A DNA stretch of 36,757 nt, from positions 1-36,757 of the forward strand of contig JABIGM010000001.1 of NCBI GenBank assembly GCA_018650165.1. Reading direction: 5' to 3'. The position numbers were made by a program, and so were the translations under genes. This document shows positions 1 through 36,757 of the stretch, in pieces. The notes beneath the pieces were generated by a model, which was given only the letters and a program-made list of their open reading frames with translations, was not told where the DNA came from and did no database searches. This stretch comes from Methanobacteriota archaeon (GTDB lineage: Archaea; Thermoplasmatota; Poseidoniia; Poseidoniales; Poseidoniaceae). Numbering within the stretch: the stretch's first letter is position 1; each line of letters opens with the position of its first letter.

Positions 1-715
1 CCAGCCTTCCTTCGAATACTCCACCAATTCCTCGTAGAGCAGTAGCAGTAATGACCCCTTCAGGAGCCGCACCAATTCCTAGGAGCATATCGTATGGTCC
101 ATCCGGTCTTGCTGCCCATATTGCAGCAGATACATCTCCATCACCCATCAGGTGTAATTGAGCGCCTGCTTCTCGTATTTCTTTGAATAAATCAGAATGC
201 CTCTCTCTATCTAGTGCTACAACTTTGACTTCCGACATGGGCTTGTCAAGTACATATGCCGCTTGTTCTAGATTGTAGGTTACCCCTCCATCAAGGCTGA
301 CATGGCCTGCTAACTCAGGGCCAGCAGCAATTTTATCCATGTAACAGTCTGGTGCATGGAGTAGTGTTCCTCTGGGCGCTGCTGCTAATACAGCAATAGA
401 GTTAGGTGAATTATCAGCGCAGTTGTTAGTACATTCTAGTGGGTCGACTGCAATGTCAATTTGTAGCGCGCCCTCGATACCTACTTGGTTTCCAAGTTCT
501 TCACCAATGAATAGCATAGGTGCTTCATCTCTTTCACCTTCACCAATAGCGACCCTGCCATCGAAAGGGACTTTGTCGAATGTACGACGCATAGCCTCTA
601 CAGCGGCAGCATCAGCAGCATTCTTGTCGCCTAAACCACGCCACTCGGCGCTTGCTATTGCCGCTTGGTCAACGGCTTCTAGGAAGTGGTGTGCTAGGTC
701 AGCAGTACGTGCCAT
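1..715 (-). CDS. glpX: Class II fructose-1,6-bisphosphatase (GlpX family), 3' end outside window
   Basis: Manual translation from ATG 715: MARTADLAHHFLEAVDQAAIASAEWRGLGDKNAADAAAVEAMRRTFDKVPFDGRVAIGEGERDEAPMLFIGEELG...GVITATALRGIGGVFEGRL. GEGERDEAPML is the GlpX signature. No stop before the window edge, so absent from the ORF track. Alternative in-frame ATG at 742. Confidence 0.93.
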   Translation of the reverse strand, partial: MARTADLAHHFLEAVDQAAIASAEWRGLGDKNAADAAAVEAMRRTFDKVPFDGRVAIGEGERDEAPMLFIGEELGNQVGIEGALQIDIAVDPLECTNNCADNSPNSIAVLAAAPRGTLLHAPDCYMDKIAAGPELAGHVSLDGGVTYNLEQAAYVLDKPMSEVKVVALDRERHSDLFKEIREAGAQLHLMGDGDVSAAIWAARPDGPYDMLLGIGAAPEGVITATALRGIGGVFEGRL

Positions 716-754
716 GTTGTGTGCGATACGCGTCCCCTCCATCAATCAAGCGGG

Positions 755-1204
755 TCATTCCGCTTTGTGTTTCTCTAGGACTACAATATCTGAAATGCGA
801 GTTTCAGGGTATTGTCCATCTTCATCTTTCTCAAAAGATTTGACCATGTCAAGCGCACACAGAAGGCCTGCTGCAACTCCGGTGAGTGCCTCCATTTCGA
901 TCCCAGTTCGATAATGAGCACTCACTTCAACAGTACAGCGGAGGGCTAAATTTTCCCAAGCCCAATCCACCTTACAACCTTCAAGAGGTATGGGGTGGCA
1001 ATGAGGTATGATTCTAGGGGTTTCTTTCACGGCCTGAATTGCAGCAATAGTAGATGCTTCAAGAACATCTCCTTTCTTGACATTTCCAGAAGAGATTGCA
1101 TCTTTTGATGATGATGAAAGGTGTACTAAACCGGTGGCTACCGCTTTCCTGTGAACAATCGGCTTTCCTCCAATATCTACTACTGCCTGGATACTCTTTT
1201 CCAT
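755..1204 (-). CDS. moaC: Cyclic pyranopterin monophosphate synthase
   Basis: Motifs VDIGGK, KKGDVL, IPHCHP, TGIEMEALTGV, DMVKS. Start trimmed to ATG 1204 (MEKSIQ), just after the moaE stop. Confidence 0.93.
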   Translation of the reverse strand: MEKSIQAVVDIGGKPIVHRKAVATGLVHLSSSSKDAISSGNVKKGDVLEASTIAAIQAVKETPRIIPHCHPIPLEGCKVDWAWENLALRCTVEVSAHYRTGIEMEALTGVAAGLLCALDMVKSFEKDEDGQYPETRISDIVVLEKHKAE

Positions 1205-1208
1205 TTTT

Positions 1209-1634
1209 TCACCCCAATCCTGCTTTCCATGATGCCCCACTAGGCTTGACTTCTTTTTTCCACAGAGGGGCTTGCCGTTTCAGTTCATCGATTAACCAAG
1301 AACATCCTTCAAACGCTTCTTTTCTATGAGGGCTAGCAACATGTATTGCAACAATATTCTCTCCAGGCCCGACAATTCCAGTTCGATGGGACATAGCAAC
1401 TGAGTGTAGAGCAAAATTCCCGATGGCGTTTTGTGCTAACGTTTGGAGGGTGTCTGATAATTTATCCTGCCAAGCATCGAATTCTAGTCGAAGTACTTCT
1501 TCACCTTCATCCATTCCCCTAGTAATTCCTACAAATGAAACAATTGCGCCACAACCATCTGTATTCAAGTGTGAACGTAATTCCTCAGTATCGAGGCCTT
1601 CAGGGGCTTCTTGGATGAAAATATGCCCCTGCAT
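1209..1634 (-). CDS. moaE: Molybdopterin synthase catalytic subunit
   Basis: GAIVSFVGITR, LEFDAW, HRTGIVGPGENIVAIHVASPHRKEAF, LKRQAPLWKKE. Start trimmed to ATG 1634 to avoid overlap with the divergent gene. Confidence 0.92.
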   Translation of the reverse strand: MQGHIFIQEAPEGLDTEELRSHLNTDGCGAIVSFVGITRGMDEGEEVLRLEFDAWQDKLSDTLQTLAQNAIGNFALHSVAMSHRTGIVGPGENIVAIHVASPHRKEAFEGCSWLIDELKRQAPLWKKEVKPSGASWKAGLG

Positions 1635-1688
1635 AATGAGTCCCAGAACAGCCGCATCCTTGAAACCATCCTCGGCCATGAGAATACC

Positions 1689-2921
1689 ATGGCGGACGAT
1701 GACCCAATCCATGTCATGGGGGCGGGCCTTTCCGGTCTTGCCGCTGCCATAACACTGGCTAAGGCGGGTGTTGAAGTTCATGTACATGATATCCGAGAAG
1801 ATTCAGGTAAACGCTTTGATGGCGATTTTCAAGCACTAGAAAATTGGTCGATGGATGTTGACTTTTTCGACCAACTACGTTCATGGGGATATGATCCAAG
1901 TGAATTCAAAGCCACCGAATTTAAAGTGGTAGATTTAGTCCATCCTGATGATAAAATTACAAAAACACAATCTCCTAAAACCGCTTATCGGATTGTTGAG
2001 CGAGGAACTTCTCATGATACAATTGACCAGGGCTTCAAGCGTATGGCCATTGCGGCAGGCGTGAACCTACATTACAAAAGCCGAGTAAAAGAAGAGGATT
2101 GCCAAATAATTGCATGTGGTCCAAAAGGGACAAGTGCGGTTGCTTATGGTGAGATATTCCATACACGTCATCCAAACCATATCGCATTCCAACTGAATGA
2201 TAAATTAGCACCTGGAGCTTATTCGTATATGATTATCATCGATGGCGTTGGCCTAATTTGTACTTGTTTGTGGCGTAAGCAGAAAGGTAGCGAGAGATTC
2301 CTCAATGAGACAATAGCATGGTACCAAGAACATTATCCCGATATTGATATGAAACCAGTAAAGAGAGTCGGCGGCAAGGGTGATTTTACTATTAACAAAA
2401 ATTATTTCCAAGACGGGCGATACTATGTTGGCGAATCCGGGGGTTTACAGGATTTCATGTGGGGCTTTGGAATGAGGATGGCGGTATGGTCTGGTCATTT
2501 AGCAGCACAAGATATTCTTGGAAAGTGCAATTACGAAAAAGAAGTTAGAAAGCAACTGATGCCATATGTTCGAACCTCGGTTAGTAATCGCTTCTTGATG
2601 AACCGGGTAGGGAATCGGATGTTCAAATTCATGTGTAATTCGTGGGTGAAGAGCCAATCGAAGAAGGGTGACGGATTAATTTGGATTGGCAAATTGTTCA
2701 GACCAAAATGGTACAAAACAATGCTGTATTACATAGTCAGCCCATTTATGCTCAAGCCAGATTCGAAAGCGATGGGAAGAGGGGTGCGTCGTTTGCCATT
2801 TAGGAAAGCAAAGAAGAGGGATGTTTGGAAACAATCAGAAAACGCCCAGATGGTTGGTGAAAGATGGAATCACGTTAGACGCTCTGGTGGCAATACCTCG
2901 TTTGACGAATCTAGCGATTGA
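1689..2921 (+). CDS. NAD(P)/FAD-dependent oxidoreductase (geranylgeranyl reductase-like)
   Basis: Rossmann motif IHVMGAGLSGLAAA, PGAYSY (PGGY-like), YYVGESGG (GDAAG-like), WGFGMRMAVWSGHLAA. Start trimmed to ATG 1689. Substrate unknown. Confidence 0.85.
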   Translation: MADDDPIHVMGAGLSGLAAAITLAKAGVEVHVHDIREDSGKRFDGDFQALENWSMDVDFFDQLRSWGYDPSEFKATEFKVVDLVHPDDKITKTQSPKTAYRIVERGTSHDTIDQGFKRMAIAAGVNLHYKSRVKEEDCQIIACGPKGTSAVAYGEIFHTRHPNHIAFQLNDKLAPGAYSYMIIIDGVGLICTCLWRKQKGSERFLNETIAWYQEHYPDIDMKPVKRVGGKGDFTINKNYFQDGRYYVGESGGLQDFMWGFGMRMAVWSGHLAAQDILGKCNYEKEVRKQLMPYVRTSVSNRFLMNRVGNRMFKFMCNSWVKSQSKKGDGLIWIGKLFRPKWYKTMLYYIVSPFMLKPDSKAMGRGVRRLPFRKAKKRDVWKQSENAQMVGERWNHVRRSGGNTSFDESSD

Positions 2922-2951
2922 CTCATTAAGCCGACCCTATTGGCAGAAAGT

Positions 2952-3815
2952 ATGAGCGACCTATACGGACTCAAACTTGAACCAATGCCAAACCGTCTAG
3001 TCAACTATGGTACCACAGACAACGGTGTCGCAGTAATCGAATTAGCATCAGACTCTGCAGGTGCTCCTCTAGAAGGAGATGCTATGGGTCCTAACACTTA
3101 CACACACGGAATGATGTGCGATATTGATACTGCAGTTATCAAAGCACGTTTCGATGATAATGTTACAGTGATTGTAATCACTGGAAACGGTGCTAAGTTC
3201 TTCTCCGCAGGGGCATCTATCCAGATGCTAAACAGCGTAACTCCTGGTTTCAAGTACAATTTCTGTCTTCACGCAAACGAAACACTATCTCGTTTCGAAC
3301 AGACATCTAAGTTGGTAATTTGTGCAATGAACGGACACGCTGTTGGTGGCGGACTTGAAATCGCAATGGCTGCAGATATCAGAATCGCTCGCAAGAATGC
3401 AGGAAAGGTTGGACTTCCAGAGATCAACCTTGGTGTTCTAGCAGGAACTGGTGGAACCGCTCGCCTCACTCGCCTAATTGGTAAGGCTAAGGCTCTAGAG
3501 ATGATGGTTACAGGAGAACTAATGTCCTTCGAAGACGCAAAAGATTGCAACCTAATCAACCACATTTGGGAAGGAGACGCTGATGAATTCCGCCGAGACG
3601 TCCTAGATTGGGCTAGCCAATTCACTCTGCCAAACAAGGCAACAAAGGCTGTTGGAAACATCAAGCGTTCTTGCCAGACTGGTCCAGAGATTCCATTCGA
3701 GTATCATCTGGCACTTGAGCGTGAACTACAGGCTGCTCTATTCGGTAGCAGCGATGCTAAGGAAGGCATCGCAGCATACGTCGAGAGAAGAGTCCCGAGT
3801 TTCGAAGGCAAGTGA
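2952..3815 (+). CDS. Enoyl-CoA hydratase/isomerase (crotonase) family protein
   Basis: FFSAGASI, MNGHAVGGGLEIAMAADIR, GLPEINLGVLAGTGGT, C-terminal DAKEGIAAYVERRVPSF. TTAAG box about 25 nt upstream of ATG 2952. Confidence 0.93.
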   Translation: MSDLYGLKLEPMPNRLVNYGTTDNGVAVIELASDSAGAPLEGDAMGPNTYTHGMMCDIDTAVIKARFDDNVTVIVITGNGAKFFSAGASIQMLNSVTPGFKYNFCLHANETLSRFEQTSKLVICAMNGHAVGGGLEIAMAADIRIARKNAGKVGLPEINLGVLAGTGGTARLTRLIGKAKALEMMVTGELMSFEDAKDCNLINHIWEGDADEFRRDVLDWASQFTLPNKATKAVGNIKRSCQTGPEIPFEYHLALERELQAALFGSSDAKEGIAAYVERRVPSFEGK

Positions 3816-3829
3816 ATATTAGCCATTGC

Positions 3830-3851
3830 ACTGCATTTGTGCAGTAGTTTT
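3830..3851 (+). terminator. Possible terminator hairpin after the crotonase gene
   Basis: ACTGCA-TTTG-TGCAGT stem-loop at 3830-3845 followed by AGTTTT, 14 nt after the stop codon. Confidence 0.4.
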
Positions 3852-3970
3852 CAAGCACACGAAACTGTGTTTTCTGTAAATTATAGTCGAAGATAAAAAC
3901 AAATTCCGGCAAAAATTCATTCCAATTCGGAACGATGTTTTGAAGTCCTAAAGCAAGGTCGCCAAGTTTG

Positions 3971-4900
3971 ATGGCGACCAAGTACCATGTCCCTGCTGAT
4001 GTTCCAGACGAGCTCATCGAGACTTTTATCGATAATATGGATGCAGCAACTTGTGGCACAGGTAAGATGAATTTATTTGCTTGCGACCAGAAAATCGAAC
4101 ATCTCAACGATGACTTCTACGATGGTGGAAAAAAGATTCCCCTGTCGTCAAACAATCCAGAACACCTGTTCGAAATTGGGGCGAAGGCACATGCGGACGG
4201 AACCATAGGCGTTCTAGCAGGACAACTTGGACTAATCTCGCAATATGCAAGAGATTATCCAGACCTTCCTTACCTCGTAAAACTCAACTCTAAATCTCAC
4301 ATGGTTGGGACAGAACAACGTGATCCAGTTTCTCAAGCACTTTGGGACTTAGATGATGTGGCAGCACTACTTCATAATGGAATTAATGTAGTTGGAATCG
4401 GTTATACTGTTTACATCGGTTCTGAATACGAGCATGATATGCTTACAGAGGCAGCAACTTTCATCCGTCAAGCACACGAAATGGGAATGATTTCAGTTGT
4501 ATGGATGTACCCTCGTGGTAAAGCGGTAAAGGATGAAAAAGATCCTCAACTAATCGCTGGTGCCGCTGGCGTTGCAGGATGTCTTGGTGCAGATTTCGCC
4601 AAAGTAAACTATCCGCGTGCATTTGAGGGAATGACACAAGCAAAAAGTCTTGGAATTGCTGCTGAAGCTGCCGGGCGCTGTGGAATTATTTGTTCAGGTG
4701 GAGGCTCACTGCCGCCAGAAGAATTCCTTGGAAGGCTAGTTGACCAGATGCAAATTTCAGGATGCCAGGGTGCGGCCACCGGAAGGAATATTCATCAAAA
4801 GACAACAGGCGAAGCGGTTAGAATGACTGCTGCATGTAAGGCAGTAATCTGTGATGGCTCTAGTTTAGAAGAAGCGCTTGCAATATTCAATGGACAATAA
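3971..4900 (+). CDS. Class I fructose-bisphosphate aldolase (DhnA/FbaB type)
   Basis: DQKIEH, YLVKLN, GYTVYIGSEYE, VWMYPRG, LGADFAKVNYP (Schiff-base Lys), SGG, GAATGRNIHQ. Confidence 0.92.
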   Translation: MATKYHVPADVPDELIETFIDNMDAATCGTGKMNLFACDQKIEHLNDDFYDGGKKIPLSSNNPEHLFEIGAKAHADGTIGVLAGQLGLISQYARDYPDLPYLVKLNSKSHMVGTEQRDPVSQALWDLDDVAALLHNGINVVGIGYTVYIGSEYEHDMLTEAATFIRQAHEMGMISVVWMYPRGKAVKDEKDPQLIAGAAGVAGCLGADFAKVNYPRAFEGMTQAKSLGIAAEAAGRCGIICSGGGSLPPEEFLGRLVDQMQISGCQGAATGRNIHQKTTGEAVRMTAACKAVICDGSSLEEALAIFNGQ

Positions 4901-5005
4901 TCATTGAACCATGCCGCAAGACGAACAGATACTAGCTACGACTAAGCCGCCACAAAACATACAAATGCCAGTATCACTAGCGATTGTAATTTTCATTTTG
5001 ATCAA

Positions 5006-5332
5006 TCAGTTACGCCTGATTAGATCGTTTGTCTGGACATTACCTTCAGAATCGATTAGAATTGGTTGACCCTCTTCCCATCCAGGGCAGTTATCAGAAA
5101 CCCATGTGCGTGTAGCCCATTCGCAGATGTCATATCCGCCAGAAAGAATTCCAGAGCGCTTGATGTATCCAACCTTTACGATGTCTTTGTCCTTAGAAAG
5201 TACATTACCAAGTTGCTGGCTGGTTGTGCCATGTCTCATTGTACCGTTGATGTGTTCAAGAATTTCGGCTGTATTTCGTGGGCGGTCACCAAGGAATTTC
5301 TTGATTTTTTCTCTAATGCGTACTGTCTTCAT
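5006..5332 (-). CDS. DUF3860-family small winged-helix putative nucleic-acid-binding protein
   Basis: MKTVRIREKIKKFLGDRPRNTAEILEHIN...TTSQQLGNVLSKDKDIVKVG...YDICEWA matches, from memory, the marine-metagenome DUF3860 family. Strong SD (AGGAGG) upstream. Confidence 0.85.
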   Translation of the reverse strand: MKTVRIREKIKKFLGDRPRNTAEILEHINGTMRHGTTSQQLGNVLSKDKDIVKVGYIKRSGILSGGYDICEWATRTWVSDNCPGWEEGQPILIDSEGNVQTNDLIRRN

Positions 5333-5403
5333 TGGCTTTTCCTCCTAGTCATTCGGCCGTTTCCTGTGTGTCGGGCGGGCCGTTAACCCTAAGGAGCGAA
5401 GCA

Positions 5404-5416
5404 GCCCATATAATCA
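5404..5416 (-). promoter_or_regulatory. TATA-box promoter of the DUF3860 gene
   Basis: GATTATATGGG on the minus strand. The same TTATATGG core lies upstream of cdc6 (12148-12155). Confidence 0.55.
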
Positions 5417-5602
5417 TTATCCCGACAAAGCCTTCCAAGTTACATTAACTAACTCGAAATAACGTACAAATAGCGGTTTCTTTGTTAAACCGAGTTTAAT
5501 AAATCCTTTCTCCAGTGGAAATGTGTAAGTAAATGTAACAAATTAATCTAAAGTAAGCAGTAATTTTGATATGTTCAGTGAGATTGGAGCGAATTGGTGA
5601 CA

Positions 5603-7876
5603 ATGGTGCGTAATCGAATACGGTCCACATACCAACGCAGAATCCTCGATTGGTTGGCTGATGGCGGTGGAACTGTAACCGAGGTATCTAATGCGCTTGG
5701 CCTGAGGATATCCCATGCTTCAGCAGCATTGAAACAATTGCGTAATTCGGGAGACGTCGTACGAGATGATCACAATATTAGAGGCTCCAGATATAGATTA
5801 ACATCACAGGGGCTATCACGATTCGAATCAGATGGTCTCGCTAGATTAACTGAATTGGTATACTGGCCACCTCCACCCGGGGCGGCAGGAATTGTGCTTG
5901 CCAGAGATGGCTCAATGTTACTACTTGGTTACGCATCTCAACCAGCTGGACCGTTACTTGGCTTACCCGAAAGGCCGATGGATGAAGAAAGTGGAGTAAT
6001 TGAAAACTCCACTGGAAATAAGGGGGACTCTATGTCTTGGCGTTGGGCTGTACAAAGAGGCGATGGGCCAATTTGGTGGGACCTTGAAACCCAACGTAGA
6101 GCAGAGGCTCCAACCGAAACAAGCCCTATGACGCTTACAGCTTGGATGGAGCGTCCGAAAGTGATGGGGATTGTTCGAGCACGAATACTAGAAGATTCGA
6201 TTCCTTGGCCACTAGGGGTCGGAAGTTGGTTCACTTCTTTGCCAGATGGGCATTGGCCAGTGCTACCTCAAGTTTTACGGGATGGAGATGCGGCAATAGG
6301 GAGGGCTGGAAACTCTGGTCCACAAGTTCGCCCAAGAGGGGGAATACACGCTAGATTGGGACGGAGGACCGACCGTTCACAGATTGCTAATACGGCTTCG
6401 AATAATGCATTGACTATTATTGATGGAGATTTATTGTCCAAACCACTAACGCCATTGCCAAAAGAAATCCTTAGGCACTGGTTAGAACTTATTCATCCAA
6501 GACTTGGTAAGAAATCAATAACTGAACGCTATACTAGATTACTTGCTGACATCAAATCTTCAGCATCTAATGCACTGACTCGGAGGGTACTGAATGATTT
6601 TCCTGGTCGGAAATGGACGAATTCGTTAGATGATTTTATCGACACCAGATTCATATCGCGAATTGGTGGTGAATCCGTTCTACGGTTTGCTTTAGAGATT
6701 AGTGAAAAACCAATAGTTTTCGATTGTAGATGGGCACTGAATGAAATATTAATCAAACAATTTACCAGTGATAGTCGTTGCAGAATAATTATTTGTGAGT
6801 CTGCTGAAACCGACTTACCATTTGTCCTTACGTCGCTTGAAGGTAAAGGGAAATTCGATTTGGAAATGCCAGGGCGCTTGCATCTACCAATTAGTGTAAG
6901 TACTGAAATTCCAATTCCCAATGATTGGGTCGCTCCTAAATCACCACTTGAATTAGAACGTGGTGATATGTCAAAAGTAGATGATGCCAATAGTGAATTA
7001 GGGGCCATTTGGCAAGCGACTAGATTGAAACATGGAGATAGTGCATGGGCCGACCGCCATGAAAAAAACTACCCTCTAGCCTCTTGGATTGCTACGCCGG
7101 TAAGCGAACATGCGGCAAGATGGAGACGGATTGGAGGTAGTTTAAGCCCCAAATGGGCAAATCTGGCGGATCTGACAACCTTTGATGAAGAGGAACTTTG
7201 CGATTTGGCATTAGTTGAAGATGAGGCTCTTTCAATATTGATTGATAGAATCAGAGATAATCCACTCAACATCATTTCTTCAGATAAATCTCATCCTGCA
7301 ATTGCTACTGTAATTTTACTCAGCCAGGAATGGTTCGAGGAAACTATCGATGTCAATGAGGCGTGGCTATCTCAGCCATTGAGGCTCGGCGAGGTGTTGC
7401 GTAAGAATTGGAATAACCACAACATCTCGCTTTTGGTAACGGCCTGCCCCTTCCATTCATTACTTCTTGAAGATAAAAAATTGGATAGAGAAGATATCTT
7501 GGCAATAATGGAGGATGTACATTATTCCCTTTGGATTCAAAAGTCAGCATCTTGGTTGACCACCTGTCTCGCATCAACTATGGGTAGAAATGCGTTATCA
7601 ATGCTTAATCTACCTTGGCCAGCAATTCTGTACCAACAAAATATCTCTTCGGAAGATGTAACACTTGTTCACCACATGCCAGATGGAATTGGGAAAACTT
7701 CACTCTTAGATGTGCTAGATGGGATTCTTGCAGCCGAACAAGGGAAGCCACCTGCGCTTGGTCGCACACATCCGCTCGCAGGATGGTTATTCCAAAAGCA
7801 TGTGCCAATGGTACCTATTGAGAATACGGATGACCCAGATATACATCTTGCATTACACCGGCGCTTTCAACAATGA
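5603..7876 (+). CDS. Large protein with N-terminal winged-helix DNA-binding domain (ArsR/MarR-like) and uncharacterised C-terminal ~680 aa
   Basis: RILDWLADGGGTVTEVSNALGLRISHASAALKQLRNSGDV...RYRLTSQG is a typical wHTH. The rest is not recognisable. Confidence 0.75.
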   Translation: MVRNRIRSTYQRRILDWLADGGGTVTEVSNALGLRISHASAALKQLRNSGDVVRDDHNIRGSRYRLTSQGLSRFESDGLARLTELVYWPPPPGAAGIVLARDGSMLLLGYASQPAGPLLGLPERPMDEESGVIENSTGNKGDSMSWRWAVQRGDGPIWWDLETQRRAEAPTETSPMTLTAWMERPKVMGIVRARILEDSIPWPLGVGSWFTSLPDGHWPVLPQVLRDGDAAIGRAGNSGPQVRPRGGIHARLGRRTDRSQIANTASNNALTIIDGDLLSKPLTPLPKEILRHWLELIHPRLGKKSITERYTRLLADIKSSASNALTRRVLNDFPGRKWTNSLDDFIDTRFISRIGGESVLRFALEISEKPIVFDCRWALNEILIKQFTSDSRCRIIICESAETDLPFVLTSLEGKGKFDLEMPGRLHLPISVSTEIPIPNDWVAPKSPLELERGDMSKVDDANSELGAIWQATRLKHGDSAWADRHEKNYPLASWIATPVSEHAARWRRIGGSLSPKWANLADLTTFDEEELCDLALVEDEALSILIDRIRDNPLNIISSDKSHPAIATVILLSQEWFEETIDVNEAWLSQPLRLGEVLRKNWNNHNISLLVTACPFHSLLLEDKKLDREDILAIMEDVHYSLWIQKSASWLTTCLASTMGRNALSMLNLPWPAILYQQNISSEDVTLVHHMPDGIGKTSLLDVLDGILAAEQGKPPALGRTHPLAGWLFQKHVPMVPIENTDDPDIHLALHRRFQQ

Positions 7877-8178
7877 GTAGCGCTCGCAACGACTTGACCG
7901 CACATGCAACATCGCACGGAGGGCGCAAGCCCGATGAACTGCGATACCAATGATGTGGTCACGTGCCATCGACGAAGACCAGGGTGACTCCTCGGAGAAT
8001 GACCTCTGATGCAAACCGATGGACAATGTGGTCGGTAATGGGTCCTCGCTGGACGAGAGAGTGAGAGTGAGACAACCAACCGGCTGCACAGATAAGCCCT
8101 GACCCTGGGTCAAGCCTCCGAGGAGACAGTGACAGGGGCTGTTACGGGTCGGGGCACAGCTTTCTTTGCGATTCATTG
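7871..8178 (+). ncRNA. Unidentified ~300-nt GC-rich structured RNA candidate
   Basis: About 59% GC over 7921-8160 (hand count), visibly above the flanking genes. No credible ORF. Nested helices including a perfect 10-bp 7988-7997/8116-8125, terminal pairing and a GCAA tetraloop. G-U pairs favour the + strand. Confidence 0.55.
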
Positions 8179-8205
8179 AATAGCCATCCAAATCCAGTCG
8201 ATTGC

Positions 8206-9195
8206 ATGGCGAAGTTGGAACGCTGCTTAGTTGGCGGAACCTTCGATAGATTTCATGCCGGTCACCAGGCACTACTCAATACGGCATTAGATATTGCAGA
8301 ATTGGTTGAAGTTTGGATTGCCAATGATGCCATGTCAGACGCGAAATCACCGTTCATTCAACCATTTGAGGACCGCCGAGAAGCAATTCTCGTATGGGCT
8401 GATGAACGGATTACTACTCATGAATTAACAGATGCAGATGGGCCGGCTCCATTTCGTAAAGATTGTGATAGTATCATCTGCACGCCAGAGACTTTAGGAA
8501 ATTGCCAATCAATAAATGAAAAGAGGTTGGGTAATGGATTACTACCACTTGAAATTATTGAAGCACCTTACTGTATGGATGATGGTGGAGGGATTATTTC
8601 GAGCTCTCGGATTCGCGCAGGGTTGATTAATCGTGAAGGCAAACTGTGGTTAAACAATGATGAGAGGGCAAAAACATACCAATTCCAACCACAACTTGAT
8701 GCTGAATTAAAAGAGCCTGCAGGTGAATTATTTCTTGGACCAGAGGATGTCCCCGAAGTAGCGATGTCTGCTGCCATGGAGCATATTGCTCCTGGGTCGT
8801 TAATTGCGGTTGGAGATGTTAGCGTTGCAACTCTTCTTGATATGGACATAGTACCTGATATTGCACTTGTAGATGGGATGACCAAGCGAACCGAATTAGA
8901 AGATAAAGTCGATTTATCTCCTTTTGATGTACTGATTGATTCAATTAATCCAGCCGGACAAATCACTCCATCATTGATAGATTCAATCGACGCCGCTTTG
9001 CATAATGACCAAACAACATGTATTGAGGTCGAAGGAGAAGAAGATCTTGCTCCAATCATCATTCATCTGCTCGCTCCACTTGGAACCAATGTCATTTATG
9101 GACAACCTGGCAAAGGTGTTGTTTTGAGAATCACGGAATTCGATGCGAAAGAACACTGTCGCAGAATATTATCGCGCTTCGAGGTGATAAATTGA
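8206..9195 (+). CDS. coaD: Fused phosphopantetheine adenylyltransferase + GTP-dependent dephospho-CoA kinase (DUF359)
   Basis: N-terminal VGGTFDRFHAGH (HxGH), TPET, IISSSRIR. C-terminal LKEPAG, IAVGDVS, VDGMTKR, NPAGQIT, VEGEEDLA, VIYGQPGKGVV. Confidence 0.92.
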   Translation: MAKLERCLVGGTFDRFHAGHQALLNTALDIAELVEVWIANDAMSDAKSPFIQPFEDRREAILVWADERITTHELTDADGPAPFRKDCDSIICTPETLGNCQSINEKRLGNGLLPLEIIEAPYCMDDGGGIISSSRIRAGLINREGKLWLNNDERAKTYQFQPQLDAELKEPAGELFLGPEDVPEVAMSAAMEHIAPGSLIAVGDVSVATLLDMDIVPDIALVDGMTKRTELEDKVDLSPFDVLIDSINPAGQITPSLIDSIDAALHNDQTTCIEVEGEEDLAPIIIHLLAPLGTNVIYGQPGKGVVLRITEFDAKEHCRRILSRFEVIN

Positions 9196-10208
9196 CACTT
9201 GTATCAGTTGCAGTCTGTGTTAGAAATGGTTTGGATTGGATAGATGGGTGTATGGAATCTCTCGTTAGTCAGAGCCACAGCCCACTAGAGATAATTCTAG
9301 TAGACGACGGTTCTACAGACGGTAGTACAGACAAAGTGAATGAATGGGCAAGCCACGAATTAGTCACGGCAATAACTCAAGATCCTATTGGCTTATCCGC
9401 CGGCCGTATGGCCGCTTTAGAATCTGCAAAGGGTGAATGGTTTGCAATTACTGATATTGATGTTCGTCCTGAAAAGGATTGGATTGAACGTATGCTTGAA
9501 GCGGCGCCGTCACAAAGTGGTGAGCAAGTTGTTGCAGTCACTGGTCGAACAATTTTTGGACAAGCAGACGATGTTATTTCACGAATTAGGTCAATAGAAA
9601 TTGAATCTAAGTACCGCTCAAGACCTCGTAGAACCAAACTAGCGAATGGTCCCTGTTCTATGTTCAAGCGTGAAGTATTACTTTCACTAGGAGGATTTGA
9701 CCCATCTTGGTATCATGCTGAAGACATGGAGGTTTCTCTCAAATTAGTCCAAGATGGTGGCACGATTGTCTATACTCCAAACGCAGTAGTCAATCACATA
9801 CCGGAAACTGGGCTTCGAAGGTTTTTACAAAAACGCAAGAGAGATGCAAGAGCTCACGTGAGGATTCACCGTCGCTATAAAGGAGTGAAACACGATTTCA
9901 TTGGTTCTTCATGGATTGTACTTTGGATGATACCGCTTGTTGCATTAGGTTCATTTGGAATTGCATTATATGTCCACAATTTATTGAATTTTGAGAAATT
10001 AGATTTAGAATCCTTTTACTTAGCACTAACAAAAGAGGTGATACTGATCTGTATTTTACCACTGTTTTGGCTATCGGCCTATTTACGGAGTAACCTTCCA
10101 AAGCGAAGGCTCAAAGGAATATTCATACTGATTACCTGGTCAATAGCACTATGGCAAGGCATCTTACTTGGGTATCTAGACGCATTATTACGTCGAAATG
10201 GACACTGA
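9192..10208 (+). CDS. Family 2 glycosyltransferase with C-terminal membrane helices
   Basis: LEIILVDDGSTDGS, AITDID (DxD), GGFDPSWYHAEDMEVSL, hydrophobic C-terminus. TTG start with GAGGTGA SD, overlapping the upstream stop. Confidence 0.92.
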   Translation: MTLVSVAVCVRNGLDWIDGCMESLVSQSHSPLEIILVDDGSTDGSTDKVNEWASHELVTAITQDPIGLSAGRMAALESAKGEWFAITDIDVRPEKDWIERMLEAAPSQSGEQVVAVTGRTIFGQADDVISRIRSIEIESKYRSRPRRTKLANGPCSMFKREVLLSLGGFDPSWYHAEDMEVSLKLVQDGGTIVYTPNAVVNHIPETGLRRFLQKRKRDARAHVRIHRRYKGVKHDFIGSSWIVLWMIPLVALGSFGIALYVHNLLNFEKLDLESFYLALTKEVILICILPLFWLSAYLRSNLPKRRLKGIFILITWSIALWQGILLGYLDALLRRNGH

Positions 10209-10760
10209 TTACTCTTCGTTTTCAATAGTCGATAGCATACGTAGAACTAATCCTACAGCCATAACTGAGATTGCGATTGAATATACACCTGGGTCAATCC
10301 AAGCCATGTGAATGATTCCCCAATAGAAGTAGAATACAATACTTACAAGCATAGACCAAGTCCCCAGAATTAGTGACCATCCTCCCTCCTTTGGTTCAAT
10401 CAAATCAAGGTACCACTCGCTTTTGACCATTGACATTATCCAGTTGCCAATGCCATCATCGCCAGCAAGGGAGCGAGCGCCAGTTCCAACAAAGAATAAG
10501 CAGCCTAGCATGAATATCGCATCACCGAGAACAAAAGCAGCAGCAGTATCTTTGTGGCCAAATGTAGCATTCCAAGTTTCGAATGTTAGAAGGCCACCCC
10601 AAGAGACATGATAGCTTGGATGAATTTGCCCTACAAGGTTTAGGATTGCTAGCATTAATCCAAGGCACCCTAGCCAGAAATACCAGTTTGCAAGAGTTCT
10701 CGAAGGCATTGTCAGAATTGACAACAAATCGTCCTCAGCATTCTCACCGTCATTGCTCAT
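10209..10760 (-). CDS. Hypothetical integral membrane protein (about 4 TM)
   Basis: Several hydrophobic segments in the ORF. Start set at ATG 10760, with a CTTAAC box about 25 nt upstream. The ORF is open to 10799. Confidence 0.75.
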   Translation of the reverse strand: MSNDGENAEDDLLSILTMPSRTLANWYFWLGCLGLMLAILNLVGQIHPSYHVSWGGLLTFETWNATFGHKDTAAAFVLGDAIFMLGCLFFVGTGARSLAGDDGIGNWIMSMVKSEWYLDLIEPKEGGWSLILGTWSMLVSIVFYFYWGIIHMAWIDPGVYSIAISVMAVGLVLRMLSTIENEE

Positions 10761-10822
10761 GGGCCGGTCCAACTGAGACGCGGTTAAGAGTCTTGGCATA
10801 GCCCCGTAGGGGCTTTAACAAC

Positions 10823-12064
10823 TCAGAGTTGGCTCTGATGTCGATATTTTGCAGAGAATACTTCAGTCAATATTGGCTCTGCTTTTGCCATAATCTCACA
10901 GGGGTCAATATTGGTTGGAATGCATGAATTAATCTCTTTACTACGGCCATATCTCCCTCTGGAAATTGTTTTTGCAGTAATCAATCCGAGCATATCTAAA
11001 TTCGATATTATTCCAGACACGCGCCTAGCGGTTAAAAATTGCTGGCCACTGTGTGCACAAGACTGTTTGTAGATATTGTAAACTTCACCGGTTTGGATAT
11101 TCCGGAGTCCGTTTTTCTCGTTGATTAGTACCGATGCAAGTACTAACTTTTGCTGAGTTGGAAGCGTTCTAATCACAGGAGTAACTTGATCTGATTCAAT
11201 CTGTGCCTGTGCAATACGAACATGGTTTTGTTCAACAACTTTAACTCCATCCTGCTCTGCCTTTTCAGTGGAAACTCTAAGCAGGTCGAGAGCACATCTT
11301 GCATCTCCATGCTCTTGTGCAGCCAGGGCCGCACACAGCTCGATAACCCCTGGGCCAATTGCACCTTTACTGATTCCAATCTTGGCGCGGGAACGCAAGA
11401 TGTCCTGTAACTGCTCAGCATTGTATGGATTGAACACAATGTCCTGTTGTCCGAGACGACTTCTGACTCGTGGGTCTAGGAAGTCTGTAAATTTGAGATC
11501 ATTAGAAATTCCAATTACACAAGCACGTGCGTTTTTCAATTCGGCATTAAGGTTAGTCAAATTGTAAAGAAGGTCATCCCCTGCCTTTTTGACTAGATGG
11601 TCTATTTCATCAAGAACCAAAACATATACTCCACCTCTTTGATTCATACGCTTGACCAATTCAGAGAATACTCTGTCTGTCGGCCAACCCGTAAATGGTA
11701 TGTCATCCATTTCATGTTCCTCTAATAGAGCATTACCCAAGTGTGATAATACTCGATACTGAGTGTCAATTTGCCTACAATTAACCAATACTGGATGAAC
11801 GAATCTACCTATCGCTTCACCCTTACGTTGCAATTGGTCACAGACGAATCTTGTAACCGCAGTTTTACCTGCGCCGGTGACCCCATAAAGAATCATGTTA
11901 GAGGGAATATCTCCCTTCAGAGCTTCAACTAAATTGAACGAAAGTTGGTCTCTTTCATAGTCTCTGTGAGGGAGGATTTCCGGTTGGTGAGTGTGACGCA
12001 GTACTTCCTTCTGCACAAAGAGAGTTTTTTGATTCAATATTCCATCGAAAATATTTCGCTTCAA
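10823..12064 (-). CDS. cdc6: Orc1/Cdc6 replication initiator
   Basis: Walker A YGVTGAGKT, Walker B LVLDEIDHL, IGISND, PYNAEQLQDIL, HGDARCALDLLR, C-terminal wHTH with GRYGR. TTG start at 12064 with GAGGAGGTG SD at 12072-12080. Confidence 0.97.
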   Translation of the reverse strand: MKRNIFDGILNQKTLFVQKEVLRHTHQPEILPHRDYERDQLSFNLVEALKGDIPSNMILYGVTGAGKTAVTRFVCDQLQRKGEAIGRFVHPVLVNCRQIDTQYRVLSHLGNALLEEHEMDDIPFTGWPTDRVFSELVKRMNQRGGVYVLVLDEIDHLVKKAGDDLLYNLTNLNAELKNARACVIGISNDLKFTDFLDPRVRSRLGQQDIVFNPYNAEQLQDILRSRAKIGISKGAIGPGVIELCAALAAQEHGDARCALDLLRVSTEKAEQDGVKVVEQNHVRIAQAQIESDQVTPVIRTLPTQQKLVLASVLINEKNGLRNIQTGEVYNIYKQSCAHSGQQFLTARRVSGIISNLDMLGLITAKTISRGRYGRSKEINSCIPTNIDPCEIMAKAEPILTEVFSAKYRHQSQL

Positions 12065-12145
12065 AAAATAACACCTCCTCTCTTTTGTCATACACGATAC
12101 AAGCCGGGCCCACACAGTGCGTGATGCCTACGGGGAGTCCGAGTC

Positions 12146-12158
12146 CGCCATATAACAT
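12146..12158 (-). promoter_or_regulatory. TATA-box promoter of cdc6
   Basis: ATGTTATATGGCG on the minus strand, implying a ~60-nt SD-containing leader. Confidence 0.55.
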
Positions 12159-12478
12159 TAGTCCTAAATTAGACTATTAGCGTAAGGATTTACTCACTTA
12201 TTGGATTCCAATTGAAGGTATATAAGTGAGAGGGCAAATCTATCTTTTGGTTATTAAAAGGACTTACTGTGAACCTTATTTTTTCCCTAATCAGCCGAGG
12301 GTTGCCAAAATTAAATCCGTTCAATGAGATGAGATGTTCGATTTCATTTTCAACATTATAATCTATGAAGAAATAAAAGTTCACCGCTAAGAAATTGGAA
12401 ATAGCGAGACAAAAATTTTGTAAAACTGCAACGAGAGATAAATAATACCAATTATAGTTATTTTCATTTAGTATTTTA
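12159..12478. other. AT-rich non-coding region next to cdc6, candidate replication origin
   Basis: About 30% GC over 12181-12480, falling to about 20% in 12421-12480 (hand count). Inverted repeats and a mini-ORB-like TTCCAATTGAAG at 12206-12217. Confidence 0.4.
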
Positions 12479-13243
12479 TTACAAAAGTTGCCCGTTTGAG
12501 TCCAATTTAAATTCCATACCATCGCTGCCATGGATTACATTTTCCGGAAAATCAGGGATTTCTTTCGTAAGAATCTGGTAATCAGAATCGATATATGTGT
12601 GGGTTACTACAATCTGCGTATTTGGATATTCAGCTGCTAAATTCATAATATCGCTCGGCTTATGGTGGTGTTCAGTTTGAACCCATTCGGGAACTCCCAT
12701 CTCTACAATTGCAAAATTACATTCTCCTATCCGGTTCCATAATTCATCGCATGGCCCTGAATCTCCAGAATGGATCATCGACCATCCCTCTTCGTGACTT
12801 AGCATCCACCCATGCGGGTCGACTTCAGGGTCGTGGAGAACTTCGAAGCGCTCCATCTCCCAACCCTTTACTTCAGGTACATCGACCCAATTTATCGTTT
12901 CAATTATTTCTTCTAACGAGCCGGGGTATGCTAATTTACAAAGATGAGTGAGTCTTTCTTTTACTCCGCTAGACCCGGCAACAGTAAGGCTTCGCAAACC
13001 GTCTCTGTCGGATATGTATTTGCGTTCGAGTAAAAAGAAAGGGAATCCGAATACATGGTCGCCATGAACATGCGTTATGAGAATGGTATCGATGTCTGCG
13101 GGACTAATGCCTGCGATTCGTAAACTTGCTAATGCAGTGGGGGGGCAATCGACGATGATATGTCGGTCAATTGCTAGGAATGAATGGAGTCGGCCTGAAG
13201 GCAAGAAAGCATTGCCACTTCCGAGCAACTCCACTAGGACCAT
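12479..13243 (-). CDS. MBL-fold metallo-hydrolase (RNase Z/BN-like)
   Basis: LLGSGNAF, VDCPP, ITHVHGDHVFG (HxHxDH), VLHD, HSGDSG, HHK, VVTH. Confidence 0.9.
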   Translation of the reverse strand: MVLVELLGSGNAFLPSGRLHSFLAIDRHIIVDCPPTALASLRIAGISPADIDTILITHVHGDHVFGFPFFLLERKYISDRDGLRSLTVAGSSGVKERLTHLCKLAYPGSLEEIIETINWVDVPEVKGWEMERFEVLHDPEVDPHGWMLSHEEGWSMIHSGDSGPCDELWNRIGECNFAIVEMGVPEWVQTEHHHKPSDIMNLAAEYPNTQIVVTHTYIDSDYQILTKEIPDFPENVIHGSDGMEFKLDSNGQLL

Positions 13244-13331
13244 GGAAGTTGGAGGCACTTCAGGTCTAAGACATCATCGCACTAACATTCATCTATCGGG
13301 TCAAGGTGGCCGATGTTATCTGGTGTTTAAT

Positions 13332-14594
13332 ATGGCGAACTGGAGCGCGAAGAATCCATACATGTCTAAGATTACTGAGTGTTATATCCTAAACGGTGAA
13401 GGTTCAAAAAAAGAGACACGGCACATCGTTTTTGATTTGGGAGACTCAGGACTTGATTACAAGGTAGGAGACGCACTTGGCGTATTTGGAGAAAATCCTG
13501 AATCTACCGTTGACCTATTGATTGAAACAGCAGGTTGGGACAAAGACCAACTCGTTACCACTCAAAATGGCAAGAAAAGACTTAGAGATGCTCTAAAGAA
13601 GGATGTCGAAATCCACCGTGTCAATAAAAAGTACGTCAATTCACTTTCACAAAAGATATCCACTGATGGAATGAGAATTACAGTTAAACTCATTGAACGT
13701 TATAGAGAATCAGTTGCTGGTAATGGGTCTGCATGGATGGGTGGAGATACTCCGCTAGAAGCGGAATTGTTACCGTCTATTCCTGGAGACGATCCGACAG
13801 GGAGAGTTGAATCTATTACCGCAGATGGTAAGGCGATGGAAGACTACATCTGGTCTCGCGACTATATCGATGTCTTGAGGGATTTTGATGTAAGTTACAC
13901 GGCAGAAGAATTTATCGAGCTAGCAGATAGGCTCAAGCCTCGCCTGTATTCTATTGCAAGTAGCCACGATGCGCACCCTGGTTTCGTAGAATTGACAGTT
14001 GCAATTGTTCGTTATTCCCACCATGGAAGGGACCGCGGCGGCCTTTGTACTGTGTACATGGCTGATGAAGTCGAAATCAACAAATCTGACGTAGGTGTCT
14101 TCATGTCACCGACAAAATCATTCGTTTTGCCTGCTGATACTTCAACTGACATCATAATGGTCGGTCCAGGTACTGGCATCGCACCTTTCCGTGCTTTCAT
14201 GGAGCAACGTGTGCATGATGGTGGAACTGGTAAGAACTGGTTATTCTTTGGTGACCAATCTGAAAAGACTGAATTCTATTACAAGGATACAATTGAAGAT
14301 TGGATGGATGAAGGAAATCTATACCGATTCACCACTGCTTGGTCACGTGACCAAGAAGAGAAAATTTACGTTCAACACAGGCTAAAAGAGCATGGTGCAG
14401 AAGTGTGGGAATGGTTCGAAAGAGGAGCATACTTCTACATCTGTGGTGACAAGACCTACATGGCAAAAGATGTCCATCGTGCATTGATTGAAATCGCAAT
14501 GGAGCATGGCGGTATGTCACTTGATGATGCAACTTTCTTCATCGAGAAGACAATGATGCGTGAAGAAAAGCGTTACTTGCGTGACGTTTACTGA
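13332..14594 (+). CDS. FAD/NADPH-binding reductase of the CysJ/CPR/FNR family, lacking the flavodoxin domain
   Basis: KETRHIVFDL, YKVGDALGV, LKPRLYSIASS, GLCT, IIMVGPGTGIAPFRAF, WLFFG, KIYVQHR, YICGD, RYLRDVY. Start at ATG 13332; the ORF-track extension to 13077 overlaps the opposite-strand gene. Confidence 0.92.
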   Translation: MANWSAKNPYMSKITECYILNGEGSKKETRHIVFDLGDSGLDYKVGDALGVFGENPESTVDLLIETAGWDKDQLVTTQNGKKRLRDALKKDVEIHRVNKKYVNSLSQKISTDGMRITVKLIERYRESVAGNGSAWMGGDTPLEAELLPSIPGDDPTGRVESITADGKAMEDYIWSRDYIDVLRDFDVSYTAEEFIELADRLKPRLYSIASSHDAHPGFVELTVAIVRYSHHGRDRGGLCTVYMADEVEINKSDVGVFMSPTKSFVLPADTSTDIIMVGPGTGIAPFRAFMEQRVHDGGTGKNWLFFGDQSEKTEFYYKDTIEDWMDEGNLYRFTTAWSRDQEEKIYVQHRLKEHGAEVWEWFERGAYFYICGDKTYMAKDVHRALIEIAMEHGGMSLDDATFFIEKTMMREEKRYLRDVY

Positions 14595-15065
14595 TCACGC
14601 TTCTCCTTCAGGTGGAGTGGGGATCTCTACTGCAGTAAGACCTTTCTCGCGTGCGCGTTTAATCATAATGGTAGTCCATTTTGATTTTGGACCAGGGAAT
14701 GCAATTACATGGGTGGCGTGCTCTAGCATTTTGTCAACAAGTGTTGGTGATGCTTCAGGCCGACCCGAATCTTGTAATCCACCACGTGGCTCATTCCACG
14801 CTTCTGAGAAAATGGCCATAGGAATTGCATGGTTGTTAGCCCATCTTTCAGCAAGATAATCTACGCCACTTGCGCCACCAATAATTATCAAATCCGGATG
14901 TGAATGCCACTTTATCCACTGGTCTAGTTGCTCTTCCAACCATTGATAATCGTAGTATCTGGAGTTGCCACAAATTGCTAAATTTATGATTTGCCCATCT
15001 TGATTTAGGTCTCTGCCGGCCAAACGCTCGACAGTCGCTGCTCCAGTGTTTTTGTCGTCGGACAT
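14595..15065 (-). CDS. SLOG-superfamily protein (DUF2493/YspA-like)
   Basis: LAICGNSRYYDY, IIIGGASGVDYLAERWA, MLEHATHVIAFPG, WTTIMIKRA. Start at ATG 15065 (MSDDK). Confidence 0.8.
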   Translation of the reverse strand: MSDDKNTGAATVERLAGRDLNQDGQIINLAICGNSRYYDYQWLEEQLDQWIKWHSHPDLIIIGGASGVDYLAERWANNHAIPMAIFSEAWNEPRGGLQDSGRPEASPTLVDKMLEHATHVIAFPGPKSKWTTIMIKRAREKGLTAVEIPTPPEGEA

Positions 15066-15224
15066 GTTTCCAAATAGGTGGGGTACCCTATAAGGCCGAC
15101 CCCGAAAATGCAATTTTATGGACATTATTGGGCCCGTTGCTTCCGTAATCCGGTGAGAGAAAAGGGTGTAAAAGCATACTTTCCAACCGCTTTCATCTTA
15201 GAATAGTTATGTCTCGCAACCCTC

Positions 15225-16565
15225 ATGGCATTCAAACGCGTCCTAATAGCCAACCGTGGCGAAATCGCATTAAGAATACTCAGAGCACTTCGTGATATGG
15301 GGATTGAAGTAGCAATAATTCATGGCCGTGAAGACCGTTTATCACTTCCAGTACGCATGGCAGATGTTGCTTATCCGATAATGCGTTCAAATCCTTTAGA
15401 TTCATATTTAGATATCGAAGCAGTCATTCAAGCCGCCAAGGAATTGAATTGTGATGCTGTACATCCGGGTTATGGGTTCCTTGCAGAGAATGCACACTTT
15501 GTAAAACGCCTCGAAGAAGAAGGCATTACTTTCATTGGGCCGGCATCACATGTAATCACTTTACTTGGTGACAAAATCGAAGCAAGAGCTGCGATGGAGG
15601 CCGCTGGCCTGCCTACGGCAAAGGGCAGTAGTGAACCAATCTCTACTGTTGCAGTTGCTAGTAAATTAGCCGATGAAATTGGCTATCCTGTCATCATCAA
15701 GGCTGCAGCCGGTGGCGGAGGTATTGGTATGCAAATCGTTCATGTAGAGAATGAATTCGGAAGTGCTCTGAAACTGTGCCAAAGCCGAGCCAAATCAGCA
15801 TTCGGCGATGATCGAGTCTTCGTAGAGAAGTATATCGAAGGAGCCCAGCATGTTGAATTTCAAGTTCTTGGGGATGGGAAAACTGCAATACATTTCGGAG
15901 AACGGTTTTGCTCGATTCAACGTAGGCATCAGAAATTAGTGGAAGAAGGCCCTTGGCTTGATGAAGAAACGCGTGCAAAAATAGGAGCCCTAGTGTGCTC
16001 AGGAGCCGAATCTGTGGGCTACAAAGGCCTTGCAACGTTTGAATTTTTGCGAGATAAGAAAGGAGATTTTTACTTCCTAGAAGTCAATCCGCGTGTCCAA
16101 GTCGAGCACACGGTTACCGAATTGATAACTGGATACAATCTTGTGGAACTTGGAATTAGAGTTGCACAGGGGGAAAGTCTACCTCTTACACAGGAAGATG
16201 TAGTGATTAGAGGGCATGCAATTCAGTGCCGTTTGAATGCAGAGGATACCACGAATTTCATACCATCACCCGGAAGGTTATGGGAATGTCATTTCCCTTC
16301 TGGTTTTGGGATTCGCTGCGATACCCATGCACATCCTGGATACGAGATGCCTGGATGTTTTGATAGCCTATTAGCAAAATTACTGGCTTGGGGCCCAGAC
16401 CGAGAATCAGCAATTCGTCGAATGCGTACTGCACTGGATGAAACAATAATCACCGGAGTCGAGCATCTGATACCCTTACATCGTAGAATTATGGATGAGG
16501 AAGATTTCCTTGCAGGGGATATAACAATCGCTTACATCGAGGAACATGACCATCTCTTGGGATGA
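15225..16565 (+). CDS. accC: Biotin carboxylase subunit (acetyl/propionyl-CoA or pyruvate carboxylase)
   Basis: KRVLIANRGEIALR, HPGYGFLAEN, IKAAAGGGGIGM, CSIQRRHQKL, FLEVNPRVQVEH, DSLLAKL. The partner carboxylase cannot be assigned from this window. Confidence 0.93.
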   Translation: MAFKRVLIANRGEIALRILRALRDMGIEVAIIHGREDRLSLPVRMADVAYPIMRSNPLDSYLDIEAVIQAAKELNCDAVHPGYGFLAENAHFVKRLEEEGITFIGPASHVITLLGDKIEARAAMEAAGLPTAKGSSEPISTVAVASKLADEIGYPVIIKAAAGGGGIGMQIVHVENEFGSALKLCQSRAKSAFGDDRVFVEKYIEGAQHVEFQVLGDGKTAIHFGERFCSIQRRHQKLVEEGPWLDEETRAKIGALVCSGAESVGYKGLATFEFLRDKKGDFYFLEVNPRVQVEHTVTELITGYNLVELGIRVAQGESLPLTQEDVVIRGHAIQCRLNAEDTTNFIPSPGRLWECHFPSGFGIRCDTHAHPGYEMPGCFDSLLAKLLAWGPDRESAIRRMRTALDETIITGVEHLIPLHRRIMDEEDFLAGDITIAYIEEHDHLLG

Positions 16566-17497
16566 TTATAATGGATGTACTAATCGTCGGCAGCTTAGCC
16601 TACGATTCTTTGGAAACACCCCGTGGTTCGAGAGAAGATGAACTAGGAGGTTCCGCTTCATACGGTGGATTTTCAGCGGCATTTCACAATCGGCGAATGT
16701 CCGGAGGGGGTATTGGATTAGTTGGAGTAATTGGGGAAGATTTCAATTCGAAACATCTTGCTTGGTATTCTTCTGCAGGGCTAGATGTTAGTGGAATAGA
16801 AACCACTTCGGGCCAGACTTTCAGATGGAAAGGTTCGTACCATGGGAATATGGCTGAAGCAGTAACTCACGAGACTCACCTAAATGTCTTTGAACACTTT
16901 CAGCCAAAGGTTCCTCTTAGCCATCGAACACCAAAAGTACTGATGTGTGCTAACCTCCATCCCTCATTACAATCATCAGTTCTATCACAAACGAGTGCTC
17001 AGAGACTTTCGATTCTTGATTCGATGAATCTATGGATCAACATCGCTCATGACCAATTGTTAGAAGTAATGCGTGATGTTGATTTAGTCGTTCTAAATGA
17101 TGGAGAGGTGAGAATGCTTGCATCGGATGAGAATCTAATTCAGGCAGCATACAAGGTACTCGAGATGATGGATGGTGGAATTTTAGTCGTTAAGCGGGGG
17201 GAGCATGGAGTAATCGCATTACACCCTGATGGATTAATTTCTATGCCCGCATATCCCACTTCAGACATAATGGACCCAACTGGTTGTGGGGATTCTTTTG
17301 CTGGAGCGATGTCTCAATTTTTAGCGAATGGAAATGGTGAAGTTAGTAGAAAAGAACTTGCAGAGTCGCTAGTACATGCTACAGTCACTGCATCTTTCAC
17401 TATCGAAAAGTTCGGTTCTGAACGGCTAAGAAACCTTACTGTTGATGAATATGACATACGCCTTGAAGAGTTTAGAATTATATCTAAGACGTCATGA
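16562..17497 (+). CDS. PfkB/ribokinase family carbohydrate or nucleoside kinase
   Basis: VGSLAYD, LGGSASY, GVIGEDF, LNDGE, VKRGEHG, DPTGCGDSFAG. ATGA overlap with accC. Confidence 0.93.
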   Translation: MIIMDVLIVGSLAYDSLETPRGSREDELGGSASYGGFSAAFHNRRMSGGGIGLVGVIGEDFNSKHLAWYSSAGLDVSGIETTSGQTFRWKGSYHGNMAEAVTHETHLNVFEHFQPKVPLSHRTPKVLMCANLHPSLQSSVLSQTSAQRLSILDSMNLWINIAHDQLLEVMRDVDLVVLNDGEVRMLASDENLIQAAYKVLEMMDGGILVVKRGEHGVIALHPDGLISMPAYPTSDIMDPTGCGDSFAGAMSQFLANGNGEVSRKELAESLVHATVTASFTIEKFGSERLRNLTVDEYDIRLEEFRIISKTS

Positions 17498-17536
17498 TTG
17501 CACTATGCTCAAGAACAGAGCACAACTCGCAGAGGT

Positions 17537-18556
17537 ATGACCGTACTAAATATCGCGATGGTTGGAAGCGATGACTTGGCCAAGTCAATCGCTAAGGCCA
17601 CAGACCAACGTGATGTTCACACCTATGTTCACAAAGAATCAGGAGCAGACGGTCCTCGTATCCTTTCGATAATTAGGCCAGCAAAACTTCCCGAAAGAAT
17701 TCGTCCATTTTTCAACGCATTATGTGCCGCTAGAGTTGGCCTGGTGGAGGTAAATGCCATCGATGCAAACTTTGGTGAAGTCTTGGTTGGTTATGCATCT
17801 GCAGGAATCAGTAAAGGAATTATTGTAATAAATCCTCCAAATGGTGAATGGATAGACGAAGAACAAGTAAAAGGTTTCTTTGCCCAAGCGGGTCTAAGTT
17901 CGTGGATGCAATGTAGCGCTGATGGAATTGAAATTCGCAATGCACTTTACGATTTAATGAATGATATTTCAGGAGAATTAGAATCTGCGAAAAGCGAATC
18001 ACTAGTTGTGCCTATCGACCAACATTTCAATGTCAAAGGAATCGGACTAGTTGCAATCGGATATGTTCAATCCGGATCTATTTCAGTTCATGATGAATTG
18101 TTACTTCAGCCGGCAGAGGGCCCTGGGACCGTCAAAAGCTTGCAGGTCATGGATGATGATGTTAACGAGGCGGTTGCAGGAGATCGAGTCGGAATTGCCT
18201 TGCGCAATACCAAGGAAGATCACCTTACTGGTGGTTCTTTAGTCATACATCCAGCAATCGAAGATAAGAATAAGGGGATTTCAATTCCTCTTTGCTTAGA
18301 TAAACATGAAAAAAGTACTCTAGAATTAGATATTTCTCCATTCCAAAAGAGAGTTCTAGTCGTTGGAGATATCGTGCATGCAAGTGTAGACCTTCAATTC
18401 GTAGTAGGTCGTGTGGAATCATTAGACTCCGGGCTTGAAATCGCTTGGGAGTCGCCATTGTATATTCGCAAAGAAAATCCCCCTGCTGTGATTATTGCAC
18501 AACTCGATTCCAAGCCTCGAATTTTAGGTAGCGCAAAACTTACTCGGCTTGCTTGA
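17537..18556 (+). CDS. Archaeal SelB/EF-Tu-like protein with degenerate G domain (aSelBL-type)
   Basis: Clear EF-Tu domain II (IDQHFNVKGIGLVAIGYVQSG...VKSLQV...AGDRVGIAL). P-loop eroded to GSDDLAKS; no DxxG or NKxD. Confidence 0.8.
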   Translation: MTVLNIAMVGSDDLAKSIAKATDQRDVHTYVHKESGADGPRILSIIRPAKLPERIRPFFNALCAARVGLVEVNAIDANFGEVLVGYASAGISKGIIVINPPNGEWIDEEQVKGFFAQAGLSSWMQCSADGIEIRNALYDLMNDISGELESAKSESLVVPIDQHFNVKGIGLVAIGYVQSGSISVHDELLLQPAEGPGTVKSLQVMDDDVNEAVAGDRVGIALRNTKEDHLTGGSLVIHPAIEDKNKGISIPLCLDKHEKSTLELDISPFQKRVLVVGDIVHASVDLQFVVGRVESLDSGLEIAWESPLYIRKENPPAVIIAQLDSKPRILGSAKLTRLA

Positions 18557-18635
18557 ACCACATCAAAGAACGGCCCCCCTTAGGGGGGCCTAAACGGTGG
18601 GTTGATAACCTCGAGTTCAAGTTCATCGGTTCGGG

Positions 18636-20159
18636 ATGCGTATGGGCACGAGGCCAGAAGGGCTCAGTGTCAAGGGAGCGGGAGTTAACTTTCGTTCTCT
18701 TTCACTGGGAGGAGTTCGTGGTAAAGTTAGGGCAACCCTTACCGAAAATCAACTCTCCTTCGAATCACGTTCTGGACATGCCCTAGACCTCAGACTAGAC
18801 GCAATACAGAGAGTCCATCATCACCACACAACGCTAATTCCAGGATGGCTTGCTGCGGTAGGTTTAATCTTAATGTGGGTTGCGTGGAGAGGTGTAAATG
18901 GGCAACTACAAGCGATTCTTGGGGCAGCGGGTATCGTTTTATCATTATCTCATTTTATGACACGACGGCCAACAGTAACTATCGATACAAAGGCTGACGA
19001 TTGCCATACCGTATTTGGTTCAGACATGGCAATGATCAGATTATGTTCATTGATTCAGAAAATCCAAACGGGAATGACGCTCGAGGAAGCTAAAGCAAGC
19101 GTTGAAGCAATGGTAAGCGATTCGGAATACCCGCGTTTTAGAAATGTGGATGAGAGTGAGATTTTTCAAGAGCCAGTCGAAATATTTCCCTCTCCTGTTA
19201 TCGGACATTTCTTGGATACAATCAATCCGATTTTATCGGACGATGAAACAGAAAATACTGAGATAATCAGCCCTGCAATCGTAATCGATGATTTAGACTT
19301 GCCAATTTGGACTGATGAAGCCGAACCGGCAATGGCCGAAGTATCACCCAATTTGATATCGAGAGCACAAACTAATCTTTTCACTCAAAGAAATCAAATT
19401 ATTCAGAATGGATGGCAAGAACCACCTGCTAGTCAACCATTCAATGAGGTGCACAGGACACAAATACGCGATTCTCCTTCGTATGAAATGTTGCAAAACC
19501 ATGGATATATGCCTACCTCTTCTCCTCCGGCAAACAATCCTCTGCCAACTCCAGTACCAACCGAGTTTCTTCCTTCGTTTGTTGGTGCGAGTGGAGCTCA
19601 TATCCCGGGGGTGAATCCAGAAGAGTTTTTGTCACCTGATGCGCCACTTCAACAATCGGAAGTAGAGGAAGTACAATCACTTGTGGCTTCGGCCAGAAAA
19701 GATGAACCGCTAGAAGCAATTATCGTTCCAGAAGTTGCAGAGATCCCTGCTAATCGTTACCCTAATTTGAGTAAATTATATGCTAATTCTCCACCAAAAC
19801 GAATAACTAAGCAGAATAGTAGTACAGTAAGATTACGAAGTAGATCAGTCCTTGCCGAATTAGTAAAGCCTTCAATTGGTGTTGCAGGTTCAGTTACTAG
19901 GCGGCTTTTCAAACGTAAAACCCGTACATCGGATGCATTACGACTACAGGCAGAGAATACACGTCAAGCCATAGTTGCAGACTCTATCCAAAGCCTTGCA
20001 AAAAGCAATGGCGGAGATGTTAGCGATGAAGAGGTGAGTAATATGATGTCACACTTGCCTACGCCGACTGTAATACCCTCTAGTTTTGGAGATTTAGTCA
20101 GTTCGGGTTCAAAGATAAACGATAGTAAAGTTACAGCCTTACAAAGTTTAGAAGAATGA
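18636..20159 (+). CDS. Hypothetical membrane protein: N-terminal beta-rich segment, 2 TM helices, long Pro/Glu/Ser-rich tail
   Basis: TM-like GWLAAVGLILMWVAW and AILGAAGIVLSLSHF, then a low-complexity tail. Start could be 18642. Confidence 0.75.
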   Translation: MRMGTRPEGLSVKGAGVNFRSLSLGGVRGKVRATLTENQLSFESRSGHALDLRLDAIQRVHHHHTTLIPGWLAAVGLILMWVAWRGVNGQLQAILGAAGIVLSLSHFMTRRPTVTIDTKADDCHTVFGSDMAMIRLCSLIQKIQTGMTLEEAKASVEAMVSDSEYPRFRNVDESEIFQEPVEIFPSPVIGHFLDTINPILSDDETENTEIISPAIVIDDLDLPIWTDEAEPAMAEVSPNLISRAQTNLFTQRNQIIQNGWQEPPASQPFNEVHRTQIRDSPSYEMLQNHGYMPTSSPPANNPLPTPVPTEFLPSFVGASGAHIPGVNPEEFLSPDAPLQQSEVEEVQSLVASARKDEPLEAIIVPEVAEIPANRYPNLSKLYANSPPKRITKQNSSTVRLRSRSVLAELVKPSIGVAGSVTRRLFKRKTRTSDALRLQAENTRQAIVADSIQSLAKSNGGDVSDEEVSNMMSHLPTPTVIPSSFGDLVSSGSKINDSKVTALQSLEE

Positions 20160-20624
20160 TTAATCCTTCTTCTTTTGAGAAATCATGTGCTGCTTAATCG
20201 CCTTAGCATCATCCCAATCACTAATTTCTTCTTCAGTAACAGGCGTGAATTGAGGAATTGGAATCGGTCTCATGTTTGAATCGATTGCTACCATGAAGAA
20301 ATAGCCTTCACAGATTTCAGTCTTAGTCCAGTCGGATTTGCTCATGGCCCATGCGGTGACTTTTGAACAAGCAGTACGGTTTGACGTATAGACAATTTTT
20401 GCAGTTACTTCAATTAAATCTCCCTGGCGCGCAGGTGCCTTAAATTCGAGAGTGTCGATAGATATTGTTACAAATTCGCGGTGAGCGAATTTGGCGCAAA
20501 CGATGCCAGCAGCTTTGTCCATTACTGATAATAGTCGGCCGCCAAAAAGGGTATTGTAAGCATTTGTATCCTGGGGAAACACTTCTTCGATGAGTGTAAC
20601 AGGTTCAGTACTGAATGGTTCCAT
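20160..20624 (-). CDS. Acyl-CoA thioesterase (HotDog fold, YciA-like)
   Basis: VFPQDTNAYNTLFGGRLLSVMDKAAG, VTISIDTLEFKAP, FFMVAID. Confidence 0.93.
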   Translation of the reverse strand: MEPFSTEPVTLIEEVFPQDTNAYNTLFGGRLLSVMDKAAGIVCAKFAHREFVTISIDTLEFKAPARQGDLIEVTAKIVYTSNRTACSKVTAWAMSKSDWTKTEICEGYFFMVAIDSNMRPIPIPQFTPVTEEEISDWDDAKAIKQHMISQKKKD

Positions 20625-20717
20625 TGTGCCGAGGGGTCGGTTCCTCCTCCTTCAATCCATGTACGAATTACCCATACAATGTGATATTTGATGAAGGATA
20701 GGCTCTGCCACAGTATC

Positions 20718-21383
20718 ATGACGGGCACTTGTGTTGCACTTGTAAGTGGAGGAATAGACTCTCCCGTTGCTGTTGCAAGAATGCTCGTTAAGGGCTGGAA
20801 AGTATTTCCTCTTCATGCATCCCAAGAGCCGGTAACTGGACCCGCTGCAGAGCAAAAAACAATTGCTTTACTTCAGCATCTACTCCAATTAGACGGTCCG
20901 GTTGGTGATGCTGCAAGAAAGAATCTTTCTCCTGAATTAATTGTAGTTCCAGTTGCAGAAAAACTTGCACTTTTTACTGAACAATGGAATCATACTGAGT
21001 ACTTCATCCATATGAAGAGATTATTCAATGCTATAGCAACAATTCACGGTGAAGAAATCGATGCAACCCATGTCTTAACAGGCGAAAATTTAGGACAGGT
21101 CTCAAGTCAAACTCTTGGGAATTTAGGTGGAGTTGAAATTGCAACTCCACTTCTGCCATTACGCCCACTCCTAGCATTTGATAAAGTCACAATAATGACA
21201 ATGGCAAGGCGACTGGGCACTCTTGGTATCAGTGAAGGACCAGAAGTGTGTGATGCTCTTGGCCCTAGTAAACCTACTACAGTAGCCAATAAAGAATGGC
21301 TTGAACGTTCTGAAGATAGAGCAGGTGGCTTGCAGCAACTTGCTTCTAGTTGTTTTTCAGAGTACCGTAAAGTTTCATTGTGA
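20718..21383 (+). CDS. ThiI-like PP-loop ATP pyrophosphatase, catalytic domain only (no THUMP)
   Basis: VALVSGGIDSPVA, TGENLGQVSSQTLGNL, LRPLLAFDK, IMTMARRLGT. Only about 221 aa. The ORF is open to 20688. Confidence 0.82.
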   Translation: MTGTCVALVSGGIDSPVAVARMLVKGWKVFPLHASQEPVTGPAAEQKTIALLQHLLQLDGPVGDAARKNLSPELIVVPVAEKLALFTEQWNHTEYFIHMKRLFNAIATIHGEEIDATHVLTGENLGQVSSQTLGNLGGVEIATPLLPLRPLLAFDKVTIMTMARRLGTLGISEGPEVCDALGPSKPTTVANKEWLERSEDRAGGLQQLASSCFSEYRKVSL

Positions 21384-21483
21384 ACTTCTCCGAGTCCCCC
21401 CTTTAGGGGGGAATCCATAGTGTACACTCCCCCGTCGGTCTTTTATGCCCGCCGTGAGTGGAGGAGAGGAGAGGGCGCCACCC

Positions 21484-24400
21484 ATGAATGACAATAATAA
21501 TGCAATCACCGCTTTGGTTTTTACTTGTTTGATGCTAATTTCGCCTTTGGCGGGAGCCGCTTCAGTGACTACTTTCGGCAGTGGTGACTCTGAAATCACA
21601 GTGGAAGTTCGAGATAGCCCTGAATACACCAATAGCGAGGACGGAACCGTTACATTGCCCTCCGGTGCAACAGTAACCGGAGCTTCAGTAAAGATCTCAA
21701 CAGATATGGCGACCCATGAAACATTTACAACTATCAATTCAGAAACTGCTCAGTATGTCTGGGATCCAGTTTACAATAACCAGCAAACAGAATACTCAAC
21801 ACTTAGTGATTTCACATATCATGAAGATACAGTCAAACTAGTCAGTGGTGGGCTCTCTACTGATTTTGAACGTAGTTCTTCTGGTTTCTGGGACCATACA
21901 CAACCGCCAGTTTACGATGGAACTGGATGGCAGCATGGCACTCTAGCAGATTCTACAGTACTCAATGATAATTGTAACACAGGTAATGATTGCTGGGGGA
22001 CAAATTTGTTTGACAACGATAATGATTACACTAATGACGACCAAGGATCTTCGTTTTCTTACAATTTAATTACACCGGAAATGGAAGTAGACCCAAGTTC
22101 CCATATTGCTCGTTTTTCTAGTTGGCATGGCCTTCATTGGTCTCAAACAAACCCAGGTACTAATCCAACCAATACCTATTATGACTGCGCATATGTAATG
22201 GTTAGAAATTCTTCATCACCAAGTTTCCCTCCTCCTGATGTTGGATGGTCACATCTACCATTTGATGCAACAAACTCAACTGGAGTGAATTATGCTAACG
22301 GATTATATCCAATCGGCAGCGGTAATGGGAAAATTCAGAATTGTGATTCTCTAACAGGTACCGACTACGCTCTTGGAGGCGAATCGACTCACCCAACTAG
22401 TAACCCTAATGGCTGGGCTACTCTTGCTCTGAACCTTAACCAACACATTCACAAGTATGTCCAACTTAAGTTCGTAATGAGTTATAATTCAGGTTCTGGA
22501 ACTCCTGAGAATAGTACCATGCCGGGTTGGTTTATCGACGATTTCCGCATAGGCGACCCATTACCACAATCAGGTTCTATGTCTGTCAAAGGATTTACTC
22601 CTAAGCAATCCCCTAGCCCTGGATTTCCAGATGGATACGGAATACTTACTCTAGAGCAGGAAACCACTCCAACCAACTCACTAACAGTAACTATTCTTCG
22701 TGGAGGAACCACAGATATTGCACTAGATAGAGATGGCAATCAGATGACTGGGCTAGAAGGCCCAATTATCGAACTTTGGGGAATTGATGCAGCAGATTAT
22801 CCAGTGATTGATTTGAGATTTGATTTTGATACTGGGCAATACAAACTATCTACGGCTGTTCTTCATGGCTTGAATATTGGTACACGTATTGGTACTGGAT
22901 TAAATGATACAAACGTTGTATTCAATCCAATGATCATGGATGGTGTATGGCAATCTCCGGGAACCAACCAGCCGTTGATGTATGCACCCTCAATTTTAGA
23001 TAATTCATTCAATCCTCCGTTGTACCGTAATAAATTTTCACAACCGATAGTTGGAATTACTCCGCAGATAATTGATGACTGTGTAGAAGAACCGTCAATT
23101 ATGATTAGTCTACGTGATAACTCTATGCACAATAATTTAACGAATGGACAAAAGTGGGTTCCTTCTGAACCTATTTTTGGATTCGCTTCTATGCTATCCT
23201 ATGCCAATCCTTGTGGAATGTCAGAAATGTGGTTTGACTTGGAATTTGGTCATTCAGCTACAGGTGTCTCTTTGGATATTGCAAATGATGGTGACATCGA
23301 ATGGGCAATGAATGAACCAGCATTTGGCGGATTTGGTCGACAAACTACTTTGTGGTCAGGGTACTCAAATGGCATAAACTATGGTGTTGATGAATCCACT
23401 CTGACACTAAACTCCAATGGTGAAGCAACAGGCGGCCGTTTCATGCTACCAATCGGTGCTGATGTGAAAGCCGCAGATGTTATCTTCGCAGATAATACAG
23501 CAAACGATTTCACTCTATCTCTAAGTTCAGATGGACAAGAAGTTGCATTGGGAACTATGCCTAACCAAACAATACTAGCGCACGAAACACTCGAAACAAT
23601 GTTTGATTTCGAGAGTGCACTAATCTCTTTGCTAAACAACCCCTTAGTTAACCCATCTCACACTGATGCTTATGGAAACGATTGGGCAACATTCCAATTC
23701 AATGTCGTAAATAATAACGCTTCAAGTGGTACACAAGTAACGGTCCGTAACCTCGATGTAGTTTATGACTGGGATACAGTTCTAGACGGTTCGATTAATT
23801 TCGATAGAGAATTGAATCAAGGAATTGCATTAGGTACTGGGGCAACCGTCGATGTTCCATTATCCCTCTCTGCAAATAGTGGGGGCGCAGTTAACCTTTC
23901 AGAACTCTCAATTACAACATCCTCAGGTTATGACTCATCTCTAACATTAACTGGAAGTCCAGAAGGCCTGTATCCAAATGGAGACATTATTGAGGCTATT
24001 TCTATCCATAGTGTTGAGCAATCCACAGGAACCTCATTTGCTGAGGCTAGACTTCGCATGGAATCTTCCAGCGGAGTTGTAGAACTATCATTCTCTGAAT
24101 TGACACTATTTACAGAATCATATGACCCTTGGAATCTTATCTCTTTGGAGTCATCATCCTATAATGAAGTTGGAGATGAAATGCATATTACCTGGAGATT
24201 TAGAATAAACACTGCTTGGGAAGATACAGCAGAATTACGATTATATGCAAGTTTGATTGGTGCTGATGGCGTCAACGGACTACCAGGTGCTGTTGTTCTT
24301 GCTCCAGCCAATGGAAATGCAATAGAAAATGATGCAATGATATCAACCTTTGAGTTACAAAATGACGCAGGAGAAGTGCAAAACCTCGCTTCAGCTAGTT

Positions 24401-27300
24401 CTAATCAGAACATCAATCTGATTGGAAGTATTCGCTTAGAGGGTCTAGATGTTTCACCTGACCCTACATCATATAATCTATCTTTACAGCGTTGGGATGT
24501 CCAATCTATCAATGGCACAATTGTTTCTGAATGGGTTGAAGTCACTAATACATCTGGTGTAATTGGTGGCGACTTTGATTGGGCAGTAAATCTTGGATTA
24601 ACTGCTGCGGGACAGGCATCTTACCGATTCATGATCGATGGATATGTAGGTGGAGACACACTTTGTCCAGCAATACCAATTATTGCAGATGCAGACTGTG
24701 CGATTCCATTTAATCTATCAATCGATACTTATTCACCTACTTTAGTGAATATCTCTGTTCTTAAGGCCTCAAATTATGACCCAACTATCTGGTCTAATTG
24801 GAGAGGACTAGTTGATGACACATGGGTTCTTCCAAATGCTCAGCAAAAAGTACGTGTTCTAGCACAAGATATTCCAGCACCTCCTAGTACCCTTGAAATG
24901 TACTACTGGGTTGAATATGACCACGACACTGATTTTGATGGAATCGCAGACCCTGACGAGTACGTGACTCTCACTCTTGTTAGCGATGGTGAAGCGCCTA
25001 CTGCAAACTATACAGGCACCTTTAGCGATGATGCCAACAAAGGACAAGATCCTCCCGGCAAGGTCAGTATTTACATTGAAGGTAATGACTTAGGTGGAAA
25101 TGCAATCGAAGGCGGAGCTTATGGATTTGAAGATGATTTAGTAACCTATGTTTCAATGGATGCTAAGACCCCTAATATCAGGAATTTCTTTATCGAGAAT
25201 TCTGATGGTGAGCGCCTACATAATCCAAACGAGGGTGCACCATTCTACCAAGGACCATGGAACATGAGTATGTATGCTGGAAATGAATATCACCTAATCG
25301 TTGAAGCAACAGATGAGAATGGATGGAGGGATATCAATTACTTCGAAATCGATCTTGGACCTGAAAATATGGTTGTATACTATTCACCTCGCAATGAGAC
25401 TGCATGGGCGGATACAACGGATATCGAAATCGTTACTGCAAGTAATACTAGCGAAGGAGCTCAGGTTTTGCGAATGGATGGAGGTCGACTAATTGACCCA
25501 TTCGAGGATGAATTTTACTTAGACTTGCCAATTCGTATGAATTGGGATATCATCGGAATTGGTTCAACAACCTATGTTCCTCAATTACGAATCAAGGACA
25601 TGGATAGAGACCCTTCACTAATGAGTGAATCTGGCGGTCGTCACAAGCAGCGTTGGGTTTACAGCGATGGAATACAGTTGGATTTCAGAAATGGAATCAG
25701 TCCAACATTTAGCGACCTGTCTTACCCATATTCGCAAGATGTTACCGTGGCATTCGTTTTCCCCGGAGATACTGTTGCAATGGAAGGGCAGTACGCTTAC
25801 TTAGATGGAATTAACAACGGTGTTTATGTTCTACCCGAAGGTGAATTTACGATTGAAGTAACTCGCGTGGAAGCAATGATGGATGGTGGAAAGGGATACC
25901 TCGCCTATCCAGCAGGTGGTGCAGATGGTTCCCGTACCGATGGTCCAACCTTGCACACAATTGATGGTGGAGCATTCAATATCAACATTACAGCTCCTCC
26001 ATTGTCTAATGAATACACATACAATTTCCGTCTAATAAATCTGCCAGTTGGCGCAACAGACACTACAGCATCAATTTGTGATGGAAATAGTGCCTTTGGT
26101 TGTGCTTCATTCAAGATTAAGGTCGATGGTCAACAACCAGAGATTGAGAAGGATTCATGGAGAGCAATATCTGGAATTAACCAAGAAGTACTTGGAAACA
26201 CTATGCCTTCGTCCACTATGCACTGTGTTGATGTCCAAGCAATAGTTGAAGAAAACGCAGCATTACTTGCAGGTGAAGTAGACCTCAAGTGGTCTTTCTA
26301 CTCGGATGCTGATTCAAATCTGACATGGCCAGTATATGGGCAGAAATTTGGTGCTGAACCACAATCTCATTCACTTGGTCTTAAGATACAAGGCGGAGAT
26401 TATCTTGTTAGCGCAGACTGTGTTGATTTGTGGCCAGACCCTCAAGATCCAACCCAGGCTCAAATCACAACTATTGACTTAGTGATGTGGATTGAAGGAA
26501 GAGACTCTGCAGGATGGGCAATTGAAGGTGGAGGGCCAAACAGTGCAGGAGGAATCAGTTCAATTTGGTCTTCTAACCCAGAACACAATTCACAATACAG
26601 GTTAGTTCATGAACAGGCCAAGTTCAGTGTTATCGATGTAAGAATGACACCGAAGAGCCCAGAAGTAGGCGACGTACCAGAACTTGAGATATCTCTGCAG
26701 AACATTGGAACCAAAGATGGAAACATTACTCTAGAAATTCAATCTGTTACAGATGGTGAATTCCCTACAACTGAATTTACATGGACCACTGGAGATATCC
26801 CGCAAGGCGAATTGTCCAATATATTCGTAAAAGATTTGGAAATTTTCGCATCACCTACCAGTGGAATGTACTTCCTCGTAGTAGATGCAGATTCGAATGA
26901 AGTACTGTGGAACGGTTCGCAGAATTCTAAGTCTTTCAACGTTGCAGAAGCGAGTGATGATGAGGGGCTACTATCAGGTTCAGGAATGCTAATCGTTATT
27001 GGACTAGGTGCATTAATTCTGATTCTATTGGTCGCAGTAGTTGTTCTAGTAAAGCGCGATTCTGGCGACCCTTCATACGAGTATGAATACGAGTATGAAG
27101 ATGAAGAGAAAGCCTATGCAGAAATTCCATCTGCAGGAGGAGCCGGTCCTCCACCTTCAGCAGCACCAGCGGCAAATGTTGACCCATTGATGGCAGCAGC
27201 TCTGGCCGAATTCCCACAGTGGGATCAAGAGACGATCCAAGGTTACTTTGACCAAGGATGGGATATCGATACGCTCAGAGACTGGGTAAACAATCAGTGA
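21484..27300 (+). CDS. Giant (about 1940 aa) secreted, C-terminally membrane-anchored surface glycoprotein/adhesin-like protein
   Basis: Signal peptide AITALVFTCLMLISPLAGAA; SD GGAGGAG before ATG 21484; T/S/D/N/G-rich beta content; GWFIDDF-type beta-sandwich module; many N-x-S/T sequons; TM MLIVIGLGALILILLVAVVVLV; cytoplasmic tail. Confidence 0.9.
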   Translation: MNDNNNAITALVFTCLMLISPLAGAASVTTFGSGDSEITVEVRDSPEYTNSEDGTVTLPSGATVTGASVKISTDMATHETFTTINSETAQYVWDPVYNNQQTEYSTLSDFTYHEDTVKLVSGGLSTDFERSSSGFWDHTQPPVYDGTGWQHGTLADSTVLNDNCNTGNDCWGTNLFDNDNDYTNDDQGSSFSYNLITPEMEVDPSSHIARFSSWHGLHWSQTNPGTNPTNTYYDCAYVMVRNSSSPSFPPPDVGWSHLPFDATNSTGVNYANGLYPIGSGNGKIQNCDSLTGTDYALGGESTHPTSNPNGWATLALNLNQHIHKYVQLKFVMSYNSGSGTPENSTMPGWFIDDFRIGDPLPQSGSMSVKGFTPKQSPSPGFPDGYGILTLEQETTPTNSLTVTILRGGTTDIALDRDGNQMTGLEGPIIELWGIDAADYPVIDLRFDFDTGQYKLSTAVLHGLNIGTRIGTGLNDTNVVFNPMIMDGVWQSPGTNQPLMYAPSILDNSFNPPLYRNKFSQPIVGITPQIIDDCVEEPSIMISLRDNSMHNNLTNGQKWVPSEPIFGFASMLSYANPCGMSEMWFDLEFGHSATGVSLDIANDGDIEWAMNEPAFGGFGRQTTLWSGYSNGINYGVDESTLTLNSNGEATGGRFMLPIGADVKAADVIFADNTANDFTLSLSSDGQEVALGTMPNQTILAHETLETMFDFESALISLLNNPLVNPSHTDAYGNDWATFQFNVVNNNASSGTQVTVRNLDVVYDWDTVLDGSINFDRELNQGIALGTGATVDVPLSLSANSGGAVNLSELSITTSSGYDSSLTLTGSPEGLYPNGDIIEAISIHSVEQSTGTSFAEARLRMESSSGVVELSFSELTLFTESYDPWNLISLESSSYNEVGDEMHITWRFRINTAWEDTAELRLYASLIGADGVNGLPGAVVLAPANGNAIENDAMISTFELQNDAGEVQNLASASSNQNINLIGSIRLEGLDVSPDPTSYNLSLQRWDVQSINGTIVSEWVEVTNTSGVIGGDFDWAVNLGLTAAGQASYRFMIDGYVGGDTLCPAIPIIADADCAIPFNLSIDTYSPTLVNISVLKASNYDPTIWSNWRGLVDDTWVLPNAQQKVRVLAQDIPAPPSTLEMYYWVEYDHDTDFDGIADPDEYVTLTLVSDGEAPTANYTGTFSDDANKGQDPPGKVSIYIEGNDLGGNAIEGGAYGFEDDLVTYVSMDAKTPNIRNFFIENSDGERLHNPNEGAPFYQGPWNMSMYAGNEYHLIVEATDENGWRDINYFEIDLGPENMVVYYSPRNETAWADTTDIEIVTASNTSEGAQVLRMDGGRLIDPFEDEFYLDLPIRMNWDIIGIGSTTYVPQLRIKDMDRDPSLMSESGGRHKQRWVYSDGIQLDFRNGISPTFSDLSYPYSQDVTVAFVFPGDTVAMEGQYAYLDGINNGVYVLPEGEFTIEVTRVEAMMDGGKGYLAYPAGGADGSRTDGPTLHTIDGGAFNINITAPPLSNEYTYNFRLINLPVGATDTTASICDGNSAFGCASFKIKVDGQQPEIEKDSWRAISGINQEVLGNTMPSSTMHCVDVQAIVEENAALLAGEVDLKWSFYSDADSNLTWPVYGQKFGAEPQSHSLGLKIQGGDYLVSADCVDLWPDPQDPTQAQITTIDLVMWIEGRDSAGWAIEGGGPNSAGGISSIWSSNPEHNSQYRLVHEQAKFSVIDVRMTPKSPEVGDVPELEISLQNIGTKDGNITLEIQSVTDGEFPTTEFTWTTGDIPQGELSNIFVKDLEIFASPTSGMYFLVVDADSNEVLWNGSQNSKSFNVAEASDDEGLLSGSGMLIVIGLGALILILLVAVVVLVKRDSGDPSYEYEYEYEDEEKAYAEIPSAGGAGPPPSAAPAANVDPLMAAALAEFPQWDQETIQGYFDQGWDIDTLRDWVNNQ
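27076..27099 (+). repeat. Exact 12-bp tandem duplication (TACGAGTATGAA x2) encoding YEYEYEYE
   Basis: Seen directly in the sequence. Confidence 0.85.
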
Positions 27301-27306
27301 TTCATT

Positions 27307-28104
27307 ATGAACCTTGACTGGGATGATATCCATTGGGAAGACCCCGATGGAGGTACAATTGTACTACACGGTATATTGCCAACGGTGGTTTTGCCAAATA
27401 AAATGCGACCGCGATTCCAGTGGCATGGATTAGGTATCATGGGCACCAGCGAGGAAGAAGAAGTCTGGGTCGAAGAAGAGAAATCTGAAATTAAAGACGC
27501 TGGAATCAATCTTGATAGTGCGATTCTAAATGGCGGCCTTGACGGACTTTATCTTGAAATGTTGAGATGGATTGATGGATTACAAGTCGGTAGATTTCCC
27601 GATCCGGAGCCACGCAGATTACATAAAACCGCATTGAAGCACAGCCGTCCAATATTTTTCGCAGAACCCGATATGGATGATGATGACTGGGCTGATTTTT
27701 TAGAGAGGGAAGCGAAAGAAATGACTCGCCCTCTCAAGTTATTGAAAATTGTCTTTACATCTCGCCGTTGGCGAAAGAGCATCAAAAAGATGCGTAAGAA
27801 AGTAGTGCCGCAGCCCCCTCGGGAGCCTGATGACCTCCAAGCAGCTAGCGCTTTAGCCGCTGTATGGTGGTCATTAAATCGCGAAAATTCTGATAAGAAA
27901 CTAAACGTAGAGAAAGATGAACGCTTTGCAGCACGACTTAGAGGAGGCTTGGCGCAATTGCGAATCGAGCATGGAGCCGAAGCGGTGCTTCTAGTACCAA
28001 TCCAGCAGGCGTGGAGGGAATCAATGCTCAGCTCGTTAGAAAAGTTACCTAATCCAGAGGAGAGTTCATCACTCTCAAGCACTTCGGATGGAGAGGAGGA
28101 GTGA
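27307..28104 (+). CDS. Conserved hypothetical protein (possibly degenerate TraB/PrgY-like fold)
   Basis: Intact 265-aa ORF tightly coupled to both neighbours. Fold suggestion is weak. Confidence 0.75.
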   Translation: MNLDWDDIHWEDPDGGTIVLHGILPTVVLPNKMRPRFQWHGLGIMGTSEEEEVWVEEEKSEIKDAGINLDSAILNGGLDGLYLEMLRWIDGLQVGRFPDPEPRRLHKTALKHSRPIFFAEPDMDDDDWADFLEREAKEMTRPLKLLKIVFTSRRWRKSIKKMRKKVVPQPPREPDDLQAASALAAVWWSLNRENSDKKLNVEKDERFAARLRGGLAQLRIEHGAEAVLLVPIQQAWRESMLSSLEKLPNPEESSSLSSTSDGEEE

Positions 28105-28646
28105 CAATGAGTGGAACAAATAGCATCGAAGTTCGTGTTGAAAATCTGCTAGTACGATTCACTCCAACACCTTCTGTAGACCTTGAAGAAGCGATTGAAC
28201 GCCTCGGCGGAGTAAGAAATGGTGATGTCATAATCAAGATGTTAGATGCGCCACGTGCAACTCTCATAATTGATGAAAAGGGTCGAATAATTGTCCATGG
28301 TACTCATCGAATAGAAGCGGCGAGGGCTGCAGCAAAGGAAATGTTACTTCGTATGGGGAGAAATGATTCTGGATTAATTGCTGAACTAGGGCCAATTGTG
28401 GCTTCCTTTGATTTTGGCGAGGAAGTTCCAATTCACAACATTCGTTCTAATCTTGGTAGTGGTACAACATCAATTGACGAAAGACTGGGTTGTTTACGCC
28501 TTAATGATACTAGGCATGATTTGGAATTATTAATTTGGCCGACCGGGAAATGTGTTGCTTTAGAAGCGCGCCATCCAAATATGGTTGCCATGGCCGCAGT
28601 TCATTGGAAAGGAAAATTTGCTGATAAAAAATCGCTTAAGGCGTGA
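28101..28646 (+). CDS. Highly divergent TATA-binding-protein (TBP)-fold protein
   Basis: Two ~85-aa repeats resembling TBP: VRVENLLVRF..VDLEE...LDAPRATLIIDEKGRIIVHG and GPIVASFDFGEEV...LELLIWPTGKCV. GTG overlaps the upstream stop; ATG 28107 is an alternative start. Confidence 0.7.
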   Translation: MTMSGTNSIEVRVENLLVRFTPTPSVDLEEAIERLGGVRNGDVIIKMLDAPRATLIIDEKGRIIVHGTHRIEAARAAAKEMLLRMGRNDSGLIAELGPIVASFDFGEEVPIHNIRSNLGSGTTSIDERLGCLRLNDTRHDLELLIWPTGKCVALEARHPNMVAMAAVHWKGKFADKKSLKA

Positions 28647-29494
28647 GAGCAATGGATTGGAAAGGACCAATCCTCGATGACCATTTTCATCTGAATCGTA
28701 ATGGCCGATTTCTTGATGCAGCAAATGATTTTTTGCGGGTCGGTGGAACTGATTTAGTTCTGGTACATTGTCCTGATTTTACATCACCTCCTATTACCAG
28801 AGAAGGCCACACTGTAGCTTATGCAGATACTATTGCGATGGCAGAAGAAGTACGAAACCTTGGTCTTGGAGTACGTGTAATACTAGGTCCGCACCCCGCA
28901 GCCTTCGCTCACCAATTCGAATCTCTTGGCGATAGAGCCGAAGAGAATTATTGGGATAGTATTGAGACCGCCTTAGAATTTGTTCATGAAGGTAAAGCGC
29001 ACGGAATCGGGGAAGTTGGAAGGCCGCATTGGCCGGTTTCAGATGAAATTTGGGATCGCTCGAATTTATTGTTACTAGAAACTATGCAGATGGCTGCAAA
29101 AGAAGGGATTCCACTTCAACTCCATGTTGAGGGGGAATCTGATGAGACTTATGGGAATCTTGCCAAAATGGCAGATAAAGCAGGGTTAGCAAGAGAGCGA
29201 CTAGTAAGGCATTATGCACCCCCCCGTGTAGATGCAGCTTTCACACACGGTCTAACGCCGAGTGTGTTAGCAGGCAGTGGCTCAATCGACGAATTGATGT
29301 CTACATTTGAAGCATCATCACATGGATTCATGCTCGAGACTGATTACATGGATGACCCAAGAAGACCTGGTGCGGTTTTGGGTCCAAAGACAGTTCCAAA
29401 GAGAACACGCCAGTTATTGGAAGCCGGTTTAGACGAGGAGATGCTGTATCGCTGTCATAAGGACCTACCCGACCACATTTATGGTTCAGTCTAA
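28643..29494 (+). CDS. TatD-family (amidohydrolase superfamily) metal-dependent hydrolase
   Basis: PILDDHFHL, GPHP, GIGEVGRPHW, PLQLHVE, VRHY, FMLETDY. Confidence 0.9.
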   Translation: MRAMDWKGPILDDHFHLNRNGRFLDAANDFLRVGGTDLVLVHCPDFTSPPITREGHTVAYADTIAMAEEVRNLGLGVRVILGPHPAAFAHQFESLGDRAEENYWDSIETALEFVHEGKAHGIGEVGRPHWPVSDEIWDRSNLLLLETMQMAAKEGIPLQLHVEGESDETYGNLAKMADKAGLARERLVRHYAPPRVDAAFTHGLTPSVLAGSGSIDELMSTFEASSHGFMLETDYMDDPRRPGAVLGPKTVPKRTRQLLEAGLDEEMLYRCHKDLPDHIYGSV

Positions 29495-29532
29495 CCAAGA
29501 CTTCATGACCTTCTCGCTCTTCGGAAGGGCTA

Positions 29533-30621
29533 ATGGAATCTTTGAAGAGGGTCATTTTAATCTCGCTCCTCACCATTTGCTTGTTTGCACCGATGAGTTC
29601 ACAGGCGCAGGCAACTCTGATTGGCGTTGAACTAGATTGCGACCAATCAACCATCAATATCAATGTCCACCCTGAACAAAACGAACCGGTTATTGTCTCA
29701 TGTACAGTAACTAATACCGGCTCATTCAAAGAGAATATTGACTTGGATAGTGAAGTAGATGGTAATGAGTTCAGTTTATCATTTTCAGAATCATCGTTTG
29801 AATTGGATGCGGGAGATGATGCTAATTTTATTGCAACCTTTTCTGCATCACCGCGAATAGAAGTCACAACCGAAGATTACAATATATCTGCAACTGTTAT
29901 CAGTTTCGGAGTGGAGCCGATTTTTGTTCCGTTAGGCCAACTGGGTTCTACTGCAGAGATAAATGGTGAAGTAAATTCATTGGCATATTCGAGAGTTGAT
30001 CTGGAAGTCTCAAATCCGGCTACTCGAAACATCGAAGTCGGTGAAGAAGCAACAATCCAATTTACAATGTTCAACGATGGAAACAGAGTTGATAACTTAG
30101 AAGTAATTGTCGTCAACATTGATGAAATAGAGGATGCAGGATTCGAATTCGCAACAGATCCATTTGTCCGAGCAACAGTGAATCCCGGTGCGTCTTCAAA
30201 TCAAGGGGCAATCATCTTGATTGCACCAGATAGCGCATCTGATGAAATAACCATTCAAGTTCAACTAAGGGCCGTATCAACTCTTGACACTAGTGCAACT
30301 CCAAGTGAAGCCTCAATAAGAATAGTAGTGGCATCTTCTGGAAGTGATAGTGCAATCGATTTTAACTCGATGGATTCCGATAGTTATGCCATGATAGGCA
30401 TGGTGGCAGGTGGTGTAATTGGAGTAATTCTCTTACTTGTAGTAATCTCACGACTCACCAAGAAAGCAGGAAAGCAGAAGACGGCAGTCAAGCAAGCACA
30501 TAAGGCAAAGAAGGCTAATAAAAAGTCCAATGATGAACCTATTATCGAAGAAGAGGACGACTTAGATTTCGACGATGATTTCGGAGACCTTGATGACGAC
30601 TTCGATTTTGACGACTTATGA
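29533..30621 (+). CDS. Secreted membrane-anchored protein with two Ig-like/CARDB-like domains and a basic-then-acidic tail
   Basis: Signal peptide, CTVTNTG and FTMFNDGN beta-strand motifs, TM MIGMVAGGVIGVILLLVVI, tail KKAGKQK...DDDLDFDDDFGDLDDDFDFDDL. Confidence 0.85.
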   Translation: MESLKRVILISLLTICLFAPMSSQAQATLIGVELDCDQSTININVHPEQNEPVIVSCTVTNTGSFKENIDLDSEVDGNEFSLSFSESSFELDAGDDANFIATFSASPRIEVTTEDYNISATVISFGVEPIFVPLGQLGSTAEINGEVNSLAYSRVDLEVSNPATRNIEVGEEATIQFTMFNDGNRVDNLEVIVVNIDEIEDAGFEFATDPFVRATVNPGASSNQGAIILIAPDSASDEITIQVQLRAVSTLDTSATPSEASIRIVVASSGSDSAIDFNSMDSDSYAMIGMVAGGVIGVILLLVVISRLTKKAGKQKTAVKQAHKAKKANKKSNDEPIIEEEDDLDFDDDFGDLDDDFDFDDL

Positions 30622-30722
30622 GCCTCTAAAATCTCGCCTCCGGCTATTTTTTTACACTAGTCTAAAGCGTCTCACAGCCTATTTTGGCATGGCAACAGTC
30701 ATAGGCGTGGTGGCAAGGGAAA

Positions 30723-30743
30723 CACCTACCCTAAGGGTAGGTG
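30723..30743 (+). promoter_or_regulatory. Perfect 9-bp hairpin covering the SD of fabI
   Basis: CACCTACCC-TAA-GGGTAGGTG. The AGGTG SD-like element is in the 3' arm, 6 nt before ATG 30750. Confidence 0.6.
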
Positions 30744-30749
30744 CTAATC

Positions 30750-31544
30750 ATGCTTAGATTACAAGGTAAAGTTGCATTTGTTTTTGGAGTTGCCAGCGAG
30801 GACTCAATCGCTTGGGCAATTTGCAAAAGTTTAGCCGAAGCCGGGGTGACATTATATCTCGGATATCAGAAAAGATTCATGTCTCGAGTTTTCCAATTAA
30901 AAGACAAATTGCCAGCGATTGCGGGGTTCTATCCTCTTGATGTAGCGACCGATGCCGATACAAAAGAATTCTTTGACAAATTCAGTGAAGAAAACCCCGG
31001 GCTAAAAGCGGATATTTTGATTCATGCAATCGGTTTCGCACCACGTGAGTGTTTCGATAGGCCGATTCTATTCGTCGATGATGATAAAATTAACACTGCA
31101 TTTACAATCTCTGCTAACTCTCTACAACGCTGTTTGAAGTTTGCAATACCATATCTCAATCCAGGCTCATCTACGATTACTCTAACTTACGCTGCATCTA
31201 CACGCCATGTGCCCTCCTATGGAATAATGAGTATGGCAAAAGCAGCACTTGAATGCTGGACTCGAGAACTCGCCTGTCACCTTGGACCAGAAGGTCACAG
31301 AGTCAATGCAATTTCAAGTGGACCAATTCGAACGATTGCAGCAAGTGGCATTCCGGGGTTTGATAATATCCTAGATCATGTGGCTGCCAATTCACCTCTT
31401 AGAAGAAATGTGAATCAATCGGATGTCGCAGGGTGTACTACCTGGCTTGCAAGCCCATTAGCATCGGGGGTTACTGGTCAGTGCATCCATGTTGATGCCG
31501 GTTATTCCATCACAATGGTGCCTTCGAGCATAATGGGTGAGTGA
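30750..31544 (+). CDS. fabI: Enoyl-[acyl-carrier-protein] reductase (FabI-type SDR)
   Basis: FGVASEDSIAWAI, LIHAIGFAP, YGIMSMAKAALE (Y-x2-M-x3-K), RVNAISSGPIRTIAASGI, GVTGQCIHVDAG. Confidence 0.93.
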   Translation: MLRLQGKVAFVFGVASEDSIAWAICKSLAEAGVTLYLGYQKRFMSRVFQLKDKLPAIAGFYPLDVATDADTKEFFDKFSEENPGLKADILIHAIGFAPRECFDRPILFVDDDKINTAFTISANSLQRCLKFAIPYLNPGSSTITLTYAASTRHVPSYGIMSMAKAALECWTRELACHLGPEGHRVNAISSGPIRTIAASGIPGFDNILDHVAANSPLRRNVNQSDVAGCTTWLASPLASGVTGQCIHVDAGYSITMVPSSIMGE

Positions 31545-31549
31545 ACCAA

Positions 31550-34500
31550 ATGACAATCACTACAGCAGACGGTAAAGCCTGTGATGGCCTTGAGCAAGCT
31601 CCTTTTGAGCCGATTGCAGTAATTGGTATGGCGGCACTGATGCCTGATGCTGCAAGCACCGAGCAATTCTGGCAGAATATTATCGATGCTCACGTTTCTA
31701 TCAAAGAGGTCCCGGTAAACCGCTGGGACCCTGAGATCTATTGGGAGGATGGCTCACCTGGGAATGTTAGCGAAGGCAAAACCTACTCTAAAATCGGTGG
31801 CTTCATCGAAAATTATGAATTCGATTGGCGCCGTTGGAGGCAACCCCCGGGCACACTTCCTCAAATCGACCCATGTCAATTGTGGGCTGTAACCGTCTCG
31901 GCGGATGCGATTACCAATGCAGGTTATGGCGATGATGGAAAAATTCTAGATCGCTCCCGAACAGGCGTGATTTTTGCTAATGCACTGGGTGGAGAAAATC
32001 GTTCTGAATCCAATATCCGAATCTACAGTGCCGAAATGAGAAAAATCGCACTGGATAATGGTGCAACTATTGAGCAAGCCGATGCGATGGTTGCAAAAAT
32101 GTGCGAAGGGAAGCCACGTATCGATGAAGATACTATGCCTGGTGAACTTGCAAATGTTGTAAGTGGAAGAGTGGCCAATCTACTAGACCTCCAAGGTCCA
32201 AATTATTCTACAGATGCAGCATGTGCTTCATCGATGGCAGCATTACTGGATGCCTGCCGTCTACTTCAAACCAGACAAGTCGACACAATGCTTGCTGGTG
32301 CAACCGACCGATGCATGGAGGCTCCGACTTATGCAAAGTTTAGCGCCATTGGTGCACTTTCTCCATCACATTCCACTCCATTCGATGCGAGAGCAAATGG
32401 GTTCGTCATGGGTGAAGGCGCCGGTGTTCTTCTTCTGAAGAGATTATCAGATGCAATTCGAGACGGAGATGATGTCAAGGCGGTTGTTCGTGGCGTAGGT
32501 GGTTCTTCAGATGGGCGAGGTAAAGGCATCACTGCTCCAAGCCAACGTGGGCAAGTCCAAGCTGTTAGTCGCGCATATTCACAGGCAGGGTATTCGCCAT
32601 CATCGGTTGAATTAGTCGAAGCACATGGGACCTCTACCAAAGTTGGAGATGCTACTGAATTATCGACGCTATCTTTACTGTGGACTGGATTAGATGGAGG
32701 CGATCATATTGCAGTCGGTTCGGTGAAGAGCCAAATTGGGCATTTGAAAGCAGCAGCAGGAATTGCTGGAATCATGAAAGCATGCAATGCCGTATATCAC
32801 AGAACAATTCCGCCAAGTGCTGGTTTTGAGACTCCTAATCCAACTGTAGAATGGAATCAAATTCCGTTCTTCGTACCGACTGAGGCGCGCGATTGGCCTG
32901 AACCAGAAACAAACCCACGCCGAGCCGGAGTCTCAGCATTTGGTTTCGGCGGCACCAATTTCCACGTAGCAATCGAAGGCTTCGACCCTCAGTACCATGC
33001 AAAACTCGTGTCACACTGGGATGGAAGATGGGAAGCATATGCCGGAATCGAATCAAGTTCTAGCGCTGAGGCATCACTCACTCATGAGGAATTGAAAGAT
33101 GTAGAAGGTGGATTATTACTTTTATCTGGGGATACGATTGAATCTGTAAAATCGAAATTAAGTACAATCTCATTTAGCAGCACAACATTTGATGAAGACC
33201 CAAATGGCATTCGTCTTTCCTTTACTTTGTCAGAAAATTGGTCATTTGAGACAAGCGATTCCGTAAGAATGGCAATTTCGGCAACAAGTTGGGCTGAATT
33301 CAACAAGCGCAAAGAACTTGCAACTAATTCAATAGAAGACAAAGCCAAGTGGGGATTCTTGGCGAGTCAGGGAATTCAGATTAGTGATGAGCCAGCATTA
33401 CCTTCCAATGCTAAAGTAGCACACATGTATCCCGGACAAGGCAGCCAATATGTTGGTATGACTATGGATTTGCACAGGAGATATTCCGGTGTAGTTGATG
33501 TCTGGAACAAAGCCGATGTCACAATGGTCGATGTTCTTGATGGAGAATCCCTCTCATCGTTCGTATTACGTTCCAATCTTACCAAAGAAGAAAGTGTCGA
33601 AGCAGAACACAAACTGAAACAGACTGAATATACGCAACCTGCTATGCTAACCGCCGATCTTGCAATCGAAGCAGCATTCAATGCGCATGGGCACAAACCT
33701 GACATGGTTGCTGGGCACAGTTTGGGCGAATATGCTGCACTAATGAGCGCTGGAATCCTCAATATGGACGGTGCACTTCGTGCAGCAGCAGCCCGCGGAA
33801 CTGAAATGGGTAGTGTTCAAATTGACGATAAGGGCCTGATGGCAAGCGTGACTGCTCCTTACGAGCATATTGCGCAAATTCTTGAAGAAATCGACGGGTA
33901 TGTCATTGCTGCAAACAAGAACTCCCCTCGGATGACTGTAATTGCAGGAGAAACCGGACCCGTCAAAGCAGCGATGTCCCGTTTTGAAACCGAAGGATTC
34001 CAATGTGTGGCATTGGCAACAAGTCATGCATTCCATTCTAGAATCGTTGCTCCAGCAAACGTGCCATTACGTAAATTCCTCGAAAGTTTGGAAATCGGAT
34101 GGCCAAAAATCCCCCTAACTAGCAACGTTGATGGAGGATGGTATCCAATGGATGACGGCAGTGATTCGAAAGTTGCAATTCTTTCAAAACTCGCCCCTCA
34201 GATGGCATCCAGCGTCGAATGGACTACTCAAATCAATACAATGTATGATGCAGGCGCAAGAATGTTCGTTGAAGTTGGACCGAAACGGGCACTGACTGTA
34301 TTCGCTTCACAAATTCTCGAAGGTAGGCCTGCACTCCCAGTTATGTCAAATCACCCAAAAGCGGGCGGAATTGCAACGTTCCTTTCTGCTTTAGGAACCA
34401 TGGCACTTGCAGGGAGAGTCCCGCAATGGCCGGACCGAAATAGCCCACGCCTAACAGATGCATTCCGCGCAGGGCCAATTGAATCACGAGATAGAATTTC

Positions 34501-36757
34501 ACAACCAGCAACTTCTCTCAAGGAACGAAGTCGCCCTCTGCCATCTAAAGGCGGGGTAGCAGTTACGACTACAATTGTTCAATCTACAGAAACCTATGTG
34601 GACCCCGATTTGGCAAAGAAAAATTTGGTTGGAGATTTGATTTCAGCACAGACCGGATATCCTTCGAAATTTTGCCAAGGGAATGTGGATATGCGCGCAG
34701 TATTGGGTATGAGCGATGCTCAAATCCAAACGGTGATTTCATCTGTTCATACCCGATGTAGTACAGACCCTGAGTGGGACATTACCATTGCAAAAACTCC
34801 TGGTGACATCACTAGATGGATTACGGATGCTTTGATACAAGAGAGTCGTACACAGATAACAACGCAAGATAATCGTGGTGAAGACCCATTTGTGATAACT
34901 GGAATTTCCCTTGGCCTACCCGGCGGCGAAAGAGTCTTTGATACGGGTAATTTTGAGAAGTTAGTTCGAGGAGAAACCTGTATCAGCGAAGTTACTGATG
35001 ACTACAAACAACGTTTGCTTGACAAAAATATTGTTCGTCTAATCAAAGGCCGTGACGGCAGTGTTGGAATGGAATCTGCAAAAGAATTCGGAGATATTCC
35101 CCAACTTGCCGGAATAAAAGGTGCGTTTGATCCAACTGATGAATTTGGAATTGATGCTAAGATTGCTGCCGCTTGGGACATAAGTACACAACTTGCTTGT
35201 GCAGCGGGGCTAATCGCTCTGAAAGATGCAGGAATTCCATTGATGCCAGTTGAACAAGTTGGTAAGGGCGGATTACGTCTAATTCGCTCTTGGCAAATGC
35301 CATCGAGTTACCGAGATAGGACTGGAATTGTATTCGCATCTTGTTTCGCAGGCCATCAAATGGCTGCAAAGCATGCTAAGGTCGATGGTGATGACGGTGA
35401 GGGACGATTTGATCGTCGCTATCTATTCCAAATATTGAACATGGGCCATTCACAATTCGCTCAACATGTTGGTATCCGTGGCCCCAACACTACAATCAAT
35501 CTAGCATGCGCTTCAGCTACTGCTGCATTTGGCGTAGCGGAAGATTGGCTTGCAACCGATAGATGTGACCGCGTGGTAATAATTTCTGCAGATGATGTAA
35601 CTGGAGACGATTTATGGGAATGGATTGGCTCTGGTTTTGCTGCAAGCGGTGCAGCAGCAACCAACAATGTAATCGAAGAAACCGCATTACCATTCGACCG
35701 TAGAAGAAATGGTTTGATTTTAGGAATGGGCGCAGCCGCATTCGTTATTGAAAAGAAATCACAATCCGATGCGAGAGGAGTCCAGCCTATTGCAGAATTA
35801 CTTGGGACAAAGGTTGCAAACTCTGCATTCCATGGAACGCGTCTAGATGTTGAGCATGTAGCCACAACCGTCAATCAATTCATCGAAGAGATGGAAGTTA
35901 AGTGGAATCTTGACCGCCATGTAATGGCGCCAGACACCGTGTTTTTCTCTCATGAAACATTTACTCCTGCACGAGGAGGCTCCGCTCAAGCCGAGGTCAA
36001 AGCTCTTCGAGATACCTTCGGCCAAAGTACAGATTCCATTGTAATTGCAAATACCAAAGGTTTCACTGGACATCCAATGGGAGTAGGTATCGAAGATGCA
36101 TCTATGTTCTATGGGTTAATGACGGGACGGATTCCACCAATTGCGAACCACAAAGAGGTTGACCCTGAACTTGGTAATCTAAATTTATCAAAGGGTCAAG
36201 CATATCCTAATTTAAGGTACGGAATGCGATTTGCTGCCGGATTTGGTAGCCAAATCGGACTATCGCTTGTACGTAAATGTGATTACTCCGGTGACAGAAT
36301 TGACAAACAAAAATTACTAACTTGGAATCAGTCCTTAGCAGGAACGTCAAATCTAGAGTTACGTGTTTTACAAAACAAGTTGGTCGCATATGTTGACGGA
36401 GAAAATAATCTTCACGGAGGCATCCAAGGTGAAGAATACGCCAATGCTTCCGAGTATTCTGCAGTACCAGCCCCAATTGTTGTTGAAACGAAACCTGAAC
36501 CAACGCCAGTTCCTAAAATAGTTACAGCACCTATCGAAGTTCCAACACCACAACCGGTTGCAACACCTGTTGCTGTTACAGTTACAGCAGATAGTAGTGA
36601 TGTCAAGCCTAAGTTGATCGGCGTTGTAGTCAAACATACAGGCTATCCTGAAGATTTCATTGAGATGGACCAAGACCTAGAAGGTGAACTGGGAATTGAT
36701 ACAGTAAAACAAGCCGAAATTATGGGAGATGTAAGAGAGATTTTCTCTTTACCAGTC
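31550..36757 (+). CDS. Type I iterative PKS/FAS (Pfa-like) megasynthase, 3' end outside window: KS-AT-ACP-like-KS-linker-ACP...
   Basis: Manual translation, frame checked at intervals; at least 1736 codons, absent from the ORF track because no stop lies in the window. KS1: EPIAVIG, DAACASS (Cys 32222), EAHGTST (His 32624), KSQIGHL (His 32741). AT: YPGQGSQ, GHSLGE (Ser 33719), HAFHS. KS2: NLACAS (Cys 35507), SHETF (His 35951), TKGFTGHP (His 36071). ACP: TGYP...DLEGELGIDTVKQAEI. Alternative GTG start at 31541. Confidence 0.93.
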   Translation, partial: MTITTADGKACDGLEQAPFEPIAVIGMAALMPDAASTEQFWQNIIDAHVSIKEVPVNRWDPEIYWEDGSPGNVSEGKTYSKIGGFIENYEFDWRRWRQPPGTLPQIDPCQLWAVTVSADAITNAGYGDDGKILDRSRTGVIFANALGGENRSESNIRIYSAEMRKIALDNGATIEQADAMVAKMCEGKPRIDEDTMPGELANVVSGRVANLLDLQGPNYSTDAACASSMAALLDACRLLQTRQVDTMLAGATDRCMEAPTYAKFSAIGALSPSHSTPFDARANGFVMGEGAGVLLLKRLSDAIRDGDDVKAVVRGVGGSSDGRGKGITAPSQRGQVQAVSRAYSQAGYSPSSVELVEAHGTSTKVGDATELSTLSLLWTGLDGGDHIAVGSVKSQIGHLKAAAGIAGIMKACNAVYHRTIPPSAGFETPNPTVEWNQIPFFVPTEARDWPEPETNPRRAGVSAFGFGGTNFHVAIEGFDPQYHAKLVSHWDGRWEAYAGIESSSSAEASLTHEELKDVEGGLLLLSGDTIESVKSKLSTISFSSTTFDEDPNGIRLSFTLSENWSFETSDSVRMAISATSWAEFNKRKELATNSIEDKAKWGFLASQGIQISDEPALPSNAKVAHMYPGQGSQYVGMTMDLHRRYSGVVDVWNKADVTMVDVLDGESLSSFVLRSNLTKEESVEAEHKLKQTEYTQPAMLTADLAIEAAFNAHGHKPDMVAGHSLGEYAALMSAGILNMDGALRAAAARGTEMGSVQIDDKGLMASVTAPYEHIAQILEEIDGYVIAANKNSPRMTVIAGETGPVKAAMSRFETEGFQCVALATSHAFHSRIVAPANVPLRKFLESLEIGWPKIPLTSNVDGGWYPMDDGSDSKVAILSKLAPQMASSVEWTTQINTMYDAGARMFVEVGPKRALTVFASQILEGRPALPVMSNHPKAGGIATFLSALGTMALAGRVPQWPDRNSPRLTDAFRAGPIESRDRISQPATSLKERSRPLPSKGGVAVTTTIVQSTETYVDPDLAKKNLVGDLISAQTGYPSKFCQGNVDMRAVLGMSDAQIQTVISSVHTRCSTDPEWDITIAKTPGDITRWITDALIQESRTQITTQDNRGEDPFVITGISLGLPGGERVFDTGNFEKLVRGETCISEVTDDYKQRLLDKNIVRLIKGRDGSVGMESAKEFGDIPQLAGIKGAFDPTDEFGIDAKIAAAWDISTQLACAAGLIALKDAGIPLMPVEQVGKGGLRLIRSWQMPSSYRDRTGIVFASCFAGHQMAAKHAKVDGDDGEGRFDRRYLFQILNMGHSQFAQHVGIRGPNTTINLACASATAAFGVAEDWLATDRCDRVVIISADDVTGDDLWEWIGSGFAASGAAATNNVIEETALPFDRRRNGLILGMGAAAFVIEKKSQSDARGVQPIAELLGTKVANSAFHGTRLDVEHVATTVNQFIEEMEVKWNLDRHVMAPDTVFFSHETFTPARGGSAQAEVKALRDTFGQSTDSIVIANTKGFTGHPMGVGIEDASMFYGLMTGRIPPIANHKEVDPELGNLNLSKGQAYPNLRYGMRFAAGFGSQIGLSLVRKCDYSGDRIDKQKLLTWNQSLAGTSNLELRVLQNKLVAYVDGENNLHGGIQGEEYANASEYSAVPAPIVVETKPEPTPVPKIVTAPIEVPTPQPVATPVAVTVTADSSDVKPKLIGVVVKHTGYPEDFIEMDQDLEGELGIDTVKQAEIMGDVREIFSLPV

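What the first reader, a model, noticed from the sequence alone, without database searches (positions are those of the whole stretch)
7871..8178. Unassigned ~300-nt GC-rich structured RNA upstream of the CoA-synthesis fusion gene
Helices read on the + strand: CAAUGA 7871-76/UCAUUG 8173-78; UCGCAA 7884-89/UUGCGA 8166-71; CUUGACC 7893-99/GGUCGGG 8147-53; AUCGCA 7911-16/UGCGAU 7940-45; GGGC-GCAA-GCCC 7921-32 (GNRA loop); CUCCUCGGAG 7988-97/CUCCGAGGAG 8116-25; UGACC 8000-04/GGUCA 8108-12; UCUG(A)UGCA 8005-13/UGCACAGA 8085-92; ACCGAU 8015-20/GUCGGU 8031-36. The size fits SRP or RNase P RNA, but I find neither the SRP helix-8 motif (CAGG...AGCA) nor RNase P CR-I/CR-V on either strand. Options: a very divergent housekeeping RNA, a new ncRNA class, or a cis-regulatory leader (for example CoA-responsive) ending 27 nt before the coaD start. 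All three are inference.
Basis: partly seen in the sequence, partly recalled or inferred. Interest (0 to 1): 0.75.

Follow-up and report, generated by a model that had tools for sequence, protein, structure and literature searches.

The report
Four-hairpin H/ACA pseudouridylation guide RNA
The unassigned ~270-nt structured RNA is a guide RNA of a known kind (archaeal box H/ACA) that directs pseudouridine formation at four functional sites of the large ribosomal RNA; it is unusual only in having four hairpins, two of them without the usual ACA box.

Summary
It is four consecutive hairpins (window 7895-8158). Each has a lower stem, an internal-loop pocket, a 10-layer upper 'GA stem' and a K-turn or K-loop (GA...NNUGA). 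HP3 and HP4 carry an invariant ACA 15 nt below the GA stem.

Stems covary in the genus and across the order; pocket sequences hardly change. Each conserved pocket core matches 16S+23S rRNA exactly once, all in 23S: E. coli-equivalent U1915 (helix 69), U2554/2555 (A loop), 2496 and 2606.

Rfam gives only 18 bits to HgcG/Pab40 here, but relatives reach 33-72.5 bits (threshold 77), so HP2-HP4 are a diverged member of that three-hairpin family. HP1 is an extra 5' module. HP1 and HP2 lack a conserved ACA box.

Cbf5 (with PUA domain), Nop10 and L7Ae genes are present. SRP and RNase P RNAs lie elsewhere.

The RNA always sits between the same two genes in Poseidoniales (Marine Group II), but promoter-like boxes and a T-run argue that it is its own transcription unit, not a leader of the CoA gene.

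The scan's first readers had flagged the same island, unassigned, in four other genomes.

Verdict: a new variant of a known kind, of moderate interest.

The parts
7864..7871 (+). Promoter-like TATA-type box (TTTCAACA) about 30 nt before hairpin 1, inside the end of the upstream gene; preceded by a CG(A)-type element
   Evidence: A motif CGA-N3-5-TTCAW/TTGAW recurs 20-30 nt upstream of hairpin 1 in nearly all 29 loci of three families, although the upstream coding sequence differs. The promoter role is inferred from standard archaeal promoter geometry.
7895..7961 (+). Hairpin 1 (HP1), H/ACA-like module without ACA. Lower stem 7895-7902/7954-7961. 5' pocket 7903-7910 (core GCAAC 7906-7910). GA stem 7911-7920/7936-7945. 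Distal stem-loop 7921-7932. K-turn bulge 7933-7935. 3' pocket 7946-7953 (core ACCA). Followed by ACG 7961/62-63, not ANA.
   Evidence: Lower, upper and distal stems covary. Pocket cores GCAAC/ACCA are conserved order-wide. The GA stem has 10 layers and 15 nt run to the box position. The only rRNA match of the core is 23S 2577-2586, target Ec-2606.
7966..8025 (+). Hairpin 2 (HP2). Lower stem 7966-7971/8017-8022. 5' pocket 7972-7977 (core CGAAG). GA stem 7978-7987/8001-8010. Distal stem-loop 7988-7997. K-turn bulge 7998-8000. 3' pocket 8011-8016 (core GCAA). ACA 8023-8025 in this genome (ACU or other in most relatives).
   Evidence: 8 nt + GA on both strands is kept in 23 of the 27 loci the pattern matched, with covarying sequence. 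All stems covary order-wide. The core matches 23S once, UUGC[UA]CUUCG, target Ec-2496 (12/5000 shuffles). cmscan aligns it to motif 1 of HgcG.
8028..8090 (+). Hairpin 3 (HP3), canonical H/ACA module. Lower stem 8028-8036/8079-8087. 5' pocket 8037-8043. GA stem 8044-8053/8063-8072. K-loop 8054-8062. 3' pocket 8073-8078. ACA 8088-8090.
   Evidence: 9/9 lower-stem and 6/6 upper-stem pairs have compensatory changes order-wide. Fold is 10/6/9 with 15 nt to ACA. 12-13 bp pair with the 23S A loop, GGUUG(U)[U(U)C]GCCCAUU, Ec-2554/2555 (0/200 shuffles).
8096..8158 (+). Hairpin 4 (HP4), canonical H/ACA module. Lower stem 8096-8105/8146-8155. 5' pocket 8106-8112. GA stem 8113-8121/8131-8140 (A8134 bulged). 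K-loop 8122-8130. 3' pocket 8141-8145. ACA 8156-8158.
   Evidence: 8/10 lower-stem and 5/5 upper-stem pairs are compensatory order-wide. 15 nt run to ACA. 5+6 bp pair with helix 69, GUAAC[UA]UGACCC, Ec-1915 (0/5000 shuffles). This is the same target as Pab40 motif 3 (PMC2377435).
8161..8167 (+). T-rich tract (TTTCTTT) directly after the last ACA; likely transcription terminator of the guide RNA
   Evidence: T-runs follow the final ACA in most of the 29 loci. The terminator role is inferred from the known oligo-T termination signal of archaeal RNA polymerase.
8176..8183 (+). Promoter-like box TTGAATAG, 30 nt before the ATG (8206) of the PPAT-DUF359 gene; not part of the RNA
   Evidence: The same TTGAA/TCAAA-type motif lies 25-30 nt before the start codon in the other loci. 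This suggests a leaderless mRNA with its own promoter (inference).

Best explanation
Window 7895-8158 (+) encodes one ~270-nt box H/ACA guide sRNA made of four tandem guide modules.

Proposed mechanism:
1. Each module binds L7Ae at its K-turn or K-loop.
2. Each module binds Cbf5-Nop10(-Gar1) on the GA stem, the lower stem and, for HP3 and HP4, the ACA box.
3. The two strands of each internal loop pair with 23S rRNA on either side of a U, which Cbf5 isomerises to pseudouridine.

Predicted targets (E. coli numbering):
- HP4: U1915 in the helix 69 loop.
- HP3: U2554 or U2555 in the A loop. A weak second candidate is U2586.
- HP2: position 2496 in the peptidyl-transferase ring.
- HP1: position 2606 in helix 93.

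HP2, HP3 and HP4 are the diverged counterparts of motifs 1, 2 and 3 of the Pab40/Pf7/Afu4 (Rfam HgcG) RNA. HP1 is an added 5' module. The RNA is transcribed from its own promoter and ends at the T-run after the last ACA.

Shown: the anatomy, covariation, conservation, rRNA complementarity, homology chain and presence of the protein genes. Inferred: expression, RNP assembly, the modifications themselves and the transcript ends.
For: Anatomy: all four hairpins have GA...NNUGA K-turn or K-loop motifs and a GA stem of 10 layers (HP4: 9 plus one bulged A). [quoted passage not shown] This matches the published productive fold 10/5-6/9 and the 14-15 nt ruler (PMC4652768, PMC2377435).

Covariation: in the genus, 99.1% of cells are paired with 11 compensatory pairs and 0/500 shuffles. 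Order-wide, 28/30 and 29/32 pairs are compensatory, with 94.6% and 93.1% of cells paired against at most 51% when slid.

Conservation: the RNA is more conserved than the flanking genes. It is found as one copy per genome in 114/151 genomes of the order, and the four-hairpin layout is present in 29/29 sampled loci.

Targets: each conserved pocket core matches 16S+23S exactly once. Shuffles with any match were 93, 12, 15 and 0 of 5000. Duplexes are shown and E. coli numbering comes. The target sequences are invariant across the order. Three of the four sites are present in the window's own 23S fragment C9:39121-39523.

Known sites: Pab40 motif 3 guides the helix 69 pseudouridine, and Pab40 motif 1 guides Pab 2588, which is Ec-2496 by an offset of 92. 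Afu4 motif 2 was proposed to target Pab 2647, which is Ec-2555. Pab 2698, which is Ec-2606, is described as frequently pseudouridylated in eukaryotes (PMC2377435).

Homology: scores against HgcG are 18.1 bits here, 34.5 and 32.6 bits in two other families of the order, and 72.5 bits (E 4e-18) in a genome of another family of the phylum.

Proteins: Cbf5 with DKCLD, TruB_N and PUA domains, Nop10, and two L7Ae-family genes are present.
Against: - The window copy scores far below the Rfam HgcG threshold (18 against 77 bits).
- HP1 and HP2 have no conserved ANA box (AYG or GCG after HP1; ACA in 8 species and ACU in 21 after HP2 within the genus, other sequences elsewhere).
- HP2 has only 12 nt between the GA stem and the box. 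Published in vitro data found 13 nt non-functional in Pyrococcus.
- HP1 pairs with its candidate target over only 3+5 bp (plus 2 more after a mismatch). Its core match arises in about 2% of shuffles.
- I moved the HP2 pocket boundary after seeing the candidate target, although the order-wide 8+GA covariation supports the move independently.
- Gar1 was not found by its Pfam model. The genome is 80% complete, and the control search also missed Gar1 in Sulfolobus.
- Some genera of family f3 carry a changed HP3 pocket without any change in the A loop.
- There are no expression or modification data.
- The equivalences to yeast and Pyrococcus numbering rest on offset arithmetic, not on an alignment.
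Confidence: 0.92

Rival explanations
1. Only HP3 and HP4 are active guides. HP1 and HP2 are decayed or non-catalytic modules, for example L7Ae-binding or chaperone-like elements that hold the rRNA without modifying it, or that only stabilise the RNP.
For: HP1 and HP2 lack a conserved ANA box. HP2 has 12 nt to the box instead of 14-16. HP1 pairs over only 8 contiguous bp in two arms. In H. volcanii the ANA of the internal box of a double-hairpin guide was needed for activity of the 5' hairpin (PMC7075261).
Against: Their pocket cores (GCAAC/ACCA, CGAAG/GCAA) and the exact 10-layer GA stems are kept across three families while the stems covary. That is hard to explain without selection on pairing and geometry. 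Both cores hit the rRNA once, at positions equivalent to known conserved pseudouridines (PMC2377435). ACA is dispensable for typical UN targets in single-hairpin guides (PMC7075261), and ACA-less H/ACA-like guides are described (PMC4652768).
Confidence: 0.25
2. The RNA is, or is also, a cis-acting leader or co-transcribed element of the downstream PPAT-DUF359 (CoA synthesis) gene.
For: The RNA lies directly upstream of, and co-oriented with, this gene in 29/29 loci of three families. The gap is 15-97 nt. Two earlier first-reader notes on other genomes report the same neighbourhood.
Against: A T-run follows the last ACA, and a promoter-like box sits about 30 nt before the ATG, which fits a leaderless mRNA. 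The invariant parts of the RNA are explained by rRNA complementarity and protein-binding motifs. No ligand-pocket-like conserved junction is present. The upstream gene is as constant a neighbour as the downstream one.
Confidence: 0.05
3. It is a very divergent SRP RNA, RNase P RNA or a new class of structured RNA.
For: The size (~300 nt), the G+C content and the absence of an Rfam hit at gathering threshold.
Against: SRP RNA and RNase P RNA are found elsewhere in the same genome above threshold. The fold is four independent hairpins, not a multi-junction core. There is a homology chain to HgcG.
Confidence: 0.01

Closest known systems
HgcG / Pab40 / Pf7 / Afu4 three-hairpin box H/ACA sRNA (Rfam RF00064; Thermococcales, Archaeoglobus)
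   Same: Both are tandem H/ACA modules in one RNA with K-turn or K-loop motifs. The module order and targets correspond: motif 1 and HP2 target Pab 2588 / Ec-2496, motif 3 and HP4 target the helix 69 loop, and motif 2 of Afu4 was proposed for the A-loop U that HP3 matches (PMC2377435). cmscan aligns HP2-HP4 to model positions 52-276. A relative from another family of the phylum scores 72.5 bits.
   Different: The window copy scores only 18 bits (threshold 77). It has a fourth, 5' module (HP1) with no counterpart in the matched part of the model. The internal boxes after HP1 and HP2 are not ANA in most species. The HP2 lower stem is 6 bp, giving 12 nt to the box.
Haloferax volcanii sR-h45 (double-hairpin H/ACA sRNA)
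   Same: One multi-hairpin RNA carries the guides for helix 69 (Psi1940/1942, equivalent to Ec-1915/1917) and for a domain V site (PMC7075261). HP3's second candidate, GGGUU[UA]GACC, pairs through two A's with the UU before the target, as described for SL1 and Psi2605.
   Different: It has two hairpins separated by a 56-nt linker, whereas here four hairpins are separated by 2-5 nt. SL2 leaves UNUN unpaired to make two pseudouridines, whereas HP4 pairs the second U (U-A) in its best duplex.
Pyrobaculum H/ACA-like sRNAs (Bernick 2012, as summarised in PMC4652768)
   Same: They are guide hairpins with a K-turn, a GA stem and a pocket, but without a canonical ACA box, as in HP1 and HP2.
   Different: Those RNAs are single hairpins with a truncated lower stem and free single-stranded guide arms, reported as specific to one crenarchaeal genus. 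HP1 and HP2 keep a closed lower stem (8 and 6 bp) and are embedded in a multi-hairpin RNA of a euryarchaeal-type lineage.
Eukaryotic hairpin-hinge-hairpin-tail H/ACA snoRNAs (e.g. yeast snR10, snR42, snR46, snR191)
   Same: The chemistry, pocket logic and conserved target sites in helix 69 and the peptidyl-transferase centre are the same (site equivalence by offset arithmetic and from memory).
   Different: They have two hairpins with an H box (ANANNA) and ACA and no K-turn. The L7Ae homologue Nhp2 binds without a K-turn.

Membership tests
Archaeal box H/ACA guide sRNA (class) | Hairpin with lower stem, internal-loop pocket and upper stem | tested here: met
   All four hairpins. In the genus 99.1% of cells are paired with 11 compensatory pairs. 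Order-wide 28/30 and 29/32 pairs are compensatory.
Archaeal box H/ACA guide sRNA (class) | K-turn or K-loop (tandem sheared G.A pairs, 3-nt bulge ending in U) in the apical part, with a GA stem of about 10 layers from pocket to second G.A | tested here: met
   The GA...NNUGA letters are invariant in the genus. GA stems are 10, 10, 10 and 9 plus a bulge. HP2 keeps 8+GA on both strands in 23 of the 27 loci the pattern matched. The criterion comes from PMC4652768. L7Ae binding itself was not tested.
Archaeal box H/ACA guide sRNA (class) | ANA (usually ACA) box 14-16 nt 3' of the pocket-closing pair | tested here: inconclusive
   HP3 and HP4 meet it: ACA at 15 nt, invariant in the genus and near-invariant order-wide. 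HP1 does not: ACG, AUG or GCG at 15 nt. HP2 has ACA at 12 nt in this genome and ACU or other sequences in most relatives.
Archaeal box H/ACA guide sRNA (class) | Both pocket strands pair (at least 3 bp each) with a stable RNA around an unpaired UN | tested here: met
   HP4 5+6 bp, HP3 6+7 bp, HP2 4+5 bp, HP1 3+5 bp, all to 23S rRNA. Each conserved core matches the rRNA once, with shuffle counts of 0-93 per 5000.
Archaeal box H/ACA guide sRNA (class) | Partner proteins Cbf5, Nop10, L7Ae and Gar1 encoded in the genome | tested here: inconclusive
   Cbf5 (DKCLD, TruB_N, TruB_C_2, PUA), Nop10 and two L7Ae-family genes were found. The Gar1 Pfam model found nothing in this 80% complete genome, and the control search also missed Sulfolobus.
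Archaeal box H/ACA guide sRNA (class) | Pseudouridine actually formed at the predicted sites; RNA expressed | not testable with these tools
Rfam RF00064 HgcG (Pab40) | Covariance-model score at or above the gathering threshold (77 bits) | tested here: not met
   The window copy scores 18.1 bits, E 0.006. The best relative scores 72.5 bits, E 3.8e-18. Homology is inferred transitively. By Rfam's own criterion this RNA is not a member.
Rfam RF00064 HgcG (Pab40) | Three H/ACA motifs, with motif 1 targeting Pab 2588 and motif 3 targeting the helix 69 loop | tested here: met
   HP2 to HP4 align to the three motifs. HP4 targets Ec-1915 in helix 69. HP2 targets Ec-2496, which equals Pab 2588 under an offset of 92 (arithmetic from PMC2377435, not an alignment). 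The window RNA has one further module, HP1.
Archaeal SRP RNA / RNase P RNA | Match to the family model; being the only copy in the genome | tested here: not met
   There is no match in the window. Both RNAs are found elsewhere in the genome above threshold.
Riboswitch / cis-regulatory leader | Continuous with the regulated mRNA; conserved expression platform (terminator/antiterminator or start-site masking) | tested here: not met
   A T-run and a promoter-like box lie between the RNA and the ATG. The helices bridging the RNA ends towards the start region are not conserved. Transcript continuity itself could not be tested.

The most novel reading that the evidence does not exclude
In Poseidoniales, one four-module RNA may carry the whole RNA-guided pseudouridylation programme of the ribosome's catalytic centre and helix 69. 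Two of the modules would work without an ACA box, and HP2 would work with a 12-nt spacing instead of the usual 14-16 nt ruler. The RNA would be held next to the CoA-synthesis gene for a functional reason such as shared regulation. If so, this would be the first four-hairpin H/ACA guide and would show ACA-independent guide modules outside Pyrobaculum.
Probability: 0.2. Interest if true: 0.55.

Novelty: new variant of a known kind. Interest (0 to 1): 0.42.

Why it matters
It gives an identity and testable target sites to a conserved RNA that Rfam-based annotation leaves unassigned in an abundant group of uncultured marine archaea. The scan's first readers had flagged the same RNA as unknown in several other genomes.

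It predicts that these archaea place pseudouridines at the sites that are most conserved between archaea and eukaryotes: helix 69, the A loop and the peptidyl-transferase ring.

It extends the reported range of archaeal H/ACA architecture in two ways. The 2021 review (PMC7991803) says one hairpin, rarely two or three, whereas this RNA has four. It also contains natural ACA-less modules inside a multi-hairpin guide, which makes it a useful comparative case for how Cbf5 is positioned when the ACA anchor is missing.

The alignments (A4, A5) could seed an Rfam family or an extension of RF00064.

Tried and rejected
- Rfam at gathering threshold found nothing in the whole window.
- Contiguous-pairing and mismatch-tolerant target scans of 16S, 23S and 32 tRNAs found no convincing 16S or tRNA target. 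With my first pocket boundaries they also found no HP2 target.
- A whole-genome target scan produced many hits at similar scores. The best HP1 and HP2 hits (C42:56451, C4:16795) lie antisense to open reading frames and I rejected them as chance.
- HP1's alternative site at 23S 2591 was rejected because its 5' arm is disrupted in family f3 rRNA while the guide is unchanged.
- A guide-target covariation test using the variant HP3 pocket of some f3 genera failed: the rRNA targets do not change.
- A home-made H/ACA descriptor scan of the genome was not specific (20 hits against 20 in a reversed-genome control). I therefore cannot say whether other guides exist. An apparent tandem pair on C63 lies in coding sequence.
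- Two papers I wanted were not held (PMC149196, PMC3285929).
- PMC1766470 did not give the E. coli equivalents I was looking for.
- C/D-box identity was considered for HP1 because of its GAUGA/CGGA K-turn. I rejected it because there are no C'/D' boxes and no guide arrangement.
Full report
**The observation.** The stretch lies between the stop codon of a 760-aa gene (TGA 7874-7876) and the ATG at 8206 of the next gene.
- It is richer in G+C than its surroundings: 0.53 and 0.50 in the two 300-nt windows, against about 0.44.
- The + strand folds better than its shuffles (z -2.5, 1 of 100), while the - strand does not (z -0.5).
- BLAST finds it in 35 of 36 other genomes of the genus at 82-95% identity.
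- Per-column identity is 0.81-0.97 over 7900-8170, against 0.45-0.75 in the protein-coding flanks.

No Rfam family reaches its gathering score anywhere in the window.

I scored both folds on an alignment of 29 genus homologues (A1).
- Helices D and E (7911-16/7940-45 and 7921-32) hold: 100% paired, with 3 and 2 compensatory pairs.
- Helix B is paired in 47.6% of cells.
- Helices A, C and F break in many species without convincing compensation.
- Helices G, H and I almost never vary within the genus and clash with stems that covary at greater distance.

The alignment instead shows four consecutive hairpins. That model is paired in 99.1% of cells, has 11 pairs with compensatory changes, is reached by 0 of 500 shuffles, and drops to 33-45% when the 3' partners are slid. 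The minimum-free-energy fold of the single sequence also draws these four hairpins.

**What the hairpins are.** A permissive Rfam search of the region gave a weak + strand hit to HgcG/Pab40, an archaeal three-hairpin box H/ACA guide (18.1 bits, E 0.006, threshold 77). The anatomy fits that class in detail.
- Each hairpin has a lower stem, an internal loop, an upper stem and a GA...NNUGA motif. These letters are invariant in the genus and can form the tandem sheared G.A pairs and 3-nt bulge of a K-turn (HP1, HP2, with covarying distal stems) or a K-loop (HP3, HP4).
- The pan-archaeal survey PMC4652768 defines the 'GA stem' as running from the pair that closes the pocket to the second G.A pair. 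It reports 10 layers in all crystal structures and productive folds of 10/5-6/9, with 14-15 nt to the ANA box. PMC2377435 gives the same 14-15 nt ruler.
- Here the GA stems are 10, 10, 10 and 9 plus one bulged A.
- The 3' guide plus lower-stem strand is 15, 12, 15 and 15 nt, followed by ACG, ACA, ACA and ACA.

HP3 (8028-8090) and HP4 (8096-8158) are therefore textbook modules.

HP1 (7895-7961) and HP2 (7966-8025) have the same geometry above the pocket but lack a conserved box.
- After HP1 the genus has ACG, AUG or GCG.
- After HP2, 8 species have ACA and 21 have ACU. Other genera have unrelated letters.

**Distribution and covariation at depth.**
- A covariance model of HP3+HP4 (R1) finds one full-length copy in 114 of 151 genomes of the order: 73/74 in the same family, 2/2 in f2 and 38/74 in f3 under stricter filters.
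- A model of HP1+HP2 (R2) finds its match directly 5' of HP3+HP4 in all 29 loci sampled from the three families.
- On these order-wide alignments, 28 of 30 and 29 of 32 pairs show compensatory changes. 94.6% and 93.1% of cells are paired, against at most 51% when slid, and 0/500 shuffles reach the observed values.
- These alignments were fitted to the model, which favours its structure. The raw sequences nonetheless make the point plainly. For example, HP2's eight GA-stem positions read ACCAGGGU/CCUCUGAU, GCCGUGGU/ACCUCGGU, ACUGGAAU/CUUCCGGU and ACCGACGU/UCGUCGGA, always 8 nt plus GA on both strands, in 23 of the 27 loci the pattern matched.
- The pocket cores, by contrast, stay fixed: GCAAC...ACCA (HP1), CGAAG...GCAA (HP2), AUGGGU...CAACC (HP3, with a variant in some f3 genera) and GGGUCA...GUUA (HP4).
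- All 16 public records holding an exact 24-mer of HP4 are marine MAGs. Nine are titled Candidatus Poseidoniales or Poseidoniaceae (Marine Group II); the rest are labelled only Methanobacteriota or Euryarchaeota archaeon.

**Targets.** An H/ACA pocket pairs with its substrate as 5'-[complement of 3' guide]-U-N-[complement of 5' guide]-3'. I scanned the genome's own 16S (C44:7407-8874) and a complete 23S from the closest relative (G032).
- The window's genome holds only 23S fragments, C32:1-926 and C9:39121-39523.
- HP3 pairs 6+7 bp with GGUUGU[UC]GCCCAUU (0 of 200 shuffles), and HP4 pairs 5+6 bp with GUAAC[UA]UGACCC.
- Alignment to E. coli rrlH places these at U2555 in the A loop and U1915 in the helix 69 loop.
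- With the canonical 10/6/9 frame, HP3 would leave UUC unpaired and modify U2554 instead. A single-stranded UNN is documented as functional (PMC2377435). I cannot choose between 2554 and 2555.

For HP1 and HP2 the order-wide alignment defined the true pocket cores.
- HP2 pairs 4+5 bp, with no offset from its GA stem, to UUGC[UA]CUUCG (G032 2470 = Ec-2496).
- HP1 pairs 3+5 bp to GGU[UU]GUUGC (2580 = Ec-2606).

Each of the four conserved cores, written as a strict Watson-Crick pattern, occurs exactly once in 16S+23S. Shuffled rRNAs contain any match in 93, 12, 15 and 0 of 5000 trials. The four target sequences are identical in every 23S of the order that I could fetch, and three of them are present in the window's own 23S fragment. 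No convincing 16S or tRNA target appeared.

**Agreement with known sites.**
- PMC2377435 shows that Pab40 motif 3 makes the conserved helix 69 pseudouridine (Pab 2016) and that motif 1 makes Pab Psi2588.
- It lists 2016, 2549, 2588 and 2603 as conserved with eukaryotes.
- It says position 2698 corresponds to a frequently pseudouridylated eukaryotic site.
- It says Afu4 motif 2 had been proposed for the equivalent of Pab 2647.
- With a Pab-to-E. coli offset of 92 in domain V, these are Ec-2496 (the HP2 target), Ec-2606 (the HP1 target) and Ec-2555 (the HP3 target).
- I derived that offset from the spacing 39 and 15 between Pab 2549, 2588 and 2603. From memory this equals the spacing of yeast Psi2826, 2865 and 2880. 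It is arithmetic, not an alignment, and should be checked.
- H. volcanii sR-h45 likewise combines a helix 69 guide and a domain V guide in one RNA (PMC7075261). Its SL1 target lies in a UUU run where two U's pair with two A's of the 3' guide. HP3 can form the same arrangement with GGGUU[UA]GACC (Ec-2586, 4+4 bp, 14 nt to ACA). This second target is only a weak candidate.

**Homology to HgcG.** The same Rfam model scores 34.5 and 32.6 bits on members of the two other families of the order. It scores 72.5 bits (E 3.8e-18, model positions 58-276) on the RNA of a genome from another family of the phylum (G294).
- That RNA keeps the HP2, HP3 and HP4 pocket cores, each followed by ACA.
- HP2-HP4 are therefore a diverged member of the Pab40/Pf7/Afu4 lineage.
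- HP1 has no counterpart in the matched part of the model. The G294 contig ends 14 nt upstream, so I cannot say where HP1 arose.
- By Rfam's own threshold the window RNA is not a member, and I record that as a failed membership test alongside the transitive evidence.

**Partners.** The genome encodes Cbf5 with DKCLD, TruB_N, TruB_C_2 and PUA domains, Nop10 and two L7Ae-family proteins. The Gar1 Pfam model found nothing. The genome is 80% complete and the control search also missed Gar1 in Sulfolobus, so this is uninformative.

**Surroundings and the leader hypothesis.**
- The downstream gene is a cytidylyltransferase-like (PPAT) plus DUF359 fusion, and the upstream 760-aa protein has no Pfam match.
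- The order upstream gene, RNA, PPAT-DUF359 gene, all on one strand, holds across the three families. The downstream gene follows in all 29 loci, 15-97 nt after the RNA model, and the upstream protein is detected in 26.
- Three things argue against a leader. A T-rich tract follows the last ACA in most loci (here TTTCTTT, 8161-8167). A motif CGA-N3-5-TTCAW/TTGAW lies 20-30 nt before HP1. The same motif also lies about 30 nt before the start codon (here TTGAATAG 8176-8183, ATG 8206).
- That is the spacing of an archaeal TATA box in front of a leaderless mRNA. The promoter and terminator roles are inferences from standard archaeal promoter geometry.

**Housekeeping RNAs.** SRP RNA (C1:130-432, 106 bits) and RNase P RNA (C49:12849-13145, 224 bits) are present elsewhere in the genome.

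**What remains uncertain.**
- Whether HP1 and HP2 are active. They lack ANA, HP2 has 12 nt where 13 was non-functional in Pyrococcus assays (PMC2377435), and the internal ANA was needed in the H. volcanii double hairpin (PMC7075261). Against that, their pockets and exact GA-stem length are conserved across the order. ACA is dispensable for typical targets in single-hairpin guides (PMC7075261), and ACA-less H/ACA-like guides exist (PMC4652768).
- Whether the RNA is processed into single hairpins.
- Why some f3 genera carry UAGGUC/ACUACCC in HP3 while the rRNA sites are unchanged.
- Whether other H/ACA guides exist in the genome. My descriptor scan had no specificity.

**Novelty.** The kind is known and the lineage is known.
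- The review PMC7991803 states that archaeal H/ACA sRNAs have one hairpin and rarely two or three.
- None of the papers listed for my search on this archaeal order and pseudouridine guides mentioned the order.
- Four modules, two without a conserved box, in an order-wide conserved RNA make this a new variant of a known kind, not a new class.
- The scan's first readers had flagged the same island as an unassigned structured RNA in four other genomes. This report gives all of them an identity.

Noticed in passing
window 5594-7876, 7895-8158, 8206-9195 and 29 related loci (L046-L092): The gene order [760-aa protein without Pfam match] > four-hairpin RNA > [PPAT + DUF359 fusion] is co-oriented across three families, while the proteins fall to 37-50% identity. 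The downstream gene follows in all 29 loci and the upstream protein is detected in 26. No functional reason for this linkage is evident.
   Followed up: partly
window 7864-7871 and 8176-8183; 60 nt upstream of HP1 and 100 nt downstream of HP4 in 29 loci: A recurring CGA-N3-5-TTCAW/TTGAW motif lies 20-30 nt before the RNA and about 30 nt before the start codon of the next gene. It is a candidate BRE/TATA consensus for Poseidoniales and implies leaderless mRNAs.
   Followed up: partly
L077, L078, L080, L081, L083 (family f3, genera g10, g21, g5, g8), HP3 pocket: These genera carry a different HP3 pocket (UAGGUC / ACUACCC instead of AUGGGUC / ACAACCA), although the A-loop and Ec-2586 sites of their 23S are unchanged. 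Either mismatches are tolerated or the module has been retargeted. One genome (G155) offers a 7-bp match to GGGUAGU near the P loop.
   Followed up: partly
G014, G020, G021, G023, G033: In 5 of 36 genomes of the genus a contig ends inside this ~300-nt element. The same pattern is seen at rRNA genes in metagenome assemblies and fits a sequence nearly identical among co-occurring populations.
   Followed up: no
G000 contigs C32:1-926, C9:39121-39523, C44:7407-8874: The 23S rRNA of the window's genome is present only as two contig-end fragments, which the Rfam family search of the genome did not report. The contig with the complete 16S carries no 23S sequence, so the two genes may be unlinked.
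   Followed up: partly
L120:700-911 (-) = G294:C36, another family of the same phylum: This is an HgcG-like three-module H/ACA RNA scoring 72.5 bits, just under the Rfam threshold of 77. It has the same three pocket cores as HP2-HP4 and ACA after each module. It is a useful bridge sequence for extending RF00064.
   Followed up: partly
L121:701-838 (-) and L122:393-530 (+) (family f8 of the phylum): These are weak matches (about 27 bits) to the HP3+HP4 model. They have H/ACA-like shape and a terminal ACA but different pocket sequences, so they are probably other H/ACA guides with other targets.
   Followed up: no

Follow-up and report, generated by a model that had tools for sequence, protein, structure and literature searches.

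TBP is among the most constrained proteins of archaea and eukaryotes. In the stretch of DNA analysed here (the window; 36,757 nucleotides of contig JABIGM010000001.1 from a Poseidoniaceae archaeon), a first-pass annotation made from the sequence alone had pointed to a TBP-fold protein without the canonical TATA-contact motifs, encoded in a cluster with a giant surface protein, an unknown protein and a TatD-type hydrolase. This raises the question of whether the gene, called TBPL below, encodes a genuine TBP saddle, where such a gene came from, and what it could be doing.

TBPL is a complete two-repeat TBP saddle

The reading frame is open on the forward strand from 28101 to 28646 and gives the annotated 181 aa when started at the GTG at 28101. 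An in-frame ATG lies two codons (six bases) further on at 28107, and this is most likely the start, because it is preceded by a Shine-Dalgarno-like GGAGG (28095..28099, +, read from the sequence; 7 nt before the ATG and within the end of the upstream gene). TBPL would then occupy 28107..28646 (+) and have 179 aa, with repeat 1 at about 28125-28370 and repeat 2 at about 28377-28625. The database copy (P0002) also has 179 aa and is 100% identical.

The two-repeat TBP pattern proposed by the annotation was borne out by profile and structure comparisons. TBPL matched Pfam PF00352 with 33.2 bits (cut-off 22.9), a score that came mainly from repeat 2. In half-domain hhalign comparisons with TBP, the C half reached a probability of 97% and the N half 21-47%, with the C half scoring similarly against the N and C repeats of TBP; the TBPL alignment (A1) set against the single TBP sequence of its own genome gave an uninformative probability of 2.5%, unlike these half-domain profile-profile comparisons. 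The AF2 model (pLDDT 87.5) matched full-length TBP (1ais_A) in Foldseek with TM 0.82 and E 3.5e-11, and in VIA it matched M. jannaschii TBP (2z8u_A) with Z 17.7 and an rmsd of 2.0 Å over 163 residues; canonical archaeal TBPs gave Z 17-18 at 18-20% identity. These comparisons show that TBPL is a complete two-repeat TBP saddle. Public annotation is misleading here: in JGI the protein is a 'TATA-box binding protein', in NCBI a 'hypothetical protein'. We also looked at a 2H-phosphoesterase-like H-x-T motif (VHGT) and set it aside, since there is a single such motif and the fold is that of TBP. Searches for fused or longer TBPL forms (weak evidence) and for copies on viral contigs found none, and an apparent match in the 904-aa P0172 ('hit with 8 stretches') was spurious, this being an RCC1-repeat protein.

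TBPL is not the cell's general TBP, because a canonical tbp stands on contig C47 of the same genome. That gene reached 92 and 81 bits, carries both YEPEQFPG stirrups and scored 147.8-194.3 bits with NCBIfam TBP models, while TBPL scored 18.4 bits with the NCBIfam TBP equivalogs (NF001592/NF001594 and others) and did not reach their cut-offs of 270-278. A Pfam TBP search of seven Poseidoniales genomes (G000 and six others) found a canonical tbp in each, with both repeats above cut-off. Foldseek comparison with TBP and a search for a second tbp were checks that the first-pass annotation had itself proposed; with a TBP-like model and a canonical tbp elsewhere, its reading as a degenerate TBP paralogue held.

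TBPL was found as a single copy in 119 of 121 Poseidoniales genomes, covering all 21 genera and 3 families, and in 0 of 45 genomes of the sister order (sister families). One of the two negative genomes (G094) has a contig end beside the upstream gene that cuts the locus, and the other (G025) is missing all three genes of the string described below. A seeming truncation in G003 was a masked run of N, and the sole stop within a TBPL match was one TGA, in genome G105. Its dN/dS is about 0.05 (0.04-0.07 within the genus). These data show that TBPL belongs to the single-copy core genes of Poseidoniales and that purifying selection on it is strong. TBPL evolves many times faster than canonical TBP, with end branches in the tree of 0.1-1.4 vs 0.02-0.07 for canonical TBP of the same genomes.

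The TraB-fold, TBPL and tatD string

The annotation had described TBPL as translationally coupled and away from transcription genes, and both points stood. No transcription genes lie near TBPL in this genome, and the stops at 27300, 28104 and 28646 come just before the ATGs at 27307, 28107 and 28652 (or, between TBPL and tatD, overlapping GTG starts). All on the + strand, the neighbours encode a giant surface-type protein of 1951 aa (21445..27300), a 265-aa protein (P0188; 27307..28104) and a TatD-family metal-dependent hydrolase (28652..29494; 280 aa from ATG 28652). Checking for operon conservation, as had been suggested, we found the last two flanking TBPL in the same order in 20/20 loci across the order, with gaps from overlap to about 90 nt. 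The giant gene is adjacent here and lies upstream in MGIIa loci and three early-branching MGIIb loci (L037, L039, L040), but it is absent from that position in 9 MGIIb loci, where the upstream gene is divergently oriented. The conserved unit is therefore the three-gene string, and the giant gene falls outside it because the string stands alone in these MGIIb genomes.

The 'unknown protein' of the annotation indeed gave no sequence match in Pfam, NCBIfam or the PDB, and none of 18 members of its family matched Pfam; its AF2 model (pLDDT 90.3), however, has a TraB/PrgY/GumN-type fold. A wide VIA search matched it to 8bqs_DQ with Z 9.8 over 210 residues, followed at far lower Z (4.4-4.8) by ChaN, EreC and BcR135-type proteins, and in the Atlas it clustered with PF01963 (score 0.90, 170 shared features). 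The Tetrahymena complex IV to which this chain belongs includes COXTT5, a 385-aa TraB-family subunit (PMC10060162 supplement), and 8bqs_DQ was assigned to it by chain length only, since a phmmer search started from this genome's canonical TraB failed to find the chain. hhalign of the P0188 family with that same canonical TraB gave a probability of 0.4%; the family alignment (A2) holds no invariant His and so lacks the His/Glu catalytic motifs conserved in TraB/PrgY/GumN, and P0188 is without a recognisable catalytic His. With profile A2 the gene turned up in 34 of 35 further Poseidoniales genomes but in none of 165 Thermoplasmatota genomes outside the order. The TraB-fold gene is Poseidoniales-specific, has the same phyletic range as TBPL and always stands directly upstream of it. 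Pairwise distances of TBPL gave a partial r of 0.64 with the TraB-fold protein vs 0.35 with TatD, which is a weak measure.

The downstream gene proved to be a TatD-type hydrolase as annotated (Pfam TatD_DNase 81 bits), and it was the sole PF01026 match in this genome. The metal ligands of a TatD-type TIM-barrel hydrolase (HxH, Glu, His, His and Asp) are all in place: H11, H13, E121, H158, H187 and D231 do not vary among 22 orthologues, MGIII included, and orthologues were found in 76 of 81 Thermoplasmatota genomes. An anti-phage defence system, for example with a QatD-type TatD nuclease, was considered for the string and rejected: essentially every genome of the order has these genes in single copy and in synteny, unlike the patchy, island-like spread of defence systems, and PADLOC gave no match for the three proteins.

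Contact residues and origin

Alignment columns were counted in 19 TBPL family members and 36 canonical Thermoplasmatota TBPs. The four DNA-kinking Phe residues are present in 36/36 canonical proteins; in TBPL the same positions are deleted, Asp/Glu, Leu/Ile/Val and Phe/Trp, each in 19/19. Both YEPEQFPG stirrups are gone, in agreement with the annotation: a 4-residue deletion takes QFPG out of repeat 1 (19/19), and in repeat 2 the motif (36/36 in canonical TBPs) has become x-D-(gap)-E-R-L-G-C. The two Phe of LIFxSGK, both noted as replaced, fared differently. F57 of repeat 1 is indeed acidic (Asp 13, Glu 6), while F178 of repeat 2 is Phe in 11 members and Trp in 8, aromatic throughout the family, with Trp limited to the MGIIa half. 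With F161 changed to L/I/V (19/19), the claimed loss of the TATA contacts applies to three of the four Phe, and the remaining position is still aromatic.

Other contacts have changed as well, including the central Asn and Thr pairs that face the minor groove. T65 is His in 19/19, N103 is P/E/D/S, N11 is Asn in 10 members, Thr in 7 and otherwise Ser or Asp, T186 is Leu in 8 and Thr in 7, and the NLN motif of helix H1' is not kept. Residues of the C-terminal stirrup and of H1' are those that we take to be the TFB contacts (1AIS literature). Judged from the alignment, TBPL is without the residues for TATA kinking and TFB contact. Basic rim residues are retained (K51 as R/H, R167 as R, K172 as R, K182 as R/H/K), and the C-terminal stirrup is conserved though rewritten (D126 in 17/19, R128 in 16/19, R138 and H139 in 18/19). 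R19, H66, G61, G97 and G149 are invariant, and the exposed charged residues E72, R75 and E80 of helix H2 are conserved; several members are acidic to neutral (pI 4.7-7.9). Placement of residues on the concave face follows from alignment to TBP and strand periodicity, not from coordinates.

As to origin, 12 of 50 other Thermoplasmatota genomes, representing at least 9 families, have their canonical tbp directly upstream of tatD, so that TBPL would occupy an old tbp slot. Because tbp and tatD are apart in MGIII, the sister order, the continuity of this slot is inferred only; the mvk-tbp arrangement was seen in Poseidoniales only. A tree constrained to one clade of TBPL and Poseidoniales TBP was not rejected (p-AU 0.65), and its lnL was 3.3 above that of the free search. 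The tree is dominated by long branches, with about 2.9 substitutions/site between TBPL and TBPs, and it is compatible with a sister relation of the two. The reading that fits TBPL best is that of a tbp duplicate which has since diverged, and in this identity and origin we have high confidence. The duplication would have taken place in the Poseidoniales stem lineage, after which one copy, whose neighbour today is an mvk-like gene (contig C47 here), would have retained what is needed for TATA and TFB. The other, which stayed next to tatD, would have shed its TFB-docking stirrup, the central Asn/Thr contacts and all but one of the four kinking Phe, and would have fixed R19, Asp/Glu58, H66 and R138-H139 as new residues. 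Since the adjacency to tatD was inherited from canonical tbp, it is weaker evidence for TBPL acting with TatD than the annotation had assumed; synteny of this kind need not signify partnership. In the library searched we found no paper on the TBPL family or on a tbp-tatD link, and the pairing of the two genes in Thermoplasmatota appears to be previously unreported.

Candidate roles and known systems

Since TBPL is conserved order-wide between the TraB-fold gene and tatD, it probably has a new job outside TBP's usual one. Its saddle would no longer kink TATA DNA or recruit canonical TFB, and would retain the basic rim and a conserved, rewritten C-terminal stirrup, a combination by which TBPL may act as a binding module for unkinked nucleic acid or for protein. 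It would probably be complexed with the co-originating, translationally coupled TraB-fold protein, and it may present substrate to TatD, a service that RNase HIII's nuclease receives from a single TBP-like domain. A tbp duplicate turned binding module is the best explanation as a whole, and we hold it at about even probability. The mechanism, with the TraB-fold protein and perhaps TatD as partners, is tentative and stands somewhat below even. Doubtful is the specific form in which TBPL would have become a non-kinking clamp for nucleic acid or substrate. Its partners in a three-protein complex would be the sole TatD nuclease of the cell and the TraB-fold protein, itself catalytically silent, and the complex might serve, for example, in the repair of light- or ROS-damaged DNA; if true, TBPL would be the first case of a bipartite TBP saddle put to use outside transcription.

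Descent from a duplicated tbp makes a role in transcription more likely a priori, the saddle being tbp-derived and preserved entire. Like TRF2, TBPL could initiate at some TATA-less promoters, for which metazoan TRF2/TBPL1 is a precedent, and both the retained basic rim and the strong conservation of the rewritten C-terminal stirrup (the TFB dock in TBP) would fit. A possible partner is the divergent second TFB of most Poseidoniales genomes: four TFIIB-repeat matches, corresponding to two TFB-family genes, were found in 46 of 52 genomes searched, this one included, where the second TFB scored 52 and 48 bits vs 87 and 81. Extra TFBs also occur in MGIII, however, which is without TBPL. We consider such a role unlikely, given that the canonical TFB-contact residues and H1' are lost, that one kinking Phe of the DNA face has given way to an acidic residue, that TBPL far outpaces its genomes' canonical TBP in rate of evolution and that the two genes translationally coupled to it encode enzyme folds. 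The acidic residue at position 58 and the TBP-like shape of the model would suit an antagonist instead, a role that the annotation had listed among its options: TBPL would then be a decoy that damps transcription, either by forming heterodimers with TBP or by sequestering TFB; this is improbable with the TFB-contact residues unconserved and enzyme-fold genes as operon partners.

A scaffold or regulator that works through protein only would use the saddle to bind the TraB-fold protein, another protein or a small ligand, with no part for nucleic acid or TatD. That TBPL and the TraB-fold gene originated together and are tightly coupled is in keeping with it, as are the conserved charges on helix H2 and the pI values of several family members, but the basic rim positions, which are phosphate contacts in TBP, are retained, and invariant R19 and H66 lie on the predicted concave face, which makes this reading quite unlikely. 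That TBPL is a functionless, decaying or neutral relic is hardly credible: the canonical functional residues are lost, as decay would have it, but the gene is intact in 119/121 genomes order-wide with a single TGA in G105, dN/dS is 0.04-0.07, and five new residues (R19, H66, G61, G97, G149) have become invariant.

Poseidoniales (Marine Group II) are globally abundant and the ocean's most abundant planktonic Euryarchaeota. In TBPL, duplication appears to have released an entire two-repeat saddle, which then lost its TATA and TFB contacts and was kept under strong selection throughout the order, a natural experiment in what the TBP saddle can be used for beyond bending the TATA box. Like canonical archaeal TBP (P. 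woesei 1AIS, M. jannaschii 2Z8U), TBPL has two tandem repeats and about 180 aa forming one saddle, and its place upstream of tatD is the tbp slot of other Thermoplasmatota. Unlike canonical TBP, it has lost three of the four kinking Phe, its central Asn/Thr are changed, H1' is unconserved, the N-terminal stirrup is 4 residues shorter and the C-terminal stirrup is rewritten. Metazoan TRF2/TLF/TBPL1 is likewise a full-length TBP paralogue without TATA-box recognition and with changed intercalating-Phe positions, but it retains TFIIA and TFIIB binding and acts in transcription; TBPL differs from it in having lost the TFB-contact residues and in sharing an operon with enzyme-fold genes. Halobacteria and other archaea with multiple TBPs resemble Poseidoniales in having an extra tbp-derived gene. 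By their scores those paralogues are ordinary TBPs, with the motifs for DNA and TFB contact, lost in TBPL, still in place. The poxvirus early transcription factor 7amv_K has a TBP-like module that is two-lobed and strongly diverged; it matched TBPL with Z 7.6 over 157 residues, a much weaker structural match than canonical TBPs, and is part of a 708-residue viral factor. TBP-type folds apart from TATA binding are found in the N-terminal domain of RNase HIII, in AlkA/OGG1-type glycosylase domains and in Thermococcales monopartite proteins, and such single domains outside transcription adjoin or are fused to a nucleic-acid enzyme. Among TBP-like domains other than TBP itself, those characterised to date occur as single copies, as noted by Brindefalk et al. 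2013 (PMC3597702), and the monopartite proteins described there have one domain of about 90-100 aa; TBPL, with two repeats in 179 aa, is bipartite and stand-alone and clearly comes from a two-repeat TBP rather than from a single domain.

Fold and identity of the TBP-like protein

The TBP-like gene (TBPL) occupies a frame that is open over 28101-28646 (+). Its database copy, which is 100% identical, comprises 179 residues and begins at the ATG at 28107, two codons past the GTG at 28101; by direct reading, this ATG is preceded by a GGAGG at 28095-28099 (+). In public records the protein is annotated as TBP or as hypothetical. The two-repeat TBP pattern proposed in the first-pass annotation proved to be real, since the Pfam TBP model was matched with 33.2 bits (threshold 22.9) and an AlphaFold2 model made with 31 homologues (pLDDT 87.5) superposed on complete TBPs, both archaeal and eukaryotic. 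The Foldseek comparison suggested there gave a TM of 0.82 to 1ais_A, and VIA-align matched 163 residues of the M. jannaschii TBP with Z 17.7, an rmsd of 2.0 Å and 18-20% identity.

TBPL is not the cell's own TBP. The source genome (1.75 Mb, 80% complete) carries a canonical tbp on contig C47, with repeats at 92 and 81 bits and a product that has two YEPEQFPG stirrups plus LMFRSGR and LIFGSGK. NCBIfam TBP models gave this product 147.8-194.3 bits, versus 18 bits for TBPL against cut-offs of 270-278. The two findings named beforehand as speaking against a TBP paralogue, a structure unlike TBP and TBPL being the genome's only ordinary TBP, were thus both absent.

We compared alignment columns of 19 TBPL family members across Poseidoniales with those of 36 canonical Thermoplasmatota TBPs, the roles of the TBP positions being taken from published structures of TBP bound to DNA and to TFB. 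As claimed earlier, the YEPEQFPG stirrups are gone: a four-residue deletion (QFPG) removed the repeat-1 stirrup Phe in 19/19 members, and the C-terminal stirrup, YEPEQFPG in 36/36 TBPs, has become x-D-gap-E-R-L-G-C, with Leu, Ile or Val at the Phe position. The LxF-SGK Phe of repeat 1 is indeed replaced by Asp (13 members) or Glu (6), but the Trp reported for repeat 2 is the MGIIa state only, this position being aromatic throughout (Phe 11, Trp 8). All 19 have His for the central Thr of repeat 1, the central Asn of repeat 2 is Pro, Glu, Asp or Ser, and the NLN of helix H1' is lost. Retained is the basic rim (K51 as R/H, R167 as R, K172 as R, K182 as R/H/K), and newly invariant order-wide are R19, T54, G61, H66-G67, R138-H139, an acidic residue at 58 and the exposed helix H2 residues E72, R75 and E80. 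Repeat 1 combines the highest conservation within the family with the lowest TBP likeness (hhalign probability 21-47%, versus 97% for repeat 2). TBPL is a bipartite TBP that has departed from the canonical TBP role.

The gene is single-copy in 119/121 Poseidoniales genomes, covering 21/21 genera and three families; of the two others, G094 has its contig cut off next to the upstream gene, whereas in G025 the whole three-gene locus is missing. The family profile had no matches in 45 genomes of sister families in the class. Among 1.84 billion representative proteins scanned, 66 matched at E up to 0.001, mostly full-length or partial TBPL-family proteins, with one canonical TBP and one RCC1-repeat protein, the latter spurious. 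The source names are of Poseidoniaceae, Poseidonia and 'Euryarchaeota archaeon' MAGs. Within the genus dN was 0.10-0.16 with dS saturated (dN/dS ~0.04-0.07), and TBPL is a real, strongly constrained gene. In the otherwise complete genome G003, masked N runs (L044, G003:C1, 4972-4986, and L092) make TBPL and the canonical tbp look broken; we rejected these pseudogenes as a withheld-base artefact.

The three-gene unit and its surroundings

The ATG of TBPL lies 2 nt past the stop of a 265-aa gene (27307-28104, +), and its stop (28644-28646) 5 nt ahead of the ATG of tatD (28652-29494, +). This order was constant in 20/20 sampled loci from all three families, with junctions ranging from overlap to ~90 nt. 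The cluster proposed in the first-pass annotation therefore stands for the 265-aa protein and TatD, but not for the giant surface protein (21445-27300, +). The latter, upstream, and a FabI-PKS operon, downstream, accompany the trio in the MGIIa family, at the f2 locus L038 and in early-branching MGIIb (L037, L039, L040), whereas streamlined MGIIb genomes have the trio alone, flanked by a divergently oriented gene and tRNA-Gly(TCC). This tRNA (L045:6682-6756; L035:6728-6802; L047:6663-6737) lies 3' of tatD, inside a ~400-nt gap before the next gene.

The 265-aa protein, first described as unknown, drew no hit in sequence searches of Pfam, NCBIfam and the PDB, but a fold can now be assigned. Its model (pLDDT 90) matched a Tetrahymena complex IV subunit with Z 9.8 over 210 residues, followed by ChaN, erythromycin esterase and BcR135-type structures (Z 4.4-4.8). 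Tetrahymena complex IV includes a TraB-family subunit of 385 aa (PMC10060162), to which we assigned the matched chain through length alone. A language-model search led to an archaeal PF01963 cluster (score 0.90). From the model match and this cluster, we conclude that the protein is a divergent member of the TraB/PrgY/GumN fold; since its alignment has no invariant His, hydrolase activity of the kind usual in that family is improbable. The source genome has a canonical TraB gene at another location. The 265-aa gene was found in 34/35 other Poseidoniales genomes and 0/165 other Thermoplasmatota genomes, the same phyletic range as TBPL. TatD, with orthologues in 76/81 Thermoplasmatota genomes, is the product of the sole PF01026 gene of the source genome and retains all metal ligands.

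Three further genes of the window were noted. Between tatD and the FabI-PKS operon, in MGIIa loci only, sits a choice-of-anchor T family protein (29533-30621, +; NF041740, 92 bits), in which residues 284-342 weakly match membrane-helix families, suggesting that the protein has a membrane segment close to its C-terminus. A 352-aa protein (17498-18556, +) matched SelB, EF-1alpha and EF-Tu models at residues ~144-259 only (the domain II region), with no G-domain match reported in the family-model search; this could be a specialised factor or what remains of a SelB-like or EF-like protein. A 231-aa protein (20688-21383, +) matched ThiI in its C-terminal PP-loop part alone (TIGR00342 positions 172-364) and has no N-terminal THUMP region.

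Origin from a tbp-tatD pair

Among 50 non-Poseidoniales genomes in which both genes were found, comparison of coordinates showed canonical tbp and tatD to be same-strand neighbors, with tbp directly upstream, in 12, from at least nine families and some with a single tbp. Match-to-match gaps were 39-151 nt in ten and ~430 and ~620 nt in two. Using tblastn, the arrangement was upheld at seven loci, none of which had a TraB-like gene. The canonical tbp of Poseidoniales comes instead after an mvk-like kinase gene, an arrangement not seen at other TBP loci or in the sister order MGIII. Given this pair elsewhere and the place of canonical tbp beside the mvk-like gene, TBPL sits in the old tbp slot upstream of tatD. 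The simplest reading is that tbp was duplicated in the Poseidoniales stem and that the resident copy then diverged. In MGIII tatD stands by itself with tbp at another place; either the pairing was lost there or the argument from the slot carries less weight than it seems to.

TBPL was monophyletic (support 100) and ~2.9 substitutions per site from all TBPs. Constraining TBPL and Poseidoniales TBPs to one clade was not rejected (p-AU 0.65, with a slightly higher likelihood); because both branches are long, the tree gives compatibility with such a clade, not proof. The 'normal' copy was also altered after the presumed duplication, as its clade has a long stem branch (0.96), lower Pfam scores (81-92 versus 100-114 bits) and an insertion. 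This ~26-residue insertion (own residues 112-137 in L001:1126-1755 (-), on C47; also in L092-L095 and L097) separates S1' from H1' in repeat 2 and is missing in 31 other Thermoplasmatota TBPs. Our literature search found no published account of the TBPL family or of the tbp-tatD pair, and as far as searched both are apparently new.

Possible function

Having lost its TATA and TFB contact residues, the TBPL saddle would be expected neither to kink TATA DNA nor to serve as a dock for canonical TFB. The conserved basic rim, the invariant R19 and H66 (predicted to lie on the concave face) and the rewritten yet conserved C-terminal stirrup point to a module that binds a fixed partner. The best-supported candidate is the TraB-fold protein, given its same origin, tight coupling and correlated divergence with TBPL (partial r 0.64, versus 0.35 for TatD, by a weak measure). 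We tentatively favor a binding module partnered by this protein, with TatD perhaps as the catalytic end, though we would not hold it to be the probable answer.

The main rival, a specialised initiation factor resembling TRF2, the metazoan TBP paralogue, and possibly paired with a second, divergent TFB, seems unlikely. Such a TFB is carried by most Poseidoniales genomes: 46/52 searched had four TFIIB-repeat matches, corresponding to two TFB genes, and 9/9 MGIII genomes had six, corresponding to three. In the source genome the divergent gene (L103/L104, C13:18355-18858 (-)) is cut by a contig end; its repeats score 52 and 48 bits, those of the main TFB 87 and 81. We rank a protein-only scaffold, an antagonist and a relic after this reading.

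Within the favored binding-module reading, the earlier suggestion of a repurposed TBP fold acting with TatD is borne out as to neighborhood in 20/20 loci, but this adjacency was inherited from tbp, so that it lends less weight to a TatD partnership. That TatD may form the catalytic end is suggested by analogy: in RNase HIII a TBP-like domain binds the substrate (PMC3597702), and TBPL might serve TatD in a like manner.

Follow-up and report, generated by a model that had tools for sequence, protein, structure and literature searches.

A predicted accessory-lipid operon of fabI, a type I megasynthase and a PPTase gene in Marine Group II archaea

Do some archaea carry the genes for an ACP-dependent synthase of fatty chains, and what would such a synthase make? 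According to the prevailing view, archaea have neither ACP nor ACP-dependent fatty acid synthesis. In Marine Group II, a group both abundant and uncultured, the lipid composition is disputed: a G1P dehydrogenase is missing, but a G3P dehydrogenase of bacterial type and PlsC-like acyltransferases are encoded. The window, i.e. the whole stretch of 36,757 nt analysed here, corresponds to one entire contig in a MAG assigned to Marine Group II (Poseidoniales). A sequence-only reading of it had described a bacterial-type fabI followed 5 nt downstream by a type I megasynthase gene, and both the open reading frames and the spacing are as described: the fabI stop codon ends at position 31544 and the ATG of the megasynthase lies at 31550, while the alternative GTG start of the megasynthase would overlap fabI (Table 1). 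The TATTTTTTTA element upstream of fabI is a possible archaeal promoter. The megasynthase gene is truncated by the contig end, and its remainder was found, outside the window as expected by that reading, on another contig of the same MAG (C52). The end of C52 overlaps the final 68 nt of the window exactly, then carries the synthase frame on for 942 codons and encodes the last carrier domain, a KR, a PKS-type DH and finally a PPTase. Of the downstream parts that had been predicted, further ACPs, KR, DH and PPTase are found on C52 and in an intact orthologue. Since the MAG is only 80% complete, absences from it are weak evidence. The synthase gene is divided between two contigs in this MAG, and since the carrier repeats did not assemble, their number cannot be counted here.

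Table 1 Features of the fabI-megasynthase-PPTase locus; positions refer to the window unless another locus is named
Feature	Position	Strand	Basis and details
TATA-like A/T-rich element TATTTTTTTA	30645..30654	+	read from sequence, within the 119-nt spacer upstream of fabI
fabI, putative FabI-type enoyl-ACP reductase	30741 (GTG) or 30750 (ATG)..31544	+	ORF, Pfam
megasynthase gene, 5' part, 1,739 codons	31541 (GTG) or 31550 (ATG)..36757	+	open to the final base of the window
KS1, PfaA-type ketosynthase	31607..32986	+	PF00109, PF02801, PF16197; Cys228/His362/His401
malonyl-type AT	33425..34312	+	GHSLG Ser727, HAFH 829-832; PF00698 119 bits; FabD TIGR00128 191 bits
psiACP, degenerate carrier-like four-helix domain between AT and KS2	34604..34831	+	BLAST, alignment, AF2
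KS2, divergent FabF-like second ketosynthase	34883..36265	+	PF00109 59 bits; FabF alignments (PDB, NCBIfam)
first tandem ACP domain, N-terminal part	36602..36757	+	sequence; Thr1721 (ACA, 36701-36703) at acceptor position
predicted Sfp-type PPTase gene	L018:615-1304	-	PF01648; begins 4 nt past the synthase stop

Intact orthologues of the megasynthase comprise about 2,900 amino acids with the layout KS1-AT-psiACP-KS2-ACPx3-KR-DH. All catalytic motifs of the synthase are intact, including the KS and malonyl-type AT active sites already pointed out from the sequence alone, and both the KR motif YAAAN and the DH motif HxxxGxxxxP were found; a thioesterase domain is missing from the synthase. KS1 reaches Pfam scores of 238 and 128 bits, and its top NCBIfam match is PfaA (TIGR02813), under the cut-off of that model. 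KS2 has a full triad (Cys1323/His1471/His1511), the columns of which are invariant across 19 diverse family members. In psiACP a Ser-Asp replaces the Asp-Thr/Ser of true carriers and the acceptor position is not conserved, as seen by BLAST and in an alignment with the true ACP domains of family members. Its AF2 model has a pLDDT of about 90 in the core, with helix II beginning at Asp1059, and ACPs account for almost all of the top matches listed in a structural search (E about 1e-2; TM 0.70-0.77 by target). Three features had escaped the sequence-only reading: a second KS that is active, the degenerate domain psiACP and the Thr at the acceptor site of the carriers.

The putative FabI is an SDR protein of 264-267 amino acids (adh_short_C2, PF13561, 226 bits) with a Tyr160-x6-Lys167 motif. 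Its best 60 PDB matches are all enoyl-ACP reductases, the top one being Thermus thermophilus FabI (1ulu; full length, E 3e-55). Like FabI of bacterial type II systems it thus has the SDR fold, the Tyr-x6-Lys motif and a full-length alignment to a solved FabI. Nevertheless, it stays under every NCBIfam FabI equivalog cut-off (best NF005615, 213 vs 391 bits) and is, judged by sequence, a member of a divergent FabI-like clade. Unlike fabI of type II fatty acid synthesis, its gene shares an operon with that of a type I synthase. In 41 Poseidoniales genomes all PP-binding matches fall inside the synthase gene, and the FabA/FabZ family (PF07977) gave nothing above cut-off, so that an obvious route to cis double bonds is missing. 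As these archaea have no other ACP and no FabZ, FabI cannot belong to a dissociated fatty acid synthase and can only serve the megasynthase, and we propose that it is the trans-acting ER of this enzyme. FabI and the synthase co-occur or are both missing in every sampled genus. The PPTase (229 amino acids; PF01648 36.4 bits, cut-off 25; N-terminal 4PPT_N/AASDHPPT_N lobes weakly detected) matches the Sfp type (group II) in its ACPS-superfamily domain, its two-lobed build and its size of about 230 amino acids.

Because the contig stems from a MAG, most members of the gene family are bacterial and the GC content is slightly raised at 31-33 kb (0.47-0.49 vs about 0.44), a chimeric contig with a junction near 30.7 kb, or bacterial contamination, has to be considered. 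Against this, the order TBP-TatD-(x)-fabI-synthase-PPTase recurs in more than 40 archaeal MAGs that different studies assembled independently, and in distant relatives the cassette occupies the same chromosomal site after TBP-TatD on contigs of 0.5, 1.5 and 3.0 Mb; an additional homologue from a protein collection lies on a 2.0-Mb contig. The archaeal TBP gene (28101-28646) is located 2 kb upstream on the same contig, which also carries the archaeal markers Cdc6/Orc1 (10823-12115) and a DUF359 dephospho-CoA kinase fusion. Furthermore, every Poseidoniia copy falls into one well-supported (starred) clade of the KS2 tree. The repeated position after TBP-TatD in independent MAGs, partly on Mb-sized contigs, leaves chimerism barely credible, and the earlier description of a genuine archaeal operon of fabI and a type I synthase holds. 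Public records label close homologues Candidatus Poseidoniales or Poseidoniaceae. Of 24 genomes from this genus, 23 encode intact orthologues of 2,700-2,925 amino acids, free of internal stops, and such orthologues extend to other families of the order. Among members of the genus, identities are 76-85% for the synthase, 87-96% for FabI and 58-83% for the PPTase. The cassette was not found in four of the 11 sampled genera (g5, g7, g8 and g10), as judged from eight high-quality genomes with 91-97% completeness, of which one consists of a single contig. These genera retain PF01553 (PlsC-type) acyltransferases, a 4HBT thioesterase and the block 4HBT-265aa-TBP-TatD.

A novelty of the pathway, as suggested by the sequence-only reading, was overstated: in 2011 this domain layout had already been described from bacteria (Koribacter, Solibacter, Elusimicrobium, Roseiflexus) as the Type R cluster, a single pfaA homologue with the order KS-MAT-'CLF'-ACP(3-6)-KR and a neighbouring PPTase gene, with an uncharacterised product (Shulse & Allen 2011, PLoS One 6:e20146, PMC3098273). 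Public MAG records annotate the cassette genes, and a BGC survey, in a paper since retracted, listed T1PKS/hglE-KS clusters in Poseidoniaceae; a functional study of the cassette was not found in the literature. The archaeal genes match Type R in the KS, AT, second KS and ACP start of the window, in the ACP and KR encoded on C52, in the three PP-binding domains of the orthologue and in the PPTase gene directly downstream, which is conserved in relatives. The supposed kinship to Pfa-like secondary lipid synthases is thereby borne out. The archaeal genes differ from Type R in the archaeal host, which lacks type II FAS, and in the operon: among loci with upstream DNA fabI lies directly upstream of the synthase gene in 44 of 44 archaeal cases, whereas the 32 bacterial loci of this family include no such case, so the linked FabI is, by gene order, a peculiarity of the archaeal genes. 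The 2011 description also lacks the PKS-type DH at the C-terminus and the degenerate carrier domain. KS2 corresponds to the domain termed 'CLF' there, but it has the complete Cys-His-His triad in bacterial members too; the label thus appears from the aligned sequences to be wrong for all members of the family, and the triad is no peculiarity of the window copy.

With pfaABCDE the archaeal system shares the order KS-AT ... tandem ACPs-KR-DH, an Sfp-type PPTase (PfaE) and a trans-acting enoyl reductase. In contrast to PfaA, a second KS is included in one protein and the TIGR02813 score remains below the cut-off of 1010.1 bits (928.4 for the orthologue, 609.6 for the window fragment). PfaB and PfaC are lacking, and the ER is an SDR-type FabI instead of the NMO-type PfaD. 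That a stand-alone FabI takes the place of PfaD agrees with the earlier proposal, and no NMO match (PF03060) above cut-off was obtained in the source genome (80% complete). The nearest named bacterial KS2 relatives, which include Acidobacteriota (among them Bryobacteraceae), Acidimicrobiia, Myxococcota, Calditrichaeota and Gemmatimonadales, share about 50% identity and the same layout, with mostly Thr-type carrier motifs. In the KS2 tree the archaeal clade stands among proteins of the same layout from Myxococcota, Acidobacteriota and Acidimicrobiia; the backbone of this tree, which was calculated without the Type R references, is weak. PUFA-like KS domains have been noted in Heimdallarchaeota (Asgard) by a BGC survey (PMC7472256). 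Megasynthases of MAGs so named in NCBI share the KS2 family with about 46-47% identity and have Thr-type as well as Ser-type carriers, but they are placed outside the Poseidoniia clade. The AU test does not reject a single archaeal clade (p 0.70), so that one and several origins are indistinguishable.

The operon looks, from its gene content, like a complete bacterial-style machine for fatty chains. What the sequences show directly are its genes, domains, motifs, linkage, distribution and archaeal location; the enzyme activities, the loading of Thr, the way in which the KS domains share the work, the product and where it goes are what we infer as follows. With CoA as donor, the PPTase would attach phosphopantetheine to the tandem carriers, in this case to their Thr, and the AT would load malonyl units from malonyl-CoA; genes for a biotin carboxylase and carboxyltransferases are present in the genome, and parts of an acyl-CoA carboxylase are also encoded in the window. 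The two ketosynthases would elongate the chain, probably sharing the work by chain length, KR would reduce, DH would dehydrate, and the separately encoded FabI would reduce the enoyl-ACP in trans. Under this scheme every round would complete a cycle as in fatty acid synthesis, and the resulting acyl chain would be long and for the most part saturated. The obligatory fabI of the archaeal copies suggests that the product needs enoyl reduction. Owing to this constant linkage and the lack of any other FabI substrate in these archaea, enoyl reduction is expected to be central to the product. If FabI acted only in some rounds, the chain might be partly unsaturated or hydroxylated. As the synthase has no thioesterase domain, the chain is probably handed over to an acceptor or released by another enzyme; no release enzyme, acceptor or acyltransferase linked to the operon was found.

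The most unusual element of this scheme is the carrier. In the motif GIDTVKQAEI, Thr occupies the position of the phosphopantetheine Ser, to which it aligns in solved ACPs. In contrast to this Thr, which departs from the canonical Ser acceptor of PF00550, the four-helix fold is retained: an orthologous ACP domain has an AF2 model with pLDDT 90.8, in which Thr is the first residue of helix II (pLDDT 91), Foldseek gives TM 0.7-0.9 to many ACPs, and the orthologue scores 76 bits with PF00550. Carriers of PUFA synthases have Ser at the acceptor position, and we know of no natural Thr-linked phosphopantetheine, nor of a description of this linkage for any carrier protein. The S36T variant of E. coli ACP cannot be phosphopantetheinylated (PMC3340395), and loading of the Thr carriers is therefore hypothetical. 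From these facts one might conclude that the carriers are dead and the operon is a relic or has a function other than carrying acyl chains. We consider this highly improbable. Thr is conserved in 351 of 351 carrier motifs of close homologues, and among the best 150 family representatives 103 have Thr only and five Ser only. All four ACN codons are used for it, so Thr is held by selection. Some Poseidoniales have Ser-type carriers; Ser and Thr were interchanged at least twice within Poseidoniia and at least six times in the tree, each time in every repeat of a protein. The PPTase gene is kept beside Ser-type and Thr-type synthase genes alike, and reading frames of about 2,900 codons are intact in dozens of MAGs.

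Alternatively, the synthase could be the primary fatty acid synthase of the cell, feeding PlsC-type acyltransferases for G3P-based ester lipids in a 'mixed membrane'. The operon encodes a complete reducing cycle and the synthase is the sole ACP system in the genomes searched; the source genome has a GpsA-like G3P dehydrogenase, two PF01553 acyltransferases and GGGPS, and a match to a G1P dehydrogenase of the Fe-ADH_2 type was not found in it at 80% completeness. Rinke et al. (2019) reported no G1PDH in 270 MAGs and proposed mixed membranes (PMC6461757). Nevertheless, such a primary role is unlikely: the four genera without the cassette in the genomes sampled still have the same acyltransferases, the operon is without a linked acyltransferase, the bacterial relatives are 'secondary' synthases coexisting with type II FAS (PMC3098273), and Marine Group II genomes contain genes for the breakdown of fatty acids, which could be used from an outside source (PMC6461757). 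Quite unlikely, too, is a product other than a membrane fatty acid, namely a specialised polyketide reduced only in part or a long-chain compound of unusual structure (e.g. hydroxy, olefinic or very long), with FabI acting in some rounds only. BGC tools class such clusters as T1PKS/hglE-KS, a plain FAS needs neither two active KS domains nor a degenerate carrier, the synthase has no thioesterase domain, the distribution is patchy, as is typical for accessory metabolism, and the Type R product is still uncharacterised (PMC3098273). On the other hand, the enzyme consists of just one iterative module, which has KR, DH and a dedicated ER at its disposal, tailoring genes are missing nearby, and fabI is tightly and universally linked in archaea that offer FabI no other substrate. 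Because several genera lack the cassette, the product is most likely an accessory ('secondary') lipid and not bulk membrane lipid. We therefore regard it as probable that this chromosomal, vertically inherited operon of Marine Group II encodes an iterative PfaA-like synthase of Type R that makes an accessory lipid.

A more far-reaching proposal, doubtful but worth stating, is that Marine Group II archaea make their own fatty-acyl chains with this operon on Thr-phosphopantetheine carriers and build the chains into G3P-based membrane lipids. If true, an archaeon would operate an ACP-dependent fatty acid synthase, and specific enzymes could be named as the basis of 'mixed' membranes that bridge the lipid divide. 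The family-wide Thr, interchanging with Ser, predicts a PPTase-carrier chemistry that is as yet undescribed. The compact, self-sufficient cassette of three genes makes the question which fatty chains, if any, are produced a cloning experiment, and the archaeal copies inform the uncharacterised bacterial Type R family.

The last 6 kb of the window, which is the entire contig C27 of an MGII (Marine Group II, Poseidoniales) metagenome-assembled genome (MAG; 1.75 Mb, 66 contigs, 80% complete), hold two co-directional genes. The table gives an overview of these genes, their domains and further genes discussed below. The fabI product matches Pfam adh_short_C2 with 226 bits, carries the residues Tyr160-x6-Lys167, and enoyl-ACP reductases account for all 60 of its best PDB matches, the top one being T. 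thermophilus FabI (E 3e-55). Since its score reaches none of the NCBIfam FabI equivalog cut-offs (213 vs 391 bits), it is assigned to a divergent FabI clade. The megasynthase frame starts 5 nt after the fabI stop and encodes, in this order, KS1, AT, a degenerate carrier-like domain (psiACP), KS2, a Pro/Ala-rich linker and the first half of a carrier. The sequence-only reading had described a FabI followed 5 nt later by a megasynthase with intact KS and malonyl-type AT, and motifs, Pfam and PDB matches confirmed every detail of it.

Features of the fabI-megasynthase-PPTase cassette and of selected other genes; positions refer to the window unless contig C52 of the same MAG is named
Feature	Position	Strand	Characteristics
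PPAT-type/DUF359 fusion	8176-9195	+	cytidylyltransferase-like (PPAT-type) domain fused to DUF359 (archaeal dephospho-CoA kinase)
Reductase half of diflavin reductase	13077-14594	+	505 aa; FAD_binding_1 and NAD_binding_1
Biotin carboxylase	15225-16565	+	stand-alone, AccC-type; 4-nt overlap with PfkB-family kinase gene
4HBT thioesterase	20160-20624		
Predicted surface protein	21445-27300	+	1,951 aa
'Choice-of-anchor T' family protein	29533-30621	+	NCBIfam 92 bits vs cut-off 70
fabI	GTG 30741 or ATG 30750 to 31544	+	FabI-type SDR
Megasynthase frame	from ATG 31550	+	open frame, off contig end after 1,739 codons
KS1			Cys228/His362/His401
AT, malonyl-type			GHSLG, HAFH
psiACP	34604-34831		residues about 1022-1097
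KS2, FabF-like second KS			intact triad Cys1323/His1471/His1511
Sfp-type PPTase gene	C52, 4 nt past synthase stop		229 aa

The rest of the megasynthase gene, expected to lie beyond the window, was indeed located on contig C52, which matches the last 68 nt of the window exactly (window 36690-36757, C52 4070-4137). The minus strand of C52 carries the frame on for 942 codons, comprising the carrier-domain end, a KR (YAAAN) and a PKS-type DH (HxxxGxxxxP). Of the downstream functions looked for, KR, DH, carrier end and PPTase were recovered. No lipid gene adjoins the operon; the megasynthase contains no thioesterase domain, and downstream of the PPTase in one orthologous locus no lipid-related families were found. 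In this MAG, as in many related ones, the assembly breaks within the tandem carrier repeats. Carrier counts come from intact orthologues, which have 2,700-2,925 aa and two to four carriers, mostly three. No internal stops were seen in within-genus orthologues. The unit is fabI-[KS1-AT-psiACP-KS2-ACPn-KR-DH]-PPTase.

As judged by sequence comparison, this cassette is archaeal. C27 encodes Cdc6/Orc1 and TBP as well as a DUF359 dephospho-CoA kinase fusion of archaeal type, and its GC content is unremarkable. The closest homologues of FabI and of the megasynthase (searched with a 651-aa region) bear the public names Candidatus Poseidoniales, Poseidoniaceae, Thalassarchaeaceae or Marine Group II. 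Gene order is shared as well: (265-aa gene)-TBP-TatD-...-fabI-synthase-PPTase is found again within the same genus and in a relative with only ~55% KS2 identity, there on a 3.0-Mb contig. Furthermore, fabI lies immediately 5' of the synthase in all 44 archaeal loci with upstream DNA, a set drawn from numerous independent studies and with contigs of 0.5 and 1.5 Mb among them, and in the KS2 tree the Poseidoniia copies form one clade (SH-aLRT 100). Chimerism or bacterial contamination at about 30.7 kb, which would have undermined the earlier interpretation, is excluded by these data as far as comparison can do so.

The layout of the cassette is the same as that of the bacterial Type R secondary-lipid synthase cluster, catalogued in 2011, which consists of one pfaA homologue (KS-MAT-CLF-ACP(3-6)-KR) and a downstream PPTase, occurs in Acidobacteria, Elusimicrobia and Chloroflexi, and has an unknown product (Shulse and Allen 2011; PMC3098273). 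A profile-free exhaustive search with KS2 yielded 541 cluster representatives at E < 1e-30, most of them 2,500-4,000 aa long and similar in where the domain lies. Named bacterial relatives (~50% identity) belong to Acidobacteriota (including Bryobacteraceae and Sulfotelmatobacter), Acidimicrobiia, Myxococcota, Calditrichaeota and Gemmatimonadales. Members also occur in MAGs of Heimdallarchaeota (Asgard), where proteins P0131 and P0156 belong to this two-KS megasynthase family; the carriers are of the Thr type in one and of the Ser type in the other. The label 'CLF' does not fit, as the Cys-His-His columns of KS2 are invariant across 19 diverse members. PfaA (TIGR02813) is the top NCBIfam match of an intact orthologue, yet membership was rejected because the score stays below the cut-off (928 vs 1010 bits). 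Among the PUFA partners, no FabA-type dehydratase was found in 41 Poseidoniales genomes and no match over cut-off to NMO-type PfaD in the window's MAG (80% complete). The proposed parallel to Pfa-like, secondary-lipid synthases with FabI in place of PfaD is in line with these results.

The linked fabI distinguishes the archaeal copies from bacterial members of the same family: a FabI homologue within 10 kb was present at every archaeal locus and at none of 32 bacterial loci. In the 41 genomes, the search for type II FAS covered PP-binding and FabA/FabZ. All PP-binding matches lie inside the megasynthase gene and no FabA/FabZ match passed the cut-off, so these genomes have no stand-alone ACP and no FabZ-type dehydratase; the synthase-bound chain is consequently the only possible enoyl-ACP substrate of FabI. 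Bacterial Type R synthases may borrow the enoyl reductase of the host's own type II FAS, whereas the archaeal cassette would have had to bring its own. From this difference we infer that enoyl reduction is required for the Type R product and hence that its chain is a reduced one of the fatty-acid type.

The carrier motif in the window, GIDTVKQAEI, has Thr1721 (ACA, 36701-36703) at the acceptor position, which aligns to the cofactor Ser of solved ACPs. In a confident predicted model of an orthologous domain (pLDDT 91) the fold matches ACPs and this Thr is the first residue of helix II. Thr is present in 351 of 351 motifs from 121 close homologues; among the best 150 family representatives, 103 have only Thr and five only Ser. 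All four ACN codons are in use, and the Ser forms are TCA or TCG, one step away. Some Poseidoniales (G030, G033, UBA596, UBA182) have Ser in all repeats, and the KS2 tree implies six or more switches of state in total, of which two or more fall within Poseidoniia. The S36T variant of E. coli ACP cannot be modified (PMC3340395). A pairing of Thr- and Ser-type carriers with different PPTases was rejected, since both gene types keep a downstream Sfp-type PPTase; PPTase divergence follows overall divergence. The simplest reading is that Ser and Thr would be interchangeable acceptors for the cognate PPTase in this family. The psiACP shares homology with genuine ACP domains from the family, and its model shows a four-helix carrier fold (pLDDT ~90) with nearly all of the best structural matches listed being ACPs. 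At its acceptor position, where the window has Asp, the residue varies (D/E/N/P/A). The domain probably persists as a structural or docking relic.

Across MGII, synthase and fabI are co-present or co-absent genus by genus: both occur in seven of 11 sampled genera and were not found in the other four (g5, g7, g8, g10; eight genomes, 91-97% complete, one a single contig). Within-genus identity is 87-96% for FabI, 76-85% for the synthase and 58-83% for the PPTase. Two synthase-lacking Poseidoniales loci, L116 (G039:C1:532500-552499) and L117 (G037), keep the block 4HBT thioesterase-265-aa gene-TBP-TatD, followed by unrelated genes; one non-bearing genome with this arrangement is a single contig. 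Judged from these flanks, the chromosomal site is conserved whether or not it holds the cassette. A comparison aimed at the exact boundaries of an insertion or deletion showed an upstream block common to bearers and non-bearers and downstream flanks that differ between lineages. Distribution and identities together fit an old, vertically inherited cassette kept by purifying selection and presumably lost in lineages with small genomes. Separate acquisition by Heimdallarchaeota and Poseidoniia is not claimed: the AU test did not reject one clade (p 0.70), and the constrained tree was slightly better than the quick free tree.

The 'Choice-of-anchor T' gene is inserted between TatD and fabI in the window's genus and absent there in the distant relative L109. 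In the predicted surface protein, a hydrophobic stretch lies at the N-terminus and a membrane anchor at the C-terminus, together with an acidic YEYEYEYEDEE tail; the distant relatives L019 and L109 likewise have a large protein in this position, upstream of TBP-TatD. The diflavin-reductase half, in which no flavodoxin domain was detected, is unusual in an archaeon.

Regarding the product, an accessory reduced acyl chain (secondary lipid) is ranked first, ahead of a primary membrane FAS and, in third place, a partly reduced polyketide. The genome encodes a GpsA-like G3P dehydrogenase, two PF01553 acyltransferases and GGGPS, with no G1PDH-family match (80% complete); this gene set agrees with Rinke et al. 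(2019; PMC6461757). A mixed-membrane role for the product is possible. All 11 genera, synthase-bearing or not, have the PF01553 acyltransferases and the nearby 4HBT thioesterase, and both were rejected as co-varying acceptor or release enzyme. From this distribution the synthase looks accessory, not a general acyl source of the order. Its malonyl-CoA could possibly be supplied by the biotin carboxylase together with three carboxyltransferase genes elsewhere in the genome (C16, C26, C5). The carrier cofactor is donated by CoA, and the PPAT-type/DUF359 fusion would combine the two final steps of CoA synthesis in a single protein.

The genes of the operon are already annotated in public MAGs. A BGC survey, since retracted, listed T1PKS/hglE-KS clusters in Poseidoniaceae, and a BGC survey reported PUFA-like KS domains in Heimdallarchaeota (PMC7472256). 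In the open literature we found no functional study and no paper discussing the MGII operon, the obligatory fabI or the Thr carriers. The cassette is of high experimental value for the question of archaeal lipids.

What the first reader, a model, noticed from the sequence alone, without database searches (positions are those of the whole stretch)
36602..36757. ACP domain with Thr at the phosphopantetheine attachment site (GIDT)
The ACP after the Pro/Thr/Val-rich linker reads DLEGELGIDTVKQAEI, with codon ACA at 36701-36703. Carrier proteins are normally modified on the Ser of (D/E)xGxDS (established). No canonical Ser-ACP appears in the visible 1736 aa. Either this system primes Thr, which would be unusual chemistry needing a special PPTase, or this ACP is inactive and a Ser-ACP lies downstream.
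Basis: partly seen in the sequence, partly recalled or inferred. Interest (0 to 1): 0.75.

Follow-up and report, generated by a model that had tools for sequence, protein, structure and literature searches.

The report
Threonine-type acyl carrier domains, archaeal megasynthase
A giant fatty-acid/polyketide-type enzyme of an abundant ocean archaeon (Marine Group II), like most of its large bacterial and archaeal family, has threonine where every studied carrier protein has the serine that holds the phosphopantetheine arm, so a threonine-linked arm that I could not find described is likely but unmeasured.

Summary
Codon ACA (36701-36703) puts Thr at the Ser position of a genuine PP-binding domain. 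The contig end cuts that domain.

The gene continues on contig C52: rest of the ACP, KR, DH, stop, then an Sfp-type PPTase gene. No Ser-ACP lies downstream. Read depth rises about 3-fold over the ACP core, so about three tandem copies were probably collapsed at the contig break.

Thr is the rule in this family:
- All 2-4 ACPs of every orthologue examined in the window's own family (MGIIa) read LGIDTVKQAEIM.
- 145 of 151 ACP copies in 49 genomes of the phylum have Thr, spread over all four Thr codons. The other six have Ser.
- 741 unique ACP domains from archaea and many bacterial phyla are 96% Thr and 4% Ser.
- Ser and Thr swapped at least 5-7 times on the family tree.

In five near-complete relatives these are the only PP-binding domains found, and the neighbouring PPTase is the only PPTase found. 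In 66 other family members the PPTase is fused to the synthase.

Best reading (about 0.68): the cognate PPTase phosphopantetheinylates the Thr. This is unproven. E. coli ACP S36T cannot be modified.

The system matches the uncharacterised 'Type R' secondary-lipid synthases. This scan reached the same reading earlier on other genomes.

The parts
30741..31544 (+). FabI-like enoyl-ACP reductase. Its stop overlaps the megasynthase start. It would supply the ER step in trans.
   Evidence: Pfam PF13561 E 5e-67. NCBIfam FabI models about 1e-63 but below their cut-offs. Found upstream in the related loci whose fetched stretch reached that far.
31541..36757 (+). Megasynthase, N-terminal 1739 aa (3'-open): KS1-AT-pseudoACP-KS2-linker-ACP. 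It continues on contig C52 (L003:1312-4137, minus strand) with the rest of the ACP, KR and DH.
   Evidence: Orthologues of 2760-3040 aa in Candidatus Poseidoniales.
31607..32830 (+). KS1, with Cys (DAACASS, nt 32213-32233) and both His motifs.
   Evidence: PF00109/PF02801; motif positions.
33425..34312 (+). Acyltransferase (malonyl-type, GHSLGE).
   Evidence: PF00698 E 3e-34; TIGR00128 fabD 2.8e-56.
34625..34762 (+). Degenerate ACP-like domain (pseudo-ACP) between AT and KS2. It reads LGMSD where the true ACPs read LGIDT.
   Evidence: hhalign against the ACP profile: probability 96.2%, E 2.3e-9. The attachment column is D64/E16/A2/N1/P1/T1 in 85 orthologues.
34883..36457 (+). KS2 (the 'CLF' position of Type R synthases). 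It keeps the nucleophile Cys (NLACASAT, nt 35498-35521) and His-containing motifs at the expected positions.
   Evidence: Second PF00109 stretch. BLASTP aligns its Cys to the KS1 Cys. Motif positions.
36458..36604 (+). Pro/Thr/Val/Ala-rich interdomain linker.
   Evidence: Translation.
36605..36757 (+). Acyl carrier domain, first about 52 residues, cut by the contig end. From about 36617 it is a collapsed repeat of about 3 copies.
   Evidence: PF00550 30.9 bits when joined. Depth rises 19.7 to 59.9 and 29 to 68.8, and contigs break at 36617-36646, in two independent runs.
36701..36703 (+). ACA = Thr at the phosphopantetheine attachment column.

Best explanation
The window's last gene is a PfaA-like 'Type R' iterative megasynthase of a Marine Group II archaeon: KS-AT-pseudoACP-KS2-ACP(about 3)-KR-DH. 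A FabI-type enoyl reductase gene lies upstream and an Sfp-type PPTase gene lies downstream. Together they encode every step of a fatty-acyl elongation cycle. Its tandem ACPs are working carriers whose phosphopantetheine arm is attached to the hydroxyl of the Thr in LGIDTVKQ. The co-encoded PPTase would catalyse this with the usual chemistry: Mg2+-dependent attack of the side-chain hydroxyl on the beta-phosphate of CoA.

Shown here: the Thr, its position in an ACP fold, its conservation, its interchange with Ser, and the exclusive PPTase-ACP pairing.

Inferred: that Thr is actually modified; that the product is a fatty-acyl chain; and that Thr makes the ACPs depend on their own PPTase or stabilises the linkage.
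For: 1. Position. Thr sits on the Ser of GxDS in alignments to solved ACPs and at the first residue of helix II in a pLDDT-90 model whose best PDB matches are ACPs.

2. Conservation of the hydroxyl.
- Every ACP of the MGIIa orthologues examined is Thr.
- 145 Thr and 6 Ser among 151 copies in 49 genomes of the phylum. All four Thr codons are used (ACG 64, ACC 42, ACT 25, ACA 14), so the amino acid is kept while the codon turns over.
- 299 Thr against 24 Ser in the ACPs of the 150 best 50%-identity cluster representatives.
- 96% T and 4% S in 741 unique domains, with no conserved Ser elsewhere in the domain.

3. Ser and Thr interchange. At least 7 changes on a 134-row tree, of which 5-6 are forced by well-supported branches. 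Single proteins mix both: STTTTT in L034, and STS in Heimdallarchaeum L066.

4. Internal control. The pseudo-ACP in the same protein has D/E/A/N/P, and Thr only once, at this column in 85 orthologues.

5. PPTase pairing.
- One PF01648 gene in the own genome, next to the synthase.
- In five near-complete relatives, including a single-contig genome, all PF00550 hits lie in the synthase and the single PF01648 hit lies just downstream.
- The PPTase gene is conserved downstream in the Poseidoniales loci whose fetched or assembled DNA extends past the synthase (refined).
- A PPTase domain is fused to the C-terminus of 66 long ORFs. 58 of them carry ACPs on the same chain: 55 Thr-only, one Ser-only and two mixed.
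- Catalytic motifs are intact: G[IV]D.E and W..KE...K.

6. The gene is intact, held near-identically in 14 marine metagenome runs from at least 9 studies, and present in metatranscriptome contigs.
Against: No mass-spectrometric or biochemical evidence exists.

The only experimental precedent points the other way. E. coli AcpP S36T cannot be modified with 4'-PP and does not complement an acpP deletion (PMC3340395).

No PPTase residue was found that tracks Ser-type versus Thr-type partners, so there is no structural rationale for accepting the extra methyl group.

Full-text searches found no report of a Thr-linked phosphopantetheine. That may mean it is undescribed, or that it does not occur.
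Confidence: 0.68

Rival explanations
1. The Thr-ACP domains stay unmodified. They act as scaffolds or docking modules, and the growing chain is carried on CoA or another thiol, in line with the proposed ACP-independent fatty-acid synthesis of archaea.
For: E. coli ACP S36T is not modified. Archaea generally lack ACP (my own knowledge). The same protein already holds one non-carrier ACP-like fold.
Against: This does not explain why a PPTase with intact catalytic motifs is always adjacent or fused, and is the only PPTase found in genomes where these are the only carrier domains found. It does not explain why the column is more than 99% hydroxyl while the true pseudo-ACP drifted to D/E. Tandem multiplication of ACPs is a throughput feature of working carriers (Shulse & Allen). 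The trait is mostly bacterial, so an archaeal explanation does not fit.
Confidence: 0.12
2. The Thr hydroxyl is functional but carries something other than phosphopantetheine. Examples are a direct O-acyl (oxoester) intermediate, a phosphate, or another CoA-derived group. The PPTase homologue would then transfer a different moiety.
For: Only the hydroxyl is conserved. The PPTase matches no curated NCBIfam PPTase family, so it is divergent.
Against: The PPTase keeps the Mg2+/CoA-binding motifs of Sfp-type enzymes. KS, AT, KR and DH are all ordinary thioester-handling domains with active-site residues in place. Ser-type members of the same family look like ordinary PfaA ACPs.
Confidence: 0.08
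3. Phosphopantetheine is attached elsewhere in the domain or linker, and the Thr at the canonical column is a structural substitution.
For: Two other Thr columns are about 98-99% conserved: the T of TGYP and the T of PTL.
Against: No Ser is conserved anywhere in 741 domains. From memory, the TGYP and (P/R)TL threonines also occur in Ser-type PfaA ACPs, where Ser is the site. The canonical column sits at the N-terminus of helix II, as in all solved holo-ACPs. Only the canonical column alternates with Ser at any appreciable rate: 4% Ser, against about 1% at the two other conserved Thr columns.
Confidence: 0.05
4. Sequencing or assembly error, a pseudogene, or bacterial contamination of an archaeal bin.
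For: The window is a contig of an 80%-complete draft genome and ends inside the ACP.
Against: The codon is identical in independent metagenomes. Thr is present in hundreds of homologues. The ORF is open for 2659 aa across the join. The same contig carries archaeal Cdc6/Orc1, a TBP-like gene and an archaeal-type PPAT/DPCK. The gene was found in 58 of 58 genomes sampled from the same family.
Confidence: 0.01

Closest known systems
'Type R' secondary-lipid synthase gene cluster (Shulse & Allen 2011, PLoS One 6:e20146, PMC3098273): Koribacter, Solibacter, Elusimicrobium minutum, Roseiflexus
   Same: One pfaA homologue with KS-MAT-'CLF'-ACP(n)-KR followed by a PPTase gene. The window's gene has the same order plus DH, with the PPTase downstream. 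An E. minutum record carries four tandem DLGIDTVKQ repeats and a PPTase ORF in the same 8-kb stretch.
   Different: The product and biochemistry of Type R are unknown. The paper never mentions serine or threonine. Here the host is an archaeon, there are 2-4 ACPs, the 'CLF' keeps its Cys, and a FabI gene sits upstream.
PfaA of bacterial and thraustochytrid PUFA synthases, with the PPTase PfaE (NCBIfam TIGR02813)
   Same: KS-MAT ... tandem ACPs-KR-DH'. The ACP motif differs by little (LGIDS(I/V)K against LGIDTVK). A dedicated PPTase is present. TIGR02813 is the best NCBIfam hit.
   Different: The score is below the family cut-off: 919.5 against 1010.1 for a full orthologue. There is an extra KS2 and a pseudo-ACP between AT and the ACPs. 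No PfaB/C/D partners were seen next to the gene. The attachment residue is Thr, not Ser.
Enediyne PKSE (KS-AT-ACP-KR-DH-PPTase in one chain); comparison from memory, not tested here
   Same: An iterative type I synthase with a self-contained PPTase. Many Thr-type family members likewise fuse the PPTase to the C-terminus.
   Different: PKSE has one Ser-ACP and no second KS. No sequence comparison was made here.
E. coli AcpP S36T mutant
   Same: Thr at the attachment column of an ACP fold.
   Different: The mutant cannot be modified by AcpS and is non-functional (PMC3340395). Here Thr is the selected state and comes with its own Sfp-type PPTase.

Membership tests
Acyl carrier protein / PP-binding domain (Pfam PF00550) | Profile match above the curated cut-off | tested here: met
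   30.9 bits against cut-off 20.8 for the joined domain. 32-41 bits for the ACPs of five related genomes.
Acyl carrier protein / PP-binding domain (Pfam PF00550) | Helical ACP fold with the attachment residue at the N-terminus of helix II | tested here: met
   AF2 model pLDDT 90.1 with helices 2-14, 35-48 and 65-76; Thr35 is the first residue of helix II. Foldseek's best matches (first 50 listed) are ACPs or ACP-containing complexes, TM about 0.8.
Acyl carrier protein / PP-binding domain (Pfam PF00550) | Serine in (D/E)xGxDS as the phosphopantetheine acceptor | tested here: not met
   Thr (ACA 36701-36703) aligns to that Ser. Thr in 96% of 741 family domains.
Acyl carrier protein / PP-binding domain (Pfam PF00550) | Covalent 4'-phosphopantetheine on the domain | not testable with these tools
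   Needs mass spectrometry of the protein.
Type R secondary-lipid synthase (Shulse & Allen 2011) | pfaA homologue with KS-MAT-CLF-ACP(3-6)-KR | tested here: met
   KS, AT, second KS, ACP, KR and DH in that order. Orthologues have 2-4 ACPs. The 'CLF' here keeps its Cys.
Type R secondary-lipid synthase (Shulse & Allen 2011) | PPTase gene directly downstream | tested here: met
   L003:618-1304(-) hits PF01648 at 36.4 bits, cut-off 25. Conserved downstream in the Poseidoniales loci that extend past the synthase.
Type R secondary-lipid synthase (Shulse & Allen 2011) | KS phylogeny groups with the named Type R members | not tested
   Only indirect evidence: an E. minutum record shares the tandem DLGIDTVKQ ACPs and has a PPTase ORF in the same stretch.
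PfaA, PUFA synthase subunit (NCBIfam TIGR02813) | Whole-protein score above the curated cut-off (1010.1 bits) | tested here: not met
   919.5 bits for the full-length orthologue P0006. 609.6 and 208.1 bits for the two pieces of the window's own gene.
Sfp-type 4'-phosphopantetheinyl transferase (Pfam PF01648) | Profile match above the cut-off, plus the metal/CoA motifs (GxDxE and WxxKExxxK) | tested here: met
   36.4 bits. Invariant G110, D112, E114, W148, K151, E152 and K156 in 12 Poseidoniales PPTases. The motifs are seen across the wider family, with one exception in L043.
Sfp-type 4'-phosphopantetheinyl transferase (Pfam PF01648) | Transfers phosphopantetheine from CoA to the carrier's hydroxyl (here Thr) | not testable with these tools
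   Needs an in vitro assay.

The most novel reading that the evidence does not exclude
O-(4'-phosphopantetheinyl)-threonine is a natural, widespread protein modification. It would be the normal state of the carrier domains in a very large family of Type R/PfaA-like megasynthases of bacteria, Marine Group II and other Thermoplasmatota, and Asgard archaea, installed by a co-inherited clade of Sfp-type PPTases. In abundant ocean archaea it would arm a complete ACP-dependent fatty-acyl synthase.
Probability: 0.62. Interest if true: 0.85.

Novelty: new variant of a known kind. Interest (0 to 1): 0.78.

Why it matters
Reviews and textbooks state that every carrier protein is primed on a conserved serine. 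Annotation rules and active-site checks for PKS, NRPS and FAS carrier domains assume the same.

If Thr is primed here, several things follow:
- The rule has a large natural exception.
- PPTase specificity is broader than thought, or a Thr-adapted clade exists.
- Thr-ACP with its own PPTase could serve as an orthogonal carrier/activator pair for engineering.

It also bears on archaeal lipids. None of 270 Poseidoniales genomes encodes the enzyme for the archaeal glycerol-1-phosphate backbone, while nearly all encode G3P dehydrogenase (PMC6461757). The same group keeps a complete ACP-dependent acyl-chain synthase in all 58 MGIIa genomes sampled. That gives a concrete gene set for testing whether these abundant archaea make fatty-acyl chains.

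Tried and rejected
- Complex prediction (own PPTase alignment + CoA + Mg + ACP alignment) scored 0.91, but one unrelated-protein control scored 0.72. The verdict was 'no answer', so it is not used as evidence either way.
- PPTase signature for Thr. I aligned PPTases partnered with Thr-only, Ser-only and mixed synthases. No column tracked the carrier residue. There are only about 3 independent contrasts, so power is low.
I obtained gene neighbourhoods through the genome search and the fetch from genomes instead.
- Literature. Ten full-text searches found no paper on a Thr attachment site or on the MGII synthase. One survey notes T1PKS as the second-largest biosynthetic cluster class in marine archaeal genomes.
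- PF00550 found nothing in the window's own genome. This is because its only ACP is split between two contig ends; it is not evidence of absence.
- The pseudo-ACP (aa 1029-1074) was considered as the 'real' Ser carrier and rejected. Its neighbouring Ser is not conserved, and its attachment column is D/E.
- A simple join of the contigs (1 ACP, 2659 aa) was rejected as the true gene length. Orthologues are 2760-3040 aa and depth is about 3x over the ACP core.
Full report
**Observation.** The window is a whole contig (C27) of a 1.75-Mb, 80%-complete draft genome. Its last ORF (31541..36757, +) is open at the 3' end and encodes 1739 aa. After a Pro/Thr/Val-rich linker the protein reads DQDLEGELGIDTVKQAEIMGDVREIFSLPV. 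The Thr codon ACA is at 36701-36703. Pfam finds KS (23-430), AT (629-924) and a second KS in the visible part. The ACP is cut by the contig end and does not score on its own.

**Continuation of the gene.**
- The last 68 bases of the window are identical to one end of contig C52. Read through that join, the ORF is 2659 aa.
- The joined 73-residue domain hits PF00550 at 30.9 bits, cut-off 20.8. C52 then encodes KR, a PKS-type DH and a stop. An ORF (L003:618-1304, minus) hitting the PPTase family PF01648 follows.
- No Ser-ACP lies downstream.
- Orthologues are 2760-3040 aa with 2-4 ACPs.
- In two independent metagenomes the assembled contigs break at 36617-36646, and depth rises from 19.7 to 59.9 and from 29 to 68.8 over the ACP core. 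The contig break is therefore most simply a collapsed tandem repeat of about three ACPs.
- The same contigs, and contigs from two metatranscriptome libraries, match the laid stretch (35800-36757) with no differing letter; the two DNA runs and one of the RNA libraries cover the ACA codon. Fourteen marine runs from at least nine studies hold the stretch almost unchanged.

**Whose gene it is.**
- The best protein matches are named Candidatus Poseidoniales/Poseidoniaceae, that is, Marine Group II archaea.
- The same contig carries Cdc6/Orc1, a TBP-like ORF and an archaeal-type fused PPAT/dephospho-CoA kinase, so this is not a bacterial contaminant.
- Homologues were found in 58 of 58 sampled genomes of the same family and 13 of 36 of the sister family. 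More distant homologues (30-37% identity, 3000-3800 aa) occur in several other families of the phylum.

**Is the Thr a one-off?** No.
- In 49 genomes of the phylum, 145 of 151 ACP copies have Thr at this column, spread over all four codons (ACG 64, ACC 42, ACT 25, ACA 14). The other six have Ser.
- An exhaustive HMMER search with the ACP-KR-DH tail gave 1630 cluster representatives below 1e-30. In the best 150, the ACPs have 299 Thr and 24 Ser.
Most of the listed records are tandem arrays. The phyla include Elusimicrobia (with E. minutum), Acidobacteria, Chloroflexi, Acidimicrobiia, Desulfobacterota (with the cultured Desulfocicer vacuolatum DSM 3385), Myxococcota, Gemmatimonadota, Spirochaetota and Heimdallarchaeum.
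- Over 741 unique domains the column is 96% T and 4% S. No Ser is conserved anywhere else in the domain.

**Ser and Thr are interchangeable in evolution.**
- On a FastTree of the KR-DH tails (134 rows; the ACPs were left out of the tree) the S/T label needs at least 7 changes, of which 5-6 are forced by well-supported branches. Ser lineages nest inside Thr clades, including three MGIIb genomes that read GIDSIKQAEIM.
- Two proteins mix both residues: STTTTT in L034 and STS in Heimdallarchaeum aukensis.
- By contrast, the same megasynthase holds a degenerate ACP-like domain between AT and KS2 (aa 1029-1074; hhalign probability 96% against the ACP profile). Its equivalent column is D, E, A, N or P, and T only once, in 85 orthologues.
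- So a non-carrier copy of this fold loses the hydroxyl, while the tandem ACPs keep it in more than 99% of cases.

**Structure.** An AlphaFold model of the ACP (pLDDT 90.1) has helix II starting exactly at the Thr, and its best PDB matches are ACPs or ACP-containing complexes at TM about 0.8. Sequence alignments to PigH, Plasmodium and other ACPs put the Thr on their GxDS serine.

**The PPTase.**
- The own genome has one PF01648 match, the gene next to the synthase.
- In five related near-complete genomes, one of them a single contig, every PF00550 match lies in the megasynthase. The single PF01648 match lies directly downstream.
- The PPTase gene is conserved downstream in the Poseidoniales loci whose fetched or assembled DNA extends past the synthase.
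- In 66 other family members a PPTase domain lies at the C-terminus of the same long ORF. 58 of these carry ACPs on the same chain: 55 Thr-only, one Ser-only and two mixed.
- The catalytic motifs are intact.
- The enzyme matches no curated NCBIfam PPTase model, and I found no residue that tracks Ser versus Thr partners.

**What the system is.**
- FabI (30741-31544; PF13561 5e-67) overlaps the start of the synthase.
- KS2 keeps its nucleophile Cys.
- With the AT, ACPs, KR, DH and the PPTase, the three genes encode a full acyl-elongation cycle.
- The architecture is that of the 'Type R' secondary-lipid synthases of Shulse & Allen (KS-MAT-CLF-ACP(3-6)-KR plus a downstream PPTase). Their product is unknown, and the paper does not mention the attachment residue.
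- TIGR02813 (PfaA) is the best curated hit but stays below its cut-off, even for a full orthologue: 919.5 against 1010.1.

**Interpretation.**
- The most economical reading is that the Thr hydroxyl receives phosphopantetheine from the cognate PPTase.
- Against it stands the one experimental precedent I could cite. E. coli AcpP S36T cannot be modified and is non-functional (PMC3340395). There is no direct measurement.
- Why Thr is preferred is open. Dependence on a dedicated PPTase (which would explain the strict co-inheritance) or a more stable linkage are guesses.
- A complex prediction gave no verdict and counts for nothing.

**Prior work in this scan.** Other agents reported the same Thr-type carriers on several other genomes, both MGII and Asgard, with the same reading and the same closest known system. 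I had reached my reading before looking. The notes agree with it and are not independent evidence.

- the contig join and the evidence for about 3 collapsed ACP copies in this genome;
- the codon tally;
- the count of S/T changes on a tree;
- the pseudo-ACP internal control;
- the count of fused PPTases;
- the negative search for a Thr-specific PPTase residue.

Noticed in passing
window 8176-9192 (+): A fused phosphopantetheine adenylyltransferase and GTP-dependent dephospho-CoA kinase (DUF359), that is, the last two steps of CoA synthesis in one ORF. CoA is the donor of the phosphopantetheine arm.
   Followed up: partly
window 34625-34762 (+): A degenerate ACP-like domain between AT and KS2 (TGYP...LGMSD) with Asp or Glu at the attachment column in orthologues. 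It is probably a structural relic of a carrier domain.
   Followed up: yes
window 36617-36757 and L003 end: The contig ends in a collapsed repeat. Depth is about 3x in two independent runs, and there is a 68-bp exact overlap with contig C52. The draft therefore under-counts the ACPs.
   Followed up: yes
window 21445-27300 (+) and 5594-7876 (+): Two long ORFs (1951 aa and 760 aa) with no Pfam match at all. The 265-aa ORF at 27307-28104 also has none.
   Followed up: no
window 15225-16565 (+), 20160-20624 (-), 2940-3815 (+): A biotin carboxylase (possible malonyl-CoA supply), a 4HBT-family thioesterase (possible chain release) and an enoyl-CoA hydratase lie on the same contig as the synthase.
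   Followed up: no
L003:618-1304 (-) and PPTases of L004-L032: MGIIa PPTases share a conserved C-terminal tail (...EDDLLDAT...PDFxVGCKTxRN) beyond the catalytic domain. It is absent from the MGIIb, bacterial and fused forms shown in the alignment.
   Followed up: no
L066 (Candidatus Heimdallarchaeum aukensis, CP084166.1): One megasynthase ORF carries ACPs in the order Ser, Thr, Ser plus a fused PPTase domain. This would be a natural test case for one PPTase serving both residues.
   Followed up: partly
L043 (G063, MGIIb) PPTase: In this Ser-type system the PPTase motif reads WMAIEA instead of W..KEA (Lys replaced by Ile). I did not examine this further.
   Followed up: no
window 28101-28646 (+): A 181-aa ORF matches only one TBP repeat (PF00352, residues 99-166), so it is a short or divergent TATA-binding-protein-like gene.
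   Followed up: no
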